A stretch of 64,000 nt of DNA from Babesia bigemina (taxonomy: Eukaryota), in contig NC_027217.1 in the NCBI RefSeq assembly GCF_000981445.1, positions 248,001 to 312,000 of the forward strand. Direction: 5' to 3'. Every line of letters begins with the position of its first letter. Within the stretch, counting starts at the first letter, position 1. The notes beneath the pieces were generated by a model. The model had not been told where the DNA came from. It saw nothing but the letters and a program-made list of their open reading frames with translations, and did not search any database. Of this stretch, positions 1 through 64,000 are shown one piece after another. Both the position numbers and the translations under genes were made by a program.

Positions 1-2
1 CG

Positions 3-671
3 CGTGAGAGCCGTCGCAAGGCTGAGCCAACAAATGTAGTGGACAAGAGCAAGAGTCTCTGGAAGAGGAAACGCAGCAAGTTCAAGACGCTCGAAAAGAG
101 GGCGATAGCGCCGTTAACCGGCAACGATTTTCAAGAAGCAATGGAGTTTTTAAAGCAGATTGTGGAGTCGCTTTACCGCGACCAGATGCCCCCGACTTTT
201 TTCAACGTACGCAGTCGCTTCGTGGAGTTCGACACTAAGAACATTCCGGTGGAGCACATCATGAACATCTGTCAGCGCCGCCCGGACGTGTTCCGCGTGG
301 AGACGAACGACGCGCTGAACCAGACGTACATCTACTTTGTCAAGCCTCCGAGCTACTTCACGAAGTGGATAGACCGCAACGACCTGACTGACGTCTATCC
401 TGAGGCGATGTGGGACAAGTTCCTGGACTTTTTGGTCGAGCTGGTGAATAACCCCGACCACGTGATGCCCGTATTCCCTGGCAGCATTTACGGTACGGCT
501 AAGGTGTTCCAGAAGCTGGAGCTCGAGTTTTTCGAGGGCATGACGCTGGGCGTGCTCTGCCACGTGGTTCAGCTGGCCGTTCGCGTGCGCAAGCTGCTGA
601 TGTACGAGCTCAAGACCCTGAAGCCTAACCTGCTTGCAATTCTGCAGGCGTGCATCAAGCGGTCTAAATGA
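3..671 (+). CDS. OST-HTH-associated (OHA) domain protein, 5'-truncated by the window edge
   Basis: Frame open from nt 3 to TGA 669-671. YPEAMWDKFLDFL...FPGSIYGTAKVFQK...MTLGVLCHVVQLAV matches the OHA-domain pattern (YP..W..F...GG.YG.A..L....SLG.LCHIVQLAI). Confidence 0.65.
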   Translation, partial: RESRRKAEPTNVVDKSKSLWKRKRSKFKTLEKRAIAPLTGNDFQEAMEFLKQIVESLYRDQMPPTFFNVRSRFVEFDTKNIPVEHIMNICQRRPDVFRVETNDALNQTYIYFVKPPSYFTKWIDRNDLTDVYPEAMWDKFLDFLVELVNNPDHVMPVFPGSIYGTAKVFQKLELEFFEGMTLGVLCHVVQLAVRVRKLLMYELKTLKPNLLAILQACIKRSK

Positions 672-796
672 AGTTCTTTTCCTAATCTATTTACGCTACA
701 TCTGTGCTTTGCTGTTTGTGGCATGTTTGGGCGTCCGGTGGTGTATGCGCGTCCGCCGCGTCGTGCATTCGCAACTTCGCCGTCGCACATTTAACC

Positions 797-3700
797 ATGG
801 ATGAGGGACAGTTGATTGAGGCACTTCCGCGGCTCGAAAAGGCCAAGGATGACGCCAATGTGTTGTACCGCGAGCGCCGTTTCAAGGCCGCCGCGCAGGC
901 CTACACACAGCTCGTGGCCGAGATTCTGGCCGTGGAGCCGTCGGCCGCCAATGTCGCCGCGCTGTCGGCCGCTGCGAAGGAGGCGTCAGTGAAGGACGAG
1001 AACGTTTCGCGTCTGCTGGCCACCCTGCTCTCCAATGCAGCTCTGTGCTACTACCAGGAGCAGTCCATCGACAAGGCGTCGGAGCTCTGGGAGGCGTGCC
1101 TGTCCGTGGACGCCTACAACTACAAGGCGGCGTACAACCTCGCGCAGTGCCACGTGGCCCGCAAGGAGCTGAAGAAGGCGCTGGAGCTGGTTGCGCGCTG
1201 CCAGAACATCGCGCTGACGAAGGGCATGAACAACACCAAGTCGCTGCCGCACGCCGAGCTGATGCAGCGCATAGGCTCCACCGTGGAGCGCGATTACGAC
1301 GAGCGCCAGGGCTACAGCGGGAACGATGCGATTTTCGCTGCGCTGGAGTCCGGGCAGTCCGTGCGTGACAACCTGGAGAAGTTGAGCATGCAGAGCCGCA
1401 CCGAGACCGCGCGCAACCGCGTGATCCCCCGCCTCATAAAGGTCATCAAAGGCGCGACGGACGTGGTGAAGCACGCGTCGACCCACGCCGACACTTGGGG
1501 CACGATCCACGTGCTGCTGCAGGACGTGGGTTCTGCGACCGAGGCGGAGCTGCTGTCGCAGCTGTCGTCGGGTTTGTCCGAGCACTCGCTGGACCTTGTG
1601 AGCTACGGAAAGGAGGTGATGAAATGCATCGAGAACAACCGGTCAGCTGCGAAATCGCTGTACGCTGTGGCGTTCCAGTTCGGCCGCGTGTGCTACCACC
1701 TGGGCAGCACCGCGTCGCTGGAGGCGCTGTGCAGCATCGTGGAGCGCGTCGAGCCCGAGCTGGAGCAGCGCATCTACTCGTGCGTGTACCAGTACTTCTC
1801 GCGTCCGCGCCACGACGAGAAGCGCGCTGTGGACGGGCACTTCAGCACCGTGCTGAGCCGGCTGCTGGAGACGATGCTGGGCCAGTGCGAGCTGGGCTGC
1901 CCCAACGAGAGGCGCGACACCATCGAGCGCGTGCTGGTGTCCATCTTCGTGATGGCCCCCACCCGCTTCGCGATTTCCGAGGAGACCCTGAACGGCGTGA
2001 TAACGCGTCTGCTGAGCGCCTACGTCGCGTTCGCGCCGGACCCAGCGCTGTCCAACTGCCTGCTGCAGTCGCAGTGGTACATGGCGATGCGTTGCCTGCA
2101 CGTGTCCAACAAGTCGCTGTTCAAGGAGTACATGCTGACCGGCGGTCTGGTGCCCCCGCTGATCGGTAACTTCATGATCGTGGGGTGGGAGGAGGCGAGC
2201 ATGTCGCAGCTGCGTCTGTTTTCGAGCGAGGTGATTGTGTTCTGCATGGACTACATGGAGCTGCGTCAGCAGGTTGTGGAGACCAAGGTGAACGAGCAGA
2301 CTCTGGTTGAGTTTTTGCGGCACGACGTGGGCTTCGCGAAGTTCTTGGGCAAGCTCGTCGAGCGTGACGGCGAGATCGAGGAGTACTGCCGCAAGGGGAA
2401 ATTCGAGTTCAAGAGCCCGCTGATTTCCGACATGGAGCGGTCACTGCACGAGTTCAAGCTGCTGATCCTTTCCAAGCTGGCGGTGCACTCCACCGAGGTG
2501 ATGCGTCAGATCTGCGACGCCTTCGAAGTCATGGGCATGGTTCCGCTGGCGATCGTGGCCAACCTGATCGACGGTTACCGCGTGGACCTACTGATCGACT
2601 CGCTGTCGTTCTTGACCCTGCACGGCGAGGCGAAGGAGGACGTGGTGGTGGACATGCTGCTGCCGGTGCTGCGGTGGTCGGAGTCGAGCGCGGACTGCAA
2701 GGACCGCACGTTTTACATGGTGTGCCAGACCCTGGCTAACCTCACTCGTTCTCGCAGCCACCGCGACAACTTCAACAGGGACCCGAGCACCGGCGCCATG
2801 TACGACGAGGCGCAAATCTCTGCTCTGCGCGAGGCGTACGAGAAGCTGCCCGCCGCCAGCCGCCCCAAGTCCAACGGCGAGTACGACGAGGGCAGCGAAG
2901 AGCTGGCCGAGCGCAGCCGCAAGGCGATTCTGTCGCTGCACGACGACGTGCCGGGGCTGCTGATAAACCTCGCACGGAAGGCGTCTCCCGACAATGCCGA
3001 GACCGACTCTTCCGAGTCCGGCAAGAGCGGCTCGGCGTCGCGTTACGACTCCGCCGCGTACCTGGTGATTCTGGAGACGCTGCACAACGTGACGGCGCCG
3101 CGTGCCACTCGTGGTAAGATGCATACCGCCGGTGCGCTGCGGTTCTTTTTGAACGCCGCCAGCAACTCCGCGCACCAGAAGAGCAAGCGTTCGCGCTACT
3201 TCACGCAGTCTGTCGCCCAAATCTGCATGTCTTCCGACCCGAGGAACCTGTCGTACCGTGACGCACTTGACGCGTGTGGCCTGCTGGTGAAGCTGCTCCG
3301 CGACGACAGCGAGCTGCTGCAGTACGAGGCCGCGCTGGGCCTGACGAACCTGCTCGCCGTGGACGACAGCGTCCGTCAGCGCGTGTGGAAGGTCGGCGGG
3401 TGGGACGCCCTGGGCGCGCTGCTGTCGTCGGACAACGCGCTGCTGAAGGCCGCCGGCCTCGAGGGCTGGTGCAACTTCGCCAACGATTCCGGTTGCGTGA
3501 CCTCCCACATCTACAGCAAGCTGTCCGACCTGCTGGACGATGAGGAGCGTCGCATCCGTAAGGAGAGCGAGGCCGAGAATCCCGCCGATAGCGCCGGCGA
3601 TGGTGGCAGCGACGACGAGGAGGGCGATCAAACTACCGACGCTAACGTCAAGACCACCGCCTCTGACGTCCAAACCACCGACGCTAACGTCAAGACCACC

Positions 3701-4255
3701 GCCTCTGACGTCCAAACCACCGACTCTGACAACCAGGCTACTGATAACGACGCCCAAACCACCGATACCGACAAGGCTGAGGAAGCCGCCGCCTCAAGCG
3801 ACTGTCTCAAGAAGGTGCCCATTCTACAAATGCACGACATTAACGTGATGTTGATGTTCGCGGCCGACACTTCGGACCTGCGCTGTGCCAAGGCGAGCAC
3901 TGGGTATGTTACATAGTATACTGCTTCATTTGACATCAGGGCGCTTGCTCACCTGAGCAACGACGTGCGCGTGGCGGGCTACCTGCCGCTCTGCAGCAAG
4001 TTCGACCGCCTGATCGTGGCCGCCGACAGCCTGGAGGACCGCGACGCGCTGCAGCGCGTGTTCACGATCTTCAACCACGTGCAGCAGGGCCACGAGGTGG
4101 GTGAGTCCGCTGCGCGCGAGTACGTCGCGAAGGTGAAGCGCGACATCCGTGCGTGCACGGAGCGCAACATGCCTAAGATGAAAGCCTGCGGCCTCCTCGA
4201 TCTCGCTGAGGAGGTGCTGCGTCACTCAGACATTACAGACAATTCGATCGCGTAG
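797..4255 (+). CDS. UNC45: UNC-45/UCS-family myosin chaperone (TPR + ARM/UCS domain); 2 exons 797-3903, 3940-4255
   Basis: N-terminal TPRs (KDDANVLYRERRFKAAAQAY; LLSNAALCY; KAAYNLAQCH). UCS motifs LLQYEAALGLTNLLAVDDSVRQRV and AAGLEGWCNF. The 36-nt GT-AG intron 3904-3939 restores GALAHLS. Confidence 0.85.
3629..3775 (+). repeat. Coding 21-bp (7-aa) tandem repeat x7, including a near-exact 42-bp duplication, inside UNC-45
   Basis: QTTDANV KTTASDV QTTDANV KTTASDV QTTDSDN QATDNDA QTTDTDK. DNA caaac(t/c)accgacgctaacgtcaagaccaccgcctctgacgtc occurs twice. Confidence 0.9.
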
Positions 4256-6046
4256 CGCGTAATACTTTGGTCTCCGGTGGTGCATGATGGCGACTCCGAT
4301 GAGCATGAACATGATGGTGACGAACACGAAGAGGTCGAAGCGGTGCTGCAGCCCCAGCCAGACCAGTATGTCGCCCTCGAACATGAACTGCAGCGCGCTC
4401 TTGCGCTGGCTTTCCGGCAAAAAGGGTATCATGAGGCAGAACTGCGAGGGTACGCTGCAGACGAGGAATGCGCTGAGCGCTAGGCCGAGCGAGTTGTCCG
4501 TGAGCAGCCTCCGCTTCTGGAAGTACTGCGTGTTGAGCAGGATGCGGCAGAAGTCGAAGAAGTGGTCGAGGTTTGCGAGCGTGATGATCATGAGCAGCAG
4601 GGCGCTGATGCGCGAGAGCGTGAGGTCCAGGTATGAGGGCGGCTCGCTGCGCATGAGCACGTCGCTGATGAGTCGCCTGACGAAGTTGTCCTTGATGTAA
4701 AGGTGGTATACGTGGGCCATCACCTTGGTGGCGCCCTCGCGCGTGGCCGTCTCTGCGTAGGGCGCCTGGCTGATCTTGATGATGCGGTAGGACACCACCA
4801 GCACTGTGCGCACCGCCCATAGCACCTCGCAATAGCGCACCATTATGCGCAGCCTGCCGAACTTGCTATTCCAGAGCTGTCGGTGATGCCGTATGTCGAG
4901 CAGGTACGCGCGCTCCTGCCTTATATACGCCTGCAAGCGCATCAAGCCGTGAACCGAGTTCTGATTGGTTGCCTCCCGTACTGCCAAATCGGTGTGGCGC
5001 CACCACCGCCACGGGTTGCGCACCACGTTCGTGAGGTAACCGTTGACCCGCCGTAAGACGCTCCTGCATACACCTGTGGGCGCACCGGGTGCCTGCGCCT
5101 CTTCCGGGGCGTACGTGGCGCACGAAGGGTCGCTTGTGGCGTCCTGCGCTTCGGGCGCTGTGCTTATCGCTGGGGAGCTGTTCTGCTCCATGCGGTCCAT
5201 GTAGTGGCTCGTGCGGAAGAACCCCGTGGGCTCTGCCTCAAACTCCTCGTCCTCACTCTCCTCCTCGCTGCACTCCGCCACGAGGCTGGCCAGCGGGTCG
5301 CGCTGCTTGAGTATCTCCTCCCTGAGGTGCTGTATGGCCATCGTGGCGTCCGCGATGCGGTTGTCCACCTGTGTGGTGGTGAGCACATCCTTGCGCGTGA
5401 CGTATACGCGGTAGGGCACGTACACGCTCGTGAACCCCGTGAGCACGGCGATGAAGGCGAGTCCGAAGCCGCTCACGCCGAGCGCGTCTAATATGACGGT
5501 GGAGGTGTCAGCTTGGGTCTTCAGTACCAGCAGCTCGCTCAACATCGCCCGCGTGAACGCCCACGAAATACAGTTCCATACCAGCAGGAACAGCAGCACT
5601 CTGGAGATGCGGTGCACGGCTCGCAGCTCCGAGGTGATGTTGATGTACTTGTGGCATAGTCCGGCTGGCGCGAGGTAGAATATGATGATCTTGCATATGA
5701 TGACGTCGGCCGCCCAGAGCAGGTCTAAGAAGCTTCGGTCCGAGTTGTCTGAGAGCAACACTTTGGTGCATATGATCAGCACGAATCCGAAGCAGGCGAG
5801 GAAGCTGAGTCCGAACGCGAATGCGCCGATCTTCCTGCGCGAGAGCAGGTCATGCTCCTCGATTTGCGATGCGATGTCTTCGACGATGATGTCATCCTGA
5901 TAGGTAGCCGCCCTACCCGTGGAGTGCCCCAGGAGCGACCACTTGCGGCGCACCCGGAGGAAGATCTCCACGCCCAGCAGGCCGACCAGAAAGAGGAGTA
6001 CGTGCACGGCCGATACTAGCAGCTTTCCTTGGCTCCAGTACGACAT
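4226..6046 (-). CDS. GPR89/GPHR (GTG-like) multi-pass membrane protein, 606 aa
   Basis: About 9 hydrophobic segments with a large central loop. LGVSGFGLAFIAVLTGFTSVYVPY resembles the GPHR motif GVIGVTLMALLSGFGAVNCPY. Confidence 0.65.
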   Translation of the reverse strand: MSYWSQGKLLVSAVHVLLFLVGLLGVEIFLRVRRKWSLLGHSTGRAATYQDDIIVEDIASQIEEHDLLSRRKIGAFAFGLSFLACFGFVLIICTKVLLSDNSDRSFLDLLWAADVIICKIIIFYLAPAGLCHKYINITSELRAVHRISRVLLFLLVWNCISWAFTRAMLSELLVLKTQADTSTVILDALGVSGFGLAFIAVLTGFTSVYVPYRVYVTRKDVLTTTQVDNRIADATMAIQHLREEILKQRDPLASLVAECSEEESEDEEFEAEPTGFFRTSHYMDRMEQNSSPAISTAPEAQDATSDPSCATYAPEEAQAPGAPTGVCRSVLRRVNGYLTNVVRNPWRWWRHTDLAVREATNQNSVHGLMRLQAYIRQERAYLLDIRHHRQLWNSKFGRLRIMVRYCEVLWAVRTVLVVSYRIIKISQAPYAETATREGATKVMAHVYHLYIKDNFVRRLISDVLMRSEPPSYLDLTLSRISALLLMIITLANLDHFFDFCRILLNTQYFQKRRLLTDNSLGLALSAFLVCSVPSQFCLMIPFLPESQRKSALQFMFEGDILVWLGLQHRFDLFVFVTIMFMLIGVAIMHHRRPKYYALRDRIVCNV

Positions 6047-6487
6047 TGCAGCATCCCATGGTTAGCGAGTTCAGCGACGTTGGTTGTTTCTGCAGGCTTC
6101 CGCCCGCGATTTCGGTCGCCTCCCAGTTGTTGTCACCGGCGGTCGCGAGGTAGGCCTCCGGTGTGGCAGTTTCAGCGCCGCCGCCAAATCCACATCCCCT
6201 TAACGTGCAAACAAACACAATACTACATTACTGCTGACAAAATTTTACTCCTGTGTACGGTGCTGGGTGACATCGCGGACGTTCGCGTGAACTCGGGGTG
6301 CGGCCGTCGAACCCCTGAATGGCGTTAGGCAGCCACCCCCGCATTTAGCATTTGGCAATTACAGTGCGCGCGTGGTGTTGCCTGCGCACAGTTGTTGATG
6401 TGTTGCATATTGGTGGGTCTATGAGGGTGAGCGTGGCCGCGGTCTGAGTCTGATTGGCGAGGGCGCCAATCCGCGTTGCGTCGAATA

Positions 6488-6873
6488 ATGGTGTTCTACG
6501 AGTCGTACCTGCTGTTTTCTAAGCACATCACGAACGAGGAGATCGCCGCTCTGGTCGCACATATCGGCAAGCTTGCCGCCAGCCACCACGGTTTGGTGCT
6601 GCGGACGCAGAGCCTCGGTCTGCGCTACACATCGCACAGGTTGGTGGCTCCACTGCGTCTGCACGAGCGTACAGGGTCCAGAAGCCTCGCCTGGGCCTGT
6701 TCTGGTACGGGAAGTACTACTACGTGGCGCTGGCCGCGAACCCTAAGGTGGTGCCCGGCCTGCACAAGCTCTACAACTCGAACGAGCACGTGCTGCGTCA
6801 CATGACCCAGCGGATGCTGTACCGCACGAACCTGATCACAAGCCCGTACAGCCACCTGTACCAGAACCCGTAA
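6488..6873 (+). CDS. MRPS6: Organellar (likely mitochondrial) ribosomal protein bS6; exons 6488-6639, 6675-6873
   Basis: Spliced product MVFYESYLL...HHGLVLRTQSLGLRYTSHRVQKPRLGLFWYGKYYYVALAANP...NEHVLRH follows the bS6 pattern; 35-nt GT-AG intron. Confidence 0.7.
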
Positions 6874-7115
6874 ACGCGCCCCCGCCGCCCACAGCCACGG
6901 GAATTGAACCGAGCCCTCCTAGTGGCAGGAGACCGCAGTCCGTCCTTTCTACGCCGGAATCGCCGTCGACCGAAACTGCCGCAGCGTACAACCGACGGCG
7001 GACTATAATCGCACCACTTTCACAACATGGCACGATGCTTAATGCGCCTGCGGGCTTTATGCAAAGATGTAACACGCTGCGCACATGGTAGCAATAACGA
7101 TGAACCTTAGAGAGG

Positions 7116-7470
7116 TCAGTAGCTGGCGGAAGAGCCCTTGCTCTTTTTGTCACCACCGAGCTCGAAGGTCTTGCAACGCTTCAGCTTGGCGAAGTGCTTC
7201 TTCTTGCATACGGTGCACTCCTGCGGGGTGTGAGTGGCCCTATCGCCGCTGACTTACGAGCTTAAGCACGATCTTCTTGGTGGTCTTGGCCTTCTTCCTG
7301 AAGATGGGCTTGGTCTGACCACCGAAACCCGCTTGCTTCATGTCGTAACGCCTACGACCCTGCACGTGGACACTGTCTTTGCCCTTCTTGTACTGGGTGA
7401 CCTTGTGGAGCTGGTGCTTCTTGCACTTGCCGGAGCAGAGCGTCCTCCTCGACTTCGGAATGTTCACCAT
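7116..7470 (-). CDS. RPL44: 60S ribosomal protein eL42 (L44/L36a); intron 7221-7257
   Basis: [28 protein letters not shown]...[32 protein letters not shown]...[13 protein letters not shown]; probable additional 5'UTR intron ~7479-7566. Confidence 0.97.
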
Positions 7471-8525
7471 TTTGACACCTGTGTGTTGTGAGCGGGTGGG
7501 TATGAACAGGAGGCCACGCCGGCGGGGACACTTCCGGACCTCCAGGCAACGAAACCACGCACGTACGGAACAATAACCACCGCTAATGCTTCAACATAAA
7601 TTGCGGCAACAGCTTTCCGCAGAAACCTGCTCGGTTGCTCCGCAAACGTCATAACCACGTGCAACACCATAATACGGTGGACTCGGATTCCAGCGCAAAC
7701 GTACCTGTTTCTACTCAAAATGATATAAATGAAGGTCTTTTGTTTGTGTTAAGCGTGCCAGCCTGGAACACGACGGCGAGCGCGCTTTGTGCTGTTGTGG
7801 CCCTGGCGCCGCGTCCCCATCACCGCAGCCTCCCATGTCCCGTTTCTAGCTCCGGGCGGCAATGCCATGTAGACTGATTTTTGATTAATACTGATATCAT
7901 GTGTTTCGCTATTTTGCGGTTATGTGTGTTACATATCGGCTGTTCGAGGTGTTTCCGGCGTTTCGTCGCTCTTACGCTATTTATGTCTCCCTTTGGTGGT
8001 TCTCCGTTATAGGAACGGGATTTTCCCGTATATGCGTGTATATAATGTGTAACCATTCGTGTGTATAATGTGCTATTCGCACATTTCCCGTAGTTGAGCG
8101 CTGTGTCAACAGGGCACCGCGTACTGCTATCCATTTTGCTTCTGTGGGTAGTTATCGTAGCAGTTTGCGACCACATGTCAGATTGCGGTGACATGTTGTT
8201 GCACGTAGTGGTATTATCTGTCTACTTTTCCCTCTGTGATGGTCTCTTCACGCTGCTGTGGCCTGTCGTCCTTTCCGCGCTGAGTGAGGAAAATAGTTTT
8301 CCTCACACGCAGCTCGCGCTCTCCTGCTAGCGTCACTCTTTAACACACGTACACATGGCATCTGTTGATCAGAGTATTGCGCCAAGCCGTGCCCAGCGGG
8401 GTGCGCTGGGTTCGAAGTTGGACGCCATGCAACACGCTAAAGGTTGGTGTATGGCCGTTCCCATCTGCTGAGTGGCGCTTGCACACGACCACTTTACGCG
8501 CGTTGCAGTTAACATAGCGACTCAT

Positions 8526-10901
8526 ATGGGCACAGACCAATCTTCCGATGTGGCTGGAGGCGTTTCTTTGCTGGAGGAGTGCATGGCCCAGTACGAAAGC
8601 ATCCCGTGCCCAGAGCTGCCGCTGCACAAAATCCAGGCCGTCGCCGGCGGAATAGAGGAATCATCTGCGCCTGTGGACACTGCGGTTGTGACTGCTTTTT
8701 TGGAGAAAGCGCTGAGCTTCATTCTGGAAGACTCGATTGAGCTGCAATGCTCCACGAGGGAGCACTATGAGATTGCCATCGCAAGATGCGTTTTCCGGAG
8801 GCTAATATTCTCCGGTGCGTGACTTTTGCGATAATGGCGAATATAATGTCGCAGTGCTATTCACGTTGCTCAACCGGATGCCCCGCGGTGACCGGAAGGA
8901 AGCCGAAAACGAACTCTTCGGTAGACAGTAAGCAGAAAGGATTGCGCCACCGATATCACTCCGCAGCGCCCCGCTGATGGAGGCGGCGACGCACAAGCTG
9001 TTCGCCAACATCGACTTTGAGGAGAAGATATCGCTGGTGGAGTTGCTGTGGCGAGGCGTCCGCAGGGCCGGCAACGCCAAGGCCACGAAGGCGATGAGCA
9101 CGAGGCCTTGTGTGGCGTTCAGGGGGATAAAGCTGCTGCATGCGAACAATTTCGAGGTACGACCTATCCGCTATTGATTCAGCGCGTTGCTTAGAGGGAA
9201 GCGATATCTTGGTTAGAAAAGACTGGGTGCTTAAACGAGGACTTCGGCCTCTACAAGCTAAACGGTAAGGCTTCCATGCGGGCATCAAAACAGCTTTTGC
9301 CGTCTTTGTGGACACCATCATGTGTATTCAGGTCGTCTGGAACTAAAATTGCCGCATAAAATCATTTTCGAGCACGATTTCACGGAGGTCATTGTGACGC
9401 CCGCCCTGCTGAGGGTCCACATCCTGATTCCGGAGGACCAAACCTGCTTGAAACTGGAAGTACCGTTTTGTCACATGATCAGTATAAACTGCGATGGTGG
9501 TGGTTTGGAGTTTAGCTTCAAGATGGTCCACTCGCGCTTCAACACTGCTGGCTTGTGGTAAGGGCCTTCCGTACGTGTCGCCGTCTCATTAGTTTCAGGA
9601 GTGTGCCACTGCAAGAATCCGTATCGCAGCTGGTCGATTCTGATGACATTTTCGTCACGAAATTAAATCTTGTGGATCCAGTATCACCCCGCCTGTCGGC
9701 AGCTATTATGTAGGTCGATCAGTGCCCGTCTACGTAAGTGCGTTAGGTCCGTCGGTAATGTGATTAACGTCACGGAGGAAGAAGAGGAGGAACCATTTGC
9801 CGCGCAGCAGTTCGAACAGGATGATGGCCCCGTGGTGTTCCAGATTGGGTCTGAGAGCGAGGAGGAAGACGAGCTGTGTGTCCAGGAGAATGTGCCCATC
9901 CTGCCGAGTTCACTCACCTACAAGGTGTCTGGTCGGCGGAAGGTGGACTCACGGCACCATTTCCATGATACCGATAGCATCGACGACTACAAGTTCATGG
10001 ACAAACTGTCTAAGCGCATGGACTGTAGGTTGCCAAGCGCCTCCTGGGCGGCCACCTCACATGACGCAGACCCGTCATCCCCCTCGACCCTAAGTTACAA
10101 CCAGGCATCGGTATCGCTATCTACAGAAGTAAGAACGGCGCTCCATAACATGCAACCACATTTTCTTACACAGCAGCCTCATGTCATCTCAGGTGTCTAA
10201 CAACATGTCGTCCTGCGAGAAGCCGTTCGGCGACCCGCTGCTGGAGCCCAATCACAGGCCGATGCACCTGCATGGCCACAGCACGGATGAACCTCTCATG
10301 GTAGGCCGCCTCCAGCCGCTCCGAACCCTTCGCAGCTGAGCCTCGAGCACTACCGGGAAGTCAAGGCCAAGGAGCTTCTATCCATATTCAAACGGATCTA
10401 CCGGGAAGAGTCCGACCAGGCGAAAGCCGAAATCGCCAAGCTGTGCGCGGTAGGGACACCTGCGTTGCGACCGAAGCTTGTGCAGGCGCAAGAAACCCAG
10501 CGTCGCGAGGCACAGGAGTCGTACCGCAAGGAGGTGGTGTCCCTCGTGAAGGAAATCGAACTGAACCACCACGACCTCATGGACCAGCTGAAAGTGAGCT
10601 TTGTTACCCCTTGGTCGTTTAACGATTGCAGAAGTTGCTGGGCGACTTCGACGCCCTGCGCAACAACAGCCTGGGCAAGGACGGTCGGAAGCCAGACAAG
10701 GCTCGGGGCCTGGACATGGGCAACTCCCTAATCGCAAGCTCTAACGGCCTGGTAGAGGTAACCTATACGGCTCACGTTACGCTAATAAATGTGCAGAAGA
10801 CCGAGACCGCGATAAAGGACATCGACGACGTGATCCAGCGAATCCGGATGCATTACGTGAAGAGGAAAATCGACTGCTCCCGAGCCCTAGAGGGCCTCTA
10901 G
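8526..10901 (+). CDS. Multi-exon protein with helical N-terminus, PH-like beta domain, disordered middle and C-terminal coiled coil; possible SYCP2/ASY3/Red1-like meiotic axis protein
   Basis: ORFs 8472-8822, 8977-9177, 9322-9561, 9670-10200, 10465-10731 and 10626-10901 are joinable by short GT-AG introns. Motifs IDFEEKISLVELLWR and FRGIKLLHANNFEREAISWL. Middle exon boundaries are uncertain. Confidence 0.55.
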
Positions 10902-11586
10902 GAACCACACCGGGGCGCGATACAATGAACTGTTTCTATTTTTTGGCAATGTGCAATGCTTCTGAGCATCATTACGTGGTTCCCATGCGCCCTCTACGCA
11001 AGGCGATTGAGTTCTCCACCCGCGACTGTACACATAACGAGTTTATCGTTACAAAAAGGTCGACGGGAGTGTATATGTAGCGTTCGCCCCCGCAATGGGC
11101 AGCCTCAATGCAGGCAATGTCACGTTGTCTATATAGACCGTACGCGATGGCGTCGGAGGTGTAGCCTGCGCAGACAACCGCAACCACCGCTACAACGGAG
11201 TTAGCCACGGCCTAAATGTGTGTAACTCAATAAAGAACGTGCACTGAGCCGCTGTGCCGAAGTCGGCCTCGCGCCGCGATCGCCTCCGTCTGACCTCAGA
11301 CCGGCGCCAAGACGGCGTGGCAGCGTACCCGTTCCCGCTGCCAATACCACACCCCGTGTCGCCTAGAGGTATGGTGTGGCCGGGCTGGCGGTGGAGGACT
11401 ACACACTTGGTTGCATCGCCGCTTTTGCTCCGGAAGTGCATCAGGTATACTGGAGGTGCGTGGTACTTGTTTAGGCACGCGCACATCTTTTCCGTGTTTA
11501 CACACGAGCTAAATTCAATGCCGTCGTCGCACAGATTGGCGGCAACGTAAGTTTCGCTGTGATTTCGCCGGCTCGCCAGTGTCAGT

Positions 11587-14500
11587 ATGCATAGCGTCCC
11601 CGTGAAAAATTCGCCGCCGCCAGATCTGGCGAGCGCGGCGCTAGCGGCGCATCAGGATGTCGTTCAGGTTCTAAAGACGACTAAGTTTGTGAACGTCGCG
11701 AATTTAAACGAGTACCTAAGTTCCGCGTCCGGCCCTAACTGTCGCGTGGTGGTCCAGCCAGTTGAGGCGGGTTCCGCGATCGCAGAGCAGCTCGACCGCG
11801 CGTTGGAGGAGCTTCAGCAGCGCAAAGCCGTGTCTGCGAGTCCAGGATCGACTACGCCCGGGTGCTCGAACGGACAGCATGCAAACACGCCGGTTAACAC
11901 CCCCGCCGCCACGCCCTCGCATCTGCCGCAGCCAGCCTCCACTTCCGCGGTGGCGTCCGTTCAGACACTGCGTCAAGCACACTCCGAAGAGCTAACCAGG
12001 CCGGCAACGTTCATGCAACAGCAGTACCGCGCCGCGGAAGTGCGATCGGCCGAGAACTTGACTTCCGTAGCGTCAAGCCACCGCTGCGTCGTGTCTTCGT
12101 CGACCTCCCAAAGCGAGGCGGCGCAGGACCCGAACTCTGACCTCAAGGGGCGCGTTTCGTCATTGTTAATGCAGCTTAAGAGCGTGAATTTGGTTCCTAG
12201 CACCCCTGAGGCTAGGTCAGAGGCGGACGGTGCGCAGCGCACCACCGTGGACTCGTACTCGTCCTTCTCCGATTTCAACGTTAAGAACGCGGGAGCGCAT
12301 AATGATGGAGAGACTACGAAAGCTAACTCCGAAGAACCCGTGATGCGCATTGAAACCAAGCCTAACCCCGCCGTGTTAGTGTTGAAGTCCCCCGTCGCAG
12401 CCCAACCCGTGGCTGAGGAGGAATCGAAGTCGCCATCTCAGGGCTGCCGCGAGGCGTGTCAGGAAACCAATACACTATCTTCAACGCTCTTGTGCCAAAA
12501 TTCGGCCACGTGTACGTATAGGGAAAATCCCAACGTGGAGTCCACGCTCGGTCCCCAGCAGCGTGACTGCGCCCAGCGGCCCGTGCAGCAGCAGGGGCCT
12601 GCGGAGGACCCAATGTCCGCCCTTGCCGCGAGCATGCAAAAACAAGCAGCAGTGAGGGCCAGTGGCGATGTCTTCAATGAAGAGAAAAGCGAAAGCAGAG
12701 TTGTGAGGAGGTTCAACGTGCCGGTGCGCAATGCCCCCGCGAAGCCCGTGGAAGAGCCCAGGGACAACATGCTACGTGGTTTAAACGTGCAAGCACCAAC
12801 TTCTAACATGAAACCCCAGCGGTCTGTGGACTCGTCGATGCAGTACATGCCCAGGCAGCGCACGCAACGCGTTAACCACGTGCGCAAGGTGGGCCCGCGC
12901 AGGAAGGCCGTGGTGGTCGGGTGCAGCTACTACGGCGACCCCGAGGCGTGCCTGCGTGGCCCGTGCAACGACGCGATGCTGTTCGCGTCCACGCTGGTGA
13001 CCCACATGGGCTACGACCCTGACGACGTGTTGCTGCTGATCGACACGGAGCCTGCGGATATCTACACCCGTCAGCTGGTTGCGATGTCGTCGAGGCCGAA
13101 CCCTTCGCTGTCATCGCGCCGCAACTCCATGGAGCGCCGCAAAACTGGCGTCATTGGCGGGCTACTGGGAGGGCTGATCGAGGACGTGTTCAAGGGCGTG
13201 GTGGCCGACAGCGACCTGGACGTCCCCGAGATGCTGATGCTCGACTCGCCGGGCGCCGCGATCGACGAGTCCAACCGACCGTCGCGCGCCAACATTCTAA
13301 AGGCACTGCGTTGGCTGGTCAGCGGCACTCGCCCCGGCGACTGCGGGGTGTTTTACTTCTCCGGCCACTCCGTCCAGACCGACGACATGAGCGGCTGGGA
13401 AGGTGAGGGCTACGACGAGGCTATTGTACCGTGCGACTACATGTCTTTCGGCGACCCTTCTCGTGGCGTGATCCCTGCGGCCCAGCTGCGTCAGGTGATC
13501 CAGTCGGTGGACAAGCGGTGCCAGATGACCATCGTCCTGGACACGGTGGGCATGCAGACGGCGCTCGACCCTGCCGGCCGCAGCGGCCCGTGGCGCTACA
13601 TCAAAGGCGCCATGCTGCGCGGCATCTGGCCGCTTACCGACGCCACCGGCAAGATGCAGCGCGCTTGCTACGACGCCGATGTGTGGCGCGACGTGCACAT
13701 GCAACAGCAGCTGGTGCGGCCGAAGTTCCTGCCGATGCTGCAAGTGGACTGCGCCGCGGCGTTGCTGGACGGTTTCATCTCGTCCAACACCGGCGCCGTG
13801 TCGTCTAACTCGCTGTGCCTCGCCGCTGCGCCGTTTCAGGATGTTGCCGTCGAGGCGCTGTTCCGCCCGGTGTCGCTGAGCGGGATGCCGCTCGCGCCGA
13901 GCATCTACCAAGGGTGCGAGCAGGTGGTGTGCCACGGCGTTTTCACGTACTGCCTCGTGGCCACGCTACTGAAAGACCGTGCGTCGAAGCGTGGCGGCAT
14001 CACCGTGCGTGAGATAATTTCGGGCATTCAGCGTCGGTGCAAGTACCTGCGTTCGACGCGTTTGCCGAAGCTGAGCCAGGCGTGTGAGGCCACCGTGCAC
14101 CCCGCCGGCGTGGCGTCCGTGGACGACTTCTTCTTGTCCCCCTGGGGCGGCCGCGTGCTCATCGACCGCCACCGGAATATCGCCGTGGAGCATCCTCTGA
14201 AGGCCCTCAGCGCGGGGCTGGGCGCGTTCCTGACGCTGCCGGAGGCGTGGATGCAGCTGCACAACGAGGGTCGCATGCGCGCCGTGGAGCAGAGGGAGAA
14301 GTTCGGGCGTATGCGCAGCGCCGTGGTGAACGGAAGCCGCATGGTGACGGAGGACCTGCGCCAGATGCTGCTGCAGCAACAGCAGGCGCAGCACGGGTAC
14401 GTGTCGCGCGTGCCGAGCAACACTGTGATGCTGGGCCACGTGCCTCAGCAGCAGCGCGTGGACGCGGGCAACAGCTGGTACGGCAAGGTGTCCGCCGCCC

Positions 14501-15042
14501 AGAGCCCGCAGCAGAGGCGGTCGCCCGAGTTCGACCCGCGCCATGCGCTCTACCAGCCGCAGTGCCAGCAGCAACGCCAGCAGATGCACGTGCTGCAGCA
14601 GCACAACCATTACGAGCCGCAGTACCAGCAGTACGTGGTCCATCCGTCCTTCAACATGGCGGGCCACGCGCAGCGGTGCGCCGGCGCCGCTGCCAACATG
14701 CCTCTCGGGATGACGTTCCCCGGCGCGTACCACGCGCAACAGTACCAGGAGTCCGAGGAGTACTTCGAGGCTTCACCTCCCCAGTTCGGCGCGTGCCAGC
14801 AGGCGCCTACCGCGCCCTTCATGCACTTCGTTGCTCCGCAGGCGGCGCAGAAGCACGAGCCCAGGCGGAGGTCGTACCATTGTCGCAGCAGCACTTCGAC
14901 GATGCCGGACATGGGCTGCCAGTCGCGCCCCGCCGTCGTGCGCCACAACACCGGCTCGTGCCACCGCGGCAACATCAAGCTGGCGGAGCACCTGACGAGC
15001 TCGTTCGTGGCCCAGCTGCCCACCGCGCAGCACTACTTTTAA
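11587..15042 (+). CDS. Metacaspase (peptidase C14B) family protein, 1151 aa, catalytic Cys replaced
   Basis: RKAVVVGCSY...LRGPCNDA; SRANILKALRWLV...PGDCGVFYFSGHS; EGYDEAIVPCDY; TIVLDTVG in place of D-S/C-C-H-S-G; HGVFTYCLV. Confidence 0.9.
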   Translation: MHSVPVKNSPPPDLASAALAAHQDVVQVLKTTKFVNVANLNEYLSSASGPNCRVVVQPVEAGSAIAEQLDRALEELQQRKAVSASPGSTTPGCSNGQHANTPVNTPAATPSHLPQPASTSAVASVQTLRQAHSEELTRPATFMQQQYRAAEVRSAENLTSVASSHRCVVSSSTSQSEAAQDPNSDLKGRVSSLLMQLKSVNLVPSTPEARSEADGAQRTTVDSYSSFSDFNVKNAGAHNDGETTKANSEEPVMRIETKPNPAVLVLKSPVAAQPVAEEESKSPSQGCREACQETNTLSSTLLCQNSATCTYRENPNVESTLGPQQRDCAQRPVQQQGPAEDPMSALAASMQKQAAVRASGDVFNEEKSESRVVRRFNVPVRNAPAKPVEEPRDNMLRGLNVQAPTSNMKPQRSVDSSMQYMPRQRTQRVNHVRKVGPRRKAVVVGCSYYGDPEACLRGPCNDAMLFASTLVTHMGYDPDDVLLLIDTEPADIYTRQLVAMSSRPNPSLSSRRNSMERRKTGVIGGLLGGLIEDVFKGVVADSDLDVPEMLMLDSPGAAIDESNRPSRANILKALRWLVSGTRPGDCGVFYFSGHSVQTDDMSGWEGEGYDEAIVPCDYMSFGDPSRGVIPAAQLRQVIQSVDKRCQMTIVLDTVGMQTALDPAGRSGPWRYIKGAMLRGIWPLTDATGKMQRACYDADVWRDVHMQQQLVRPKFLPMLQVDCAAALLDGFISSNTGAVSSNSLCLAAAPFQDVAVEALFRPVSLSGMPLAPSIYQGCEQVVCHGVFTYCLVATLLKDRASKRGGITVREIISGIQRRCKYLRSTRLPKLSQACEATVHPAGVASVDDFFLSPWGGRVLIDRHRNIAVEHPLKALSAGLGAFLTLPEAWMQLHNEGRMRAVEQREKFGRMRSAVVNGSRMVTEDLRQMLLQQQQAQHGYVSRVPSNTVMLGHVPQQQRVDAGNSWYGKVSAAQSPQQRRSPEFDPRHALYQPQCQQQRQQMHVLQQHNHYEPQYQQYVVHPSFNMAGHAQRCAGAAANMPLGMTFPGAYHAQQYQESEEYFEASPPQFGACQQAPTAPFMHFVAPQAAQKHEPRRRSYHCRSSTSTMPDMGCQSRPAVVRHNTGSCHRGNIKLAEHLTSSFVAQLPTAQHYF

Positions 15043-15161
15043 GATAATCACACTGCTAATACGCTGCCGTTGTCTCTGGAGTTGTTCTGCATCTGACTGG
15101 GTCGTGTTCCTCCGCCGTGACGGGGCGTCTCCGTCGGCGCGTGCGTTCATTTCTCACTTGC

Positions 15162-17820
15162 ATGATGTCGGACGGCGTGGAGCGCAGCGGCGGCGATATG
15201 GCCGTGACCAAACCCGTCGAGTTCATCGACTACAACTGCGACATTAGGTGCGCCGACTTCGCGAGATGTGTATGCTGTGCAGCGACTCGTTCAACGAGTA
15301 CCTGAGGGGCGAGAAGTTCGAGAAATTCGGGTTCCGCTACAATGTGCTGTCGATCCTGGGCTGCCAGAGCAGCGGGAAGAGTGGGTAGCGTCGGTTTGAA
15401 GTCTCAGTTTGCGCAGGCTCGCTGCTCAACGCGGTCTTCGGGCTCAGCTTCGACGTGATGGACACCAAGCTGGGCCACAGCCAGACCACCAAGGGCCTCT
15501 GGGGCGCGCTGGTGTTGCCCGAGGACGCCGAGCAGCACAACGCGACCCTGGTGATCGACGTGGAGGGCACCGACTCCAGGGAGCGCGGCGAGGGCCGCCT
15601 GACGTTCGAGCACCGTTCCTCGCTGCTGTGCCTGGCCATTTCCGACTGCGTGGTGATTAACCTGTGGTACCACTCGCTGGGCAACCTGACCGGCTCCAAC
15701 TACGGGCTGCTGAAGACTGTGATGGAGGCCAACCTGGAGCTGATGGAGGGCACCGACAGTTCGATGTAAGTTTGCCGCCGCGGTAAGCGCTCACTGCGCG
15801 TCAGGGGCCCAGTGGAGTGCAAGACTATTCTGTGCTTCTGCATCCGCGACTGGTTCCCGGAGCTCGCTCCGCTGGAGACCGTGCGCGGCAAGATCGTCAA
15901 CGGCTACATGCAGGGCATCTGGAGCGAGATCCACAAGCCCGCCAAGTTCCAGAACGCCGCGATGGAGGACGTGTTCCGCATCGAGCTGTTCGGTTTCAAC
16001 CACGCGCTCGCGCACAAGGAGGAGTTCGCCGCGGACGCCCGCAGGTTCCGGTCCGAGTGGCTGAACAACATCCGGCCCACGTCGTACTCGCGCGCGGTGC
16101 CGTCTGACGGCTTCTTCTACTACGCCAGGAACATTTTGAACACCGTGAAGGAGCAGAACCACCTGGACATCCCCACCCAGCGCGAGATGCTGGCCAACTT
16201 CCGGTGCCAGGAGATCAAGGTGTCCGTGCTCGGCGAGGTGGAGCCCAAGGTGGCGGCGATGCTCGCGGACGCGCAGTCCGGCAGCGTGGTAAACTTCAGC
16301 GAGCGCGCCGCTGAGGTGGCCGACCATGCCGTTGAGGCGTACCTCGAGTCCGCGTCGCGTTACGACGCGGAGACGAGCCAGAAGATCGGGAGGGAGCTCG
16401 TTCGCGCGCTGCTGCAAAAGATGCAGCCCAGTTTTGACGCCCTGATGGCGCAGGAGTGCTCCGAGATTGCCGTCCGCGCGACCGTCAAGATGGAGGAGAA
16501 GTTTTCGCTGAGCGGCAAGGGCCGGTCGCTGCTGGTGGGCGGTAGCCCCGCGACGGAGGCGTGGCCCAAGTTCACTGAGTCGTGCGAGTCCATCAGGTCC
16601 GAGCTGTGGGAGTCGCTGAACGCGCGGATGCAGGCCCACTCCGTGAGCTACAGCCACCAGAGCGGCATCGCCGTCGACCACGCCTTCGACACCACCGCCG
16701 CCAGCGACATGTTCAACGTGACCTTCAGGAACGAGGTCGACGTGGTGAAGAAGCGGCACCTGCACGCGCTGCGCGAGCAGATCGCCGACCTCATCGACGC
16801 CGGTTTCAAGGTGATCGAGACCGTGCTGCTGGAGAACGGCGTCACCAGCGACAAGTACTGGGGCGCCGTGAACTCTCACATCGAGCAGGCGTACCAGTCG
16901 TCGCTGGACCTGTACAGGTCGTGCTACGGGGGCATGATTTCGCCCGTGCAGTCGCAGGAGTTCGAGTACTTCGCCTTCGTGGCACTGGTGGGCCGCACCA
17001 AGGCCAACCTCGACCGCGTCGAGTCGCGCATCACTGAGATCATCGTGGAGCGCTTCGAGCAGTTCTTCATGTACCAGGAGCGCGACGGCGAGTCGATCCC
17101 GCGCGCGTGGGAGTCGTGCAGCGAGGACGAGCTGCAGCAGACGTACGCCCGCTGCAAGAAGGAGGCGCTGAACGTGGTGGCCGTGATCCGGGACTGCCGT
17201 CCGTCAAAGCTGAAGGTGCCCCGTTTCGACGTGTCTGAGCTGAAGCCCACCCACGTGCTCTACCGCGAGCTGAGCACCGGCGTGTCCGGGCTGGTGGCCG
17301 GCGAGTCGTCCCTGAGCGACGACGTGCTGGTGGACACCGTGAAGGCGTGCAAGCTGCGCTTCCACGAGCTGTACCACCGTGCCCACCAGATCCAGAGCTA
17401 CGCGCGCGGCGGCATTTCGTGGCGCACCATCCCCACGTACTTCTGGGTGCTGCTGCTGGTCTGCGCGTGGAACGAGATCTGCACGGCGCTGCGTGTCATC
17501 TTCAAGGTGCAGGTGCTCATCCCGGTGGTGATTCTGGTGTTTTTGGCCGTGCAGTACGGCTCAACGTATGTGTTCGGCGACTCGGCGAGGGCGTAAGTGC
17601 GGTTGCGTTGCGTCACATTTTCCGCAGGGTGCTGGAGCCCCTGAAGGCGCAGGCGCGCAGCCTGTGCTTCCAAGGGGCCCGCTGGGCCTTCCACGCTGCC
17701 TCAACGGCAGTTTCCGTCGCCAGGGACGTGCGCGGTGCCCGGAGCGCGCGTAGCGCGTCTGTACCGGAGGACGACGATGGCAGCAGCGCCGCGGAGAAGG
17801 ACAGTCCTCCACCAAGCTGA
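15162..17820 (+). CDS. SEY1: SEY1/RHD3 atlastin-like ER-fusion GTPase, multi-exon
   Basis: YNVLSILGCQSSGKS|SLLNAVFG, QTTKGLW, VIDVEGTDSRERGE, FCIRD, LDIPTQREMLANFRCQEI, and C-terminal TM hairpin (IPTYFWVLLLVCAWNE); short introns, e.g. 15248-15282. Confidence 0.95.
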
Positions 17821-18019
17821 GCAGCGGCGCGCCGCTGCACGACCGCAGCGGCACATTTCGGCATTCGCGCTGCTCTGCCACTTTGCGGTAAGCGTTGCCC
17901 CAATCGGTGGTGGTGTGTCGCCGCGGCGTCTGCCGGCGGCCGCCCCTGCGCCCTCCGATGGGCGCCAGTGTGATTTTTTCGACTTGTATTTTTACGATTT
18001 TTGCGGCGCGGCGCGCAAA

Positions 18020-18447
18020 ATGTGTTCGGCGCTGGCCCCGAAGCCGGTGTCGAAGCGTGCCCGCCGCGACTCGGACTCCGAGGATTCGGATCCTGAGAAG
18101 CCGCCGGAGCACGCGCCTCTGCTGGACAGCGGCAAGAAGCGCGACCCCATCGACCTGCGCGCTGCCATCGAGAACGACGCTGCGGAGTGCGAGAGGTGGG
18201 TGGCTGCACGGTGGCTCTGATTCGCTGCAGGAAGGGCCTCTCGAGCTGGAAGCTGTCGCACGCGGGCTCCTCGTCGCTGCCCGCGCGGCACCTGTGCGTC
18301 ATCTGCGGGTTCTTCGGCAGCTACAAGTGCATGGAGTGCGCGTCCAAGCGCATCGCGGAGCTGCGCACGTACGTCTGCGGCCCCCGGTGCCTCGAGGTCC
18401 ACAAGGACCAGAGCTGCGGGCGCCCGCTTAACCTAACCCACTGGTGA
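18020..18447 (+). CDS. SWC6: HIT zinc-finger protein SWC6/Vps71/ZNHIT1-like (SWR1 complex); intron 18196-18230
   Basis: SSLPARHLCVICGFFGSYKCMEC...YVCGPRCLEVHKDQSC matches the ZNHIT1 C-terminus. Confidence 0.8.
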
Positions 18448-18546
18448 TAAATATCGGTTCTTTGCGTATTGTGCAGTGCGTGGAGGGAGTGAGCATTAGG
18501 CGTGGTTCGCGCGGGCGCGCACGCTGAGCCGCAGCGAGGTGCGGCG

Positions 18547-19905
18547 TCAGTCGTCGAGCTCCATGTGGTCGTCGGTGAAGAGGAAGTCCGGTACCTGCGG
18601 GCCCCCCGCTGCGAATAGTGTCGCGTGCACCCGCGGCAACCCACCTTTGGCGAGCGAGCTGGCGTCGGGCTTGTCCCCCGCCGGCCTGGCGACGTTCGCG
18701 AAGTGTATGCCGGCGTTGTTGAACTTGAGCATGAGCTCGAGGAACTCCGCGATGGAGACGGTGATGCTGCGCCTGTTGGAGAGCCCCGAGTCCTCCAGCA
18801 CTTGCATGCAGTAGTCCTGCCGAACCGGTGTCTCCACTGCGCTGCGAACCCACCTTGAACGGCACGGGCTCCGGCGCCCGGCGGTTGATGGTGCACCAGT
18901 TCTTGTAGTTGCCCTCGAGTATGGACAGCACCGCCTGCTTCTTGAAGAGGCTGCGAAGCGTGCGTCGCTTGCGCGAGAAGCAGACGCGGATCATGCCGTC
19001 CCACTCGACGAAGTCCACCTGCGGCCCGTGACCGCCGCCGGCGAGCGTTTAACCTACCACCAGCGGCTGCTCCCTGGGCACGATCTTGACGATCATGCTG
19101 TCGACCTTGGGCGGCGGGTTGAAGCTGCCTGCGTATGCATGTGCGATGCGGCCGCGGCGCCCGCCCACCTGGCGCCACCTTGCAGACGCGCGTGACCGTG
19201 CAGAAGAGGCGCGTGTTGATCGCCAGTCGGCCGTACTTCTCCTCGTTTGTGGAGGCCAGCAGGCGCTCGGCGAACTCCTTCTGGAACATGAGCACGGCGC
19301 ACCTGAAGAGCGGCCTGTGCGAGAGCAGCTTGAAGACGAACGGGCTGGATATCTGGTAGGGCAGGTTGGCGGTGCATACGTCGAACTTGGGCAGCGTGGT
19401 GCGGAGCGCGTCGCCCTCTATGACCTCGAGGTTGTTGTACCCCATCGACACGCAGCGTTTCTTGACCTCGCCGACCATGCGGTTGTCAATGTCGATTGCG
19501 ATGACCTTGCGGGCGATGGGCACGAGGCGCACCGTCAGGTTGCCGGTACCTGTGGGCGCTTTAGGGGCGCGCAGCCTTGCACTCACCGGGACCGATCTCC
19601 AGCACGGTGTCAGAGCTCCTGATCTCCGCGGCGAGCACGATCTTGTCGAGTATGCCGGGGTTCTTCAACATGTGCTGGCCGAACTTCTTGTTGAATACCA
19701 TGCCGCTGGACATGTGGCGGGCGTCGGAGGCGCCAGCGGCGGGCGCCTTCTGGCTCATGGCTGCCGCGGGCTGCGCCACGGAGGCCGCCTGGCGCGCTCC
19801 CTTGGGCCCTGCGTCCGTTGCTCAACTCCGGCAGCGCAACCTACCGACGGCGCAGATGCGATAGGGCTCGACCCTGTACTGTGTCTTCTGCCGCCTGGAC
19901 GCCAT
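18547..19905 (-). CDS. DIM1: 18S rRNA dimethyladenosine transferase, multi-exon
   Basis: FNKKFGQHMLKNP, VLEIGPG|TGNLT, CTANLPYQISSP, AVLMFQKEFAERL, YGRLAINT, FNPPPKVDS, EWDGMIRVCFSRKRRTL. Confidence 0.97.
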
Positions 19906-20066
19906 GGCTGCAGGGTCGGTTGTGATCGGCTGGGAAGGCGGCCCAGGCGCGTGTGTTACGGCCGGGTGGAAGCCGAACGAGCTCAGGCCGCGGGCGGCGG
20001 CGGCGGCATTACTGTGTCGTGGGCGCTGTGCTAGTCGCGCGAATGGCAGTGAAAATTTTATTTGCA

Positions 20067-22716
20067 TTAAAATGAGTCGCGCTGCAGGAGGCTGGGGAAG
20101 CAGGCGTCGTATGTGTTGATCGCCATGTGCGCGTAGTACTTCACGTCGATATCGGGGTCCTGCAGCAGCTTGCAGAGCAGCCTGTGCGCGGTGAGCGGGC
20201 TTTGGCGCGACTTACGCTCGGGCGCGTACGAACGCCTCGACGGTCTTCCCCTGGTAGATGATGAAGAGGCTGCGCAGCCCCTTGACTGCGACGAACCTGA
20301 CGTTTGCAGTGGGATCCTGCGCTTCGTGTATAACCTAGGCGCGGGTCCTACCTTCGTGGCGTTGAATATGATGGGCAGCACGCGTGCCAGCGTGGTCTGC
20401 AGGTCCAGCGACTTGGTGACCGCCTGCGCGCATTGCTCTCCGGACCGGCGCCCACCCACCACCAGCGCCTGTATAATGACGATCTTGAGGGCGTACGACA
20501 GCGGCACGTCCTCGGGCTTCACGTAGCACGAGCTGCGCGGCTCTACGTACATCTTGATGATCTCCGTCAGGATGGTGTCCGCGACCCAGGGCACCTTGCA
20601 GTCGGCGCACAAGGCCTCGATGCTCTCGACGACGGTGACCCTGACCTTCCAGACGGGGTCCATCAGCAGCTGGAAGAGCATGCGGAGGAAGTAGCGCTCG
20701 AAGACGGTGCGTCCGAAGTGGTGGTAGAACGAGTTGATCATCTCCGCGAGTATCGCCCGGTGCCGCCAGCGTGTCGACTGCAGCACCTGCTCGACGGTTT
20801 CCGTGATGCTGGCGCCGATGCCGCTTTCGAACTCCCGCCCGTTGCAGAGTGCTTCTATGTGCTCGATCGCGCTGCGCTGTCATGTGCGAGCGGCGTCGCG
20901 CCGTCACCCACCTTAGCCTGACGTCCATGCAGTCGTCCCGCAGTAGCCTCCGCAGCACTGGCGACAGGCGTTCGTGCACGTTCCCCCGCGTCATTTGCGC
21001 GGCGAAAATTGCGAATATCCTGCATATTAACTGCCTGTTCTTGCTGTCGTAGTCGCCCAGGTGCGACTCGAAGAAGGCGATGTACTGCTGCGCCATGGGC
21101 GGTGAGAGCCTGCGGCACCACCTGAGGAACGACTCGACGGCCGCCTCCTTGACGATGTCGTAGTCGTCTGTGAGCAGCGCGACGTGCGTACTCATGAAGT
21201 GCGCGGCCATTTCCGCCTCGCCGAAGACCTCGTGGATCTTGTCGAACCGGACGGCCAGCGCCTTGCGCACCCGCCACGAGCTGTCGGAGGCGGCCGCCTG
21301 TACCACCGGGTAGCTCAGCGAGGCGTTCTGCTCCGGCGTGCAGCGCTTGGCGAATGCGAGGCACGCCCCGACGCAGTGCGCTCGCACCTCGTCCTGGTGG
21401 TCGATGGACATGTTTTTGAGCACGAGCCAGAACATGGACACTGCGTGGTCCATGTGCATGATCGCGAGCATGGTCTCCAGGTTACGCGCCACCTCGAGCT
21501 TCACTATCAGCATGCTGTTTTCCCAGAGCTGCTTGTAGCACTGCCGGAGCACCTCCTGATGCTGCTCCGAGGCGTCCAAGTAGAGCAGCGGTATGAGCTT
21601 GCAGGCGGAAACGGCGTCCGCGAACCACTCGCCTGCGCTGAATGAGGCGCGCGTGACGCGCGATTACACTGACTTTCGGAGAGCCTCTTGAGCAGCGGCA
21701 TGACGGAGGAGGCCATGACGTCGTACCCCGCGTCGCTGGAGCGCACGTCGTTCACGATGTTCACGATCAGCTCGACGGCCTGCGGGCTGTGAGGTGCGGC
21801 GGGCGCCAACGTACCCTGTTCCGTATGTCCGGGTCCTCCTGCGATATGAGCGACGAGACGCCCTGCACGATGGCGTCGACGTACGCCTCGGCGAAGCTGA
21901 TCTTGGAGAGCGTGCACCAGACGTCCATCGCCATCTTCATCAACTGGATGGGCATTCCGTGCTGCGCCTCTGGGAATGCGTTAACACGGCTCCAGCTCAC
22001 GTGGACCTACCTGCGAGGAACGGCACCAGCAGGGTCCCGCAGAGCTCCGGCCCCAGCTGCTGCGTCACGATGTCGACGTGCATCAGCGCCTCCATGGCGC
22101 CCTCCTTGCCCCCCTGCACCTCGGTTTTGAAGAACTCGAACGCGGGGTAGAGGGGCGCGTTGATCTTGACCGGTTCCGCGACTTTCTCGGAGGAGCCCAT
22201 GTCGGCGCTGCCTGCGAAGGTGACCCTCGTGGTGCTGCTTGGCTGGATGACGTCCATCTTGCCCAGTGCAGCGCTGCCGTTGACGGCATGCGGTATGTGC
22301 TCCACGGCACTCGCGCGCGGGATGTCACCCAGGGGGATGGCCTCCGTGCCATTCTGCTCCGGACTGGCCTTGACGACACGTTTCGGGTGTCTGGCGCCCA
22401 CACCACGACTTGCGATGCTGATGCTCATTTTCGCAACGTCGTACTCCAGCGCCGGTACGCGGGGCACGTCGGCGCTCGAGCTGTCTGCGTTGGTGTTGAC
22501 GGCGGTGGAGGTCTCCGGTTCGACTGGCTTACCGGCCACCGCACCCTCTTCATCCGGCTTGGCGACCGCCGTTGGCGGATCCGCGGTCGCATCCGCCGCA
22601 CCGTCGCCAACAGTGTTGCCACTTTCGTGCTCCACATCGTTCTGAGCCGGCTCCTGCGCGAGTTCGGCCTCCGGCGTCCGCTCCGGTTGAGGCGGCCCGG
22701 GATCCTGCGATTCCAT
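20067..22716 (-). CDS. Protein phosphatase 2A scaffold (A/65 kDa) subunit-like HEAT-repeat protein with ~175-aa disordered N-terminal extension, multi-exon
   Basis: LYPAFEFFKTE...QQLGPELCGTLLVPFL, EWFADAVSACKL, DSSWRVRKALA, TRWRHRAILAE, LLQDPDIDVKYYA align by eye with PP2A-A repeats. Confidence 0.8.
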
Positions 22717-23565
22717 CGTTGTACCTCCGCGTGCCGACACCAGTCTGTTGTCCGTCCTGAATTCACATTTCGGCAATCGTGCTGTCTTTCGGGGAGGTGG
22801 GTTTCAGCTACACGGCCGGCTGACCGCGGAAAGTTGTGAAACACGGCGGCAGCTGCCGACCGCTAGGTGACCATGAACGACACTGCTAGCCCTTCTGGCA
22901 ATTGCAGCGCATTAATTTAAACTAAGTGAACGCCGCGTCGGTGCGTCGCAGCCGTGCTGCCTTCGCGGCGTAAACACTCTACTGGCGCGTGCGGTGTGCC
23001 ATGTCGCAAACCCGTGGACACACCCAGAGCTTTGTGCGATTTAAACATGCATGTTTTAATGCGCCGGTGCCTATTTGACGTGACCACGGGCCAGCTTTGC
23101 GAGAGGGGCCGCATCAGCGGTCATACGGGCCGCGCGGCCTCGGCCCCGCGAACCGGATCGTACTCGCGACGTGCAATCGGATTCCCCGTCCGATCCCACT
23201 GCTAGCAACTCTACGTGGCCAGTGGTGGACGGTTATGTATGTAGACACGCGTGTGTCGTCGTCCATACGGAGTCTTGTGGAAAGGCCGCGTGCCGCCGCA
23301 GCCTTCCACGTTCAGGCACGCATAGCATCACGTATATCGCACGTACGCAGTTTTGCACGCCCGTAGGCGTGCCGGTTCGCGCTTTTTTGGGCCGAAATGT
23401 GCGACCTTCCACCCCATAACAAGCCGCTTCGCTGCGGGAGCCGGGCGCCGCGGACGCGCGCCACAGGCTTCTATCAGATTCTGGCCGCTATCAGAGGCGC
23501 AACCACCTGTTTGCGCACAATAATGTTCCGCTGGGTGCCGTCGGCCCTCTGAGTCGGCTCGCACG

Positions 23566-25344
23566 ATGGGACTGCTTCGGGTCCTCGGCGCCCTGGCCAT
23601 CGCAATCCACGCCGCTGCGGTGCTGGAGCGCGGCGGCAGCGCGGCCGGTACGGCTATGGCAGTCGCCCTGCGCAGCTGTGAGGGCTGCTGCGATGTGTTG
23701 GGCCCCGGGCGCGCGACTCGGGCGCCGCGCGGCGCCGGCGCGTTCATCGGCTCGTCAGCCGCCAAGTGGAAGGTAGGTGGCGGTCCGTGCGCAACAGCAG
23801 CTGCAGGCGGGTTCCGGCGCGGTCCTGGACGGCCGTAGGGCGTCCGCTCTAGGCAGGAGTTTCGCGAAGGCGAAAGAAGAGGTGCGCGCTGCGTGAACGA
23901 GTGGTTTTGTGCTGTGGTACATGTCGTGTGCGTGTCGGTACGTAGCAGTGGCCGCGAACGGCGGTGGTTCCGGCGTCCGGGCGGGTTGCATTTCGCGTGT
24001 TGGATTACCCCTCAATTGCGCAAAGGACCCCGCTTCCACGGATGATGACCTCGACGGAGTGGCCTCCGATGTCTTCGAGGACGAGGTGGGGTACGACGAC
24101 ATCTACGACGAGGATAGCGAGTACGGCAGCGAGGAGGAGGAGGAGGATGAAGAAGATGAAGATGAAGAAGGCTCGACGTCGGAGTACGACTCCGACGAGG
24201 AGGCGGGCAACAGCGCCTTCGACTACAACGCCCGCGGGGAGCTGATGCTGCCCAACCTTCCCAGGCTGTCGAGGACGCGCGTGTCCCGTAACCGCCACAA
24301 GCTGTTCCGGGGCAGCGTCGTGCACCTCTCCGACCTGGTCTACCCGTTGGTGGTTCACGACAAGGTGGGTGCCCCCGCTTGCGCCGTGACGTTTCGCAGG
24401 AATCGTCGGAGTCCGTGCCCGAGGTGCCGGGGCTGAGGCTGATGTCCATTGCGGACCTTGTGAAGGAGGTCGAGGAGGCCCGTAACCTGGGCCTGACGTC
24501 GTTCATGATCCACCCCCACATCGACAAGGCTCTGCGCAGCCAGTTCGCCGATGAGGGGCTGAACCCGGACGGGCTGCTGCCGCGCGCGATCGACGCCGTC
24601 AAGGAGGCCTTCCCTGACGTGCAGGTGTTCGCCGACGCGAGCGTGGCGCACTTCTCGCTGGACGGCCACGACGGCCTGGTGGAGCCGCAGACCGACTTCA
24701 TCGCCAACGACGTGTCGGTGAGCCAGGTGGCGAAGCAGGTGACCACGCTGGCGTCCGCCGGGTGCGACGTGGTGTCTCTGAACGACACGCTGGACGGCAC
24801 CGTCGGTGTGGCGCGCGACGCGCTTGACTTCGAGGGGTTCACCGACGTGTCGCTGATGAGTCGCGCCGGCAAGTTCAACTCCGTGCTCATGGCGCAGCAG
24901 CGCAAGCTGCTCGGCATGACCCCGTCGGAGAATGTGCGGCCCGAGAGCTACCTGCATGACGTGGCGGTGGACGAGGAGAGCATCATGAAGGGCATGCAAG
25001 GTGCGTTTCCAGCCGACTGCGTCACACCCGCTGCAGATGTGGACGACGGGGCCGACCTGGTCGCCGTGGAGCCCGCCACCGGATTCCTGGACGTCATACG
25101 GAACCTCAAGGACCGGCTGCGAAGCCCCGTTGTGGCGGTGCACACGACCGGGGAGTACCGGGCGCTGAAGGCCGCGGCGGCGGCGGGGGTGTTCGACGAG
25201 CGCGCGGCTGCGCTCGAGGCCATCCGCGGCCTGCGGCGCGCCGGCGCCGACGTGATCATCTCCAGCTTCTCGAAGGATGTTGCGCAGTGGCTGTTGGAGG
25301 ATATGCAGACGAACGGGATGGAGCACGTAGCCCTAGGTTTCTAA
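23566..25344 (+). CDS. hemB: Apicoplast-targeted delta-aminolevulinate dehydratase/porphobilinogen synthase homologue, probably inactive; exons 23566-23772, 23807-23881, 24026-24364, 24400-25000, 25037-25344
   Basis: Hydrophobic signal + basic transit peptide; LSDLVYPLVVH, NPDGLLPRAIDAVKEAFPD, FSLDGHDG, AGCDVV..DTLDG, DDGADLVAVEP, GEYRALKAAA, RRAGADVII. All introns GT-AG and frame-consistent. Confidence 0.9.
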
Positions 25345-25483
25345 CCTGATGTAATCGTAGCACTTGCTGCCGGCCGCTGCTTTGCGTGATTTTGATTGTG
25401 ATGGTGATTGTGATTGTATGTGTTTTAGTTGTTTGCCGCGTTGCATGCCCCGTGTCTGCGCACGATACTGACCCGCCTTGCAG

Positions 25484-28400
25484 CCCGCTGACCCCCTGCC
25501 GGAGAACCCGCAAGTGGTGCGCGGGCGGCTGCCCAACGGCCTGGAGTACACGCTGCTGCCGAACGCGAACCACTGCGAGCGACTCGAGGCGTACCTGGAG
25601 GTGATGAGCGGCTCCGCGGACGAGCTGGACCACCAGCGCGGCGTGGCTCACTTCTGCGAGCACGTGACCTACATGGGCAGCAGGTGCGTTGCGGCGGGCC
25701 CCCGACTCACCACCCGCAGGAAACGGGACGCGCTCGTCGGCCGCGACGTGCGCACGAACGCGTTCACCGACTTCCACCACACGGTGTTCTACGCGTCGTG
25801 CCCGTCGTCGATGGAGGGCTGCGGCGGCCGCGAGGGCTCGCTGGAGCGTGCGCTGGAGGCGCTCGCCGACGTCGTCGTGGCGCCCACGCAGTTCACCGCC
25901 TCGCGCGTCGAGAAGGAGCGGCAGGCGATCCTGTCGGAGGCGCGCATCATCAACACGCTGGAGTACCGCAAGAACTGCGCCACCGTGGAGGCGCTGCACT
26001 CGGAGACCAGGTGGGCTGGCGGCGCGGCCACGGCTAACCCCTTGCAGGCTGTGTCGCAGGTTCCCCATCGGCGACCTCGACGCGTTGGAGCGCTACAGCG
26101 TGCAGGACCTGGCCGACTACCATCGCATACACTACCGCCCGTCGAACCTGCGCCTGTTCCTCGTCGGCGACATAGCGCCCGAGTCGGCCATCCGGGCGGT
26201 CGAGCGCGTGTTCGCCGGGATGCAGGAGGACCGGGAGCTGGTCGACCGGTACATGCGTGAGCACGCGGACATATACCAAGGCACCGTGAAGGAGTCGCGG
26301 TGGGGGCTCCCGCCGGCCAAGCACATCTGGGACCAGCCTGGTACGTTTGCAGCGCCGGGCGCCGTGTAACAACGCTGCAGGCCCGATCGCGCACGTTTGG
26401 CAAAACGGCCAAATAAGGAATTTGAGTCTCGAGGTCGTGAGAAAAATGCCGATCCCGACGATTCTCACGTGCGGCGATATGCGTCAGAGCTTGCTGATGA
26501 AGCTGGCGTACCGCATCATGTCGCTGAACTTCGACATTCTGCAGCGGGGCGCGGGCTCGCTGGAGTCGGTGGAGGCGAACGACTACGACTGCACCAACGA
26601 GGGCTGCCGCGTGCGCTCGTTCGAGTTCCGGTGCGCGCCCTACCAGTGGCGCGACGCGCTGTCGGCCGCCGTGGCGCAGGCGAAGTGCCTCGCCACGCAG
26701 GGCGCGACGCACGAGATGTTCTCCCTCGTCAGGGACTCGATGCTGCTCGACTGCTCGCGGCTGGACAGCGCCAAGGCGGACAACCGCGACGTCATCGCCG
26801 GGCTGATGGACGCGGCGACGTGCGGGCGCACGGTGATGCTTCCGGACGCCGAGAAGGAGCTGGTCACCGACATGCTGCACAGCGTCCGCCTGGACGACGT
26901 GAACGACATGGCGTCGCGGCTGTTCCCGTGGTCGTCCGGGGAGAGTTTCTCGGGGATCCACCTGATTTGCTCCACGCCTCCTCCTGACCCGTCCATCGGC
27001 TACGACGGCGTGACGGAGGAGCTCGTCGCCGACGCCTTTGAAAGCGAGTGCCGCGAGCCGCTCTCCGCCGCGGCGCTGAACCCCAACGTCAACACGCCGT
27101 CGCAGCTGCTGAGCGACGAGGAGCGCCGTGAGGTGGTCGGGCGTCGCCCGTACGGCGAGGCGCCGTCGTTCGTCGCCAACCCCATGCTGCCGAAGGAGCG
27201 GTACGCTCGCCCGGAGGAGCCGCGGGACGAGGTGCTGAGGTCGCTGGCCGTCGGCGGCGACCTCCGTCTGGTGTCGGAGCGGTACATCGACGCTGTGCGC
27301 GACTCGTTCAAGCTGCGGTCCGACATCGAGTACATCACGGAGAACACGGAGACGCCGTCGGAGCTGTCGCGGATCGGCGAACGGCTAACTGAGGGGTCCA
27401 GCCACCTCGTAAACGAGCGAGAGCACGGCAAGTACACCCAGGCGCTGGCGAACCTGCGCAAGCCCCTGGCGTCGACGCTGGACCCCGGCGACGTGCTCTA
27501 CCGCGAACGGCCGGGCCCGGCCGGCATCCACCTGCTGACGCTCGGCAACAGCATCCGTGTGAACCTGCGCGTGGGCGAGGGCGACCAGATGGCCATGAAG
27601 GCCGTGATCCCCATTGAGTACGACTACTGCAACCAGGAGGCGCTGCTGCGGCGCAAGCGCGAGCTGCTCCTGGCGGCCAACGCGATGATGGAGGGCGGCG
27701 CCATGGGCAGCCTGAGCCGGCTGCAGGTCGAGATGTTCTGCAGCCAGCACCTGATCGACGTGATGATCGGGGCCAACGAGGACTACTTCTCGATCGAGAT
27801 GTCGTTCCCCTACGGCCGGCAGGGCCGGCGCGGCGGCAACCTCGAGAGCGCCCTGCAGATAATGCACGCGCTGCTGCAGCACCACCGCATCGAGCCGGAC
27901 GCGCTGGCGCGTGCCAAGGACAAGCTGCGCCGCGACCGCGACGTGTATGCGCAGGATCTCCAGGCGTACGGCACCGCCGACCTGGTGTCCGCCATGAGCG
28001 AAGGCAAGCTGACCTACCACAACCTGGACATGGCGGCCATCGGCGAGTCCAAACTGGAAAACATCCAGGCCACGTTGGACGGGATCTTCAAGCGCGGCGC
28101 CGTCGAACTCTCGATGTCCGGCGCGTTCGACCTGCAGGCGGCGAAGTCACTGCTGCTGCAGTATATCGGCACCGTGCAGCTGCCCGAGTCGACGGCGCCC
28201 GCACCGGACCGCTACCAACTCTGGCGGCACTACGACACCGCAAGCGACGATGCGGCTGACAAGGGCGCCCGGTTCACCACTGTCCAAGACGACGCCGTTG
28301 GCCCCGCTTCCACTGGCGGAAGCGGATCGGAGGCGTCCGACGCCCCGGCGAGCCCCGAGGAGCGGCACCGGCTCATTTTGGTGCCGGACAACCAGGAGCG

Positions 28401-29111
28401 CGCCATGGTGCTGGTGGGCGGCTACGCCCCGAACGCCAGCGGGATCATGCCGGACGGGACTCACATGGCCGACATCATGCACGCGGAGCTGTACGCGACC
28501 TTGGCGACCGACAGGGACGTGAACAACAACGTGGAGAAGCTGGTGCGCACGGCGAAGGAGCTGTGGCTGCACCCCGCGTTTCCCCGCGCCGCGTGCGCGC
28601 TGCTGCAGGAGATTCTCAACAACCGCTCGTTCACCGTGGTAAGCTTTGCGTGAGCCCCCTTCATCGCACTCAGCTGCGCGCGGAGAAGCACCTGACGTAC
28701 GAGTCGAACGTCGACTTCGTGCTGTACGACGTGCAATTCGCAGGCTATTTCGTGATCTCAGTGCACTCGTCGTTCGACAAGTCGGAGTCTATCCTGGAGG
28801 AGACGCGCAACCTGGTGGCCGAGCTGCGGGCTGGGATCAGGCCAGTCACGGAGCACCATCTGCAGCGCGCGCGGGACCAGGTGGTTGCGCGCCTGCGCAA
28901 GGACAGGACCGCCCACCGCCACTGGGTCGGCGAGCTGCTGGGGACGCAGAGCCGTCGGGTGCCGCTAAAGAGTTCATTATTCTGCACTGAGTTCGAGCGG
29001 GTGCTGCGCCGCATCACCTTGGACGACGTGCACCTGATGTTCGGGTCGAACGCCTTCGGCTTCGGCGAGGAGCACATGTGGAGCCGCGTCGTGCACACGG
29101 CCGTCGGCTAG
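25484..29111 (+). CDS. SPP: Stromal processing peptidase (M16 insulinase family); no own ATG/leader, predicted to be spliced to exons 1-2 at 23566-23881
   Basis: VRGRLPNGLEYTLLPN...LEAYLEVMSGSADELDHQRGVAHFCEHVTYMGS (HxxEH at 25649-25663), TNAFTDFHHTVF, VEKERQAILSE, RFPIGD; acceptor 25482-25483 with branch point TACTGAC; four short internal introns. Confidence 0.92.
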
Positions 29112-29123
29112 CAGCGCGTGCCG

Positions 29124-31853
29124 CTACCAGCCGCTCCTGTCGTCACGCGCGGCGCGCGCCCACCGGCCGGCAATCTCGAAGAGCGGGATGAAGTTGTAGC
29201 GGGCGGTCAGCTCGTTGACCTGATCGACGGGCAGGCCGCAGGTCCCGGAGTTGATCTCCATTGCCATCTTGTCCAGTGCGGTGAGGACGTAGAGCAGCGA
29301 TTCCGTCGGGACGGCGGTGGGCCTCGTGTGGATGCTGGACTTCAGCCGGGGGCGCCTGAGCAGCCCCTGCATCCAGACCTTGAGGCGCGCGGCGAGGCAG
29401 AACTCGAGCGAGTTCGTCTCCACCGCGTCCCAGCACGCGATGCCGACGCGCCCCATGAGGAACGAGACCTCCGTCAGCGCCCCGCGGTCGAGCCCCCGCA
29501 CGTTGCGTGCCACGTGCGCCGAGAAGAGCACGCCGAATAGCATGTCGACACATAAGCTTGCGGCGCGGTCCGCTGCCAACTCAGCAAAGAAGTAAATCAT
29601 GAACCGCAGCGTCGAGGGCATCGTGGCCACGTCGGACGACTGCACGAGCTTGTTCACGACGTGGGACGTCGCCTCCTCGGCCGCGTGCCTCGCGTCGGCG
29701 TTGTCCGCGACGAACGCGTGCAGGCAGTCGCAGTATAGCTTTACCCACTCGATCGATTCCTCGCAGCCGTAGCGCTCGTGCAGGAATATGAAGTTCAGAA
29801 TCTCGCTTATGCAGCTCGAGCTGCGCATCAGCATGCAGAGGCTGCTCTGGCTGAGGTCCTGTATCTCGAACTCGCAGGCGTTGGTCACCAGCGTGTCCAT
29901 CTCCTCGAAGTAGTTGGCCAGCGTCGCGACGTGCCTGATCACGTGGTTCTTCTCCGGGATGCGCACCGCGCGGATGAAGTGCAGCAGCGTCGCCATCCCG
30001 CCCTCGGAGAGCAGCGTCCACACCGGCTCCAGGACGTGGTCCTGCACCGCCAGCACCAGCTGGGAGGGCTGCGGCTCGGGCGCTGGGCCCGTCGGGGACG
30101 CGGCGCCGTCCTCCGTGCGCGCCGCGCCGACCGCCACGCTGTGAGGCACTCCGGTCAGCTCCATGGGCTCGTTCTTGAGGATCGAGTCGATCTTGCTCTT
30201 CAGACTGACGCGCTCGCCCTGGACGTGGCTGACGCCGTCGCCGAGGTCCTCGAAGAGGTTGGTGCGCGTGAAGTCGCCGGCCACGGCGGCGTCGGAGGCG
30301 CCCGCGTTCGCGGTTGCGCCGCTGCCGATGGCCTGCTGCAGCGGCATGCGGCTCAACTCGGTGCCGCCGACGAGCACCAGGCGCTGCGTCATCCAGAAGG
30401 GGAGGTTGGAGACGCTGACCCTGCAGTCCGCGCCGAGCATCTTGTCGACCAGCAGGTCGTACTTCTTGCGGTTCGTGATGAAGTCGGCGTGGTTCAGCGA
30501 GAGCAGCAGGTGCGCCATGGAGCTCTCCAGCCAGTCGATGAGGAGCAGCTCGGTCTCGGCCTCGCGCCGGATGGCCTTGAGGTACTGCAGCTTGCGGGCG
30601 CGCATGCCGTCCAGCCGCTCCAGCAGCATCGAGGTGGCGTTGTCGATCTTCTCGCGCACGTTGTTGAAGTTCGCGTAGATTTGCGACAGCAGGTCGTGGC
30701 GGTTCCGGATCCGCCCCATGATGGTTTCCATGCGCCGCTTCAGGACGGCGTCGCTCTCGGACGTCTTGCGCGTGGCGCACTCGTACGCGTCGAGGGTCGA
30801 CATCAGCGGGTGGTCGAAGAAGGACGGGTCGGAGTGCGCGTCGAAGAGTATGCAGTGGCTGCAGAGGGCGCGGTTGCACTGCGCGAGCGTTAGCGGCGGG
30901 GCCGGCGGGGCCGGCGGCGGCCGGGCACCTACCTGTAGGCAGACCACGTCGATGACCTCCGAGGGGTGCGACTCGCACAGCCCGAATTGCACCGGCGACT
31001 TGGACGTCGCCACGCGGGTGTGGCGCGCGAATATGGGCGTCACCGAGTGCTGCTTGGCGTCGCAGGCGTTGCAGAAGTGTGCCCTGCGCACGGTCAACCA
31101 ACGCAACGGCCGGCACTTACTTGTCCGAGTGGCAGTACCACTGGGCCGCGGCCGACTCACACATCTCGCAGACGGGCTCCGGCACCTCGATCTTGACCGG
31201 GGTGAACTCGAACTCCACGGCGGCGCACAGCAACGCCTGCCGCTCGGAGCTTATGCGATAAAGCGCGTTGTAGAACGCGGGCTCGGTGTTGGTGCACAGC
31301 TCCAGGGAGTCGTAGCCGGCCGGCACCCTGCGCTTCAAGAACGCGTCGTGGTCCCCCGCCTCTGGAGTGTGCGACATCGTGCGGCCCACGGCGACGCGGA
31401 AGAGCAGCATGCGGTACGAGCCGGTAGGGTTGCCTGAGGCCGGTGAACGCCCAGCGGCGCGACTTACCCTGGAAGCCTAACGGAGGCGATATGGTGCCGG
31501 TCTCGAACAGCTGCTGCGTCACGTCCACCGACATGGTGCCGCGCTTGGCGCAGTCGTCGAACGACTGCGGAGGCTCCATGCGGTTCATGTCCATCCAGAC
31601 CGGGAGGATGGAGCCCTGGTAAAGCTGCGGCCGGTTAGAACGCCAGGACGGTATCGCTCACCTCCGCAGAGCTGCTCTTGAAGCGGGCTTCGTCTTCCGG
31701 ACTGGCGAGCGCGAACGCCTTGGTGACGTGCAGGTCTGCAGTGTGGAACGCCAGCTGCAGCAGGTACTCCAGGTACGTCAGCTCGTGCATGTCCTCGATG
31801 GGCTTCGGCTGAAACGGCACGCCGTTCGCCGTTCTGCGCGCCATGTCTGCCAT
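29124..31853 (-). CDS. B-box zinc-finger/coiled-coil protein with N-terminal PARP/ART-like fold, multi-exon
   Basis: CEMCESAAAQWYCHSDK|AHFCNACDAKQH...FARHTR and CESHPSEVIDVVCLQ|CNRALCSHC..AH (two B-boxes), then coiled coil. N-terminal RMLLFRVAVGR...VPAGYDSL. Confidence 0.75.
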
Positions 31854-32283
31854 CGCGCCCGGATGCGATGCTCACGGCGGGACCGTCGCGATGGTTGGCA
31901 GGCTGCCAGAGCTCGGCCGTCACGCCACTGGCGCAGTCATCACGCCGACGCCTTCATGCCGCCCATGTGGATGCAAAGCGGCTGTCACGTGTGGATGTGT
32001 GCGGCCGTTTTCCCGCGGTTGAGGTTTGGGTCCCTAGGGTACCGATGTGCAGTGTCTACGGAGCAGACATCAGCGCTGGATACCGAAAACGGCACGTGAA
32101 ACATTCTACATTCGCATTAGAGTTAATGTGTGAGGTAGCGTACGTCTTCACGCCACCGCAGGGCTTGCACGTGGCCGCCGGCATTCCGGCGGCGATGGGT
32201 CACGCAAACACCGGCGTATGGCACGCGTGATGGATTGCCACACACAGCTCAGCTGGCAGCGGCAGCCGCGTGCCGCTGTTGCC

Positions 32284-32609
32284 TCAGGCGGCGTCGCTGT
32301 AGGACTCCGCGCCCGCCTCGACGAAGGCGTCCGTGAGCAGGTCGCAAATCTCGACGAGCTCGTCCAGGCACTCCCCGAAAACCTTCACTGCGGGAACACC
32401 TAGCGATCATTGTTTGCCGGCGGTGTTAGCTTACCGGTGGTCTGAATACGGATGTTGACTTCGGGCTGCATCGGATGCGGTACGGAGTACCCCGCGAAGA
32501 CCACGTCCTCGCGCTCGACCAGCAGCGTGCGCAGGGTGTTGCCCAGCGTGTGGTCCTCGTTCTCGATGCTGAACGTGATGTTCGGCGACGTCGTGTCCAC
32601 CTTGTCCAT
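32284..32609 (-). CDS. RPAC2: RNA polymerase I/III subunit AC19 (RPAC2); intron 32400-32434
   Basis: TFSIENEDHTLGNTLR...VVFAGYSVPHPMQPEVNIRIQTT (YSxPHP and IRIQT, AC19 type). Confidence 0.88.
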
Positions 32610-32950
32610 CGTGAGCGGCCGTCAGGGTTCGGACGGCGTGGCTCGCGGGAAGATGCTGCAGTGATTGTATGCCTGTCGTTCTACATTAATTGGTTGTGGT
32701 TGGCGGCTCGGCGCCGTTGACCCTACGTGGGTGATTCCGCAGGCAGCGACCTTCCGCGCGGCGGCGAGCGGCGGTTACTAGGGCACACATTGCCGCACTC
32801 CCGTCGTAGAATACGTAATTTACGATCAAATGGCGCGTCAATGCCGATGAAGGACGGCCGGCCGCACTTTTGCGCGGGATTCCACGCACGCCGACGGCGG
32901 TGCCGTGATGACGCCGCTTGACGGGAACGGCCTCAGAAACCGCTCTATAC

Positions 32951-34759
32951 ATGGTAGCGGCTGCGTTGGCGCTACGGCTGATCGGCTGTGCCGCCTGCCT
33001 GTCGGTTTGTGGTTATCGCAGCTCCCGGAAGGGAGCGTCCATGGCATTCGCAACTCCAGGGAGAATATGCGGGACACGAACAAGGTGTGAGGGGTCAGCC
33101 CGCCCTGTAGACATACTGGGGGTGCCTTCGCGATTGTATGCGTCGGATCCGGTGGGTCCCGCCACTTCAACGGCTACCGAACATGCGGTGAATCCTACTT
33201 CATCCGCCGAACGTGCAGCGACTCTGCCGAACGGCTCAGCTGATGATGGCTCGGGCTACGATGCGGAGGCGCTGGCTGCCGCTTTCACCCACGGAGCCAG
33301 CGCGCCGATGCTGCGGCAGATCAGCAGCCGTCTGGCGAAGATGCGGACCATCAAAGGAGATCTGCGTGTCGACCCGTACCCCGAGGTGAGCGAGGAGAGC
33401 GCTCGTACGGTCGTCGACGTCGGCCGCATTGCAGCCGCTCACGCCGATCTTGGTGACGGGGAAGAGGTGGAATCTATAAAGTACCGCGTGCGCGGGCGCA
33501 TCAAGTCGATCCGATTTGACGGCTTGTTTGTGGTAATCGAGGACGTCAAGGGCCACGGCCTGCAGGTCATGTTCAGACGCCACCAGGACATCGCGGTCGG
33601 CGGCGCGTCGTTCAGCGCCAACCGTGTTGGAGATGTGCTCGATATCGGCGACATCATACTTGTAGAGGGGCACCCGAAACGCACGGCCACGGGCGAGATG
33701 ACGTTGGTGGCACACTCCTTGGGGGTGCTCGCCAAATGCCTGCTGCCGATGCCCGACGGCTTCCACGGCCTGAAGGACGTCGATACGCGACAGCGACTGC
33801 GCCACCTGGATATAATGACGTCCGCGGAAACTAAGCGGCTGCTACAGCAACGGTCGCACATGGTCTGGATGCTGCGCCAGTTCCTCCACGGCCGGGGTTA
33901 TGTGGAGGTCGAGACGCCGGTCCTCTACCACGGGTACAGCGGCGCGCAGGCTACGCCGTTTGTGACGCGCTCGGAGGCGCTCGACCAGCGGCTGTATCTC
34001 AGGATCGCGCCCGAGTTGTTCCTGAAGCGCCTGGTCACCGCCGGCCTCGCCGATAGGGTCTTCGAGATCGGCAAGTGCTTCCGCAACGAGGGAACGAGCA
34101 CGCACCACTCCCCCGAGTTCACGATGCTCGAGCTGTACCAGCAGATGGCGGGCATGGGGGACATGATGCGGATGACGGAGGAGATTGTGGCGACGGTCGC
34201 AACGGGGCTGCGCGTCGCCGTCCCCAAGTTCACGACCAAGTCGATGAGCGCGCTCATAGAGGAACATGCAGGGGTCAAGGTGGAACAGTGCAGCAGCGAA
34301 CAGCTGGTGGCCGCGCTGGCGGAGAGAGGCGTGGACGAGACGGCGTTGCACGACACGACTTGGGGCGGCCTGGTTTGCGCCCTTTTCAAGCATGCCGTCG
34401 AGGGCAAAATACTCGAGCCCACGCACGTCACAGCGCTACCCGCCGACTCATCGCCACTGGCGGCGGTTGACGCGGACGGCGTCCACGGACGCGTGTTCGA
34501 GTCGTACCTCGGCGGCCTGGAGTTCGCGCACGGATGCACCGAGGAGTGCGACCCCGTCAAGCTCCTGCGCAAACTGGATCGCTGCAGGCAGGAAGGGCTG
34601 AGCAGCTCGAGGGACACCGAGTTCCTCAACGCCGTGGCGTACGGAATGCCGCCCACAGCGGGGCTAGGCATCGGGATCGACAGGCTCCTGATGGCCCTCA
34701 CCGGGGCAACCAGCATCAAACACACGCAGACATTCCCGCTGCTGAAAAATGTAGAATAG
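32951..34759 (+). CDS. lysS: Class II lysyl-tRNA synthetase, probably apicoplast-targeted
   Basis: Signal-like MVAAALALRLIGCAACLSVCG plus basic transit region; OB fold; EVETPVL, LYLRIAPELFLKRL, FEIGKCFRNEG...HSPEFTMLELY, YGMPPTAGLGIGIDRL. Confidence 0.93.
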   Translation: MVAAALALRLIGCAACLSVCGYRSSRKGASMAFATPGRICGTRTRCEGSARPVDILGVPSRLYASDPVGPATSTATEHAVNPTSSAERAATLPNGSADDGSGYDAEALAAAFTHGASAPMLRQISSRLAKMRTIKGDLRVDPYPEVSEESARTVVDVGRIAAAHADLGDGEEVESIKYRVRGRIKSIRFDGLFVVIEDVKGHGLQVMFRRHQDIAVGGASFSANRVGDVLDIGDIILVEGHPKRTATGEMTLVAHSLGVLAKCLLPMPDGFHGLKDVDTRQRLRHLDIMTSAETKRLLQQRSHMVWMLRQFLHGRGYVEVETPVLYHGYSGAQATPFVTRSEALDQRLYLRIAPELFLKRLVTAGLADRVFEIGKCFRNEGTSTHHSPEFTMLELYQQMAGMGDMMRMTEEIVATVATGLRVAVPKFTTKSMSALIEEHAGVKVEQCSSEQLVAALAERGVDETALHDTTWGGLVCALFKHAVEGKILEPTHVTALPADSSPLAAVDADGVHGRVFESYLGGLEFAHGCTEECDPVKLLRKLDRCRQEGLSSSRDTEFLNAVAYGMPPTAGLGIGIDRLLMALTGATSIKHTQTFPLLKNVE

Positions 34760-34870
34760 ACATTTGCGATAGCCACGCGTGGCGTTTACATTGGGGGGGG
34801 GTTGTTTGACGTGGCAGCGCGTAGGCGCCGACGGGCGCGGCGGCTGCCAGACACGCAGGCCCGCGGTTGC

Positions 34871-35273
34871 CTACGGCGCGTCGGCAGCCGTCCCGAGTGA
34901 CCTGGTGATCTTGGAAACCTCCTCGTTGATGAAGTTGAGCTGCTCGTTGTACGTCTTGTGCAGCTCGTCCACCTGCACAGCGTCGTACGGGCACGCGACC
35001 AACGAACCTTCTGCGCATACGTCGTCAGCGCCGGGCGCACCTCGGCGACCGTCCGCTCCACCGCGACGCGGCCGACGATGCGGTAACAACGGCGGTCATC
35101 TGGCAGCGACTCCAGAGTCCGCAGCACCAGCCTGCGAGGAATCACACACCCGAACGACGGACCTACTTGTGCTCCGCGGACTCCTGCGATAGGTCGTCGA
35201 GCTGCCCGAGCAGCCTCAGCCGTTCCTTCTCCAGCTTTTTGAGCGCCTCTTTCTTGCCCTCAACGCCTTCCAT
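34871..35273 (-). CDS. PFDN2: Prefoldin subunit 2 (beta type), 3 exons
   Basis: Spliced MEGVEGKK...ESAEHK|LVLRTLESLPDDRRCYRIVGRVAVERTVAEVRPAL matches PFDN2 (EH.LV..TL....RKC+R..GGVLVERTV.EV.PAL). Confidence 0.88.
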
Positions 35274-35308
35274 TGTTTGTGACGGTACGCGCCTCGCGCG
35301 ACGCGCAG

Positions 35309-37874
35309 TCAGGGGCCGCACGTGGGCGGGGAGGCGCTAGACACCCGAGCCAGACGACGGGCGACGTGCTTGCAAATTTTCGCGTACGCGTCCTTGACGT
35401 CGGAATACAATCCTCGCTGCAGGTCGCGCTCGCCCTGGTCAATGGACTGCAGCGACATCACCTCGCAGTACGGGTCGAACTCACGTAGAACGGGCCGCGA
35501 TACTTGTTAAACAGCATCGCGTGGTAAAGCGTGCAGCGCTGCTGGGGCGAGGAGAGTCGGATGGTCAGCGGCAGCAGCCGCTGCTCCGAGTCTCCCTTGC
35601 TGCACGACCTGACGGCCACAGTACGCACGCTTACCACTTGTACGCTAGCGTAACCTCGAGGCAGCTGGCGGGGTCGGGGTACGGCTCGGGTTGCTGGGAA
35701 GGCTCGTAGCAATCCTGCACGTCTATCCGCGTCCACTTGAGCTCCAGCTCGACCTCATCGTTCCAGAGATAGAGTCCCTACGAGCACGTTATCGGTTGGG
35801 GAAGCTGGGGTTAGACGCACCGCACAACGGCACTGTAGCTGTACTTCGACAAAATCCTCATCGGGTTTGGTTGGACCGGGCGTTGCGGGTCCGGCCGCGG
35901 CGTTCGGACCCGGTGGTAGGAGGCCCTGCTGCTTGGCTTTGACGAGTGGTTCGGCCTTGCTGGCCGTAACTGGGCTGACGCTTTTCGCAACGGCTTTGGC
36001 CGGCACGTTCCTGCCTTTGTCCGGCCGCGCCTTGCCAAAGATATTCTTGAAAAATCCGCGCACCCTGCCCATGCGAGGAGCCTCAGGCGGCGGCTTAGCG
36101 GCGCCCCCCGCGGCCGCCTTCGGGGGCGGCGTTGCTTTGGCAACCTTGGGGGGAGGCTTGGCCTTTGGCGCCGTAGGAGCACTGTCGGCAGTGGCAGGCT
36201 GTTGCTTTTTCGCCGGGCGGTCCTCAGCTTTTCCGGTTTCCTGCGTCACGGGTTGGTGCCATGTGGCGAGGGTGACGCCGACCTCGGCTCCAGGCTGCGC
36301 GGCGTCCGAGGCATCCCTAGATGCTGATGCAGCTGAATCACGCGCTCCGTCACTGTCACACAGCACTGTTGCTGAATCAGCGCTCAAGAGACTCTTCGTG
36401 TGGAACAGTTCCGGGTCCTCGGTGGGACGCGGTGCGCCACTGCGGGGGGTCGCAGTGCCAGCGTTGCCTTCCAACTCTCCCAAGAAGTCTGAGTTGTCGT
36501 CGGCGTAGCTTCCAAAGGAGCCGGTGCTCTCATACGTCACGGCGGGCTGTATAGCGGTCTCCATAGAGGCCGTGACTGAGTCTCGTATCCCCTTATTATC
36601 CACATTCTCGCCGCTCAGCTCCTCCACGCTGTCTCCGGGCAGATGAAGAGATCGTGCGGATGACTTTATTTGCATTAACGACAGTTTAGTAGACAACCGT
36701 CTGTCGAAGTTATCCGTCCCACCCGTGGGAGCGAAGGGCAACTTTTTGAGGTGGGCGGCGATCGCACGGAATTGCTTGGCGCAGATGAGGACATTGTGCG
36801 CTTCATTGTCCTGTCATATCAATGTGGAACGTCTTGATGCGCATACCTTCGAAACGTTGAGGAGGATGTTGTGAGCCAAGACGTTGCTGAAACGGACGGG
36901 GCCGCGAGTGGCGGTCGTAAAAACAAACTTGCGGTTGACTCCCGTGCCCACTGCCTTATACACCCGCAACTGCACGTAGCGGCCGATCTGTATTCAACGT
37001 AAACATGAATGTATTAGGAACCGTACCGTCCAATCGTTAAGGTAAAATATGTCGTTACTACACGAAGCTGCAGGGTAGAACTCGCCTGGGTCACCTCGAT
37101 GAGTCGACAGGTACCATTCGGCACGGTAGACGGAAAATGGATGCATCTGAGGCTTACGCATGCTGCGAAAACTGACGTAGCTGGCCGCCTCGAGGGGGCC
37201 CTCCATTATTACAGGGTAGTCGGTACTGAACTCGGCAGGTGGATCACCCAGCCCCTGATCATTGTCGCCACAGGTTATCCCCTAACGCACATATGACGCG
37301 CTACAACTCACACGGGCCATACCAATTGAGTTAGGAAGTCGCCAGCTGCTGACGCGTAAAAGTCGTCACGGACAAGGCGATAGCTTTTGCAAACTGAGTT
37401 GGGTCCTTTGTCCACCGTATTGCTGCATGCAGCAGCCTTGGGGCCCAGCGATGCTCGGAAGTTGGTGCTGAGGCTGCCGTAATTGTACACAGGGACGCCG
37501 AAATGGAGTTGGACGCTGCTACACAACTGGTCGCACTCCTCCGTTGTCGGCAGCCCAAATCGCAGCCACCCCCCTTTGTCGGAAGACAACTGCAATTCGA
37601 ATACCTGTACAAGTTGCAGACAATGCCGACATAAACTCACATCACTATGGGTGACCGACCCCGAATGATGGCTAGGGTCATTGCTAAGAACGCGGCGCTG
37701 GAAGCTTAAGACATCCTTCACGTCTATGCGACGAATCGGCCGCAGGTTGTGGTCGAGAACGGCAATCGACCGATATGGATTAACGGATAGACAAAGGTAG
37801 TACAGATGCGACTGCTGTCCAAAAAGGACCTGGTACATACGACCAGTGCCGCTGCTCGTCGACGAGGGACGCAT
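35309..37874 (-). CDS. Multi-exon protein: N-terminal PH-like domain, Ig-like segment, Pro/Ala/Lys-rich linker, C-terminal PH-like domain
   Basis: ORFs 37308-37874, 36994-37206 and 35755-36741 plus downstream exons are joinable by GT-AG introns to TGA at 35309. PH-like C-terminal helices FGLPTTEECDQLCSSV and IRLSSPQQRCTLYHAM. Confidence 0.6.
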
Positions 37875-38272
37875 GGCTCAACTGGGAATGAGCACATTCC
37901 TCCGAGCAACTATCAAAATACACGTGATGTGTTGTTAATCCATATGGGTGGTACTCATTTCAGCTACAAAATGCTACGAATGTAGGCAGACGCGACCTCG
38001 ACATGTGTAGCGTCGCGAGTTCATCAAGAGAACCAAGGGAAGGAGGCACGAAGGTTAGCTCGGCTATCACGCGAAGTGCGTTGCTGCTGTCAGTTTTTGG
38101 TGACGGGTAGTATGTGACCGACGGCAGCTGGTAATAATCTCTGCGCGCGACAAGCGTCGGTACGCTGATATCGATGCCGCTGCAGGGTTACACATCGCAA
38201 CGGAATCAACAAAAACAGCGAAACGAAAGCTAAAATATCTGATCGACCAACAATTAACCGCGCATCAATTAC

Positions 38273-41152
38273 TTAACACTCGGAGTAGTAGCTTTCTACG
38301 TGAATCCTGGAGAGAACGATGCCCTTGGTGGTGACGCAGCGGCACTCCAACGGCGGTGTCTTGCGCAGCCCCTCCCCAGGTCCCACACTATCACTGTCGA
38401 ACCGCAGGATAACAAAGTGATTGGAATGTGATGCTACCAAAGACTGGCTGATATCACTCAAGTTCTTCACTTCATCCTCAACGTAAACTTGGTTGAAACA
38501 GCTGGGTGGGTCCAGGACGTACGGTACTGGGCAATAGAACGCTGCCTCACCCGCAGTCTGAAGGTCTATCTTGCAACCGATTGCCTTCCCTTCCGAATTG
38601 TATATTTTGGGTGTCTCAGGCTTGAATAACTTATCTCTTGAGTCTGTAATTCCGCACCCTTGTATGTATGGGTCCGTCATCTCTACGTCAATTTGAACTA
38701 CGTTCCACGTGTATTCCTCTAACGGCGCTAAAGCGTGGGGGAGAGTAGCTCCATGTGCACCATCGTTGATTTGATCAAAGTCTGATTCTGATAGCTCCTT
38801 GCCGCAAACAAATGTCATTGGCACGTACTCCGAGTAATCTGGATCCCTAGATACCAAAATTGCGCCGCTATTGGATTTGATGATCAAATCACTATATTCG
38901 TCTGTATATTCTGGCATAAAGATGTCTAGTCCACCTTTTGTGCCAGCGATTCTATCTTCGTTTGGCATTGGAATTAGCATAGGTCCTTCTGTTGTCGTAT
39001 CTGCTTTGTAATGGTTGAATCGAATATAATATGGTAACCAGATAGGTAGTGCATTGGCGTTATTCCCATCGTCGTACGACGCTTCATCCATAACGCACCG
39101 CATGAAGATTTCTGTGCCCGACTGCAGTTTTATAGGTATCTGGGGTGTGTTGTGTAGAATTACTGATTGAATATAAGCGTGATGGTAGTGTAAATATTCT
39201 ACCTCACTCCAGGGCAGTAATGAGTAAGGCAGCAACCTTTGATATGCCTCTTCACGACGTACTGTGTACGTGTACTCTTCACTACGGTTGGATCTCAAAA
39301 TAAGTCTGGATGTCTCGTGTCCATGTTCATCAACACAACTGCAAGCGTGACTGACGGGCACATTTTGGAAGCTCATGGCTAATACCTGAAATCCTCGAAC
39401 TGGGTAAAGTGTGGCATTGCGCACAGCTGTAGGAAATGGCGCAATCTGATTGGAGGAAAGATCGTATCCTGTGGACTCGCAATTGTTTGGAAGCAGCTCC
39501 TCATTGGGTCCGCATCGAATGCCAGCTTGTTCCTCGCCGCTCACGACATTTAAAAGCCATTCAGATGTTAACGCCATACCATTCCGCATGTCTCTAATTG
39601 TGTGAGAGCCAATATCCTTTTCCGGATCAAACATACTTGGTCTCCATCTGTCACAACCAATAATATTGTAGCGATAAGTAGGCGCAAATGAGACGTTCAC
39701 CACAGCGCGTATCTTTTCGATAATGTATTCGTTTCTAGATATGACTGTCCAATGATATAAGAACGAGTTGTGCCCACTTCGTAATGCCAGAGGCCTGTCC
39801 ATACGGTACTTTAGCTTCACCTCTCCTCTCTCCTTTTGTGAAACATCTACCTCGATAACGTCGCAAGTGAAGGCTTTGTTGGCCACGATTTCGTCGTATA
39901 GATCGACGTCATAAATTGTTTGTATTTGGCGTAGCGTCAACTTTGTGTCCGGCTTGAATTCACTTTCATATGCATGTGTAGATGGAAGTTGCGAGTATGG
40001 GACTCTCAAAGCATCCTCGTCAATATCGTCAACATCTTCTATGTATTCATCGCCGATAGCAGTCGACTTAACTGTCTGTTTTGGCAACTTTATGGTCAAC
40101 GTAGCACCCGGATGTAGCATAACTGAACACCAGGGGCCACTAATAGGCTTGACTCTGTTACGGGCAATCATGCTAGCTATGTCACACACGTATTCAGTTT
40201 TCCAACGGATTTCCATCCTTGCCTTCACGTGACCAGTCACAGGATCTATGCACCGGCATTCGCCGTTGAAGCGGGGTAATGCGACGTCATTAAAATATCT
40301 CGCTACAACCCATTTTCCACGATTATTTAAATTCCTATATAAATGTGGTGTAGGAGCAGTCACAACTCTGCCCGTCCTGTTCAAGAGATACCTCATGCAA
40401 TCATCAGGTTCAATACGCCCTTGGCAAACGAAACCAGTGCGTAATGTCGACATAGGATCTACTACACAAGAACGTGTGCCAGTGACAGGGTCTACAGCCA
40501 CGTCATTATCTGGAGCAAAGAGTTTCGAGGGGCGGCTTCCACAGCCCTGCAGAAGTTTGTGCTTGAGGCCTCTGTGCAAATATGCCACCCCTATACTTCT
40601 ACCTGGTTCGGATATTTGGTCAACCAATAGCGTGGTTGGATTAGATAAATGATCTTCTCTTTCATAAATCTCCCGTAGGCGAGCAAGTTGGCCTTGCAGC
40701 GCACCACTCAATACCAAATCCCTAGGACCACAAATGAACGCCAAACGTCCTTCCGTAATGGCATATATATGGTCATCCACTACATCGATATGCAACTCTG
40801 TTTGCGAGTCGTTTGACACTTTCCAAGCATATGACCGTTGTACTTCGGTGACCACTACCTTCGAAAAAGGGACGGAGTGAAACTTGCCGTCTTCAATCAC
40901 ATAGGTTTTGAGACTGGCGCCATGATCAGCGGTTGGTTGGGGATGCCATACATACTCAGTACCGTTGACATGACGTGGGCATGCCAGAGTTGCAATGCCA
41001 ATGTGATCCATGTTTATGTGGAATGCAACTAGGGGATTGGCATCCAAAGAACTCATTAAATTTCTGAAATCATACTCCAATGCGTCAATGAATCCAATAA
41101 ACTGCAAAATTATAGCGCAAATTGCCAACGGGGCTCCTATATATTTCGCCAT
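38273..41152 (-). CDS. Secreted multi-domain s48/45 (6-Cys)-like protein, Babesia multigene family
   Basis: Signal peptide; repeated xQGC...C...G-F-x-C...P..C...C-x-C modules (e.g. IQGCG...GCKID...AFYCP...DPPSCFNQV...LECRC); paralogue of 57879-60704. Confidence 0.75.
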   Translation of the reverse strand: MAKYIGAPLAICAIILQFIGFIDALEYDFRNLMSSLDANPLVAFHINMDHIGIATLACPRHVNGTEYVWHPQPTADHGASLKTYVIEDGKFHSVPFSKVVVTEVQRSYAWKVSNDSQTELHIDVVDDHIYAITEGRLAFICGPRDLVLSGALQGQLARLREIYEREDHLSNPTTLLVDQISEPGRSIGVAYLHRGLKHKLLQGCGSRPSKLFAPDNDVAVDPVTGTRSCVVDPMSTLRTGFVCQGRIEPDDCMRYLLNRTGRVVTAPTPHLYRNLNNRGKWVVARYFNDVALPRFNGECRCIDPVTGHVKARMEIRWKTEYVCDIASMIARNRVKPISGPWCSVMLHPGATLTIKLPKQTVKSTAIGDEYIEDVDDIDEDALRVPYSQLPSTHAYESEFKPDTKLTLRQIQTIYDVDLYDEIVANKAFTCDVIEVDVSQKERGEVKLKYRMDRPLALRSGHNSFLYHWTVISRNEYIIEKIRAVVNVSFAPTYRYNIIGCDRWRPSMFDPEKDIGSHTIRDMRNGMALTSEWLLNVVSGEEQAGIRCGPNEELLPNNCESTGYDLSSNQIAPFPTAVRNATLYPVRGFQVLAMSFQNVPVSHACSCVDEHGHETSRLILRSNRSEEYTYTVRREEAYQRLLPYSLLPWSEVEYLHYHHAYIQSVILHNTPQIPIKLQSGTEIFMRCVMDEASYDDGNNANALPIWLPYYIRFNHYKADTTTEGPMLIPMPNEDRIAGTKGGLDIFMPEYTDEYSDLIIKSNSGAILVSRDPDYSEYVPMTFVCGKELSESDFDQINDGAHGATLPHALAPLEEYTWNVVQIDVEMTDPYIQGCGITDSRDKLFKPETPKIYNSEGKAIGCKIDLQTAGEAAFYCPVPYVLDPPSCFNQVYVEDEVKNLSDISQSLVASHSNHFVILRFDSDSVGPGEGLRKTPPLECRCVTTKGIVLSRIHVESYYSEC

Positions 41153-42440
41153 TGTTATATTTTGCGTCCGACGACAGCCCAAAACAATCCTGAGTTTAAA
41201 TGACCTTCAACCAACTTATAACGCATGAATACATGCATCTACTAATAATTAAGGCTGGTAATTTTTTCAAGCAGTGGCAGTGAAGATTCCATCGCCTCAG
41301 CTAGCTGGCCTGTTACCCAAGAATTAAAAAAAAAACAGGACTAAAAGTTGAAGTCACCATAGTGGACAGCAATAATTGCGTTCTTCTATTGAAAGACATT
41401 TATATGTACACTATAACAAAATAATTATTATATGAGACATTGTTGCACTTCCCGAGAAAATTCTCCTCAGCAAGACACCCATCATTGGCGACACATTACC
41501 ATGGCCAGGCTATCACCATTATCCATATGGCGATAGACAGTGTACATAACCTGGTGGAAAAGATGTCATAGGAACGTGAAAGGTGCCAATTCCTTTTAAA
41601 GGATCAGACGATGCCCATGGTTGTACCAAATGTTGTGACGTTGGAAGGACTTGTGGCGCGATAGTATAATATGCATCTACTAGCAGTTTACATCACTGAT
41701 CGCACGACTTCCCACATAAAACAGGATGTTAGAGCAACAAACCCATACGTTGCGAAGATTGACGTGAAACCCACAGAAGATTGACTCGGCCAACTAACCT
41801 CGAGCCCAAACTGGATGGATGCCCGCATGGATGGCACCAGTGAGGATCGGCAACGTACCGACGTGGATCCCGCAACCAGTATCAGCGTGACGCGGCAGAT
41901 ACGCAAAATCGAAAACAGGCTGTAGGCGCTTAGCAACACGGCACACGATTTGCTAAGAGGATATAATAATAATCACAAGATGACAGGTTTATTTACTGGC
42001 CTTGTGAGCCGTTTAAGCGTAGTGTCCCCAATGCGGCGTCACATTATACGGCGTTGCACAGATCCAACGGGATGGTGGCATATGCGCTTGGCAACAGGAC
42101 GCACCGTGACCTGGCACATAGACCGATAAGCGCGTGACATAAGCCCAGATCAAATGTGGAAGGTTTTTCCAGTGATACGCAGATGCATTTATAACACTGC
42201 ACAACTCGACAACGACGATAGATGATGTAAACCCTTATGCTGTTTAGTCCAATGATCGCAGATCGCATCTACAGTGCCTTCCTATGGTCACGCCACACCA
42301 CAGAGCGAACGTGGTAGCATCTACAGCATGCTAAAAGAGTCATTCACTATGATTGAACGCTTATTACACATTACACAACAGGGAATAGTGCGCATAGATA
42401 ATACTGGACAATTTTAGACCTTAGTTCAACGTTGTTGGCT

Positions 42441-43376
42441 TTAAGCTTTAGCAGCAGTCAAAACCTCTTCTATAATTGGTGGGCGTCGCCGAGATAATGC
42501 GTAGTATTTCTCGTCCAGCCACTTGTTGAGGTCAGTGGTGTCCGTGTTGGGCGCGGCATAGTGCATTGCGGGTCCCATGGTTTTGTGGAAAACTCGAGAT
42601 CCTCGGGAGTTCTCCGTGTACTCATAACGGTGCAAAACACCGTCAACCGTAAACAAAACGCGCACCACCATCAGCCCCCAGGAGTCTTCAAACAGATGCA
42701 AAGAAGCGTCTTCCAGGTCAGGCCGCAGAGTGAGGACCATATCACCCATGCGTACCTTGTACAAATGATACTCCGGCTGTACATTGTATAAATGAAGGCA
42801 ACGGAGATCCTCGAACAAAAGACCTGGAGGCATGAAAGGGTCAAATACATTGAAGTGAATCAAATCCTCCGTGTTCGGGATCTCATAATCCGTTGTCATG
42901 CAAGCACGGCCCCAATCTTTATTGTACTCAGTACCATAGAGTGGATCTGGGGTAATGAGGATCTCACGCAGCTTCTCAGTGAACTCCTCTCGGGTGTACG
43001 GTTTCTGCCTGTGTTTACTAAACACATTCTTGAGCCGAGTCATTGCATCATCTTCATCCGGAGAGTCTATATCCAAGTGATCATGTTCATCGTCACTATC
43101 CACAGAATGCTCGCCCGCATCGGAAGTGGTCCCGTCATCTTCTGCCGGTTCATCGTTTTGATCACCGGGACGCCGGATTGGACTCGTCAGGTATGAGTCG
43201 GAGGCGTAACCCATTACTCTCTTAATAAACGTTGTCCTCGTAAAAATGTCCCTGTTAGCAGGGCAAGTATCACTGCCGCTTGAAGAATCATCTTCTGCGA
43301 AGACATGCGCACACTCATTAGTCAATAAAACTAGTGCGCAAACAAACTGCAGAATCCACGGGCACCTTCGCACCAT
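42441..43376 (-). CDS. Secreted/exported hypothetical protein (signal peptide, acidic patch, beta-rich C-terminal domain)
   Basis: 311-aa single-exon ORF from ATG 43376; MVRRCPWILQFVCALVLLTNECAHVFA signal peptide. Confidence 0.75.
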   Translation of the reverse strand: MVRRCPWILQFVCALVLLTNECAHVFAEDDSSSGSDTCPANRDIFTRTTFIKRVMGYASDSYLTSPIRRPGDQNDEPAEDDGTTSDAGEHSVDSDDEHDHLDIDSPDEDDAMTRLKNVFSKHRQKPYTREEFTEKLREILITPDPLYGTEYNKDWGRACMTTDYEIPNTEDLIHFNVFDPFMPPGLLFEDLRCLHLYNVQPEYHLYKVRMGDMVLTLRPDLEDASLHLFEDSWGLMVVRVLFTVDGVLHRYEYTENSRGSRVFHKTMGPAMHYAAPNTDTTDLNKWLDEKYYALSRRRPPIIEEVLTAAKA

Positions 43377-44436
43377 TTTCAAACAAAGTAATATGGCATC
43401 AAACGTTGGAAAACAAAATTTGTCAAGTGTGCAGGAACAAAATGTTTACAAATTTCCAAACTTTACTGCGCACACCGCCACGGTGTTAACAGACACAGAA
43501 CAATACAATCTCAAAAAGATTAAACGTTACGACCACAGCTCTGCTGCAGTATATTGATGGTCAGATCCTCTAAAACTTCATCTGGCCCCTAAAAGCCAGT
43601 TGTTACACAATAACATAACAGTTGTATTGGACAAGCCAAAGCTAACATGACTGCATCACATAAAAGAGGAAGTGTAAAGAATACAACATAAGCTCGAATA
43701 CAATCCTGCCACCAAATACAAAGAACGCTTCAGACAAATACAAGATCGAAACTCCCGCTACAAACAATTCCAAGCGAAATACCGTACACGCTATGATTCG
43801 GAAAGCAATACAATCTGTAACGACGATTGCTTGTTTTGAAACCCAACTGGAGTTGTATTCCTCAAATGTTTGTGTCACTTGAATCTTAAATGTGACGCGA
43901 AATTTGCAAGATGAGTCCCGATCAGCGATTTATACACTAGAGAATCCGAAACCACCTTATATGACCTGTAGCTGCCCTCAGAGCACGAAACCAATAACAA
44001 TGGCACATGCTTTGTTGTCAAAATACGAGACTACAATGCCGTGTTACGGGTAATGGTCGTGACGGCGTAACACAAATCCATGTACCTGAATCGGAGCGCA
44101 GATTATGTGGATTGCGCCACGCCCCAAATTGCCGCCTGCGTGGCGCTTTGCCGATAGCTAGAACACGATGTGTGAGTGCTGTGCAGCAGGAGAGTCCCCT
44201 GACCATCCGCCTCGCCGTCATGGACGCGCCTGATAACACTACCCGTACAGCTCGGCCTAACCACGCTATAAAACGCTCTAACATATTCCCGGTTGTGCAT
44301 CCATATTCGAATGAACAGCACGCCACGGGATTAAAGGAGTACGAAAGAATTCGCACATCTGTGACGGCTAGAACGCGTTCCGTGCCAGTCCAGTGGAACC
44401 AGGGAAAACGGTTATCGGCCAACACACAATTACAAA

Positions 44437-45933
44437 ATGCCTAGGAAATACACAGAAGTTATTTCGGAGGCCGATGGCCATCGAGTGATGGCACAGGCGG
44501 CTGCTGAAGACGGATCGTCCAGCCTGCGATACCGTACCATCGGAGGTGTGAAAGGTCCGCTGGTCATTTTGGAGAACGTAAGGTGCCCCAAATACGCCGA
44601 AATGGTCAACATCAACCTTGGCGACGGCACCACACGTCGAGGCCAGGTCTTGGAGGTTAGGGGCAACGTGGCCGTCGTGCAGGTGTTCGAAGGAACTGCC
44701 GGTATTGACAACCGAAGCTGCAGTGTGGATATGACCGGTGACGTCCTCAAGATGGGTGTCAGCGAGGATATGCTGGGACGCGTGTTCAATGGCAGCGGGA
44801 AACCGGTTGACGGTGGGCCCCGCATTCTCGCGGATGACTACGTCGACGTCAACGGAGAGGCCATCAATCCCATGTGCAGGCTGCACCCAAGGGAAATGCT
44901 GGAGACTGGAATATCAACTATCGATATCATGAATTCGGTCGTATTGGGGCAGAAAATCCCGCTATTCTCGGCTGCCGGTCTCCCGCACAACGAAATCGGT
45001 GCGCAAATCTGTAGACAGGCGTCATTGGTGGACCACAAGGACGTAGTAGACAGGCACCCTGACAACTTCGCCGTTGTATTCGCTGCCATGGGTGTCAATC
45101 TGGAAACTGCGTCGTTCTTCAAGAACGATTTCGAGCAAAACGGTGCCATGTCAAGGGTGGCCCTGTTCCTTAACCTGGCCAACGACCCTGCGGTGGAACG
45201 TATTGTCACCCCCCGTTTCGCCTACACCTTAGCCGAGTACCTCGCATTCGACAGAGAGATGAATGTATTCGTCATCCTGACGGATATGTCAGCCTACGCC
45301 GACGCGCTCCGTGAGGTATCAGCCGCCAGGGAGGAGGTGCCCGGCAGGCGTGGATACCCGGGTTACATGTACACCGATCTGGCCAGCCTCTACGAACGTG
45401 CTGGTAGAATTCAGGGGTGCAATGGAAGTATCACGCAGTTCCCCATCCTCACCATGCCAAACGACGACATCACTCATCCCATCCCTGACTTGACGGGTTA
45501 CATCACGGAGGGACAGATATTTGTGGACAGGAACCTGTACAACAGGGGTATATACCCGCCGATAAACGTGCTGCCGTCTTTGTCGCGTCTCATGAAGTCC
45601 GGTATTGGAAAGGGACTCACCAGGGAGGACCACCCCGCAGTATCTGACCAGCTCTACTCGGACTATGCCATCGGACAGGACACGCGCACCATGAAGGCTG
45701 TTGTGGGAGAGGAGGCGATGTCGTCTCAGGATCTGCTCTACCTGGAATTCACGGACAAGTTCGAGCAGAAGTTCCTCAAGCAGGGACAATACGAGCGGAG
45801 GAGCATCACCCAATCGCTAGACATCTGCTGGGAGCTGCTGCGTACCTTCCCCGAGGACATGCTCAAAAAGATCAAGAAGGACATTATCCAAAAGTACTAC
45901 CCGAGGAGTCACGCTACAGCTTCTGCCGTTTGA
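44437..45933 (+). CDS. VMA2: V-type H+-ATPase subunit B
   Basis: [74 protein letters not shown]; intronless. Confidence 0.98.
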
Positions 45934-46132
45934 GACGTATTCACAATCCAAGTGCAACGGAAAGCCCCGACTGCAATAAAGTATTTTAGCATCGACACAA
46001 ACGTGCCGCAGAATGGTACCTTTACCACCCTCGTGCAAGGCTAGGGAGGGGGAATCGCAAAATAACTTGCAGCGGCCAGAGCGTTGCGTGCTCGTGCGAT
46101 GTGATTGTAACAAAACTGTGTTTAAATACTAG

Positions 46133-47484
46133 CTATATGCCGAACTGGCGGTTGCTCCACACTTGGGAGCCGTGCACAGTGACGATCTTCTCGTCACGCG
46201 CGTCCTGCACCTGGAAGCTCGATTCGCCGATGCCCAGGGGGGTGAGACTGCCTGCAAAACCGTGAGGTGGGCGGGTGGACCACTGACCCTTGAAAGTCTT
46301 GCCCTTAGCCGCCTTTATGTGGCGCTGCCAATCTGTTATGCGCTGTTGATCGGTGTCACAAAAGAGTTCGCTGAGGCATGCTGACATACACGCATTGACG
46401 GCACTAACCGACGTAGGTAGACTTTCTGAAACAAGGTTTCTATGCTCACTTTGGCCCACGGATATGAGCAGAATCCGAATACAACGGCAAGCGCGCGAAC
46501 AAAGGCTTGATGTTGCAAATATTGCAGCTCTTTCTCGCTGGGTAAAGTAGATCCCGGCGAATCAGCAGTCGTCTGGCAGTCTTGTGAATTACCGTCGATT
46601 TGTTTTGATTCATCCGACGCTCCTGAAGAGTTTGGTATAACCCCAGCAGCGCTACCATCTTTGCTGGGCGACGATTTGGGTGATTCCCCGCCATTGTTTG
46701 ATGAAGCTGTAGGTGAGTCACTTTGGTCCCCTGAAGCTTCTATGGGATTCGAAGGGGCCGACGGCGTGTTATTATACATTTCTGAATCAGCTGATAGATC
46801 ACGTTCTGAGGCGATTGCTTCAAAACGCTTAAAATGCGACTCCAGCTGCGACACTATCGCATGGAAACGAAACGAGTCGTTCTCGTACCAGAGTGACGCG
46901 GAATAGCACAGGTCGAGCTTTAGGAGGTGCATCAGCTCTCTATGCACTGGTGAGATGTCAGCCTCGGCAAGTAAACGGTCAACAACAGACTCTACGAATT
47001 CCAACACGACGTTCTTTAGCTCGACGCAGTCTTTGGGCACTCCTCCGCCAAATTCTACGATGAATATGCGGTCCAACTTCAAGAATACTCGGAAAAAATC
47101 ATCTAGCGATAAGCCTGCGTACTCGGCATTGGCCCTGTCTGACAGATAGCCGACGCACAACTTTGTCAGAAGCTTTACGCTTTTAGCAAATCGGCCGCGG
47201 TGCGGTAAATGGCGCTGTGATAGGTCATACAAAATGTCTCGCACGCTCTTACGAGCATTCGGCTCATCACTGCGAGTTTTGGAAGGTGGTGAAGCGGCCG
47301 TGCTCTCACTCGGTTGAAAAGGTAACTCCTTCTTTTCTACGACTTTGCTTTCTATAGCATACCCGTCCCTATTAGTAGCATTACGCAGCTTAGATCTCTG
47401 ACGGTTGTAGAAGCGGTCCAATCGTCGCTCAGCTGCGGAACGGCCGATTAGCTCGAGCGACGGGTCTTCGTAGCTGCGTTTCAT
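46133..47484 (-). CDS. Conserved-looking hypothetical protein, 2 exons
   Basis: ORF 46336-47517 (ATG 47484) splices via a short GT-AG intron into the frame ending ...VQDARDEKIVTVHGSQVWSNRQFGI*. Confidence 0.7.
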
Positions 47485-47980
47485 CGTGCCAACCTCATGT
47501 AAATGTGCCAGATGCACTGTGTCACACTCGCATTAGCCTATTCTCTTAACTGTTGTACAGGGTAACGGAGTCCATAAGCATCGAAAGTTGTGGAAGGACA
47601 GACGTCACATGGTCAAGGTATTCGAATCACAACATACAGCGGGCATCGTCTGTATGTATTAATGTGCTCAATTCATGATTCTAATGGCTAGTAATTGGAA
47701 TGACCCGCCTGCTGGTGGACAACGTCAAAGCAGACAAGTCGACCCCTCGTGACGCGACACACACCGACACCATCCTTCAACAGTGCAGAATAGAGTACCC
47801 ACTGATGCATACGTTTGGAACCATACGGAAGAGTTAAGCGCACAAGTTAGCGCTTTTAGGAACGCATAGAAGACTTATAATATTATATATCCAATGTAGA
47901 GAACGAAATGTGAATACAGCCCAAATCACCAACGCCATTCGAGTGTCTCATCAAACCTTGAGATTGCAGAGACTTTAAGC

Positions 47981-49368
47981 ATGGCAAATGATGTAGAAAG
48001 TGTATTTCGCCTTGTCTACGAAGATTTGGGTATATACCGCAACGAAGGCAATGGGCTCTGGCAGAACCGAACGTTCTGTATCGTCGGCTTCGAACACGAA
48101 ATACCAAGCGGTGCGGAGCTCATCAAGTACCTACTAGAGGCGCTAATCAAACGTGGAGCTAGCGTCGTAAAGCTGCCCAATGACAAGCTCGAAAACAAGA
48201 CGCTTTCCATTGTAGACCACTACCTATGCAACTACTCGCTGGGATACAACGCCCTCGCCCACGACATTCTTGAAACCAAACTGGTCACTCCAATATGGCT
48301 CTACACGTGCCACCGAGACGCACGCATACACGACACAAAAATGCTGCCTATATTCACGCCGGTGGGAGTGTTCTGCCCGCTTATGTTCGCCAAAGACGAT
48401 GTGACCATTTGGATCGTTAGCGAAATGCCTTCCAAGGAACTCAGACACAGCTCCGATGTCCTGTCGAGGTTTGCCAGGCACTGCGGATTCAAAATCATGG
48501 GATTTGGCGATACTAGATCAGGTTAGCGGCACGTAACTGCACAATTGCAACCTTTGCAGACGCCGCGCCACGGTCGAAGACGTATATAGTCATGGGACAG
48601 ACTCTGGACACAGCGGCAGACTCGCACATTATCGCATACGCTAACAAGCATAAGCTGCCCTGCGTAGCAATTCAGTGGCTTATCGACTGCTACGTGGCCG
48701 GCGAAATTGAGGACATCAAGAAGTACTCCGTTGACATACAGTTCGAGGCTACCATGAAGGCCAACTCGAAGAAGCGCCGTATAAGTGCAATAGATGCGAC
48801 AATTGCAGCGTGCATTCAGGAGGGCCGCGTTATGTGTCTATCCTATTCGGCTGCCGTAGAGGCCACTGAGGAGGTGCGGGAAATGATTAGAAGCAAAGAA
48901 ATAAAAGTGCACGTCATCAACCCTCTATACCTACTCGCGCCGTGGTCGATGGAGCAGATTTCAGGGCGCGAGAGAACCCTCTACAATAATCTCTCTCTGG
49001 TTGACGAAGATCGGATCATTCTATACATTTCAAGGCAGGAGGCGCGCAATGGAGCATTCGGGATATTCGCGCAAATATCCATGTTCATGGATTATTGCAA
49101 ATTCAGACGCAAGAAAAGGAACAAGGCCGTGCGCAACATCGAAATCCACCCACTGCAGGACATGTACCTCCCGGCGTACCCGGGCGTGGAATCAGCCATC
49201 TCCATACCCGAAGAGATGTTGGCCGGGGATTCTTTAGTGTCCAGGGGTCGCACTAGATCGTTCAACTTGTACGACCTAGCTGACAGCGTCGCGTTCATGG
49301 GCGACGACAATGCACTGCTTGAGGAGGAAGAAATGTGCGGACCAGACATCCATGTCCGACAGAGGTGA
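47981..49368 (+). CDS. Tandem BRCT-domain protein; intron ~48522-48559 (alternative end 49419 via intron 49365-49415)
   Basis: LWQNRTFCIVGF...LIKRGASVV...LVTPIWLYTC and ...LPCVAIQWLIDCYVAG are typical BRCT W-x-x-x-C motifs. Confidence 0.7.
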
Positions 49369-49748
49369 GTAGTACGTTGCGTCGTTTAATGCATGCATGA
49401 TGTGGTGTCTATCAGCTAATTGGATTGGACCGTATTGCAATACTGTGCTGGTATTATGTAGAAATCGGGGTGGGGACAGTGCCAGCACGGTGAGCTGGTA
49501 ACAGCACCGATGTACCGTTCCACCGGGGCGCGTGCTCCCTGAGTGACATAATGGCGATACTTTGGCCCTATGCCAACGTCGTAATAACCCGTGTTCGGTG
49601 TTTCATGCGTAATTCCTTGTGCGGAGCTATAATTGCTGCATTCTGGTTCCACGTTACAGCACACCCAGCGCACACTTGCCACACATCACTACGCAGTGCA
49701 AACGAGTACAGTAGATTATTGCGAGATGCAGAGTTGCGATGGAGAGAC

Positions 49749-51100
49749 TCAAAATGAGGCGTTCAAGTGTTCCGCAAGCGCAAATTGCAAGTTGGCCAAA
49801 TTGGAGAGATACGCAATCTGAAGAGCAATTAGCAATGATCGCACAAATACATAGCCGCAAAAGCGATGTAGGCGCAGAACTAGCAACATACCATGAGGTT
49901 GTCTTGCAGCGCGAGCTCAGACAACTTCTCCAACTTCGCCTGACTTATAATGCTCTCGGTCGTAGTAGCCCTCAAGAGGAAGCGGCCCACCTCCGGGTCA
50001 AGTTCAGCCCCCTTCTGGCCGGAAAGGGCTGCTTCCACACGTTTGATGCAAGCATCCAGCAGGTCGGACAATTTCGACAGTGCAATGTCAAACGTAGACG
50101 CCTCCCGAGGCCTGTCTGCCTTGCGCGATTTTGCGCTTTCCATGGACCGCAACAGAGTGGAAATACCGATGGAATCATTGGGCGATGTCACAAGTTCCAG
50201 CTCAACCTCGTGGAACTGGAAGCAGGCCTCCTTGGTCAAGTTGAGTGGCAGTTGGACGAACGCCTGCACAATAACGTAAAATCAGTAACACAGAAAGAAC
50301 GCCCATGTTGATGGAGGCGCGTCAACTTGATGTCTGATTTGCACCACATACCTTGATGACCATGGAACCCGAGTCGCAGGTCGCATCGACCAACAAGTGC
50401 ACGGGTTCGTAGAGATTGGTTTGGGGGTAGAACTTCGAAACGGAGTTGAACTGCTTGAACCATCCATGGACCGCGCAAGTCAGCTCCGTCATTTCACCGC
50501 CGGTGCTGAACCAGCCGACCACTTGTTCCTTGGGGTTCACCTTCTGCTTCAACTCGTACATGCTTTCGTGGTGGTCTTTGATGATTTGTAGCAACCCCTG
50601 TAATAAATGTTATGCCAAGAAATCAATAAGCGAATGGAACCCGAACCAAGTACATGGGCTCAGTAAAAAGCCCACACATCGTAAAAATGTTGCGCACTAA
50701 GTTTGGAACCAGTTGAGCGGTAGTGGTCGTGGGACCAGACAACCATGTACAATATAAATGTGGCATTTGAATGGAAAATCCAACACCGCCCGTGCAATTA
50801 GCCGCGTCATAAAAGCACATTCAAACGAACTATAAGCCGTACCTCGTCAGTAAGGGAATGCCTGTCTACGAAGCAATCGGTGATCTCGACCACATTGCCC
50901 TCGGTGACGATGCCCATCAAAGTACCGATGATGTTGTGCTGTCCCTCTTCACGGCGCATATACGAGTCCAATATGGTGAAGATAACAACGGGGTGGAGCT
51001 TCCACTTAACCGGAGGCAGCGACGATAATTGGAAGCACTTGGAACCGAGCTTGTCCGATATATCGCCCAGCAGCGATTGGGGAATCTTGCCGTCCGCCAT
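49749..51100 (-). CDS. EIF3F: Translation initiation factor eIF3 subunit F (MPN domain); 4 exons, introns 50598-50842, ~50264-50351, ~49818-49891
   Basis: LHPVVIFTILDSYMRR...IIGTLMG...VEITDCF, MYELKQKVNPKEQVVGWFSTG, PVHLLVD, VGRFL, QDNLM|IAYLSNLANLQFALAEHL. Confidence 0.9.
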
Positions 51101-51923
51101 GGTTTATATTGAATATTAAAAAGGAAGTACGGTACTCGAGTTTAAACGGTCAACTTGCGTTCAACGACAATGTGGAAATGGTGTTGGGTACGACCTACGC
51201 AAGATGGCAGCTCACAGACAAAATTTTAACACACCGAGTATTCCGTTAGCTATACTTTAGAATTAATGGTTTTCGGCTGATATACGGCTTGGTGTGCGAC
51301 GAATTTCGAAAAAACGCCTCTGCCCGAAGCCACGTGCTAGCGGTCGATGTTCCAGGCGATCTCGGAGCAATGAAAGGGGTGAAGTGCGAGTTAATTTACT
51401 TTATACGGTGCATACGCGGCTTAAAGAGCGTTATAAAACGCACTAGTTCGATGTAGTCATATGGACACAGTCTTGCTCCTTTTTTGAAATTCCTCGATTC
51501 GCGTGAGAACCACCATGGTGGAATACAGTTATATGTTATTTATACGCAATGCTCAAGTTGTTGTGTCAGTCATGTTTCACCGAGCGAGGTAGGTGTGTTG
51601 CGGATTCCTATGTCCAATCTCTTACCCTTTGTACCGGCTTTCTATCACCAAACAGGGATCCAGCGGCACACGCATGGCATGAAGTGCCACAGCTACTGAG
51701 TACAGCTTATCTACCGAAAATAGGTCTGCGCTTAAGAAACGTGCCTAACGGTACGCAGCAAAAACAAACGACACGCAAGATTTTATTGCGCATGGGTGTT
51801 GCAGCCCTATTTTGAAGTGGTACTTGCCGATGTTAGATTGTACGCTCTCGTAGGCCGTCTCGGGTCGGAATTTACGCTAATTAGATCTGATTGTAGATTG
51901 AAGAATCGGGGTTCGCTGTAAAG

Positions 51924-52005
51924 GGCGGTTTGTCCGAGCGGTTAAGGAGATGGACTTGAAATCCATTGGGCGTTGCCCGCGCAGGTTCGAATCCTGCAGC
52001 CGTCG
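51924..52005 (+). tRNA. trnS-UGA: tRNA-Ser (anticodon UGA)
   Basis: Acceptor GGCGGTT/AGCCGTC+G, D-arm GTCCGAGCGGTTAAGGAG, anticodon arm ATGGA-CT-TGA-AA-TCCAT, long variable arm GGGCGTTGCCC, T-arm GCAGG-TTCGAAT-CCTGC. Confidence 0.97.
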
Positions 52006-52060
52006 ATTTATAGCCATATGAAATCTATTATATATAAACCTCGTACTATTAACGAACGCA

Positions 52061-52483
52061 ATGGCCGGAAGGAGAAAAGCGCGTCATAAGGGAATTGGAA
52101 AGAAGCGCAATCTCAAGCGTGGAATCCGAGACCTTAAGCAGCGGAGGAAAGACATCGACCAGGGTACGGATAAGCAGGTCTGACGCACCATATTTTGCAG
52201 TGTATGAGACAGTGATGGCAGGGGACATGGAAGTTGATCACACCGCTGCTGGTTCTGACGACGAAGGTCACGGTGAGCTTGACGCTGTGAGGTGATACAT
52301 TTGGTCCAGACGCCTATTGCAAATATTGCGACCGCTATTTTAATGACGAAGACGCTCTTCAGAGCCATAAAAAAGAGAAGGGGCACAAAAAACGGGTGAA
52401 GGAAGTTCACGCATATCAGCCCATGGACTGACACGTGTGCACATTCTAAAGTGCAAGTCGACACTGATCACGGTCGATATTGA
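52061..52483 (+). CDS. BUD20: Bud20/ZNF593 C2H2 zinc-finger 60S biogenesis factor, 3 exons
   Basis: KRGIRDLKQRRKDIDQ|V and YCKYCDRYFNDEDALQSHKKEKGHKKRVKE; GT-AG introns from 52164. Confidence 0.85.
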
Positions 52484-52490
52484 CGTTAAT

Positions 52491-53231
52491 TTATCCATTT
52501 TCGCCGAGTTCGTGATCTCTTACCAGTAATGTGTGTAGGAACCTCAGGTACCACGGCAAATCGGCGAGGTAAGACGGCGAAAGTGCCAGCAGCTTGTGCG
52601 GTATAGCTCCGTGATTGGCAGAGCTCGATTCCTCGCGTGGTGAATCGGGTGGATCACTCGCATTGGCGCCTTCTATGTGGCGTATCAACAAATCCTTTAA
52701 GAAACGCTTATTGTTGTAGCAAAACTTCAATTTTTCGGCATCGTCCAGCGCGGAGATCGTTTCGGCATCTAAATGCTTGAAGTTGCAGTGCGACTCGTTG
52801 CTGCAACTGCCATGCAACACGCTATTACGACATAAGAACAAACTCGGATCATGCGAGTACTTGCAGGCAGAGGCAGAGTACTTGCACTTCGTTGGTCCTT
52901 GAATGTAGTACCGGCACAACTTGAGATCCTTCGACGTCAGAGGGACGCAGTCGTGCGAAAAACTGCAGCTGGTCCCGTGAACACATGAGCCTGTTCGGTA
53001 GTAGAATTTGCAAAGAGGGCGCTTTGTATCCGATGATGGCAAGTGGCTACTCGATTGCCTCGGCGTCCATGCCTGCGATTCCACGCGGTGGGACTGCGAC
53101 TCCGCTCTACGCTTCAGTATTTCCAAGTACCGCTGTCGGTGACGTGCAGCGGCTTCCTCGGACCTTCGCCGCTTTTTTTTCAAAGTTGGCGATTTAGACG
53201 TGGAGTCCGGATACCCGTCATTACACGTCAT
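52491..53231 (-). CDS. CCCH zinc-finger protein (three C-x8/9-C-x5/6-C-x3-H fingers)
   Basis: CKFYYRTGSCVHGTSCSFSH, CRYYIQGPTKCKYSASACKYSH, CRNSVLHGSCSNESHCNFKH; basic NLS KKKRRR. Start codon uncertain. Confidence 0.85.
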   Translation of the reverse strand: MTCNDGYPDSTSKSPTLKKKRRRSEEAAARHRQRYLEILKRRAESQSHRVESQAWTPRQSSSHLPSSDTKRPLCKFYYRTGSCVHGTSCSFSHDCVPLTSKDLKLCRYYIQGPTKCKYSASACKYSHDPSLFLCRNSVLHGSCSNESHCNFKHLDAETISALDDAEKLKFCYNNKRFLKDLLIRHIEGANASDPPDSPREESSSANHGAIPHKLLALSPSYLADLPWYLRFLHTLLVRDHELGENG

Positions 53232-54169
53232 ATTACAGCTAACAATGCGTTGTTATGGGTAGCCGTAATGGATTCTGGGAATAACGCTACATATCGCCAA
53301 GATGTGTTACGGCGGAACCGCTTGGGACACAACGTGTGATCATGAGGTAATCATGTGTCAAAACCCAAAAATATTGCTGGAGGTTTTGATATGATTTGTT
53401 GTCGGCTGCCCATGGTGCTTGAAAAGTGTATTTACCTATGTCTATTGCGTTTGACCCTCCTGCGTGAGAATCCACAACACTAACATAAGCAGCATTAAGG
53501 AGGTTGCCAAGCGCAACCGCAGAATAACGTATATGTGCTAAATGCGTGATTTAGAAGTGTATTGCCACGGGCTGGTGGCCTTGGCGATATTAGCGTGTGT
53601 ATAGCTCGTGACTTTGGCGATGATGACCAAGCGTGAATGAAGCCGAAGTCAACGACGGAATTTACTACACACCACTACTATGCGTCGCAATTGAGCACTG
53701 CCAATAATGTGGAAGGCTCTGAAATTATGGCAACTTCAACATCCGCTGGCGTCCTTGCAGATTCATGGCTCGTGACCGTGCGTACAAGTGCTAAGCCTCG
53801 GCCAGCTACAGGTCACCAACCGGCCGACGAAATCGCAAAAATACAGCAATCGAATGCGTTGTGCAGTTCCACAACGGGAGAAAGGTGTCCTTAACGGTTT
53901 GTAACCGAAAGGTGACTCACGCATATCCGTGTCTAGTATGAAAATATACTGTTTTATTACCGCTGTAGCTGCCGTTACTGTTCATATTGCTTATCTCTGG
54001 AGTTAGGGTAGATGTGTAAATGCCGTGAAAAGGTAGACGGCCATAACTGGGTGTTGACGCCGACCAGTGTGTATGGCTGCCATTAGATGATAACTTAATC
54101 CTCTTTCAAAATATCGTACACCAATCGCAAGGATATCGAGTAAAGTACTCATTTGAAGTTTAGGAAGGC

Positions 54170-56618
54170 ATGATGATGGTGCCCCTCTCACGCCGCTCAG
54201 TGTGGCGAAAACGCCTATGCATGCTCATTGTATGGGTCGCCATAGTGTGTTCATTTAACCCTGTAGGCGCCTGGAGAAGTGAAAGGGGGCTCAGAGACAG
54301 AGCTGAAACCCATGAGACGAAAGGCGAAACTAAAGCAAATGACAAGACTACAGGCTCCACATCGGTCCACCACGGAGACAAGCATGTTGACGACACATAC
54401 ACCGAACTAAATGAGGCTTTAAAAGGGAATATGCGCCAAAAAGTGGACGCAGCGATTGCTAGTAGCGCTATTCAGTCGCAACCGAGGGGTAGGTTTGGCG
54501 CATTTATCATTTGTATTACTCCCTAGGCCTCCCTGTATCCGTCAATGGAACAAGCAGCGAAAAGCGAGATGACATTGTATACCAACCTGCTAAAGGATTT
54601 TTGAATACAGCATACTTCAATACGCTTCTGGTCATTTTCGCAATCCTAGTGCTTGTCCTCACGCTGGTCGCCGACATAGAAATGCGAATACAGTCCAAGG
54701 ATGAATTCATGCGGCAGGCTTTCGACAACTGCGTGCGGCAGGTTGCGCTCATGAGTTTCGTAACCCTCAGTCTTTACATTGCAATGCACACGGATTTGGC
54801 CAAACGGCTGGACGAACTCTTCGTCAGGGATTCAAAACACCTTGAGGTCTTCGATGCACTCATGCAAATATCATTCTTCCTGTTCTGTGGGTTCTTTTTG
54901 TATTGTATATACATCGGTATCGTGGTGTCAAGGTGGACTAAGTTCATGCGTAAAGCAGATGAGGCAGATGTGCTGACCTCCGCGAAAGAGTTCGACTTCG
55001 TCAAGGGCAGCCTGTTTAGCTGGAACCGCACCGCCATCGACAAGGCCAGGTACATGGTCAACAGAATGGAGTTCGGTGATGCCGTCAAGCAGAGGGGGTA
55101 CTCGGACGTTGGCGGCTGTTATTTCATGGATTACCTTAGAGCCTCGCTTATACAGATAGCGATGACCCTGATTAGGATATCGCGTGTGAGCTTGTTTGTG
55201 GCGTTAGTGGTGCTTGTAGCATTGAGGTGAGAGCTGAATACGACTTGTTACAACTTTGCAGGTTCATAGGCCCCGTCCATATCATGCGCACCATACACAT
55301 CCTCTCGTCTCTAAACACCGCGGCTGTAGTCGCTCTTGCTTGGCGGATTTGGTATATAGAATCGCATCTTTACCCGCCAGAACTATCGCAATATATGCTT
55401 TTGAAGCTCAATGTGTCCGACGTCGGTGAAGCGTTGCAGCCTACGTACAAGGGGGACAACAACGAGGTACGGTGATCGGCGATTAATTTTGACAGCCTTC
55501 AGTATACACCATCTAACATCGTACAATACTGGATCTGTGGGGACACGGCAATAAACGCTCATGAAAATTTGTTCTGGTTGAAGCAACATGGTCCCGTCGT
55601 ACTGCACAAGGCCTTCGAAGCGTTGCTCTTCTGCCACCTCATGATACTATCCGTATGGTTATATTGCTTGAAAAACAACGCCAGTGCTATTACTGAGGAT
55701 TACGATGCCGCTGCTCCGATTGTAGGCACTCTGATAGTCGCCTTGCTCGCACCGAGCATGCTTTACTCCCTGGTGATCGTGACCAGGTGCGGCAACCTGA
55801 TCGATTTCGAGCTTTTGGAGAAGGTTCTCACGTCACACAAAAACGAAAATGCCAAAAATGCGCTGCAGTTAATCGACTCGCTAGCCTTGGAGGCAATCAT
55901 ATTCGCGTTGGAGAAGGGCGCGGATGATCAGTGGAGAAAATTACTGGCTAAGCAGAAGGCGCTACCAGATGCCATTAATAACCAACTGATGTCGCATTGG
56001 AATTCCATGAAGAATGGAAAGGATGAAATTAAGTTCTCCGCGCTGCTAAAGTACTTCCAATCGCAATGGGGAAACTTCCGCTCGTGTAACCAACAGCGCA
56101 TGAAGGTTGGTTTGGTTCACAGAGATGGCTGTAAATGTATGCATGAATCATGTGTACCCGTTCCATTTTTATGCAACGATGTATGACGTTACAGGATTTC
56201 GTCAAGCAGTTCATGCACAACGACCCGAAAACCATGAACTGCCAGGAGTTTATGGTCTTTGGATACGCCATCAAAAGCATGATACTAACACCGCTGGAAG
56301 AAGAGTATCAAATTGTGCGTTTATTAACCGTCTATCTATATATTTCAGGCGCTCTTTGAAGACAAGTTCGAGATCCCATGGCGGTCGCCATGCGGCATTG
56401 ACCTTAACAATTTCGATGCGATTATAACGAAGGTGAGATATAATTCCATCAATTTCATAATGTACTAGCTGAATATCAAGTGGATCAAGAGTTCTCAAAG
56501 GCACTTTTTGGAGTTTATTGCAGGGGGTGCTGTTGAAGGCATCTCGCCGCATTATCTAATAAGGCAACTTGACAACTTCCAACAAGCCTGCCAGAAAAAC
56601 TACTTTAGCACGGTATAA
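54170..56618 (+). CDS. Multi-pass membrane protein, MLO-like, with degenerate C-terminal EF-hands; multi-exon
   Basis: Signal-like N-terminus; ~7 TM segments over ORFs 54511-55230, 55227-55475 and 55569-56186; spliced tail ends ...QKNYFSTV* at 56618. Confidence 0.6.
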
Positions 56619-57878
56619 TAGTCAAAAGTTGTCCCACGCCACTAGACAATTATATTTAATGAAACGGTTGAAGTAGCATGTACGTCACCTCAGAGTAATG
56701 CGTCATTGTCCGTTCATGATACATGCGTGCTAAAAAGGTTCATCAAAACCAAACAGGGTTGTGGAAGCATTTATATACACGTCTTCAAAAAATAAAAGAT
56801 CAATATTGACTCAACTCATTTCGACGAATATTAATCACACAGGAGTTTCCACCGAAACCGTATTCGACCAACATCATTTCATTTAAGTATAATTATAGAT
56901 ACATAAGGGATGGAAAAACGTTACAGTTCGCACGCTGCTCAGCGTTCGACTCTAATTAGGATAGATATACTGACACGCTCTGCGTATGTCAATAGTTTTT
57001 TTGTACACGCGAATATTATACTCCACAGGTCATCCAGAAGGACTTATTGCTGGTAAATCCATATTTCTAGTTACTTATAGTGCATTTCTAGATCCATACT
57101 GCCGTCGCTCCCTTGTCGACATAACAGGGTCGCATATCCCTAAAGCTATACCTACAACCCGTAAACGGATCGCTGGGTGGCATCCATACGTCGACAATAT
57201 CATTGCTATAATGGTATACTCATGCCACCAGAGGTAGCAGCCAGTGGCGGTCAACGTCGTCTCTTCCTACCCTGTCTGCAGAAACAAACACGTGCATTGA
57301 TGCAACGCTTGCCTTTGTCTGATATACGATACCACTACAATACTTTAGCACATTATAACGGTGTCGCTGTAGAATACGTTTCTCGATTAAATTGTTTCCC
57401 CTTCAGGTCCTTACACCCGTACATGCGCCGATTTTCGGCAGCTGTATCCACTCACCTCGATTGGTTGTTAATCCGAATTGCAGAATTGCGTCTACATTAA
57501 TTCATCTGCACACCACGATTGTGTCTTGTCTGTGGTTCAGTGGCGCCAAGAAAAATGTTTTCTTCTGACATCGACAATCCTTCAGTACTCAATATTTCGT
57601 GTTCTTGTATGCATTAAATTGTTCCAATATTACAATATCAGAGCAATCATCGAATACATCGGCTCAATTAATTGGCTGTGCTATTTAGACTCGTGAATGA
57701 ATTTTCCTCGATGTCAACAGCTAGCTACAGCGATGGGGCATCACCACCATTCGTGTTCATAAACAATAAATTCACAATATTTGTTTTCGTTTGCGCATAC
57801 ATAATATATGTATGTTTGTTGTGCAAATATTCTCTTGGATACAGTTGCCAACCATAGTATTGCGCAAAATAGGCAACC

Positions 57879-60704
57879 ATGGTCAAATTTAGCATCATGA
57901 AATATGTGTTAGCACTGTATGCAATAAGCATTTTATCTATCAGATTTATTGGTGCACTGTATTTTGATTTCGGAAATCCATATGACCTACTCATCAGCAA
58001 TGCTCTTGTCGGATGCGATATGGATATGGATGCCATTGAGACCGCAGCTATTATATGCCCAAATCGAGTTAACGATACAGAATACGTCTGGCATCCTCAG
58101 CCACGTGCAGGTAATCACACTAGTATTTATACATATGTAAGTGGTAATGACACGCTTGATTCCGTTCCTATTTCGGAAGTGGTGCGATCCGAATCTGTAA
58201 ATGCAGTCTTATGGTTCAAATTTAAAGTTTCACAAACGGAACTGCATTATACAAAGGAATTTGATCAGTTGATTACTGTTACCAAACACCGTTTGATGTT
58301 CATATGCGGACCGCGAGATATGGTTTTGAGTGATGAACTGCAGCGCCACCTGGAACAACTTGATAGCTTCAACGAAGTGCAAGCGTTCCCATGGGTTCCT
58401 GGTACATCACTGACTCAGGAAATATCAAAGATAGGAAGCGGTTTGGGAGTGTTCTATTTACATAGAAGGAACATGTACCTACCACTTCAGGGCTGCGGCA
58501 GCCGGCCTTCACCGCTCTTCGATCCGGATATGGAAGTGACTCTGGATCCTGTCACATACACACGTTCTTGCACGGCGGATCCTATGTCAGAAACACGGAT
58601 TGCATTTGTTTGCGAAGGCCTAATTGAACCTGACGGTTGCATGAAATCTCTCATTAACCAGAATGACCAAGTTGTGCCCGCCCCCGAACCACAGTCATAT
58701 TGGACTTTTAATAAACGTGGAAAATGGATAATATCATCATATTTTGATGGACTGGCATTACCGTCCTTTCATGGCGAATGCCGATGCATAGATCCTTGGA
58801 CTGGTCACGTAAAAGCTAGGATAGAGATTCGTCCGAAAACCGAATACAGTTGTGACATTGCAAGCATGCTTTTACGCAATGGTATTCGCTCTATCCCTGG
58901 CACTTGGTGCTCCGTCATCCTCCATCCGGGGAGCACCTTGACCATACGGTTGCCCACAGACGGCGTAGATTCGGGGTCTGGTGAGGATTTGCCGCAACTA
59001 TTACCTAAAGACTTGACCACACTGAGACAACTGAAATCATTACGTGACATCGATCTATACGACGAAATCCCGCGTCACCAAGCCCTCGCCGGGGATGCCC
59101 TAGAGTTGGATGTTTCACAAATGGACCGTGGAGAGGTAAAATTGAAGTACCATTTGGGCAAACCACTCACATTGATAGGGGGGTTAAACTCATTTGTATA
59201 TCATTGGAATTTGAAATCAACGAACGAGTATCTCCTGGAAAGAATACGTGCAACAGTTAATGTCTCATTTGCATTTACCCACGAGTACGAAATGTTTGGT
59301 TGCGACCGACGGACGCCGGGTGTCTTTCACTCATTCGCTAGCGAAGAATACTGTTCAACCAAATTGATGGGAAATGGTATTGGCCCTACGTATGAATGCG
59401 TATGTGATATGTCTTTAGACAGCGGGCAGGCCGGTATTTACTGCAGACCCGACGAGGTGCTGCTGCCGGAAAACTGTAAGTCTAGAATGTACGACATCTT
59501 CTCCAATCAGATTACGCCAATGCCTAAATCCATGAAAAATGTGACACTTCAATCCATCTCAGGATTTCAAGTAATCCAACATAAATCTGAAAGCTATATC
59601 CCTCTCAGTTATGCTTGTATGTGTATCAATGAATATGGATATGAAACCTCAAGGCTTTTGCTTGAGAATAACCGTTACGAAAGCCAAGAGTACACGGTAG
59701 ATCGTGAAGAGGCGTCTATCACGTCTATACCATACATAGTATTACCTTGGAATGAGGTTGAAGTATCCAGTGAAGACTTGACAAAGGACAAACATCTTGT
59801 ACTATACAACATACATCAAAAGTCGGTAAAACTGCGTGTTGGAACAACGTTAAGCATGACTTGTGCTTTTGGTCGAGACGCGCAAAACTACGTTGCAAAC
59901 AACAGTGACATAACAACAACATGGCTTCCCGTACAGCCTGAAGTATTCCATTACGTTCTCACTGAGACAACACATGGAGATGGGTTGATTCGTAAAGCGT
60001 ACAAAGATGCCATCCTCACTACACCTGATGGGTTTTCTGTTGTGCTCTATGATGATCCTTCTCAAGAAAATCAACATTTAATAATAGAATCGCATAGAGG
60101 CGCTATTCTGATATCAAAAGATCCACTACACAAGAAATTGGTGCCAATGGCATTCGTGTGCGGGAAGGCGCCCGAACCATCGGATTTTTCAGTTATCACT
60201 CACGACATGACTGCATCGGACTCATCATCAGATTCCATATCGCAGACCACAATATGGCCGGAAAGGTACACGTGGAATGTGGTTGAAGTTGCTGTCGAAA
60301 TGACGGACCCCTACATGCAGGGCTGCGGTGTTACGTCCTCATTGGATGAGTTGTTCAAGCCTGAAACACCCCTAATCTACAATGAGAAAGGAGAAGACAG
60401 CGGTTGCAAGATAGACCTTCAGACTGCGGGTGAGGCAGCGTTCTATTGCCCAGTACCGTACGTCCTGGACCCACCCGGTTGCTTCAACCAAGTCTCGGTG
60501 AACGGTGAAGTGAAGAACTTGAGTGACATCAGCCAGTCTTTGGTAGCATCACATTCCAATCACTTCGTAACCGTGCGTCTATATAGTTCACTTGCAGGAC
60601 CATACGAGACCCTGCGCCAGACCCCGCCGTTGGAGTGCCGATGTGTCACCATCAAGGGCATCGTGCTGTCTACCATCCAGATCGAGAACTACTACTCCAA
60701 GTAA
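57879..60704 (+). CDS. Secreted multi-domain s48/45 (6-Cys)-like protein, paralogue of 38273-41152
   Basis: Signal peptide; shared motifs TEYVWHPQP, FICGPRD, QGCGSRPS.LF.PD, GECRCIDP.TGHVKAR.EIR, GCKIDLQTAGEAAFYCPVPYVLDPP, TPPLECRCVT.KGIVLS. Confidence 0.78.
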   Translation: MVKFSIMKYVLALYAISILSIRFIGALYFDFGNPYDLLISNALVGCDMDMDAIETAAIICPNRVNDTEYVWHPQPRAGNHTSIYTYVSGNDTLDSVPISEVVRSESVNAVLWFKFKVSQTELHYTKEFDQLITVTKHRLMFICGPRDMVLSDELQRHLEQLDSFNEVQAFPWVPGTSLTQEISKIGSGLGVFYLHRRNMYLPLQGCGSRPSPLFDPDMEVTLDPVTYTRSCTADPMSETRIAFVCEGLIEPDGCMKSLINQNDQVVPAPEPQSYWTFNKRGKWIISSYFDGLALPSFHGECRCIDPWTGHVKARIEIRPKTEYSCDIASMLLRNGIRSIPGTWCSVILHPGSTLTIRLPTDGVDSGSGEDLPQLLPKDLTTLRQLKSLRDIDLYDEIPRHQALAGDALELDVSQMDRGEVKLKYHLGKPLTLIGGLNSFVYHWNLKSTNEYLLERIRATVNVSFAFTHEYEMFGCDRRTPGVFHSFASEEYCSTKLMGNGIGPTYECVCDMSLDSGQAGIYCRPDEVLLPENCKSRMYDIFSNQITPMPKSMKNVTLQSISGFQVIQHKSESYIPLSYACMCINEYGYETSRLLLENNRYESQEYTVDREEASITSIPYIVLPWNEVEVSSEDLTKDKHLVLYNIHQKSVKLRVGTTLSMTCAFGRDAQNYVANNSDITTTWLPVQPEVFHYVLTETTHGDGLIRKAYKDAILTTPDGFSVVLYDDPSQENQHLIIESHRGAILISKDPLHKKLVPMAFVCGKAPEPSDFSVITHDMTASDSSSDSISQTTIWPERYTWNVVEVAVEMTDPYMQGCGVTSSLDELFKPETPLIYNEKGEDSGCKIDLQTAGEAAFYCPVPYVLDPPGCFNQVSVNGEVKNLSDISQSLVASHSNHFVTVRLYSSLAGPYETLRQTPPLECRCVTIKGIVLSTIQIENYYSK

Positions 60705-61879
60705 TGAGTAATCGAGATGTAACAACTCGTTTGGTAATTACAAACTTTAATAGTCAGTTCATGTTTGTCACTTGTTTTGTGTCTCCAGTAGCATCATAGG
60801 TTTTTGTTGAAATTACTGTAGTTCCAAATCCAATGGCATTTTTTAGTCATTATAACTTCTGTGTAAAAGGTAATGCCTAATTACTAGATAGAAATGAAAA
60901 TACGTCTCATTTCTTCGTTATACACTTTCTCCTGTATAAACTGGGAAGGTGGGCTGCTACCATTTCCATGCATGGTCGCAATTCCAAACACTGACAACGC
61001 CCCTAATACGTAGCAATGAGTAATACCTGGTGATTAGCGATGGACGACACTTATTTCACCGATGTTGATGAGCGACCACCATTCGGTATTTGGCCGTGTC
61101 GAACAATGGGTTGCGAAACAGACGCCTAGTGCCTTAACTCATCGTCATGTGCTCACTATAGATTCTATGTGATGTTATGTAATGTTGCAGTAAGTCACAT
61201 TGGTAAATGCAAACCGCGACTGTATCGGTGCTACCCAACTCAGTAACAGTCCACAGATTGATGGGATAGTTAACAACAAAAGCTTGAATTCCTCGTATCA
61301 AGATGTTAATCAGTAACACGATGATAATCGTGTTGGAAAAGGGGTGAGCTCTAGATGTCGGTGAAGGCGTTCAGGAAAGCTCAGTTCAACAGGGGGTTAG
61401 ACACCATCACGGTTGGGATTTGAAGTTCAGTGTAACATCGAGTGATACAGTATTAACAACAAAACGTTATGTGAGACGCTATGCATAGTATTGTCATCAT
61501 TTCTAATTTGAGAAAACAAAATAACCTGCTGAAGTGAGACGCCGTTTTTTGGTAGCATAGCATGCGTGCCGGATGACAGGTGGGGCCAATAATCCAGCAG
61601 CATCGCAATCATTTTAATGATCCATCATGAAGGCAACATAGGCAGTTATTAATGCAGCTCGTCCATTATATAGGGGGTCTAAGAACCTGTAATACATTTA
61701 CTCAGGTATATGTGAGGCAAGGTAAGCAATCTACATATACCCCCCCTATGGGACTGGTATCTCTGTACTGCATGACACGCGGCTGTGGTATAGCTGCCGG
61801 CAGACGGGTGTCAATGGCCTGGCCCTGCAAGAATGGGCTGGCAGTTGCAGCGGTAAGGACACGTGGTTCATGGTTGCAG

Positions 61880-62390
61880 GTTGGTGAGTGCGTTGCTGAG
61901 GTGATTGATATGTTTGCAGGTTGAGGGGACTGGGAGCGGCAGTGGTAGTGTTGCAGTTGGTGGGTGCTGCTTGAGTGATTGATGTTAGCTGGTTGAGGGG
62001 ACTGGGAGCGGCAGTGGTAGTGTTGCAGTTGGTGAGTGTTTGCATAGGTGATTGATATGTTTGCAGGTTGAGGGGACTGGGAGCGGCAGTGGTAGTGTTG
62101 CAGTTGGTGGGTGCTGCTTGAGTGATTGATGTTTGCAGGTTGAGGGGAGTGGGAGCGGCAGTGGTACGTGTTGTAGTAGGTGAGTGTTTGCATAGGTGAT
62201 TGATATGTTTGCAGGTTGAGGGGACTGGGAGCGGCAGTGGTAGTGTTGCAGTTGGTGGGTGCTGCTTGAGTGATTGATGTTTGCAGGTTGAGGGGAGTGG
62301 GAGCGGCAGTGGTACGTGTTGTAGTAGGTGAGTGCGTTGCTAGGTGATTGATATGTTTGCAGGCTGAAGGGACTGGGAGGGGAGCGGGAA
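61880..62390 (+). repeat. G/T-rich tandem array: 7 units alternating 72 and 75-76 bp (147-148-bp higher-order dimer)
   Basis: GAGGGGA(C/G)TGGGAGCGGCAGTGGTA core at 61923, 61995, 62070, 62142, 62218, 62290, and degenerate at 62366. Confidence 0.95.
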
Positions 62391-62392
62391 AG

Positions 62393-62854
62393 ATGGGTAA
62401 TTGGTGGGAGCGGTGTGACTGTGGTAGAGGATGTACGTCAAACAATTGCTATTGCTGCTACATGTGTTGTAGAAAATGTAATCCAGTATGTTTTAAATGT
62501 CGCAAGTTCACGCAAGATCGCCGAAGTGGATTCGCCAGCTGCGATCCTAAGGGATGTACAGAGTGTGACAGAAGCAGATGTGAATGTTACTGTTGTAACG
62601 ATAGACGCTATAATGCTCGTTCTCTTGCTTCGTTCAGTCAACAGCATTCCCCCGGTTCCTCCGGTTCCTCCTCTTCCCCCAGTCTTCAGCCTCACACCTC
62701 CGGTCAACAGCCATCAGCCGTCACCTCTGACTCACCATCCTCCCCCGCCCCTTACATCATCGTCCCCGTAGCCCTCATCATCGTCGTCATCTGCGTCATG
62801 ATCTACTTCCGCATTCGGCCGTTCCACAGGGTGCGGTATCTACTGCGCAGCTAA
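62393..62854 (+). CDS. Small Cys-rich single-pass membrane protein (Cys-rich domain, Ser/Pro stalk, TM, short basic tail)
   Basis: MGNWWERCDCGRGC...CECYCC, S/P-rich linker, YIIVPVALIIVVICVMIYF TM, RIRPFHRVRYLLRS tail. Confidence 0.6.
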   Translation: MGNWWERCDCGRGCTSNNCYCCYMCCRKCNPVCFKCRKFTQDRRSGFASCDPKGCTECDRSRCECYCCNDRRYNARSLASFSQQHSPGSSGSSSSPSLQPHTSGQQPSAVTSDSPSSPAPYIIVPVALIIVVICVMIYFRIRPFHRVRYLLRS

Positions 62855-63421
62855 TCACAATAACCTAACTGCCAACTGACATCTAATGTTGTAGACAGAG
62901 TAGTGATTGCGTTGATCACCGATCACATGAGCAGCGAGGTTACCAGGCACCTGACCTAGTGAGTGACCAAGCACCTGAGCTAGTTACTGGCCGAGCAGCT
63001 GACATACCGCCTCACCTAAGGTCTAATCAAATGTCCGTATTCACCGCACCGTCTACATCCACATTCCTTGTAGACAACGCCCCTCTCCTATCATGCTCCA
63101 CCCCCTCACTCCAGTATGGCTGCCTTTCCTTGTCGCCTTCCCTCCTCAGGTGAGTGGTGTGTCTATAGGATTCTTGTGATGGTTCGTGGATTTAGCAATA
63201 TGGTTTAGGCATGTCATTGTATAAGTATGATGCGTATTAGTGTTATTCAGCGTCTCACTTCATAGCCCTTTCACTCAGCACACTTAGTTGTCTGCCCTGC
63301 TGTACTAAGCAGTGTCACCTTAGAGGTGTGATCACTCTAGTGATTCCCGGTTCACATGGTTATGGAGGCTGGCAGTGGTGATTTGTAGGAGTGGGTTAGA
63401 GGGTGATTTGAAGTGTACAGG

Positions 63422-64000
63422 ATGGCGGTCAAGGGTACTCCTGTGGTCGCGGCACATGGAGTTCCACTCAAGACTCTAAAGGACTGTCTCCAGTTCCTGG
63501 AGTGGTTGAAAAATCGTACCGACGTGCAAAGCAGCGTGGCTAATCGACTGAAAAGGCTGCTCGAAAAAATGTATACAAAGGTTGATCAACGGCAAATTGA
63601 ATCTGCATTGGCTCAATTTCTGAACCATATATCGACGTTTTACCATAAATTATGCAATGGAGCAGAAAAGATCATAAATAAACCAAGAACCGCAAAAAAT
63701 GCCCTAAATGCTCTCTTTGAGTGTATTCCAAAGGTTTTATCCGTGATGTATTTTTTTAGATACCATGTAGATGAAGGTTTCAAGGCTCTTGGCGGAGGAG
63801 GTTGGGCAGATAAGGGAGTTGGAGTGGTTGCAAGTTACGCTAATCTCGGTTTACAGTTAAGTACATATATGAAATTTGCCACTGATATTGATAAATATCT
63901 TATTGAGAAAAACTATACAGCAACATACGGTGTCATCCCCGGAGGATTCGCCTCTGATGAGTTAAAGCCAGATTACCAGGGTAAGTATCCCCAGGGTAAA
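63422..64000 (+). CDS. ves: ves-like variant erythrocyte surface antigen family gene (ves2-type N-terminus), 3'-truncated
   Basis: Open to window end: MAVKGTPVVAAHGVPLKTLKDCLQFLEWL...ECIPKVLSVMYFFRYHVD...LGGGGW...YGVIPGGF, typical of Babesia VESA-related proteins. Confidence 0.75.
   Translation, partial: MAVKGTPVVAAHGVPLKTLKDCLQFLEWLKNRTDVQSSVANRLKRLLEKMYTKVDQRQIESALAQFLNHISTFYHKLCNGAEKIINKPRTAKNALNALFECIPKVLSVMYFFRYHVDEGFKALGGGGWADKGVGVVASYANLGLQLSTYMKFATDIDKYLIEKNYTATYGVIPGGFASDELKPDYQGKYPQGK

What the first reader, a model, noticed from the sequence alone, without database searches (positions are those of the whole stretch)
23566..29111. One apicoplast leader, two proteins: HemB nested in a 1.6-kb intron of the stromal processing peptidase
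Seen: the SPP frame has no ATG or signal peptide. It starts at a strong acceptor (TACTGAC branch point 25466-25472, TTGCAG ending 25483) in phase 0. Exons 1-2 (23566-23772, 23807-23881) encode signal + transit peptide and end at a phase-0 donor (GAG|GTGCGC, 23882). That donor can join 24026 (giving ...KAKEE|DPAST..., HemB) or 25484 (giving ...KAKEE|PADPLPENP..., SPP; 1602-nt intron versus ~35 nt typical here). Known: a shared ALAD/SPP leader by alternative splicing is described in Plasmodium. Inference: the arrangement is retained in this piroplasm, coupling the plastid leader-cleaving protease to a HemB homologue. A weaker phase-0 donor at 25327 could additionally give a HemB-SPP fusion.
Basis: partly seen in the sequence, partly recalled or inferred. 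Interest (0 to 1): 0.85.

Follow-up and report, generated by a model that had tools for sequence, protein, structure and literature searches.

The report
Shared plastid leader, dead haem enzyme
In this Babesia locus one plastid-targeting leader likely serves two proteins by alternative splicing, an arrangement already described in apicomplexan parasites, but the nested haem enzyme has lost a key catalytic lysine while staying highly conserved, so it likely does a different, unknown job.

Summary
The anatomy is real. [quoted passage not shown] The locus matches the B. bigemina record. The shared PBGS/SPP leader is published for Plasmodium and Toxoplasma, and the gene cluster is stated for Babesia, so the headline is already known. 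No RNA test was possible.

Two additions. (1) Six piroplasm database records give this locus as one HemB-SPP fusion. Here that donor is weak and is the last in-frame GT before the HemB stop, so it is more likely a gene-model artefact than the main product. (2) The nested HemB is likely a pseudoenzyme. The second Schiff-base lysine is glutamate in 9 of 9 piroplasm sequences, and 11 of 15 chosen functional positions are changed in all nine. Yet the B. bovis orthologue models as an intact PBGS fold, and HemB is more conserved than SPP in 21 of 21 species pairs. I did not find this stated in the papers I could search.

The parts
23566..23772 (+). Leader exon 1: hydrophobic N-terminal signal-peptide-like stretch and start of the basic transit-peptide-like region
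   Evidence: composition (residues 19-92: 12 K/R, 4 D/E); same N-terminus in record P0133. No SignalP-type predictor was available.
23807..23881 (+). Leader exon 2, ends at the phase-0 donor 23882 used by both predicted isoforms
   Evidence: a basic stretch followed by EE (E in T. equi) sits at this point in 7 other piroplasm proteins
23882..25483 (+). Predicted 1602-nt alternative intron of the SPP isoform; contains the three HemB-specific exons
   Evidence: open frame; junction not shown by RNA (no test)
24026..24364 (+). HemB-specific exon A: acidic stretch and PBGS N-terminal arm; weak AAG acceptor
   Evidence: same junction in P0133
24400..25000 (+). HemB-specific exon B (PF00490); carries the retained first active-site lysine (model residue 365) and the altered lid
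   Evidence: Pfam E 8e-35
25037..25344 (+). HemB-specific exon C with its own stop; codon 25069-25071 is Glu where PBGS has the second Schiff-base Lys (model residue 419)
   Evidence: Pfam E 3e-24
25327..25332 (+). Weak phase-0 donor (CAC|GTAGCC) used by the annotated HemB-SPP fusion model
   Evidence: Lacks -1G and +5G; last of 50 in-frame GT sites before the HemB stop; junction in P0133
25466..25483 (+). Branch-point-like TACTGAC and TTGCAG acceptor of the first SPP exon; contains the in-frame TGA that closes the SPP frame upstream
25484..29111 (+). SPP body in five exons (25484-25683, 25720-26010, 26048-26340, 26381-28638, 28674-29111); M16 peptidase with intact HXXEH (HFCEH, 25649-25663)

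Best explanation
One pre-mRNA likely splices its two leader exons either to a nested HemB-like gene or, skipping it, to the stromal processing peptidase, so both proteins would enter the apicoplast; the HemB-like protein has lost a catalytic lysine and is likely a non-catalytic protein kept for another job. Shown: both open frames, the splice signals, the intact HXXEH motif of SPP, the residue losses in HemB and its high conservation. Inferred: the choice is between a near, weak AAG acceptor (24025) and a far CAG acceptor with a clear branch point (25483). SPP would then cut transit peptides in the stroma, as in Plasmodium. The HemB-like product is predicted to fold as PBGS and, by analogy with Toxoplasma PBGS, to oligomerise. 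My best guess for its job is a structural or regulatory role in the apicoplast stroma, using its surface or a rebuilt pocket rather than making porphobilinogen (about 0.6 for such a role, about 0.2 that SPP is the partner).
For: Frames and signals. Same layout in P. falciparum and T. gondii; cluster stated for Babesia. None of the 4 stand-alone Babesia SPP records I read (P0121, P0122, P0123, P0126) begins with a leader-like N-terminus, judged by eye. P0122 reads into SPP through ...FLQ, like ...ALQ here, which fits a conserved phase-0 CAG acceptor (inference). P0004 (500 aa, leader+HemB with its own C-terminus) lies on a 1625-nt contig, too short for the 249 nt of introns seen here, so it is probably a spliced transcript of a relative (its DNA was not seen). 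Dead enzyme: Lys to Glu in 9 of 9 piroplasm rows and 0 of 7 controls, with 11 of 15 chosen sites changed in all 9; gap-free 340-residue alignment to T. gondii PBGS; 3 of 3 piroplasm proteins score below the PRK09283 cut-off (258-276 against 297) while T. gondii scores 452; Babesia lacks most of the haem pathway. Still constrained: HemB identity exceeds SPP identity in 21 of 21 species pairs; GC3 0.89 against 0.92 for SPP; the B. bovis orthologue models at pLDDT 92.6 with TM 0.95 to 3obk; a long branch separates a 100/100 piroplasm clade with mostly short internal branches from the controls.
Against: No read or cDNA joining 23881 to 25484 was seen. No leader+SPP protein appeared among the 4 hits of the SPP search or their cluster members. 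Six annotated records instead fuse HemB to SPP. The first active-site Lys and the first Asp of the DVALD motif are kept in 9 of 9 rows, so some chemistry or ligand binding is not excluded. The 21 species pairs are not independent, and against T. equi the first 260 residues of SPP are more conserved (64%) than HemB (55%). The model was built on an alignment made mostly of active PBGS sequences, which pulls it toward that fold. No enzyme assay was done.
Confidence: 0.75

Rival explanations
1. The main product is a single leader-HemB-SPP fusion protein (donor 25327 to acceptor 25484), and the dead HemB is kept as an N-terminal domain of SPP.
For: Open 1663-aa frame. Fusion records for B. bigemina, B. 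divergens, B. gibsoni, B. ovis, B. sp. Xinjiang and T. equi, the five Babesia ones joined at the same position. It would explain why a dead enzyme stays constrained.
Against: The donor lacks both -1G and +5G, which all 8 other model donors have, and it is the last in-frame GT before the stop, where a gene finder would join two frames. In the other four Babesia fusions the residue before the join is His or Asn, whose codons cannot give -1G. The 5-residue tail after the donor is conserved in five stand-alone HemB records. The annotations may not be independent of each other.
Confidence: 0.15
2. HemB is a passenger: it persists only because it sits inside the SPP intron and shares the leader (in the spirit of the hypothesis in PMC3064897 that it could not be lost).
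For: Babesia lacks most of the haem pathway. The active site is dismantled. T. parva and T. annulata lack the cluster.
Against: An intronic passenger would decay. Instead the frame is intact in at least 6 Babesia species and T. equi, the core is 79-88% identical to five Babesia orthologues against 66-70% for SPP, and 145 core columns are invariant across 8 piroplasm rows, 34 of them unlike every control.
Confidence: 0.04
3. SPP has its own start: a promoter near the end of HemB and a short first exon in the 139-nt spacer (for example ATG 25401 with donor 25452, giving 17 hydrophobic residues), or the internal ATG 25604.
For: ATG 25401 opens a hydrophobic 17-codon stretch that is in phase with the acceptor. 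Intronic promoters exist in P. falciparum.
Against: That stretch comes from a GATTGT repeat, has GC3 0.41 against about 0.9 in coding exons, has a donor lacking -1G and +5G, and has no transit peptide. ATG 25604 removes the conserved first 40 residues.
Confidence: 0.04
4. The HemB-like protein is still an active porphobilinogen synthase, as databases and the B. bovis genome paper label it.
For: Intact fold and first Lys; annotation names.
Against: Second Lys is Glu; lid, metal and carboxylate-binding positions are changed; two active-site lysines are implicated in covalent catalysis (PMC535902, passage).
Confidence: 0.02

Closest known systems
P. falciparum ALAD/SPP locus (PF3D7_1440300 / PF3D7_1440200) and T. 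gondii PBGS/SPP (TGGT1_253900 / 253890)
   Same: Two shared leader exons and first intron; the rest of the PBGS gene inside SPP's long second intron; SPP without its own targeting sequence.
   Different: Three HemB-specific exons here against four in P. falciparum. There PBGS is a working enzyme in a haem pathway; here it lacks the second lysine and most of the pathway is absent. Splicing is shown there and inferred here.
Porphobilinogen synthase / ALAD (PF00490; T. gondii 3obk; P. aeruginosa 1b4k)
   Same: 41% identity without gaps over 340 aa to T. gondii; same predicted fold for the B. bovis orthologue (TM 0.95); first active-site Lys kept; a short C-terminal extension after the barrel as in apicoplast PBGS (role of the extension from PMC7729013, passage).
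   Different: Lys260 (P. aeruginosa numbering, counted from the alignment) is Glu; Lys229, Gln233, Glu245 and the conserved Tyr/Ser/Asp positions are changed in all 9 piroplasm rows; below the equivalog cut-off.
Stromal processing peptidase (M16 family, PF00675/PF05193)
   Same: HXXEH intact; M16 domains; homologues in Chromera, Besnoitia and Theileria.
   Different: No leader of its own; peptidase activity not tested.

Membership tests
Apicomplexan PBGS/SPP shared-leader locus | PBGS-specific exons lie between the leader exons and the SPP body on the same strand | tested here: met
Apicomplexan PBGS/SPP shared-leader locus | SPP body lacks its own signal/transit peptide and begins at an acceptor in phase with the leader donor | tested here: met
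   (judged by composition; no dedicated predictor)
Apicomplexan PBGS/SPP shared-leader locus | Transcripts joining the leader directly to SPP | tested here: inconclusive
   no listed RNA holder; 8 of 24 listed runs laid, none carried the organism's sequence usefully
Apicomplexan PBGS/SPP shared-leader locus | Both products localise to the apicoplast | not testable with these tools
   Needs tagging or leader-GFP
Porphobilinogen synthase (active enzyme) | PF00490 TIM-barrel fold with N-terminal arm | tested here: met
   fold modelled on the B. bovis orthologue P0003
Porphobilinogen synthase (active enzyme) | Two active-site lysines | tested here: not met
   First kept, second is Glu in 9 of 9 piroplasm rows
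Porphobilinogen synthase (active enzyme) | Lid, carboxylate-binding and Mg-site residues conserved in active enzymes | tested here: not met
   11 of 15 chosen sites changed in all 9 rows, 2 kept, 2 mixed. The roles of these positions are recalled, not taken from a call.
Porphobilinogen synthase (active enzyme) | Score above the NCBIfam equivalog cut-off (PRK09283, 297 bits) | tested here: not met
   257.6, 269.8 and 275.5 bits for three piroplasm proteins; T. gondii 451.5
Stromal processing peptidase / M16 peptidase | HXXEH zinc motif and M16 domain layout | tested here: met
Stromal processing peptidase / M16 peptidase | Cleaves transit peptides | not testable with these tools
   Inferred from orthology

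The most novel reading that the evidence does not exclude
Piroplasms turned the nested haem enzyme into a non-catalytic regulator or scaffold of the plastid leader peptidase. One splice choice sets the ratio of dead HemB to SPP, and a minor conserved splice also makes a covalent HemB-SPP fusion. This would explain why the gene outlived haem synthesis and is more conserved than the protease it sits in.
Probability: 0.15. Interest if true: 0.75.

Novelty: new variant of a known kind. Interest (0 to 1): 0.42.

Why it matters
The shared leader itself is known. What matters is the variant. A parasite without haem synthesis keeps a catalytically stripped PBGS under strong constraint inside the gene for its plastid leader peptidase. 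That points to an unrecognised non-enzymatic job for PBGS in the apicoplast, which may also exist in Plasmodium and Toxoplasma, and it argues against simple passive retention. It also suggests that several public gene models (one fused protein, or a leaderless SPP) are likely wrong, which would hide SPP from apicoplast-targeting predictions, and that counting ALAD as a retained haem enzyme in Babesia is likely misleading.

Tried and rejected
No whole genome was held, so the absence of other haem genes in this assembly rests on papers, not on my search. Run search: no RNA holder listed. Eight of the 24 listed runs were laid: 7 gave no reads, and 1 gave 3 partial reads on the repeat near 25400 that run on into unrelated sequence, so this is no test either way. 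Complex prediction of HemB-like with the SPP N-terminal half was not available; binding is untested. Four primary or review papers were not held. The earlier-findings index had nothing on this locus. B. microti, B. duncani, Cytauxzoon and Plasmodium HemB did not appear in the listed hits of the word-limited searches, which says nothing about their presence. The annotated acceptor for the second SPP intron in P0133 (5 residues shorter) was rejected in favour of 26047 because the B. ovata, B. divergens, B. bovis and B. gibsoni records keep those residues. dN/dS could not be computed because no orthologous DNA was obtained.
Full report
Observation. Exons 23566-23772 and 23807-23881 encode 94 residues and end at a phase-0 donor. 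Joined to 24026 they give a stop-free 509-aa leader+HemB protein; joined to 25484 they give a stop-free 1253-aa leader+SPP protein; the weak donor at 25327 gives a stop-free 1663-aa fusion. Pfam assigns ALAD (PF00490) to two of the three nested exons and M16 peptidase domains to the downstream exons. The SPP frame is closed by a TGA inside the branch-point-like TACTGAC, four codons before the acceptor, and its first usable ATG (25604) lies 40 codons into the conserved domain. All 8 model donors have -1G and +5G, against 6.5% of 7949 GT sites in the window. Eight of 9 model acceptors are CAG; the HemB acceptor is AAG.

Identity. Database record P0133 (Babesia bigemina, 1659 aa) matches the translation of this locus, apart from 5 residues at one SPP intron, and is annotated as a single HemB-SPP fusion at the 25326/25484 junction. 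Fusion records also exist for B. divergens, B. gibsoni, B. ovis, B. sp. Xinjiang and T. equi. B. bovis is annotated as HemB plus a leaderless SPP with consecutive accession numbers, and the B. ovata SPP record lacks the HXXEH motif.

What is known. A 2011 review (PMC3064897; passages and section 15 read) says that P. falciparum and T. gondii SPP use the PBGS targeting exons by alternative splicing, that this microsynteny also occurs in Babesia although Babesia lacks the haem pathway, and that T. parva and T. annulata lack it. PMC13170353 (one passage) gives the P. falciparum layout as two shared exons, a shared first intron and four ALAD exons inside SPP's long second intron. PMC6381282 and PMC4482073 (passages) say the same.

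Which isoforms are real. RNA could not be tested: no RNA holder was listed and the 8 runs laid, of 24 listed, did not carry the locus. Indirect evidence favours two products. The fusion donor lacks both consensus positions and is the last of 50 in-frame GT sites before the HemB stop. The HemB tail beyond it is conserved in five stand-alone records. One relative's leader+HemB protein (P0004) sits on a contig too short to hold introns of the sizes seen here (inference). Another relative's SPP frame is entered through ...FLQ, like ...ALQ here. Against this, no leader+SPP protein turned up in the 4 SPP hits or their clusters, and six annotations use the fusion. I give the shared-leader skip about 0.8 and the fusion as main product about 0.15; a minor fusion isoform is not excluded. 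A spacer ATG at 25401 gives a hydrophobic 17-mer, but it has non-coding GC3, a weak donor and no transit peptide.

The nested HemB is likely not an enzyme of haem synthesis. It aligns without gaps to T. gondii PBGS over 340 residues at 41% identity. The conserved VKP motif reads VEP here (codon 25069-25071) and in 9 of 9 piroplasm rows, against 0 of 7 controls. Of 15 positions I chose from conserved PBGS motifs, 11 are changed in all nine, 2 are kept (the first lysine and the first Asp of DVALD) and 2 are mixed. The roles of these positions are recalled, and P. aeruginosa numbers were counted from the alignment. That two lysines act in covalent catalysis is stated in PMC535902 (passage). Three of 3 piroplasm proteins fall below the PRK09283 cut-off that T. 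gondii passes.

It is nonetheless constrained. The core is 79-88% identical to five Babesia orthologues where SPP is 66-70%, and HemB is the more conserved of the two in 21 of 21 species pairs. These pairs are not independent, and against T. equi the first 260 residues of SPP are the more conserved. The B. bovis orthologue P0003, not the window protein, was modelled at pLDDT 92.6 and matches 3obk at TM 0.95; the alignment was mostly active PBGS. The tree shows a long branch to a 100/100 clade of the 9 piroplasm rows with mostly short branches inside (T. equi is a long tip), the pattern of a function shift followed by renewed constraint.

Mechanism. Shown: frames, signals, residue losses, conservation. 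Inferred: alternative 3' splice-site choice delivers both proteins to the apicoplast; SPP removes transit peptides; the HemB-like protein works non-catalytically, most likely as an oligomeric structural or regulatory protein.

Novelty. The shared leader is already known. Catalytic loss in the piroplasm PBGS was not stated in what I saw from ten full-text searches. The B. bovis genome paper (PMC2034396, passages) and PMC10249562 (passages) list it simply as ALAD. PMC6733595, PMC3263815 and PMC4532139 (passages) had nothing on it; PMC7729013 (passages) gave the role of the apicoplast C-terminal extension. The primary JBC papers and two haem reviews were not held, no supplements were read, and most subscription journals are not searched, so it may be in print. 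Earlier AI notes describe dead HemB copies in bacteria; these are unchecked parallels, not support.

Verdict. A real feature, a known arrangement, with a probably unreported twist. Interest 0.42.

Noticed in passing
window:25001-25036: The last HemB intron is 36 nt with no in-frame stop, so retention would add 12 residues just before the lost-lysine strand; the first SPP intron (25684-25719) is also 36 nt and stop-free.
   Followed up: no
window:24026-24210: A long Asp/Glu-rich stretch follows the leader in the HemB isoform only and is present in all the full-length piroplasm orthologues read; it may mark the end of the transit peptide or be part of the new function.
   Followed up: partly
window:29111-29126: SPP ends only 12 nt from the stop of a convergent minus-strand ORF (458+ aa, no Pfam hit), so their 3' UTRs must overlap each other's coding ends.
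   Followed up: partly
window:25388-25420: Short GATTGT-type repeat in the low-GC (52%) spacer between the HemB stop and the SPP acceptor; could bear on 3'-end formation or splice choice.
   Followed up: no
P0003 (B. bovis, BAN66195.1): This record ends in a different C-terminal heptapeptide from the reference B. bovis HemB (P0132); a sequencing slip or a further 3' isoform.
   Followed up: no
P0136 (T. equi, 1670 aa): T. equi keeps the HemB/SPP cluster with the same Lys-to-Glu change, unlike T. parva and T. annulata as described in PMC3064897; its model seems to retain an intron at the leader junction.
   Followed up: partly
window:26011-26063: Two CAG acceptors 15 nt apart in the second SPP intron; the public model uses the downstream one, homologues favour the upstream one.
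   Followed up: yes

What the first reader, a model, noticed from the sequence alone, without database searches (positions are those of the whole stretch)
24400..25344. HemB/ALAD appears catalytically dead (Schiff-base Lys->Glu) but the ORF is intact
Seen: GADLVAVEP (GAG 25069-25071) where PBGS has invariant GADxxMVKP (E. coli K247/human K252). Neighbouring motifs are eroded: APSDMMDG->SLNDTLDG, MSYxAKFASxFYGPFR->MSRAGKFNSVLMAQQR (first Lys kept, 24871-24873), AYxVSGEY->AVHTTGEY, YQxD lost. There are no stops or frameshifts and all introns are intact. Known: piroplasms are generally regarded as lacking de novo haem synthesis. Inference: a pseudoenzyme kept for a non-catalytic apicoplast role, or kept because of the shared splice architecture with SPP.
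Basis: partly seen in the sequence, partly recalled or inferred. Interest (0 to 1): 0.8.

Follow-up and report, generated by a model that had tools for sequence, protein, structure and literature searches.

The report
Dead haem enzyme conserved in piroplasms
A haem-synthesis enzyme gene of Babesia and related tick-borne blood parasites has its key catalytic lysine replaced by glutamate in every sequence examined yet is tightly conserved, so it likely encodes a dead enzyme kept for another job, predicted to be structural and inside the parasite's plastid.

Summary
Confirmed and extended. The window holds a five-exon Babesia PBGS/HemB gene (23566-25344) directly upstream of the stromal processing peptidase (SPP). 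GAG stands at 25069-25071 and is matched by a spliced contig from another run. The Lys-to-Glu change is in 9 of 9 piroplasmid rows (Babesia sensu stricto, B. duncani, T. equi), against Lys in 367 of 373 other PBGS. The substrate pocket is selectively eroded (5 of 19 family-conserved residues kept, 14 of 21 at the predicted dimer interface), while the fold is intact (TM 0.96 to Toxoplasma PBGS). It is not decaying: 11 synonymous to 1 replacement variant within the species, 81-88% identity between Babesia species versus 68-76% for SPP. So SPP splicing alone does not explain its retention. Retention of the gene is published (Brayton 2007, Sato 2011); I found no passage noting catalytic loss, and databases still assign EC 4.2.1.24. 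Best reading: a clade-wide pseudoenzyme with a non-haem, probably apicoplast, scaffold role. Activity, location and partner are untested; B. microti's copy was not seen.

The parts
23566..23772 (+). Exon 1: start codon, hydrophobic N-terminus (predicted signal peptide) and start of predicted transit peptide; likely shared with SPP
   Evidence: leader read by eye and by likeness to P0128/P0130, no targeting predictor run
23807..23881 (+). Exon 2: end of basic leader; its donor (23882) is the likeliest branch point for PBGS versus SPP splicing
   Evidence: length match to B. bovis orthologue; first 94 aa have 13 K/R and 6 D/E; branch point inferred
23882..24025 (+). Intron 2, 144 nt (the other seven introns of the locus are 34-40 nt), AAG acceptor
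   Evidence: not seen spliced
24026..24364 (+). Exon 3: acidic stretch (33 of the first 62 residues D/E) and PBGS N-terminal arm
24400..25000 (+). Exon 4: PBGS TIM barrel, first part; includes kept first Lys, eroded lid, allosteric-Mg Glu replaced by Lys
24871..24873 (+). AAG, first active-site Lys (K365 of the model; K213 in the 3OBK construct), kept in 9 of 9 piroplasmid rows
25001..25036 (+). Intron 4, 36 nt, in frame; spliced out in a contig of run X3
   Evidence: table 5
25037..25344 (+). Exon 5: rest of barrel, conserved C-terminal tail, stop
25069..25071 (+). GAG: Glu (E419 of the model) in place of the Schiff-base Lys (K267 of the 3OBK construct; human K252)
25484..29111 (+). Stromal processing peptidase (M16) exons 25484-25683, 25720-26010, 26048-26340, 26381-28638, 28674-29111; no start codon of its own at the phase-0 acceptor, HEHVTY zinc motif region present
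   Evidence: joins in frame to exon 1, exons 1-2 or exons 1-3, join not seen in reads

Best explanation
This gene encodes a PBGS-fold protein whose Schiff-base lysine is glutamate and whose substrate pocket is eroded, so it likely cannot make porphobilinogen and is predicted to work as a non-catalytic homo-oligomer in the apicoplast that binds another protein. Shown by calls: the substitutions, their spread over 9 of 9 piroplasmid rows, strong purifying selection, one spliced transcript piece. Predicted: intact barrel and homodimer. Inferred: (1) after the piroplasmid ancestor lost the rest of the haem pathway the catalytic site was released, giving a long stem branch; (2) a second, non-catalytic role kept the barrel, N-arm arginines, dimer surface and C-terminal tail under selection; (3) two fixed charge swaps replace lost ligands, Glu at the Schiff-base site facing the kept Lys and a new Arg/Lys (Tyr210), and Lys at the allosteric-Mg Glu (Glu252), which would close the pocket and hold the oligomer without substrate or Mg; (4) the shared leader sends it to the apicoplast with SPP. 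My guess for the partner is the plastid protein-processing machinery (SPP/Clp), about 1 in 4, with no direct evidence. Odds: no PBGS activity 0.93; selected at protein level 0.95; scaffold rather than new enzyme about 0.75.
For: Glu in 9 of 9 piroplasmid rows, Lys in 367 of 373 others. Human K252M 'completely lost its enzymatic activity' (PMC7725820, passages). Also changed in all 9 rows: Asp138, Tyr210, Tyr219 (one gap), Gln240, Glu252, Tyr290, Tyr332; Ser183 in 8 of 9, Arg223 in 6 of 9 (3OBK construct numbering). Pocket 5 of 19 conserved residues kept against 14 of 21 at the predicted interface (Fisher p 0.014) and 43 of 76 elsewhere (p 0.022). NCBIfam PBGS equivalog cut-off 297 missed by B. 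bovis (272.6) and B. duncani (278.5), passed by Toxoplasma (454.1). Model of B. bovis protein pLDDT 94.8, TM 0.96 and rmsd 1.4 to 3obk. Within-species variants in exons 4-5: 11 synonymous, 1 Met-to-Leu, pN/pS 0.03, p 2e-6 under neutrality; SPP 34 to 12, 0.115. Tree length on 5 shared taxa 0.99 against 2.01 for SPP. One clade (SH-aLRT 100) on a long stem, next to Toxoplasma (91). Homodimer of the B. bovis protein: score 0.51, best of 3 controls 0.00, mark reached by 21 of 30 solved homo-pairs and 0 of 23 single chains (eukaryotes 17 of 29), runs agree in at least 94% of contacts, pLDDT at least 87; PBGS oligomers are solved, so this pass may be from memory. Babesia lacks the rest of the pathway (PMC2034396, PMC7252677, PMC10249562; passages).
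Against: No assay, localisation, knockout or partner data. The predicted interface is no more invariant among piroplasmids than the rest of the protein (15 of 50 against 82 of 249, p 0.74), so nothing singles out the oligomer as the selected feature. 8 of 20 pocket positions are still invariant, including the new Glu, which also fits a new ligand or reaction. T. parva and T. annulata are reported to lack the gene (PMC3064897), so the role is not universal. The pocket list and residue roles are recalled from PBGS literature, not from a call. Variants come from contigs of depth 3-5 in 3 runs with partial cover. Expression rests on one contig of a run only guessed to be RNA. No genome was held, so absence of other haem genes in this organism was not tested.
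Confidence: 0.68

Rival explanations
1. The site was rebuilt, not killed: the kept Lys forms a Schiff base and the new Glu acts as acid/base (class I aldolase-like), or the pocket binds a new small molecule, so the protein has a new activity in the apicoplast.
For: Lys213, Glu267, Asp134, His145, Asp146, Asp184 invariant in 9 of 9; position 210 always Arg/Lys; 183 Asn in 8 of 9. A fixed Glu rather than drifting residues suggests selection on that position.
Against: Pocket invariance (8 of 20) is about the same as the rest of the protein (82 of 249) and the lid that closes the site varies freely, with a deletion in T. equi. A buried Lys-Glu-Arg set is equally explained as structural. No candidate substrate or pathway.
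Confidence: 0.16
2. The dead PBGS domain works as part of one fused PBGS-SPP protein (pro- or regulatory domain), as several gene models have it.
For: 4 of 9 piroplasmid models are fusions, all joined at the same place just before the C-terminal tail; an in-frame GT at 25327 would give the same join here; a B. bigemina model is fused too.
Against: That GT has C at +5 where 8 of 8 introns of the locus have G. The tail after it is conserved as protein in the 5 stand-alone rows, B. duncani included, and apicoplast PBGS uses a C-terminal extension for assembly (PMC7729013, passage). B. bovis, B. duncani and B. microti are annotated as separate genes. No read shows the join.
Confidence: 0.07
3. The gene is a passenger: it sits inside the SPP transcription unit and cannot easily be lost (Sato 2011), with no function of its own.
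For: SPP has no leader of its own here and joins in frame to the PBGS leader exons; the arrangement is ancient (PMC3064897; P. yoelii models share one start coordinate).
Against: Exons 4-5 show pN/pS 0.03 and evolve at half the rate of SPP; no stop or frameshift in 9 of 9 rows across deep splits; a passenger needs only splice sites. T. parva and T. annulata did lose it.
Confidence: 0.05
4. The protein keeps some PBGS activity through the remaining Lys, using host ALA.
For: First Lys, Asp134, Asp146 and the fold are kept; databases assign EC 4.2.1.24.
Against: Loss of the equivalent Lys abolishes activity in human ALAD; both carboxylate-binding sets are changed; no upstream or downstream enzymes are reported in Babesia.
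Confidence: 0.04

Closest known systems
Toxoplasma gondii apicoplast PBGS (PDB 3OBK) and Plasmodium ALAD, with the PBGS/SPP shared-leader locus
   Same: Orthologue by synteny with SPP, tree position, fold (TM 0.96), acidic N-terminal stretch and a C-terminal extension of like length.
   Different: Schiff-base Lys, lid residues, P-side Tyr and allosteric-Mg Glu are replaced; the organism lacks the rest of the pathway.
Babesia bovis BBOV_II001120 'delta-aminolevulinic acid dehydratase' (Brayton 2007; Sato 2011; Si 2023)
   Same: Same gene (81-85% identity); its retention without a haem pathway and its clustering with SPP are in print.
   Different: The passages seen treat it as an enzyme of the second haem step or a by-product of the SPP cluster; none mentions the lost catalytic Lys or selection on a dead enzyme.
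PfHO, the catalytically inactive haem oxygenase of the Plasmodium apicoplast (Blackwell 2024, PMC11634067)
   Same: A haem-metabolism enzyme that lost its catalytic residue, is kept in blood parasites including Babesia and Theileria, and has an essential non-catalytic apicoplast role (passages).
   Different: Unrelated fold; PfHO acts through a basic N-terminus on apicoplast gene expression, whereas this protein is acidic overall (34 K/R, 52 D/E) and is active as an enzyme in Plasmodium and Toxoplasma.
Reported moonlighting of mammalian PBGS as a proteasome-interacting protein
   Same: A precedent for a non-catalytic, protein-binding role of the PBGS oligomer (PMC13564367, passage).

Membership tests
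Porphobilinogen synthase (PBGS/ALAD/HemB, EC 4.2.1.24) | ALAD domain and TIM-barrel fold with N-terminal arm | tested here: met
   Pfam PF00490 208.9 bits against cut-off 24.6; TM 0.88 for the window fragment, 0.96 for the B. bovis protein to 3obk
Porphobilinogen synthase (PBGS/ALAD/HemB, EC 4.2.1.24) | P-side Schiff-base lysine (human K252) | tested here: not met
   Glu in 9 of 9 piroplasmid rows; Lys in 367 of 373 others
Porphobilinogen synthase (PBGS/ALAD/HemB, EC 4.2.1.24) | First active-site lysine | tested here: met
   Lys in 9 of 9
Porphobilinogen synthase (PBGS/ALAD/HemB, EC 4.2.1.24) | Lid and carboxylate-binding residues (Arg223, Lys237, Gln240, Ser293, Tyr332 of the 3OBK construct; roles recalled) | tested here: not met
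   Arg kept in 3 of 9, Lys 0, Gln 0, Ser 0 (Thr in 8), Tyr 0
Porphobilinogen synthase (PBGS/ALAD/HemB, EC 4.2.1.24) | Metal sites: Asp/Cys-rich site and allosteric-Mg Glu (roles recalled) | tested here: not met
   Asp138 is Ala/Ser and Glu252 is Lys in 9 of 9; Asp134 and Asp146 kept
Porphobilinogen synthase (PBGS/ALAD/HemB, EC 4.2.1.24) | NCBIfam equivalog NF006762 cut-off (297 bits) | tested here: not met
   272.6 (B. bovis), 278.5 (B. duncani), 222.5 (window fragment without N-arm), 454.1 (Toxoplasma)
Porphobilinogen synthase (PBGS/ALAD/HemB, EC 4.2.1.24) | Homo-oligomer (dimer, octamer) | tested here: inconclusive
   Dimer score 0.51 against 0.00 for controls, but solved relatives exist so the pass may be from memory; octamer not tested
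Porphobilinogen synthase (PBGS/ALAD/HemB, EC 4.2.1.24) | Condenses two ALA to porphobilinogen | not testable with these tools
   Needs an assay
Pseudoenzyme | Essential catalytic residue lost, fold kept | tested here: met
Pseudoenzyme | Intact reading frame under purifying selection | tested here: met
Pseudoenzyme | Expressed as RNA and protein | tested here: inconclusive
   One spliced contig in a run guessed to be RNA; no protein data
Pseudoenzyme | A non-catalytic function demonstrated | not testable with these tools
   Needs knockout and interaction data
Apicomplexan PBGS/SPP shared-leader locus | PBGS directly upstream of a leaderless SPP, leader exons joinable in frame | tested here: met
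Apicomplexan PBGS/SPP shared-leader locus | Leader-to-SPP spliced transcript observed | tested here: inconclusive
   No such joint in the 3 runs laid; X3 did not cover the leader or SPP

The most novel reading that the evidence does not exclude
Piroplasmids rebuilt PBGS into a new enzyme or ligand sensor: a Lys/Glu-swapped, Mg-independent barrel that performs a non-haem reaction or binding step in the apicoplast, the first natural change of chemistry in this otherwise single-function family, and a parasite-specific target.
Probability: 0.16. Interest if true: 0.85.

Novelty: new variant of a known kind. Interest (0 to 1): 0.62.

Why it matters
Since 2007 it has been a noted oddity that Babesia keeps one haem enzyme without the pathway, and the published explanation is entrapment in the SPP gene. 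The data here say the protein is almost certainly not a PBGS and is nevertheless more conserved than SPP, so it has its own selected job in an organelle whose only known essential output in piroplasms is isoprenoid precursors. That makes the question directly testable in cultured Babesia, points to a possible second role of apicoplast PBGS in Plasmodium and Toxoplasma that catalysis would mask, and means that EC 4.2.1.24 labels and fused PBGS-SPP gene models in piroplasmid annotations are probably wrong.

Tried and rejected
No whole genome was held, so other haem genes could not be searched. X3 gave no cover on SPP, which says nothing on expression. B. microti, Cytauxzoon, T. orientalis, Cardiosporidium and Plasmodium rows did not appear among the listed hits of the 4 protein searches (only best 120-150 shown), although a B. 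microti PBGS gene model exists (BMR1_02g02930): its state is unknown. Cross-species dN/dS was not possible without orthologous DNA; protein distances and within-species variants were used. First tree drew two long unrelated branches next to the clade; rebuilt without them; both are quick trees without bootstrap or root. First structure model included the 12 intron residues, which explains its low-confidence stretch; repeated with the B. bovis protein. VIA-align job not run, machine busy. Papers not held: DOI 10.1111/brv.12794, PMC3083160, PMC2903393; one guessed id was an unrelated paper; PMC3547853 and PMC5619821 had no Babesia passage. Three look-ups of earlier findings returned nothing. Rejected: sequencing error, strain-specific lesion, decaying pseudogene, constraint from antisense ORFs (third codon positions vary freely). 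My first exon guess for the leader was wrong and was replaced by the orthologue-matched model.

Full report
Observation. The codon at 25069-25071 is GAG and the first active-site lysine codon at 24871-24873 is AAG. The translation of 24400-25341 hits only Pfam ALAD (208.9 bits) and aligns best to Toxoplasma PBGS 3obk_A (E 1.7e-67), with GADLVAVEP on GADMLMVKP. Matching to orthologues gives five exons, 23566-23772, 23807-23881, 24026-24364, 24400-25000, 25037-25344, 509 aa, no internal stop, all introns GT-AG. An M16 peptidase (SPP) follows from 25484 to 29111. The closest named proteins are Babesia PBGS, and a B. bigemina gene model has the same 5,546-nt span as start codon to SPP stop here, so the organism is likely B. 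bigemina.

Not an error. Of 3 runs laid, a contig of X3 has 0 other letters over 25035-25113 and skips intron 4 with GT..AG ends; an X1 DNA contig spans 24768-25115 with no listed difference at the codon. X3 is only guessed to be RNA.

Spread. Four protein searches gave piroplasmid orthologues: B. bovis, B. divergens, B. ovis, B. sp. Xinjiang, T. equi, B. duncani and two unnamed. With the window these are 9 rows; P0002 and P0003 were dropped as near copies of the B. divergens and B. bovis rows, and both carry Glu too. All 9 have Glu; 367 of 373 other PBGS that cover the column have Lys, 6 do not, one of them Glu. The 380 comparison rows are top hits to piroplasmid queries, not a random sample. 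The 9 form one clade (SH-aLRT 100) on a stem of about 1.8 changes per column against 0.3 for Toxoplasma, its neighbour (91); branches within Babesia sensu stricto are 0.03-0.11 (quick tree). The change therefore predates the split of B. duncani, T. equi and Babesia sensu stricto. B. microti has an annotated PBGS that I could not read.

The site. In numbering of the 3OBK construct, four positions at least 90% conserved elsewhere are fixed at a new residue in 9 of 9: Gln240Leu, Glu252Lys, Lys267Glu, Val292Thr; 26 more are lost and variable, among them Ser183, Tyr210 (always Arg/Lys), Tyr219, Phe222, Arg223, Tyr290, Ser293, Tyr332; 33 are kept, among them Lys213, Asp134, His145, Asp187, Tyr239, Arg323. 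From recall of PBGS structures these changes remove the P-side Schiff base, both carboxylate-binding sets and the allosteric Mg ligand. The human equivalent K252M has no activity (PMC7725820, passages). Of family-conserved residues the piroplasmid majority keeps 5 of 19 in the pocket (list recalled), 14 of 21 at the predicted dimer interface and 43 of 76 elsewhere (p 0.014 and 0.022). B. bovis and B. duncani fall below the NCBIfam PBGS equivalog cut-off that Toxoplasma passes.

Fold and assembly. The B. bovis protein models at pLDDT 94.8 and matches 3obk at TM 0.96, rmsd 1.4; the window fragment gave 83.9 and 0.88. A homodimer of the B. bovis protein scored 0.51 against 0.00 for the best of 3 controls (mark reached by 21 of 30 solved homo-pairs and 0 of 23 single chains; on eukaryotes 17 of 29; runs agree in at least 94% of contacts; pLDDT at least 87), but PBGS oligomers are solved, so the pass may be from memory. 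The C-terminal tail is conserved in the 5 stand-alone rows; such an extension locks apicoplast PBGS in octamer or pro-octamer dimer, and a basic side chain takes the place of the allosteric Mg in metazoan PBGS (PMC7729013, passages), a parallel to Glu252Lys. Against over-reading: interface positions are no more invariant among piroplasmids than the rest (15 of 50 against 82 of 249, p 0.74).

Selection. The PBGS-like domain is 81-88% identical among the four Babesia sensu stricto rows compared, against 68-76% for whole SPP and 78-86% for its first 200 columns; with T. equi 53-57% against 48-54% and 70-78%. Tree length on these 5 taxa is 0.99 against 2.01. Within the species, the 12 variant sites listed in exons 4-5 are 11 synonymous and 1 Met-to-Leu (pN/pS 0.03; p 2e-6 if neutral, transition bias ignored); SPP has 34 and 12 (0.115), with 8 further rows not shown. 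Contigs are of depth 3-5 and cover is partial, but errors would not favour third positions. This is not a decaying gene.

SPP link. SPP begins at a phase-0 acceptor without its own start and joins in frame to exon 1, exons 1-2 or exons 1-3. Intron 2 is 144 nt with an AAG acceptor where the other seven are 34-40 nt with CAG, so it is the likeliest branch point (inferred; no read shows the join). Exons 4-5 would then lie in an intron of the SPP message, and splice needs cannot explain their amino-acid constraint. Four of the 9 models fuse PBGS to SPP; the donor needed here breaks the +5 G seen in 8 of 8 introns and would cut off the conserved tail, so I read these as prediction artefacts, not excluded.

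What is known. Brayton 2007 notes BBOV_II001120 despite absence of the pathway (passages). [quoted passage not shown] Si 2023 lists ALAD in Babesia (passages and supplements). Yeoh 2019 describes the shared leader in Plasmodium (passages). None of the passages seen mentions the lost lysine. Eight searches on Babesia or piroplasm with PBGS, ALAD, SPP or the locus tag showed no such report; the library lacks most subscription papers, three relevant papers were not held, I read passages rather than whole texts, and supplements other than Si 2023's were not seen, so a prior remark in a review or alignment figure is quite possible. Other papers consulted as passages without bearing on the claim: PMC4501334, PMC4532139, PMC6733595, PMC5619821. 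The nearest working analogue is PfHO, a dead haem oxygenase essential in the apicoplast (passages).

Verdict. A real, clade-wide, strongly conserved PBGS with a disabled active site: it works like a pseudoenzyme, and fails the defining catalytic tests for EC 4.2.1.24. Best reading is a non-catalytic apicoplast oligomer with a protein partner (0.68); rivals are a rebuilt enzyme (0.16), an SPP fusion (0.07), a splice passenger (0.05) and residual activity (0.04). New variant of a known kind; interest 0.62.

Noticed in passing
P0146, P0175, P0270, P0275, P0277: Five full-length, apparently prokaryotic HemB homologues also lack the Schiff-base Lys (Gln, Asn, Ser, Glu, Thr) with eroded lids, four on long branches; they fall in at least two places in the tree, apart from the piroplasmid clade. 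One cluster holds a Chitinophagales fragment. Dead HemB paralogues may have arisen several times.
   Followed up: partly
P0131: Theileria equi keeps the PBGS-like gene ahead of SPP, whereas T. parva and T. annulata are reported to lack it; a natural presence/absence pair for finding co-lost partner genes.
   Followed up: partly
P0121, P0129, P0130, P0131; window 25327: Public gene models fuse PBGS and SPP at the same point, which merges the two in one orthologue group and spreads EC 4.2.1.24 to SPP.
   Followed up: partly
window 23882-24025: Unusually long intron (144 nt) with the only AAG acceptor of the locus; likely the regulated splice choice between PBGS and SPP.
   Followed up: partly
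window 24026-24210: Acidic stretch (33 of 62 residues D/E) between leader and barrel, present in the other full-length piroplasmid rows and in Toxoplasma; role not examined.
   Followed up: no
window 37000-39000: GC falls from about 62-67% to about 45-50% and stays low to the end of the window.
   Followed up: no
window 38273-41206 (-) and 57873-60704 (+): Two large proteins with a C-terminal s48/45 (6-Cys) domain in the low-GC part.
   Followed up: no
window 11563-15042, 15770-17596, 18321-19664, 20335-22803, 32912-34759, 44365-45933, 52491-53252: Ordinary neighbours by Pfam: metacaspase, Sey1/RHD3 GTPase, rRNA adenine dimethylase, HEAT-repeat protein, class II tRNA ligase, ATP synthase alpha/beta family subunit, CCCH zinc finger; no other haem gene among the 22 ORFs scanned.
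   Followed up: no
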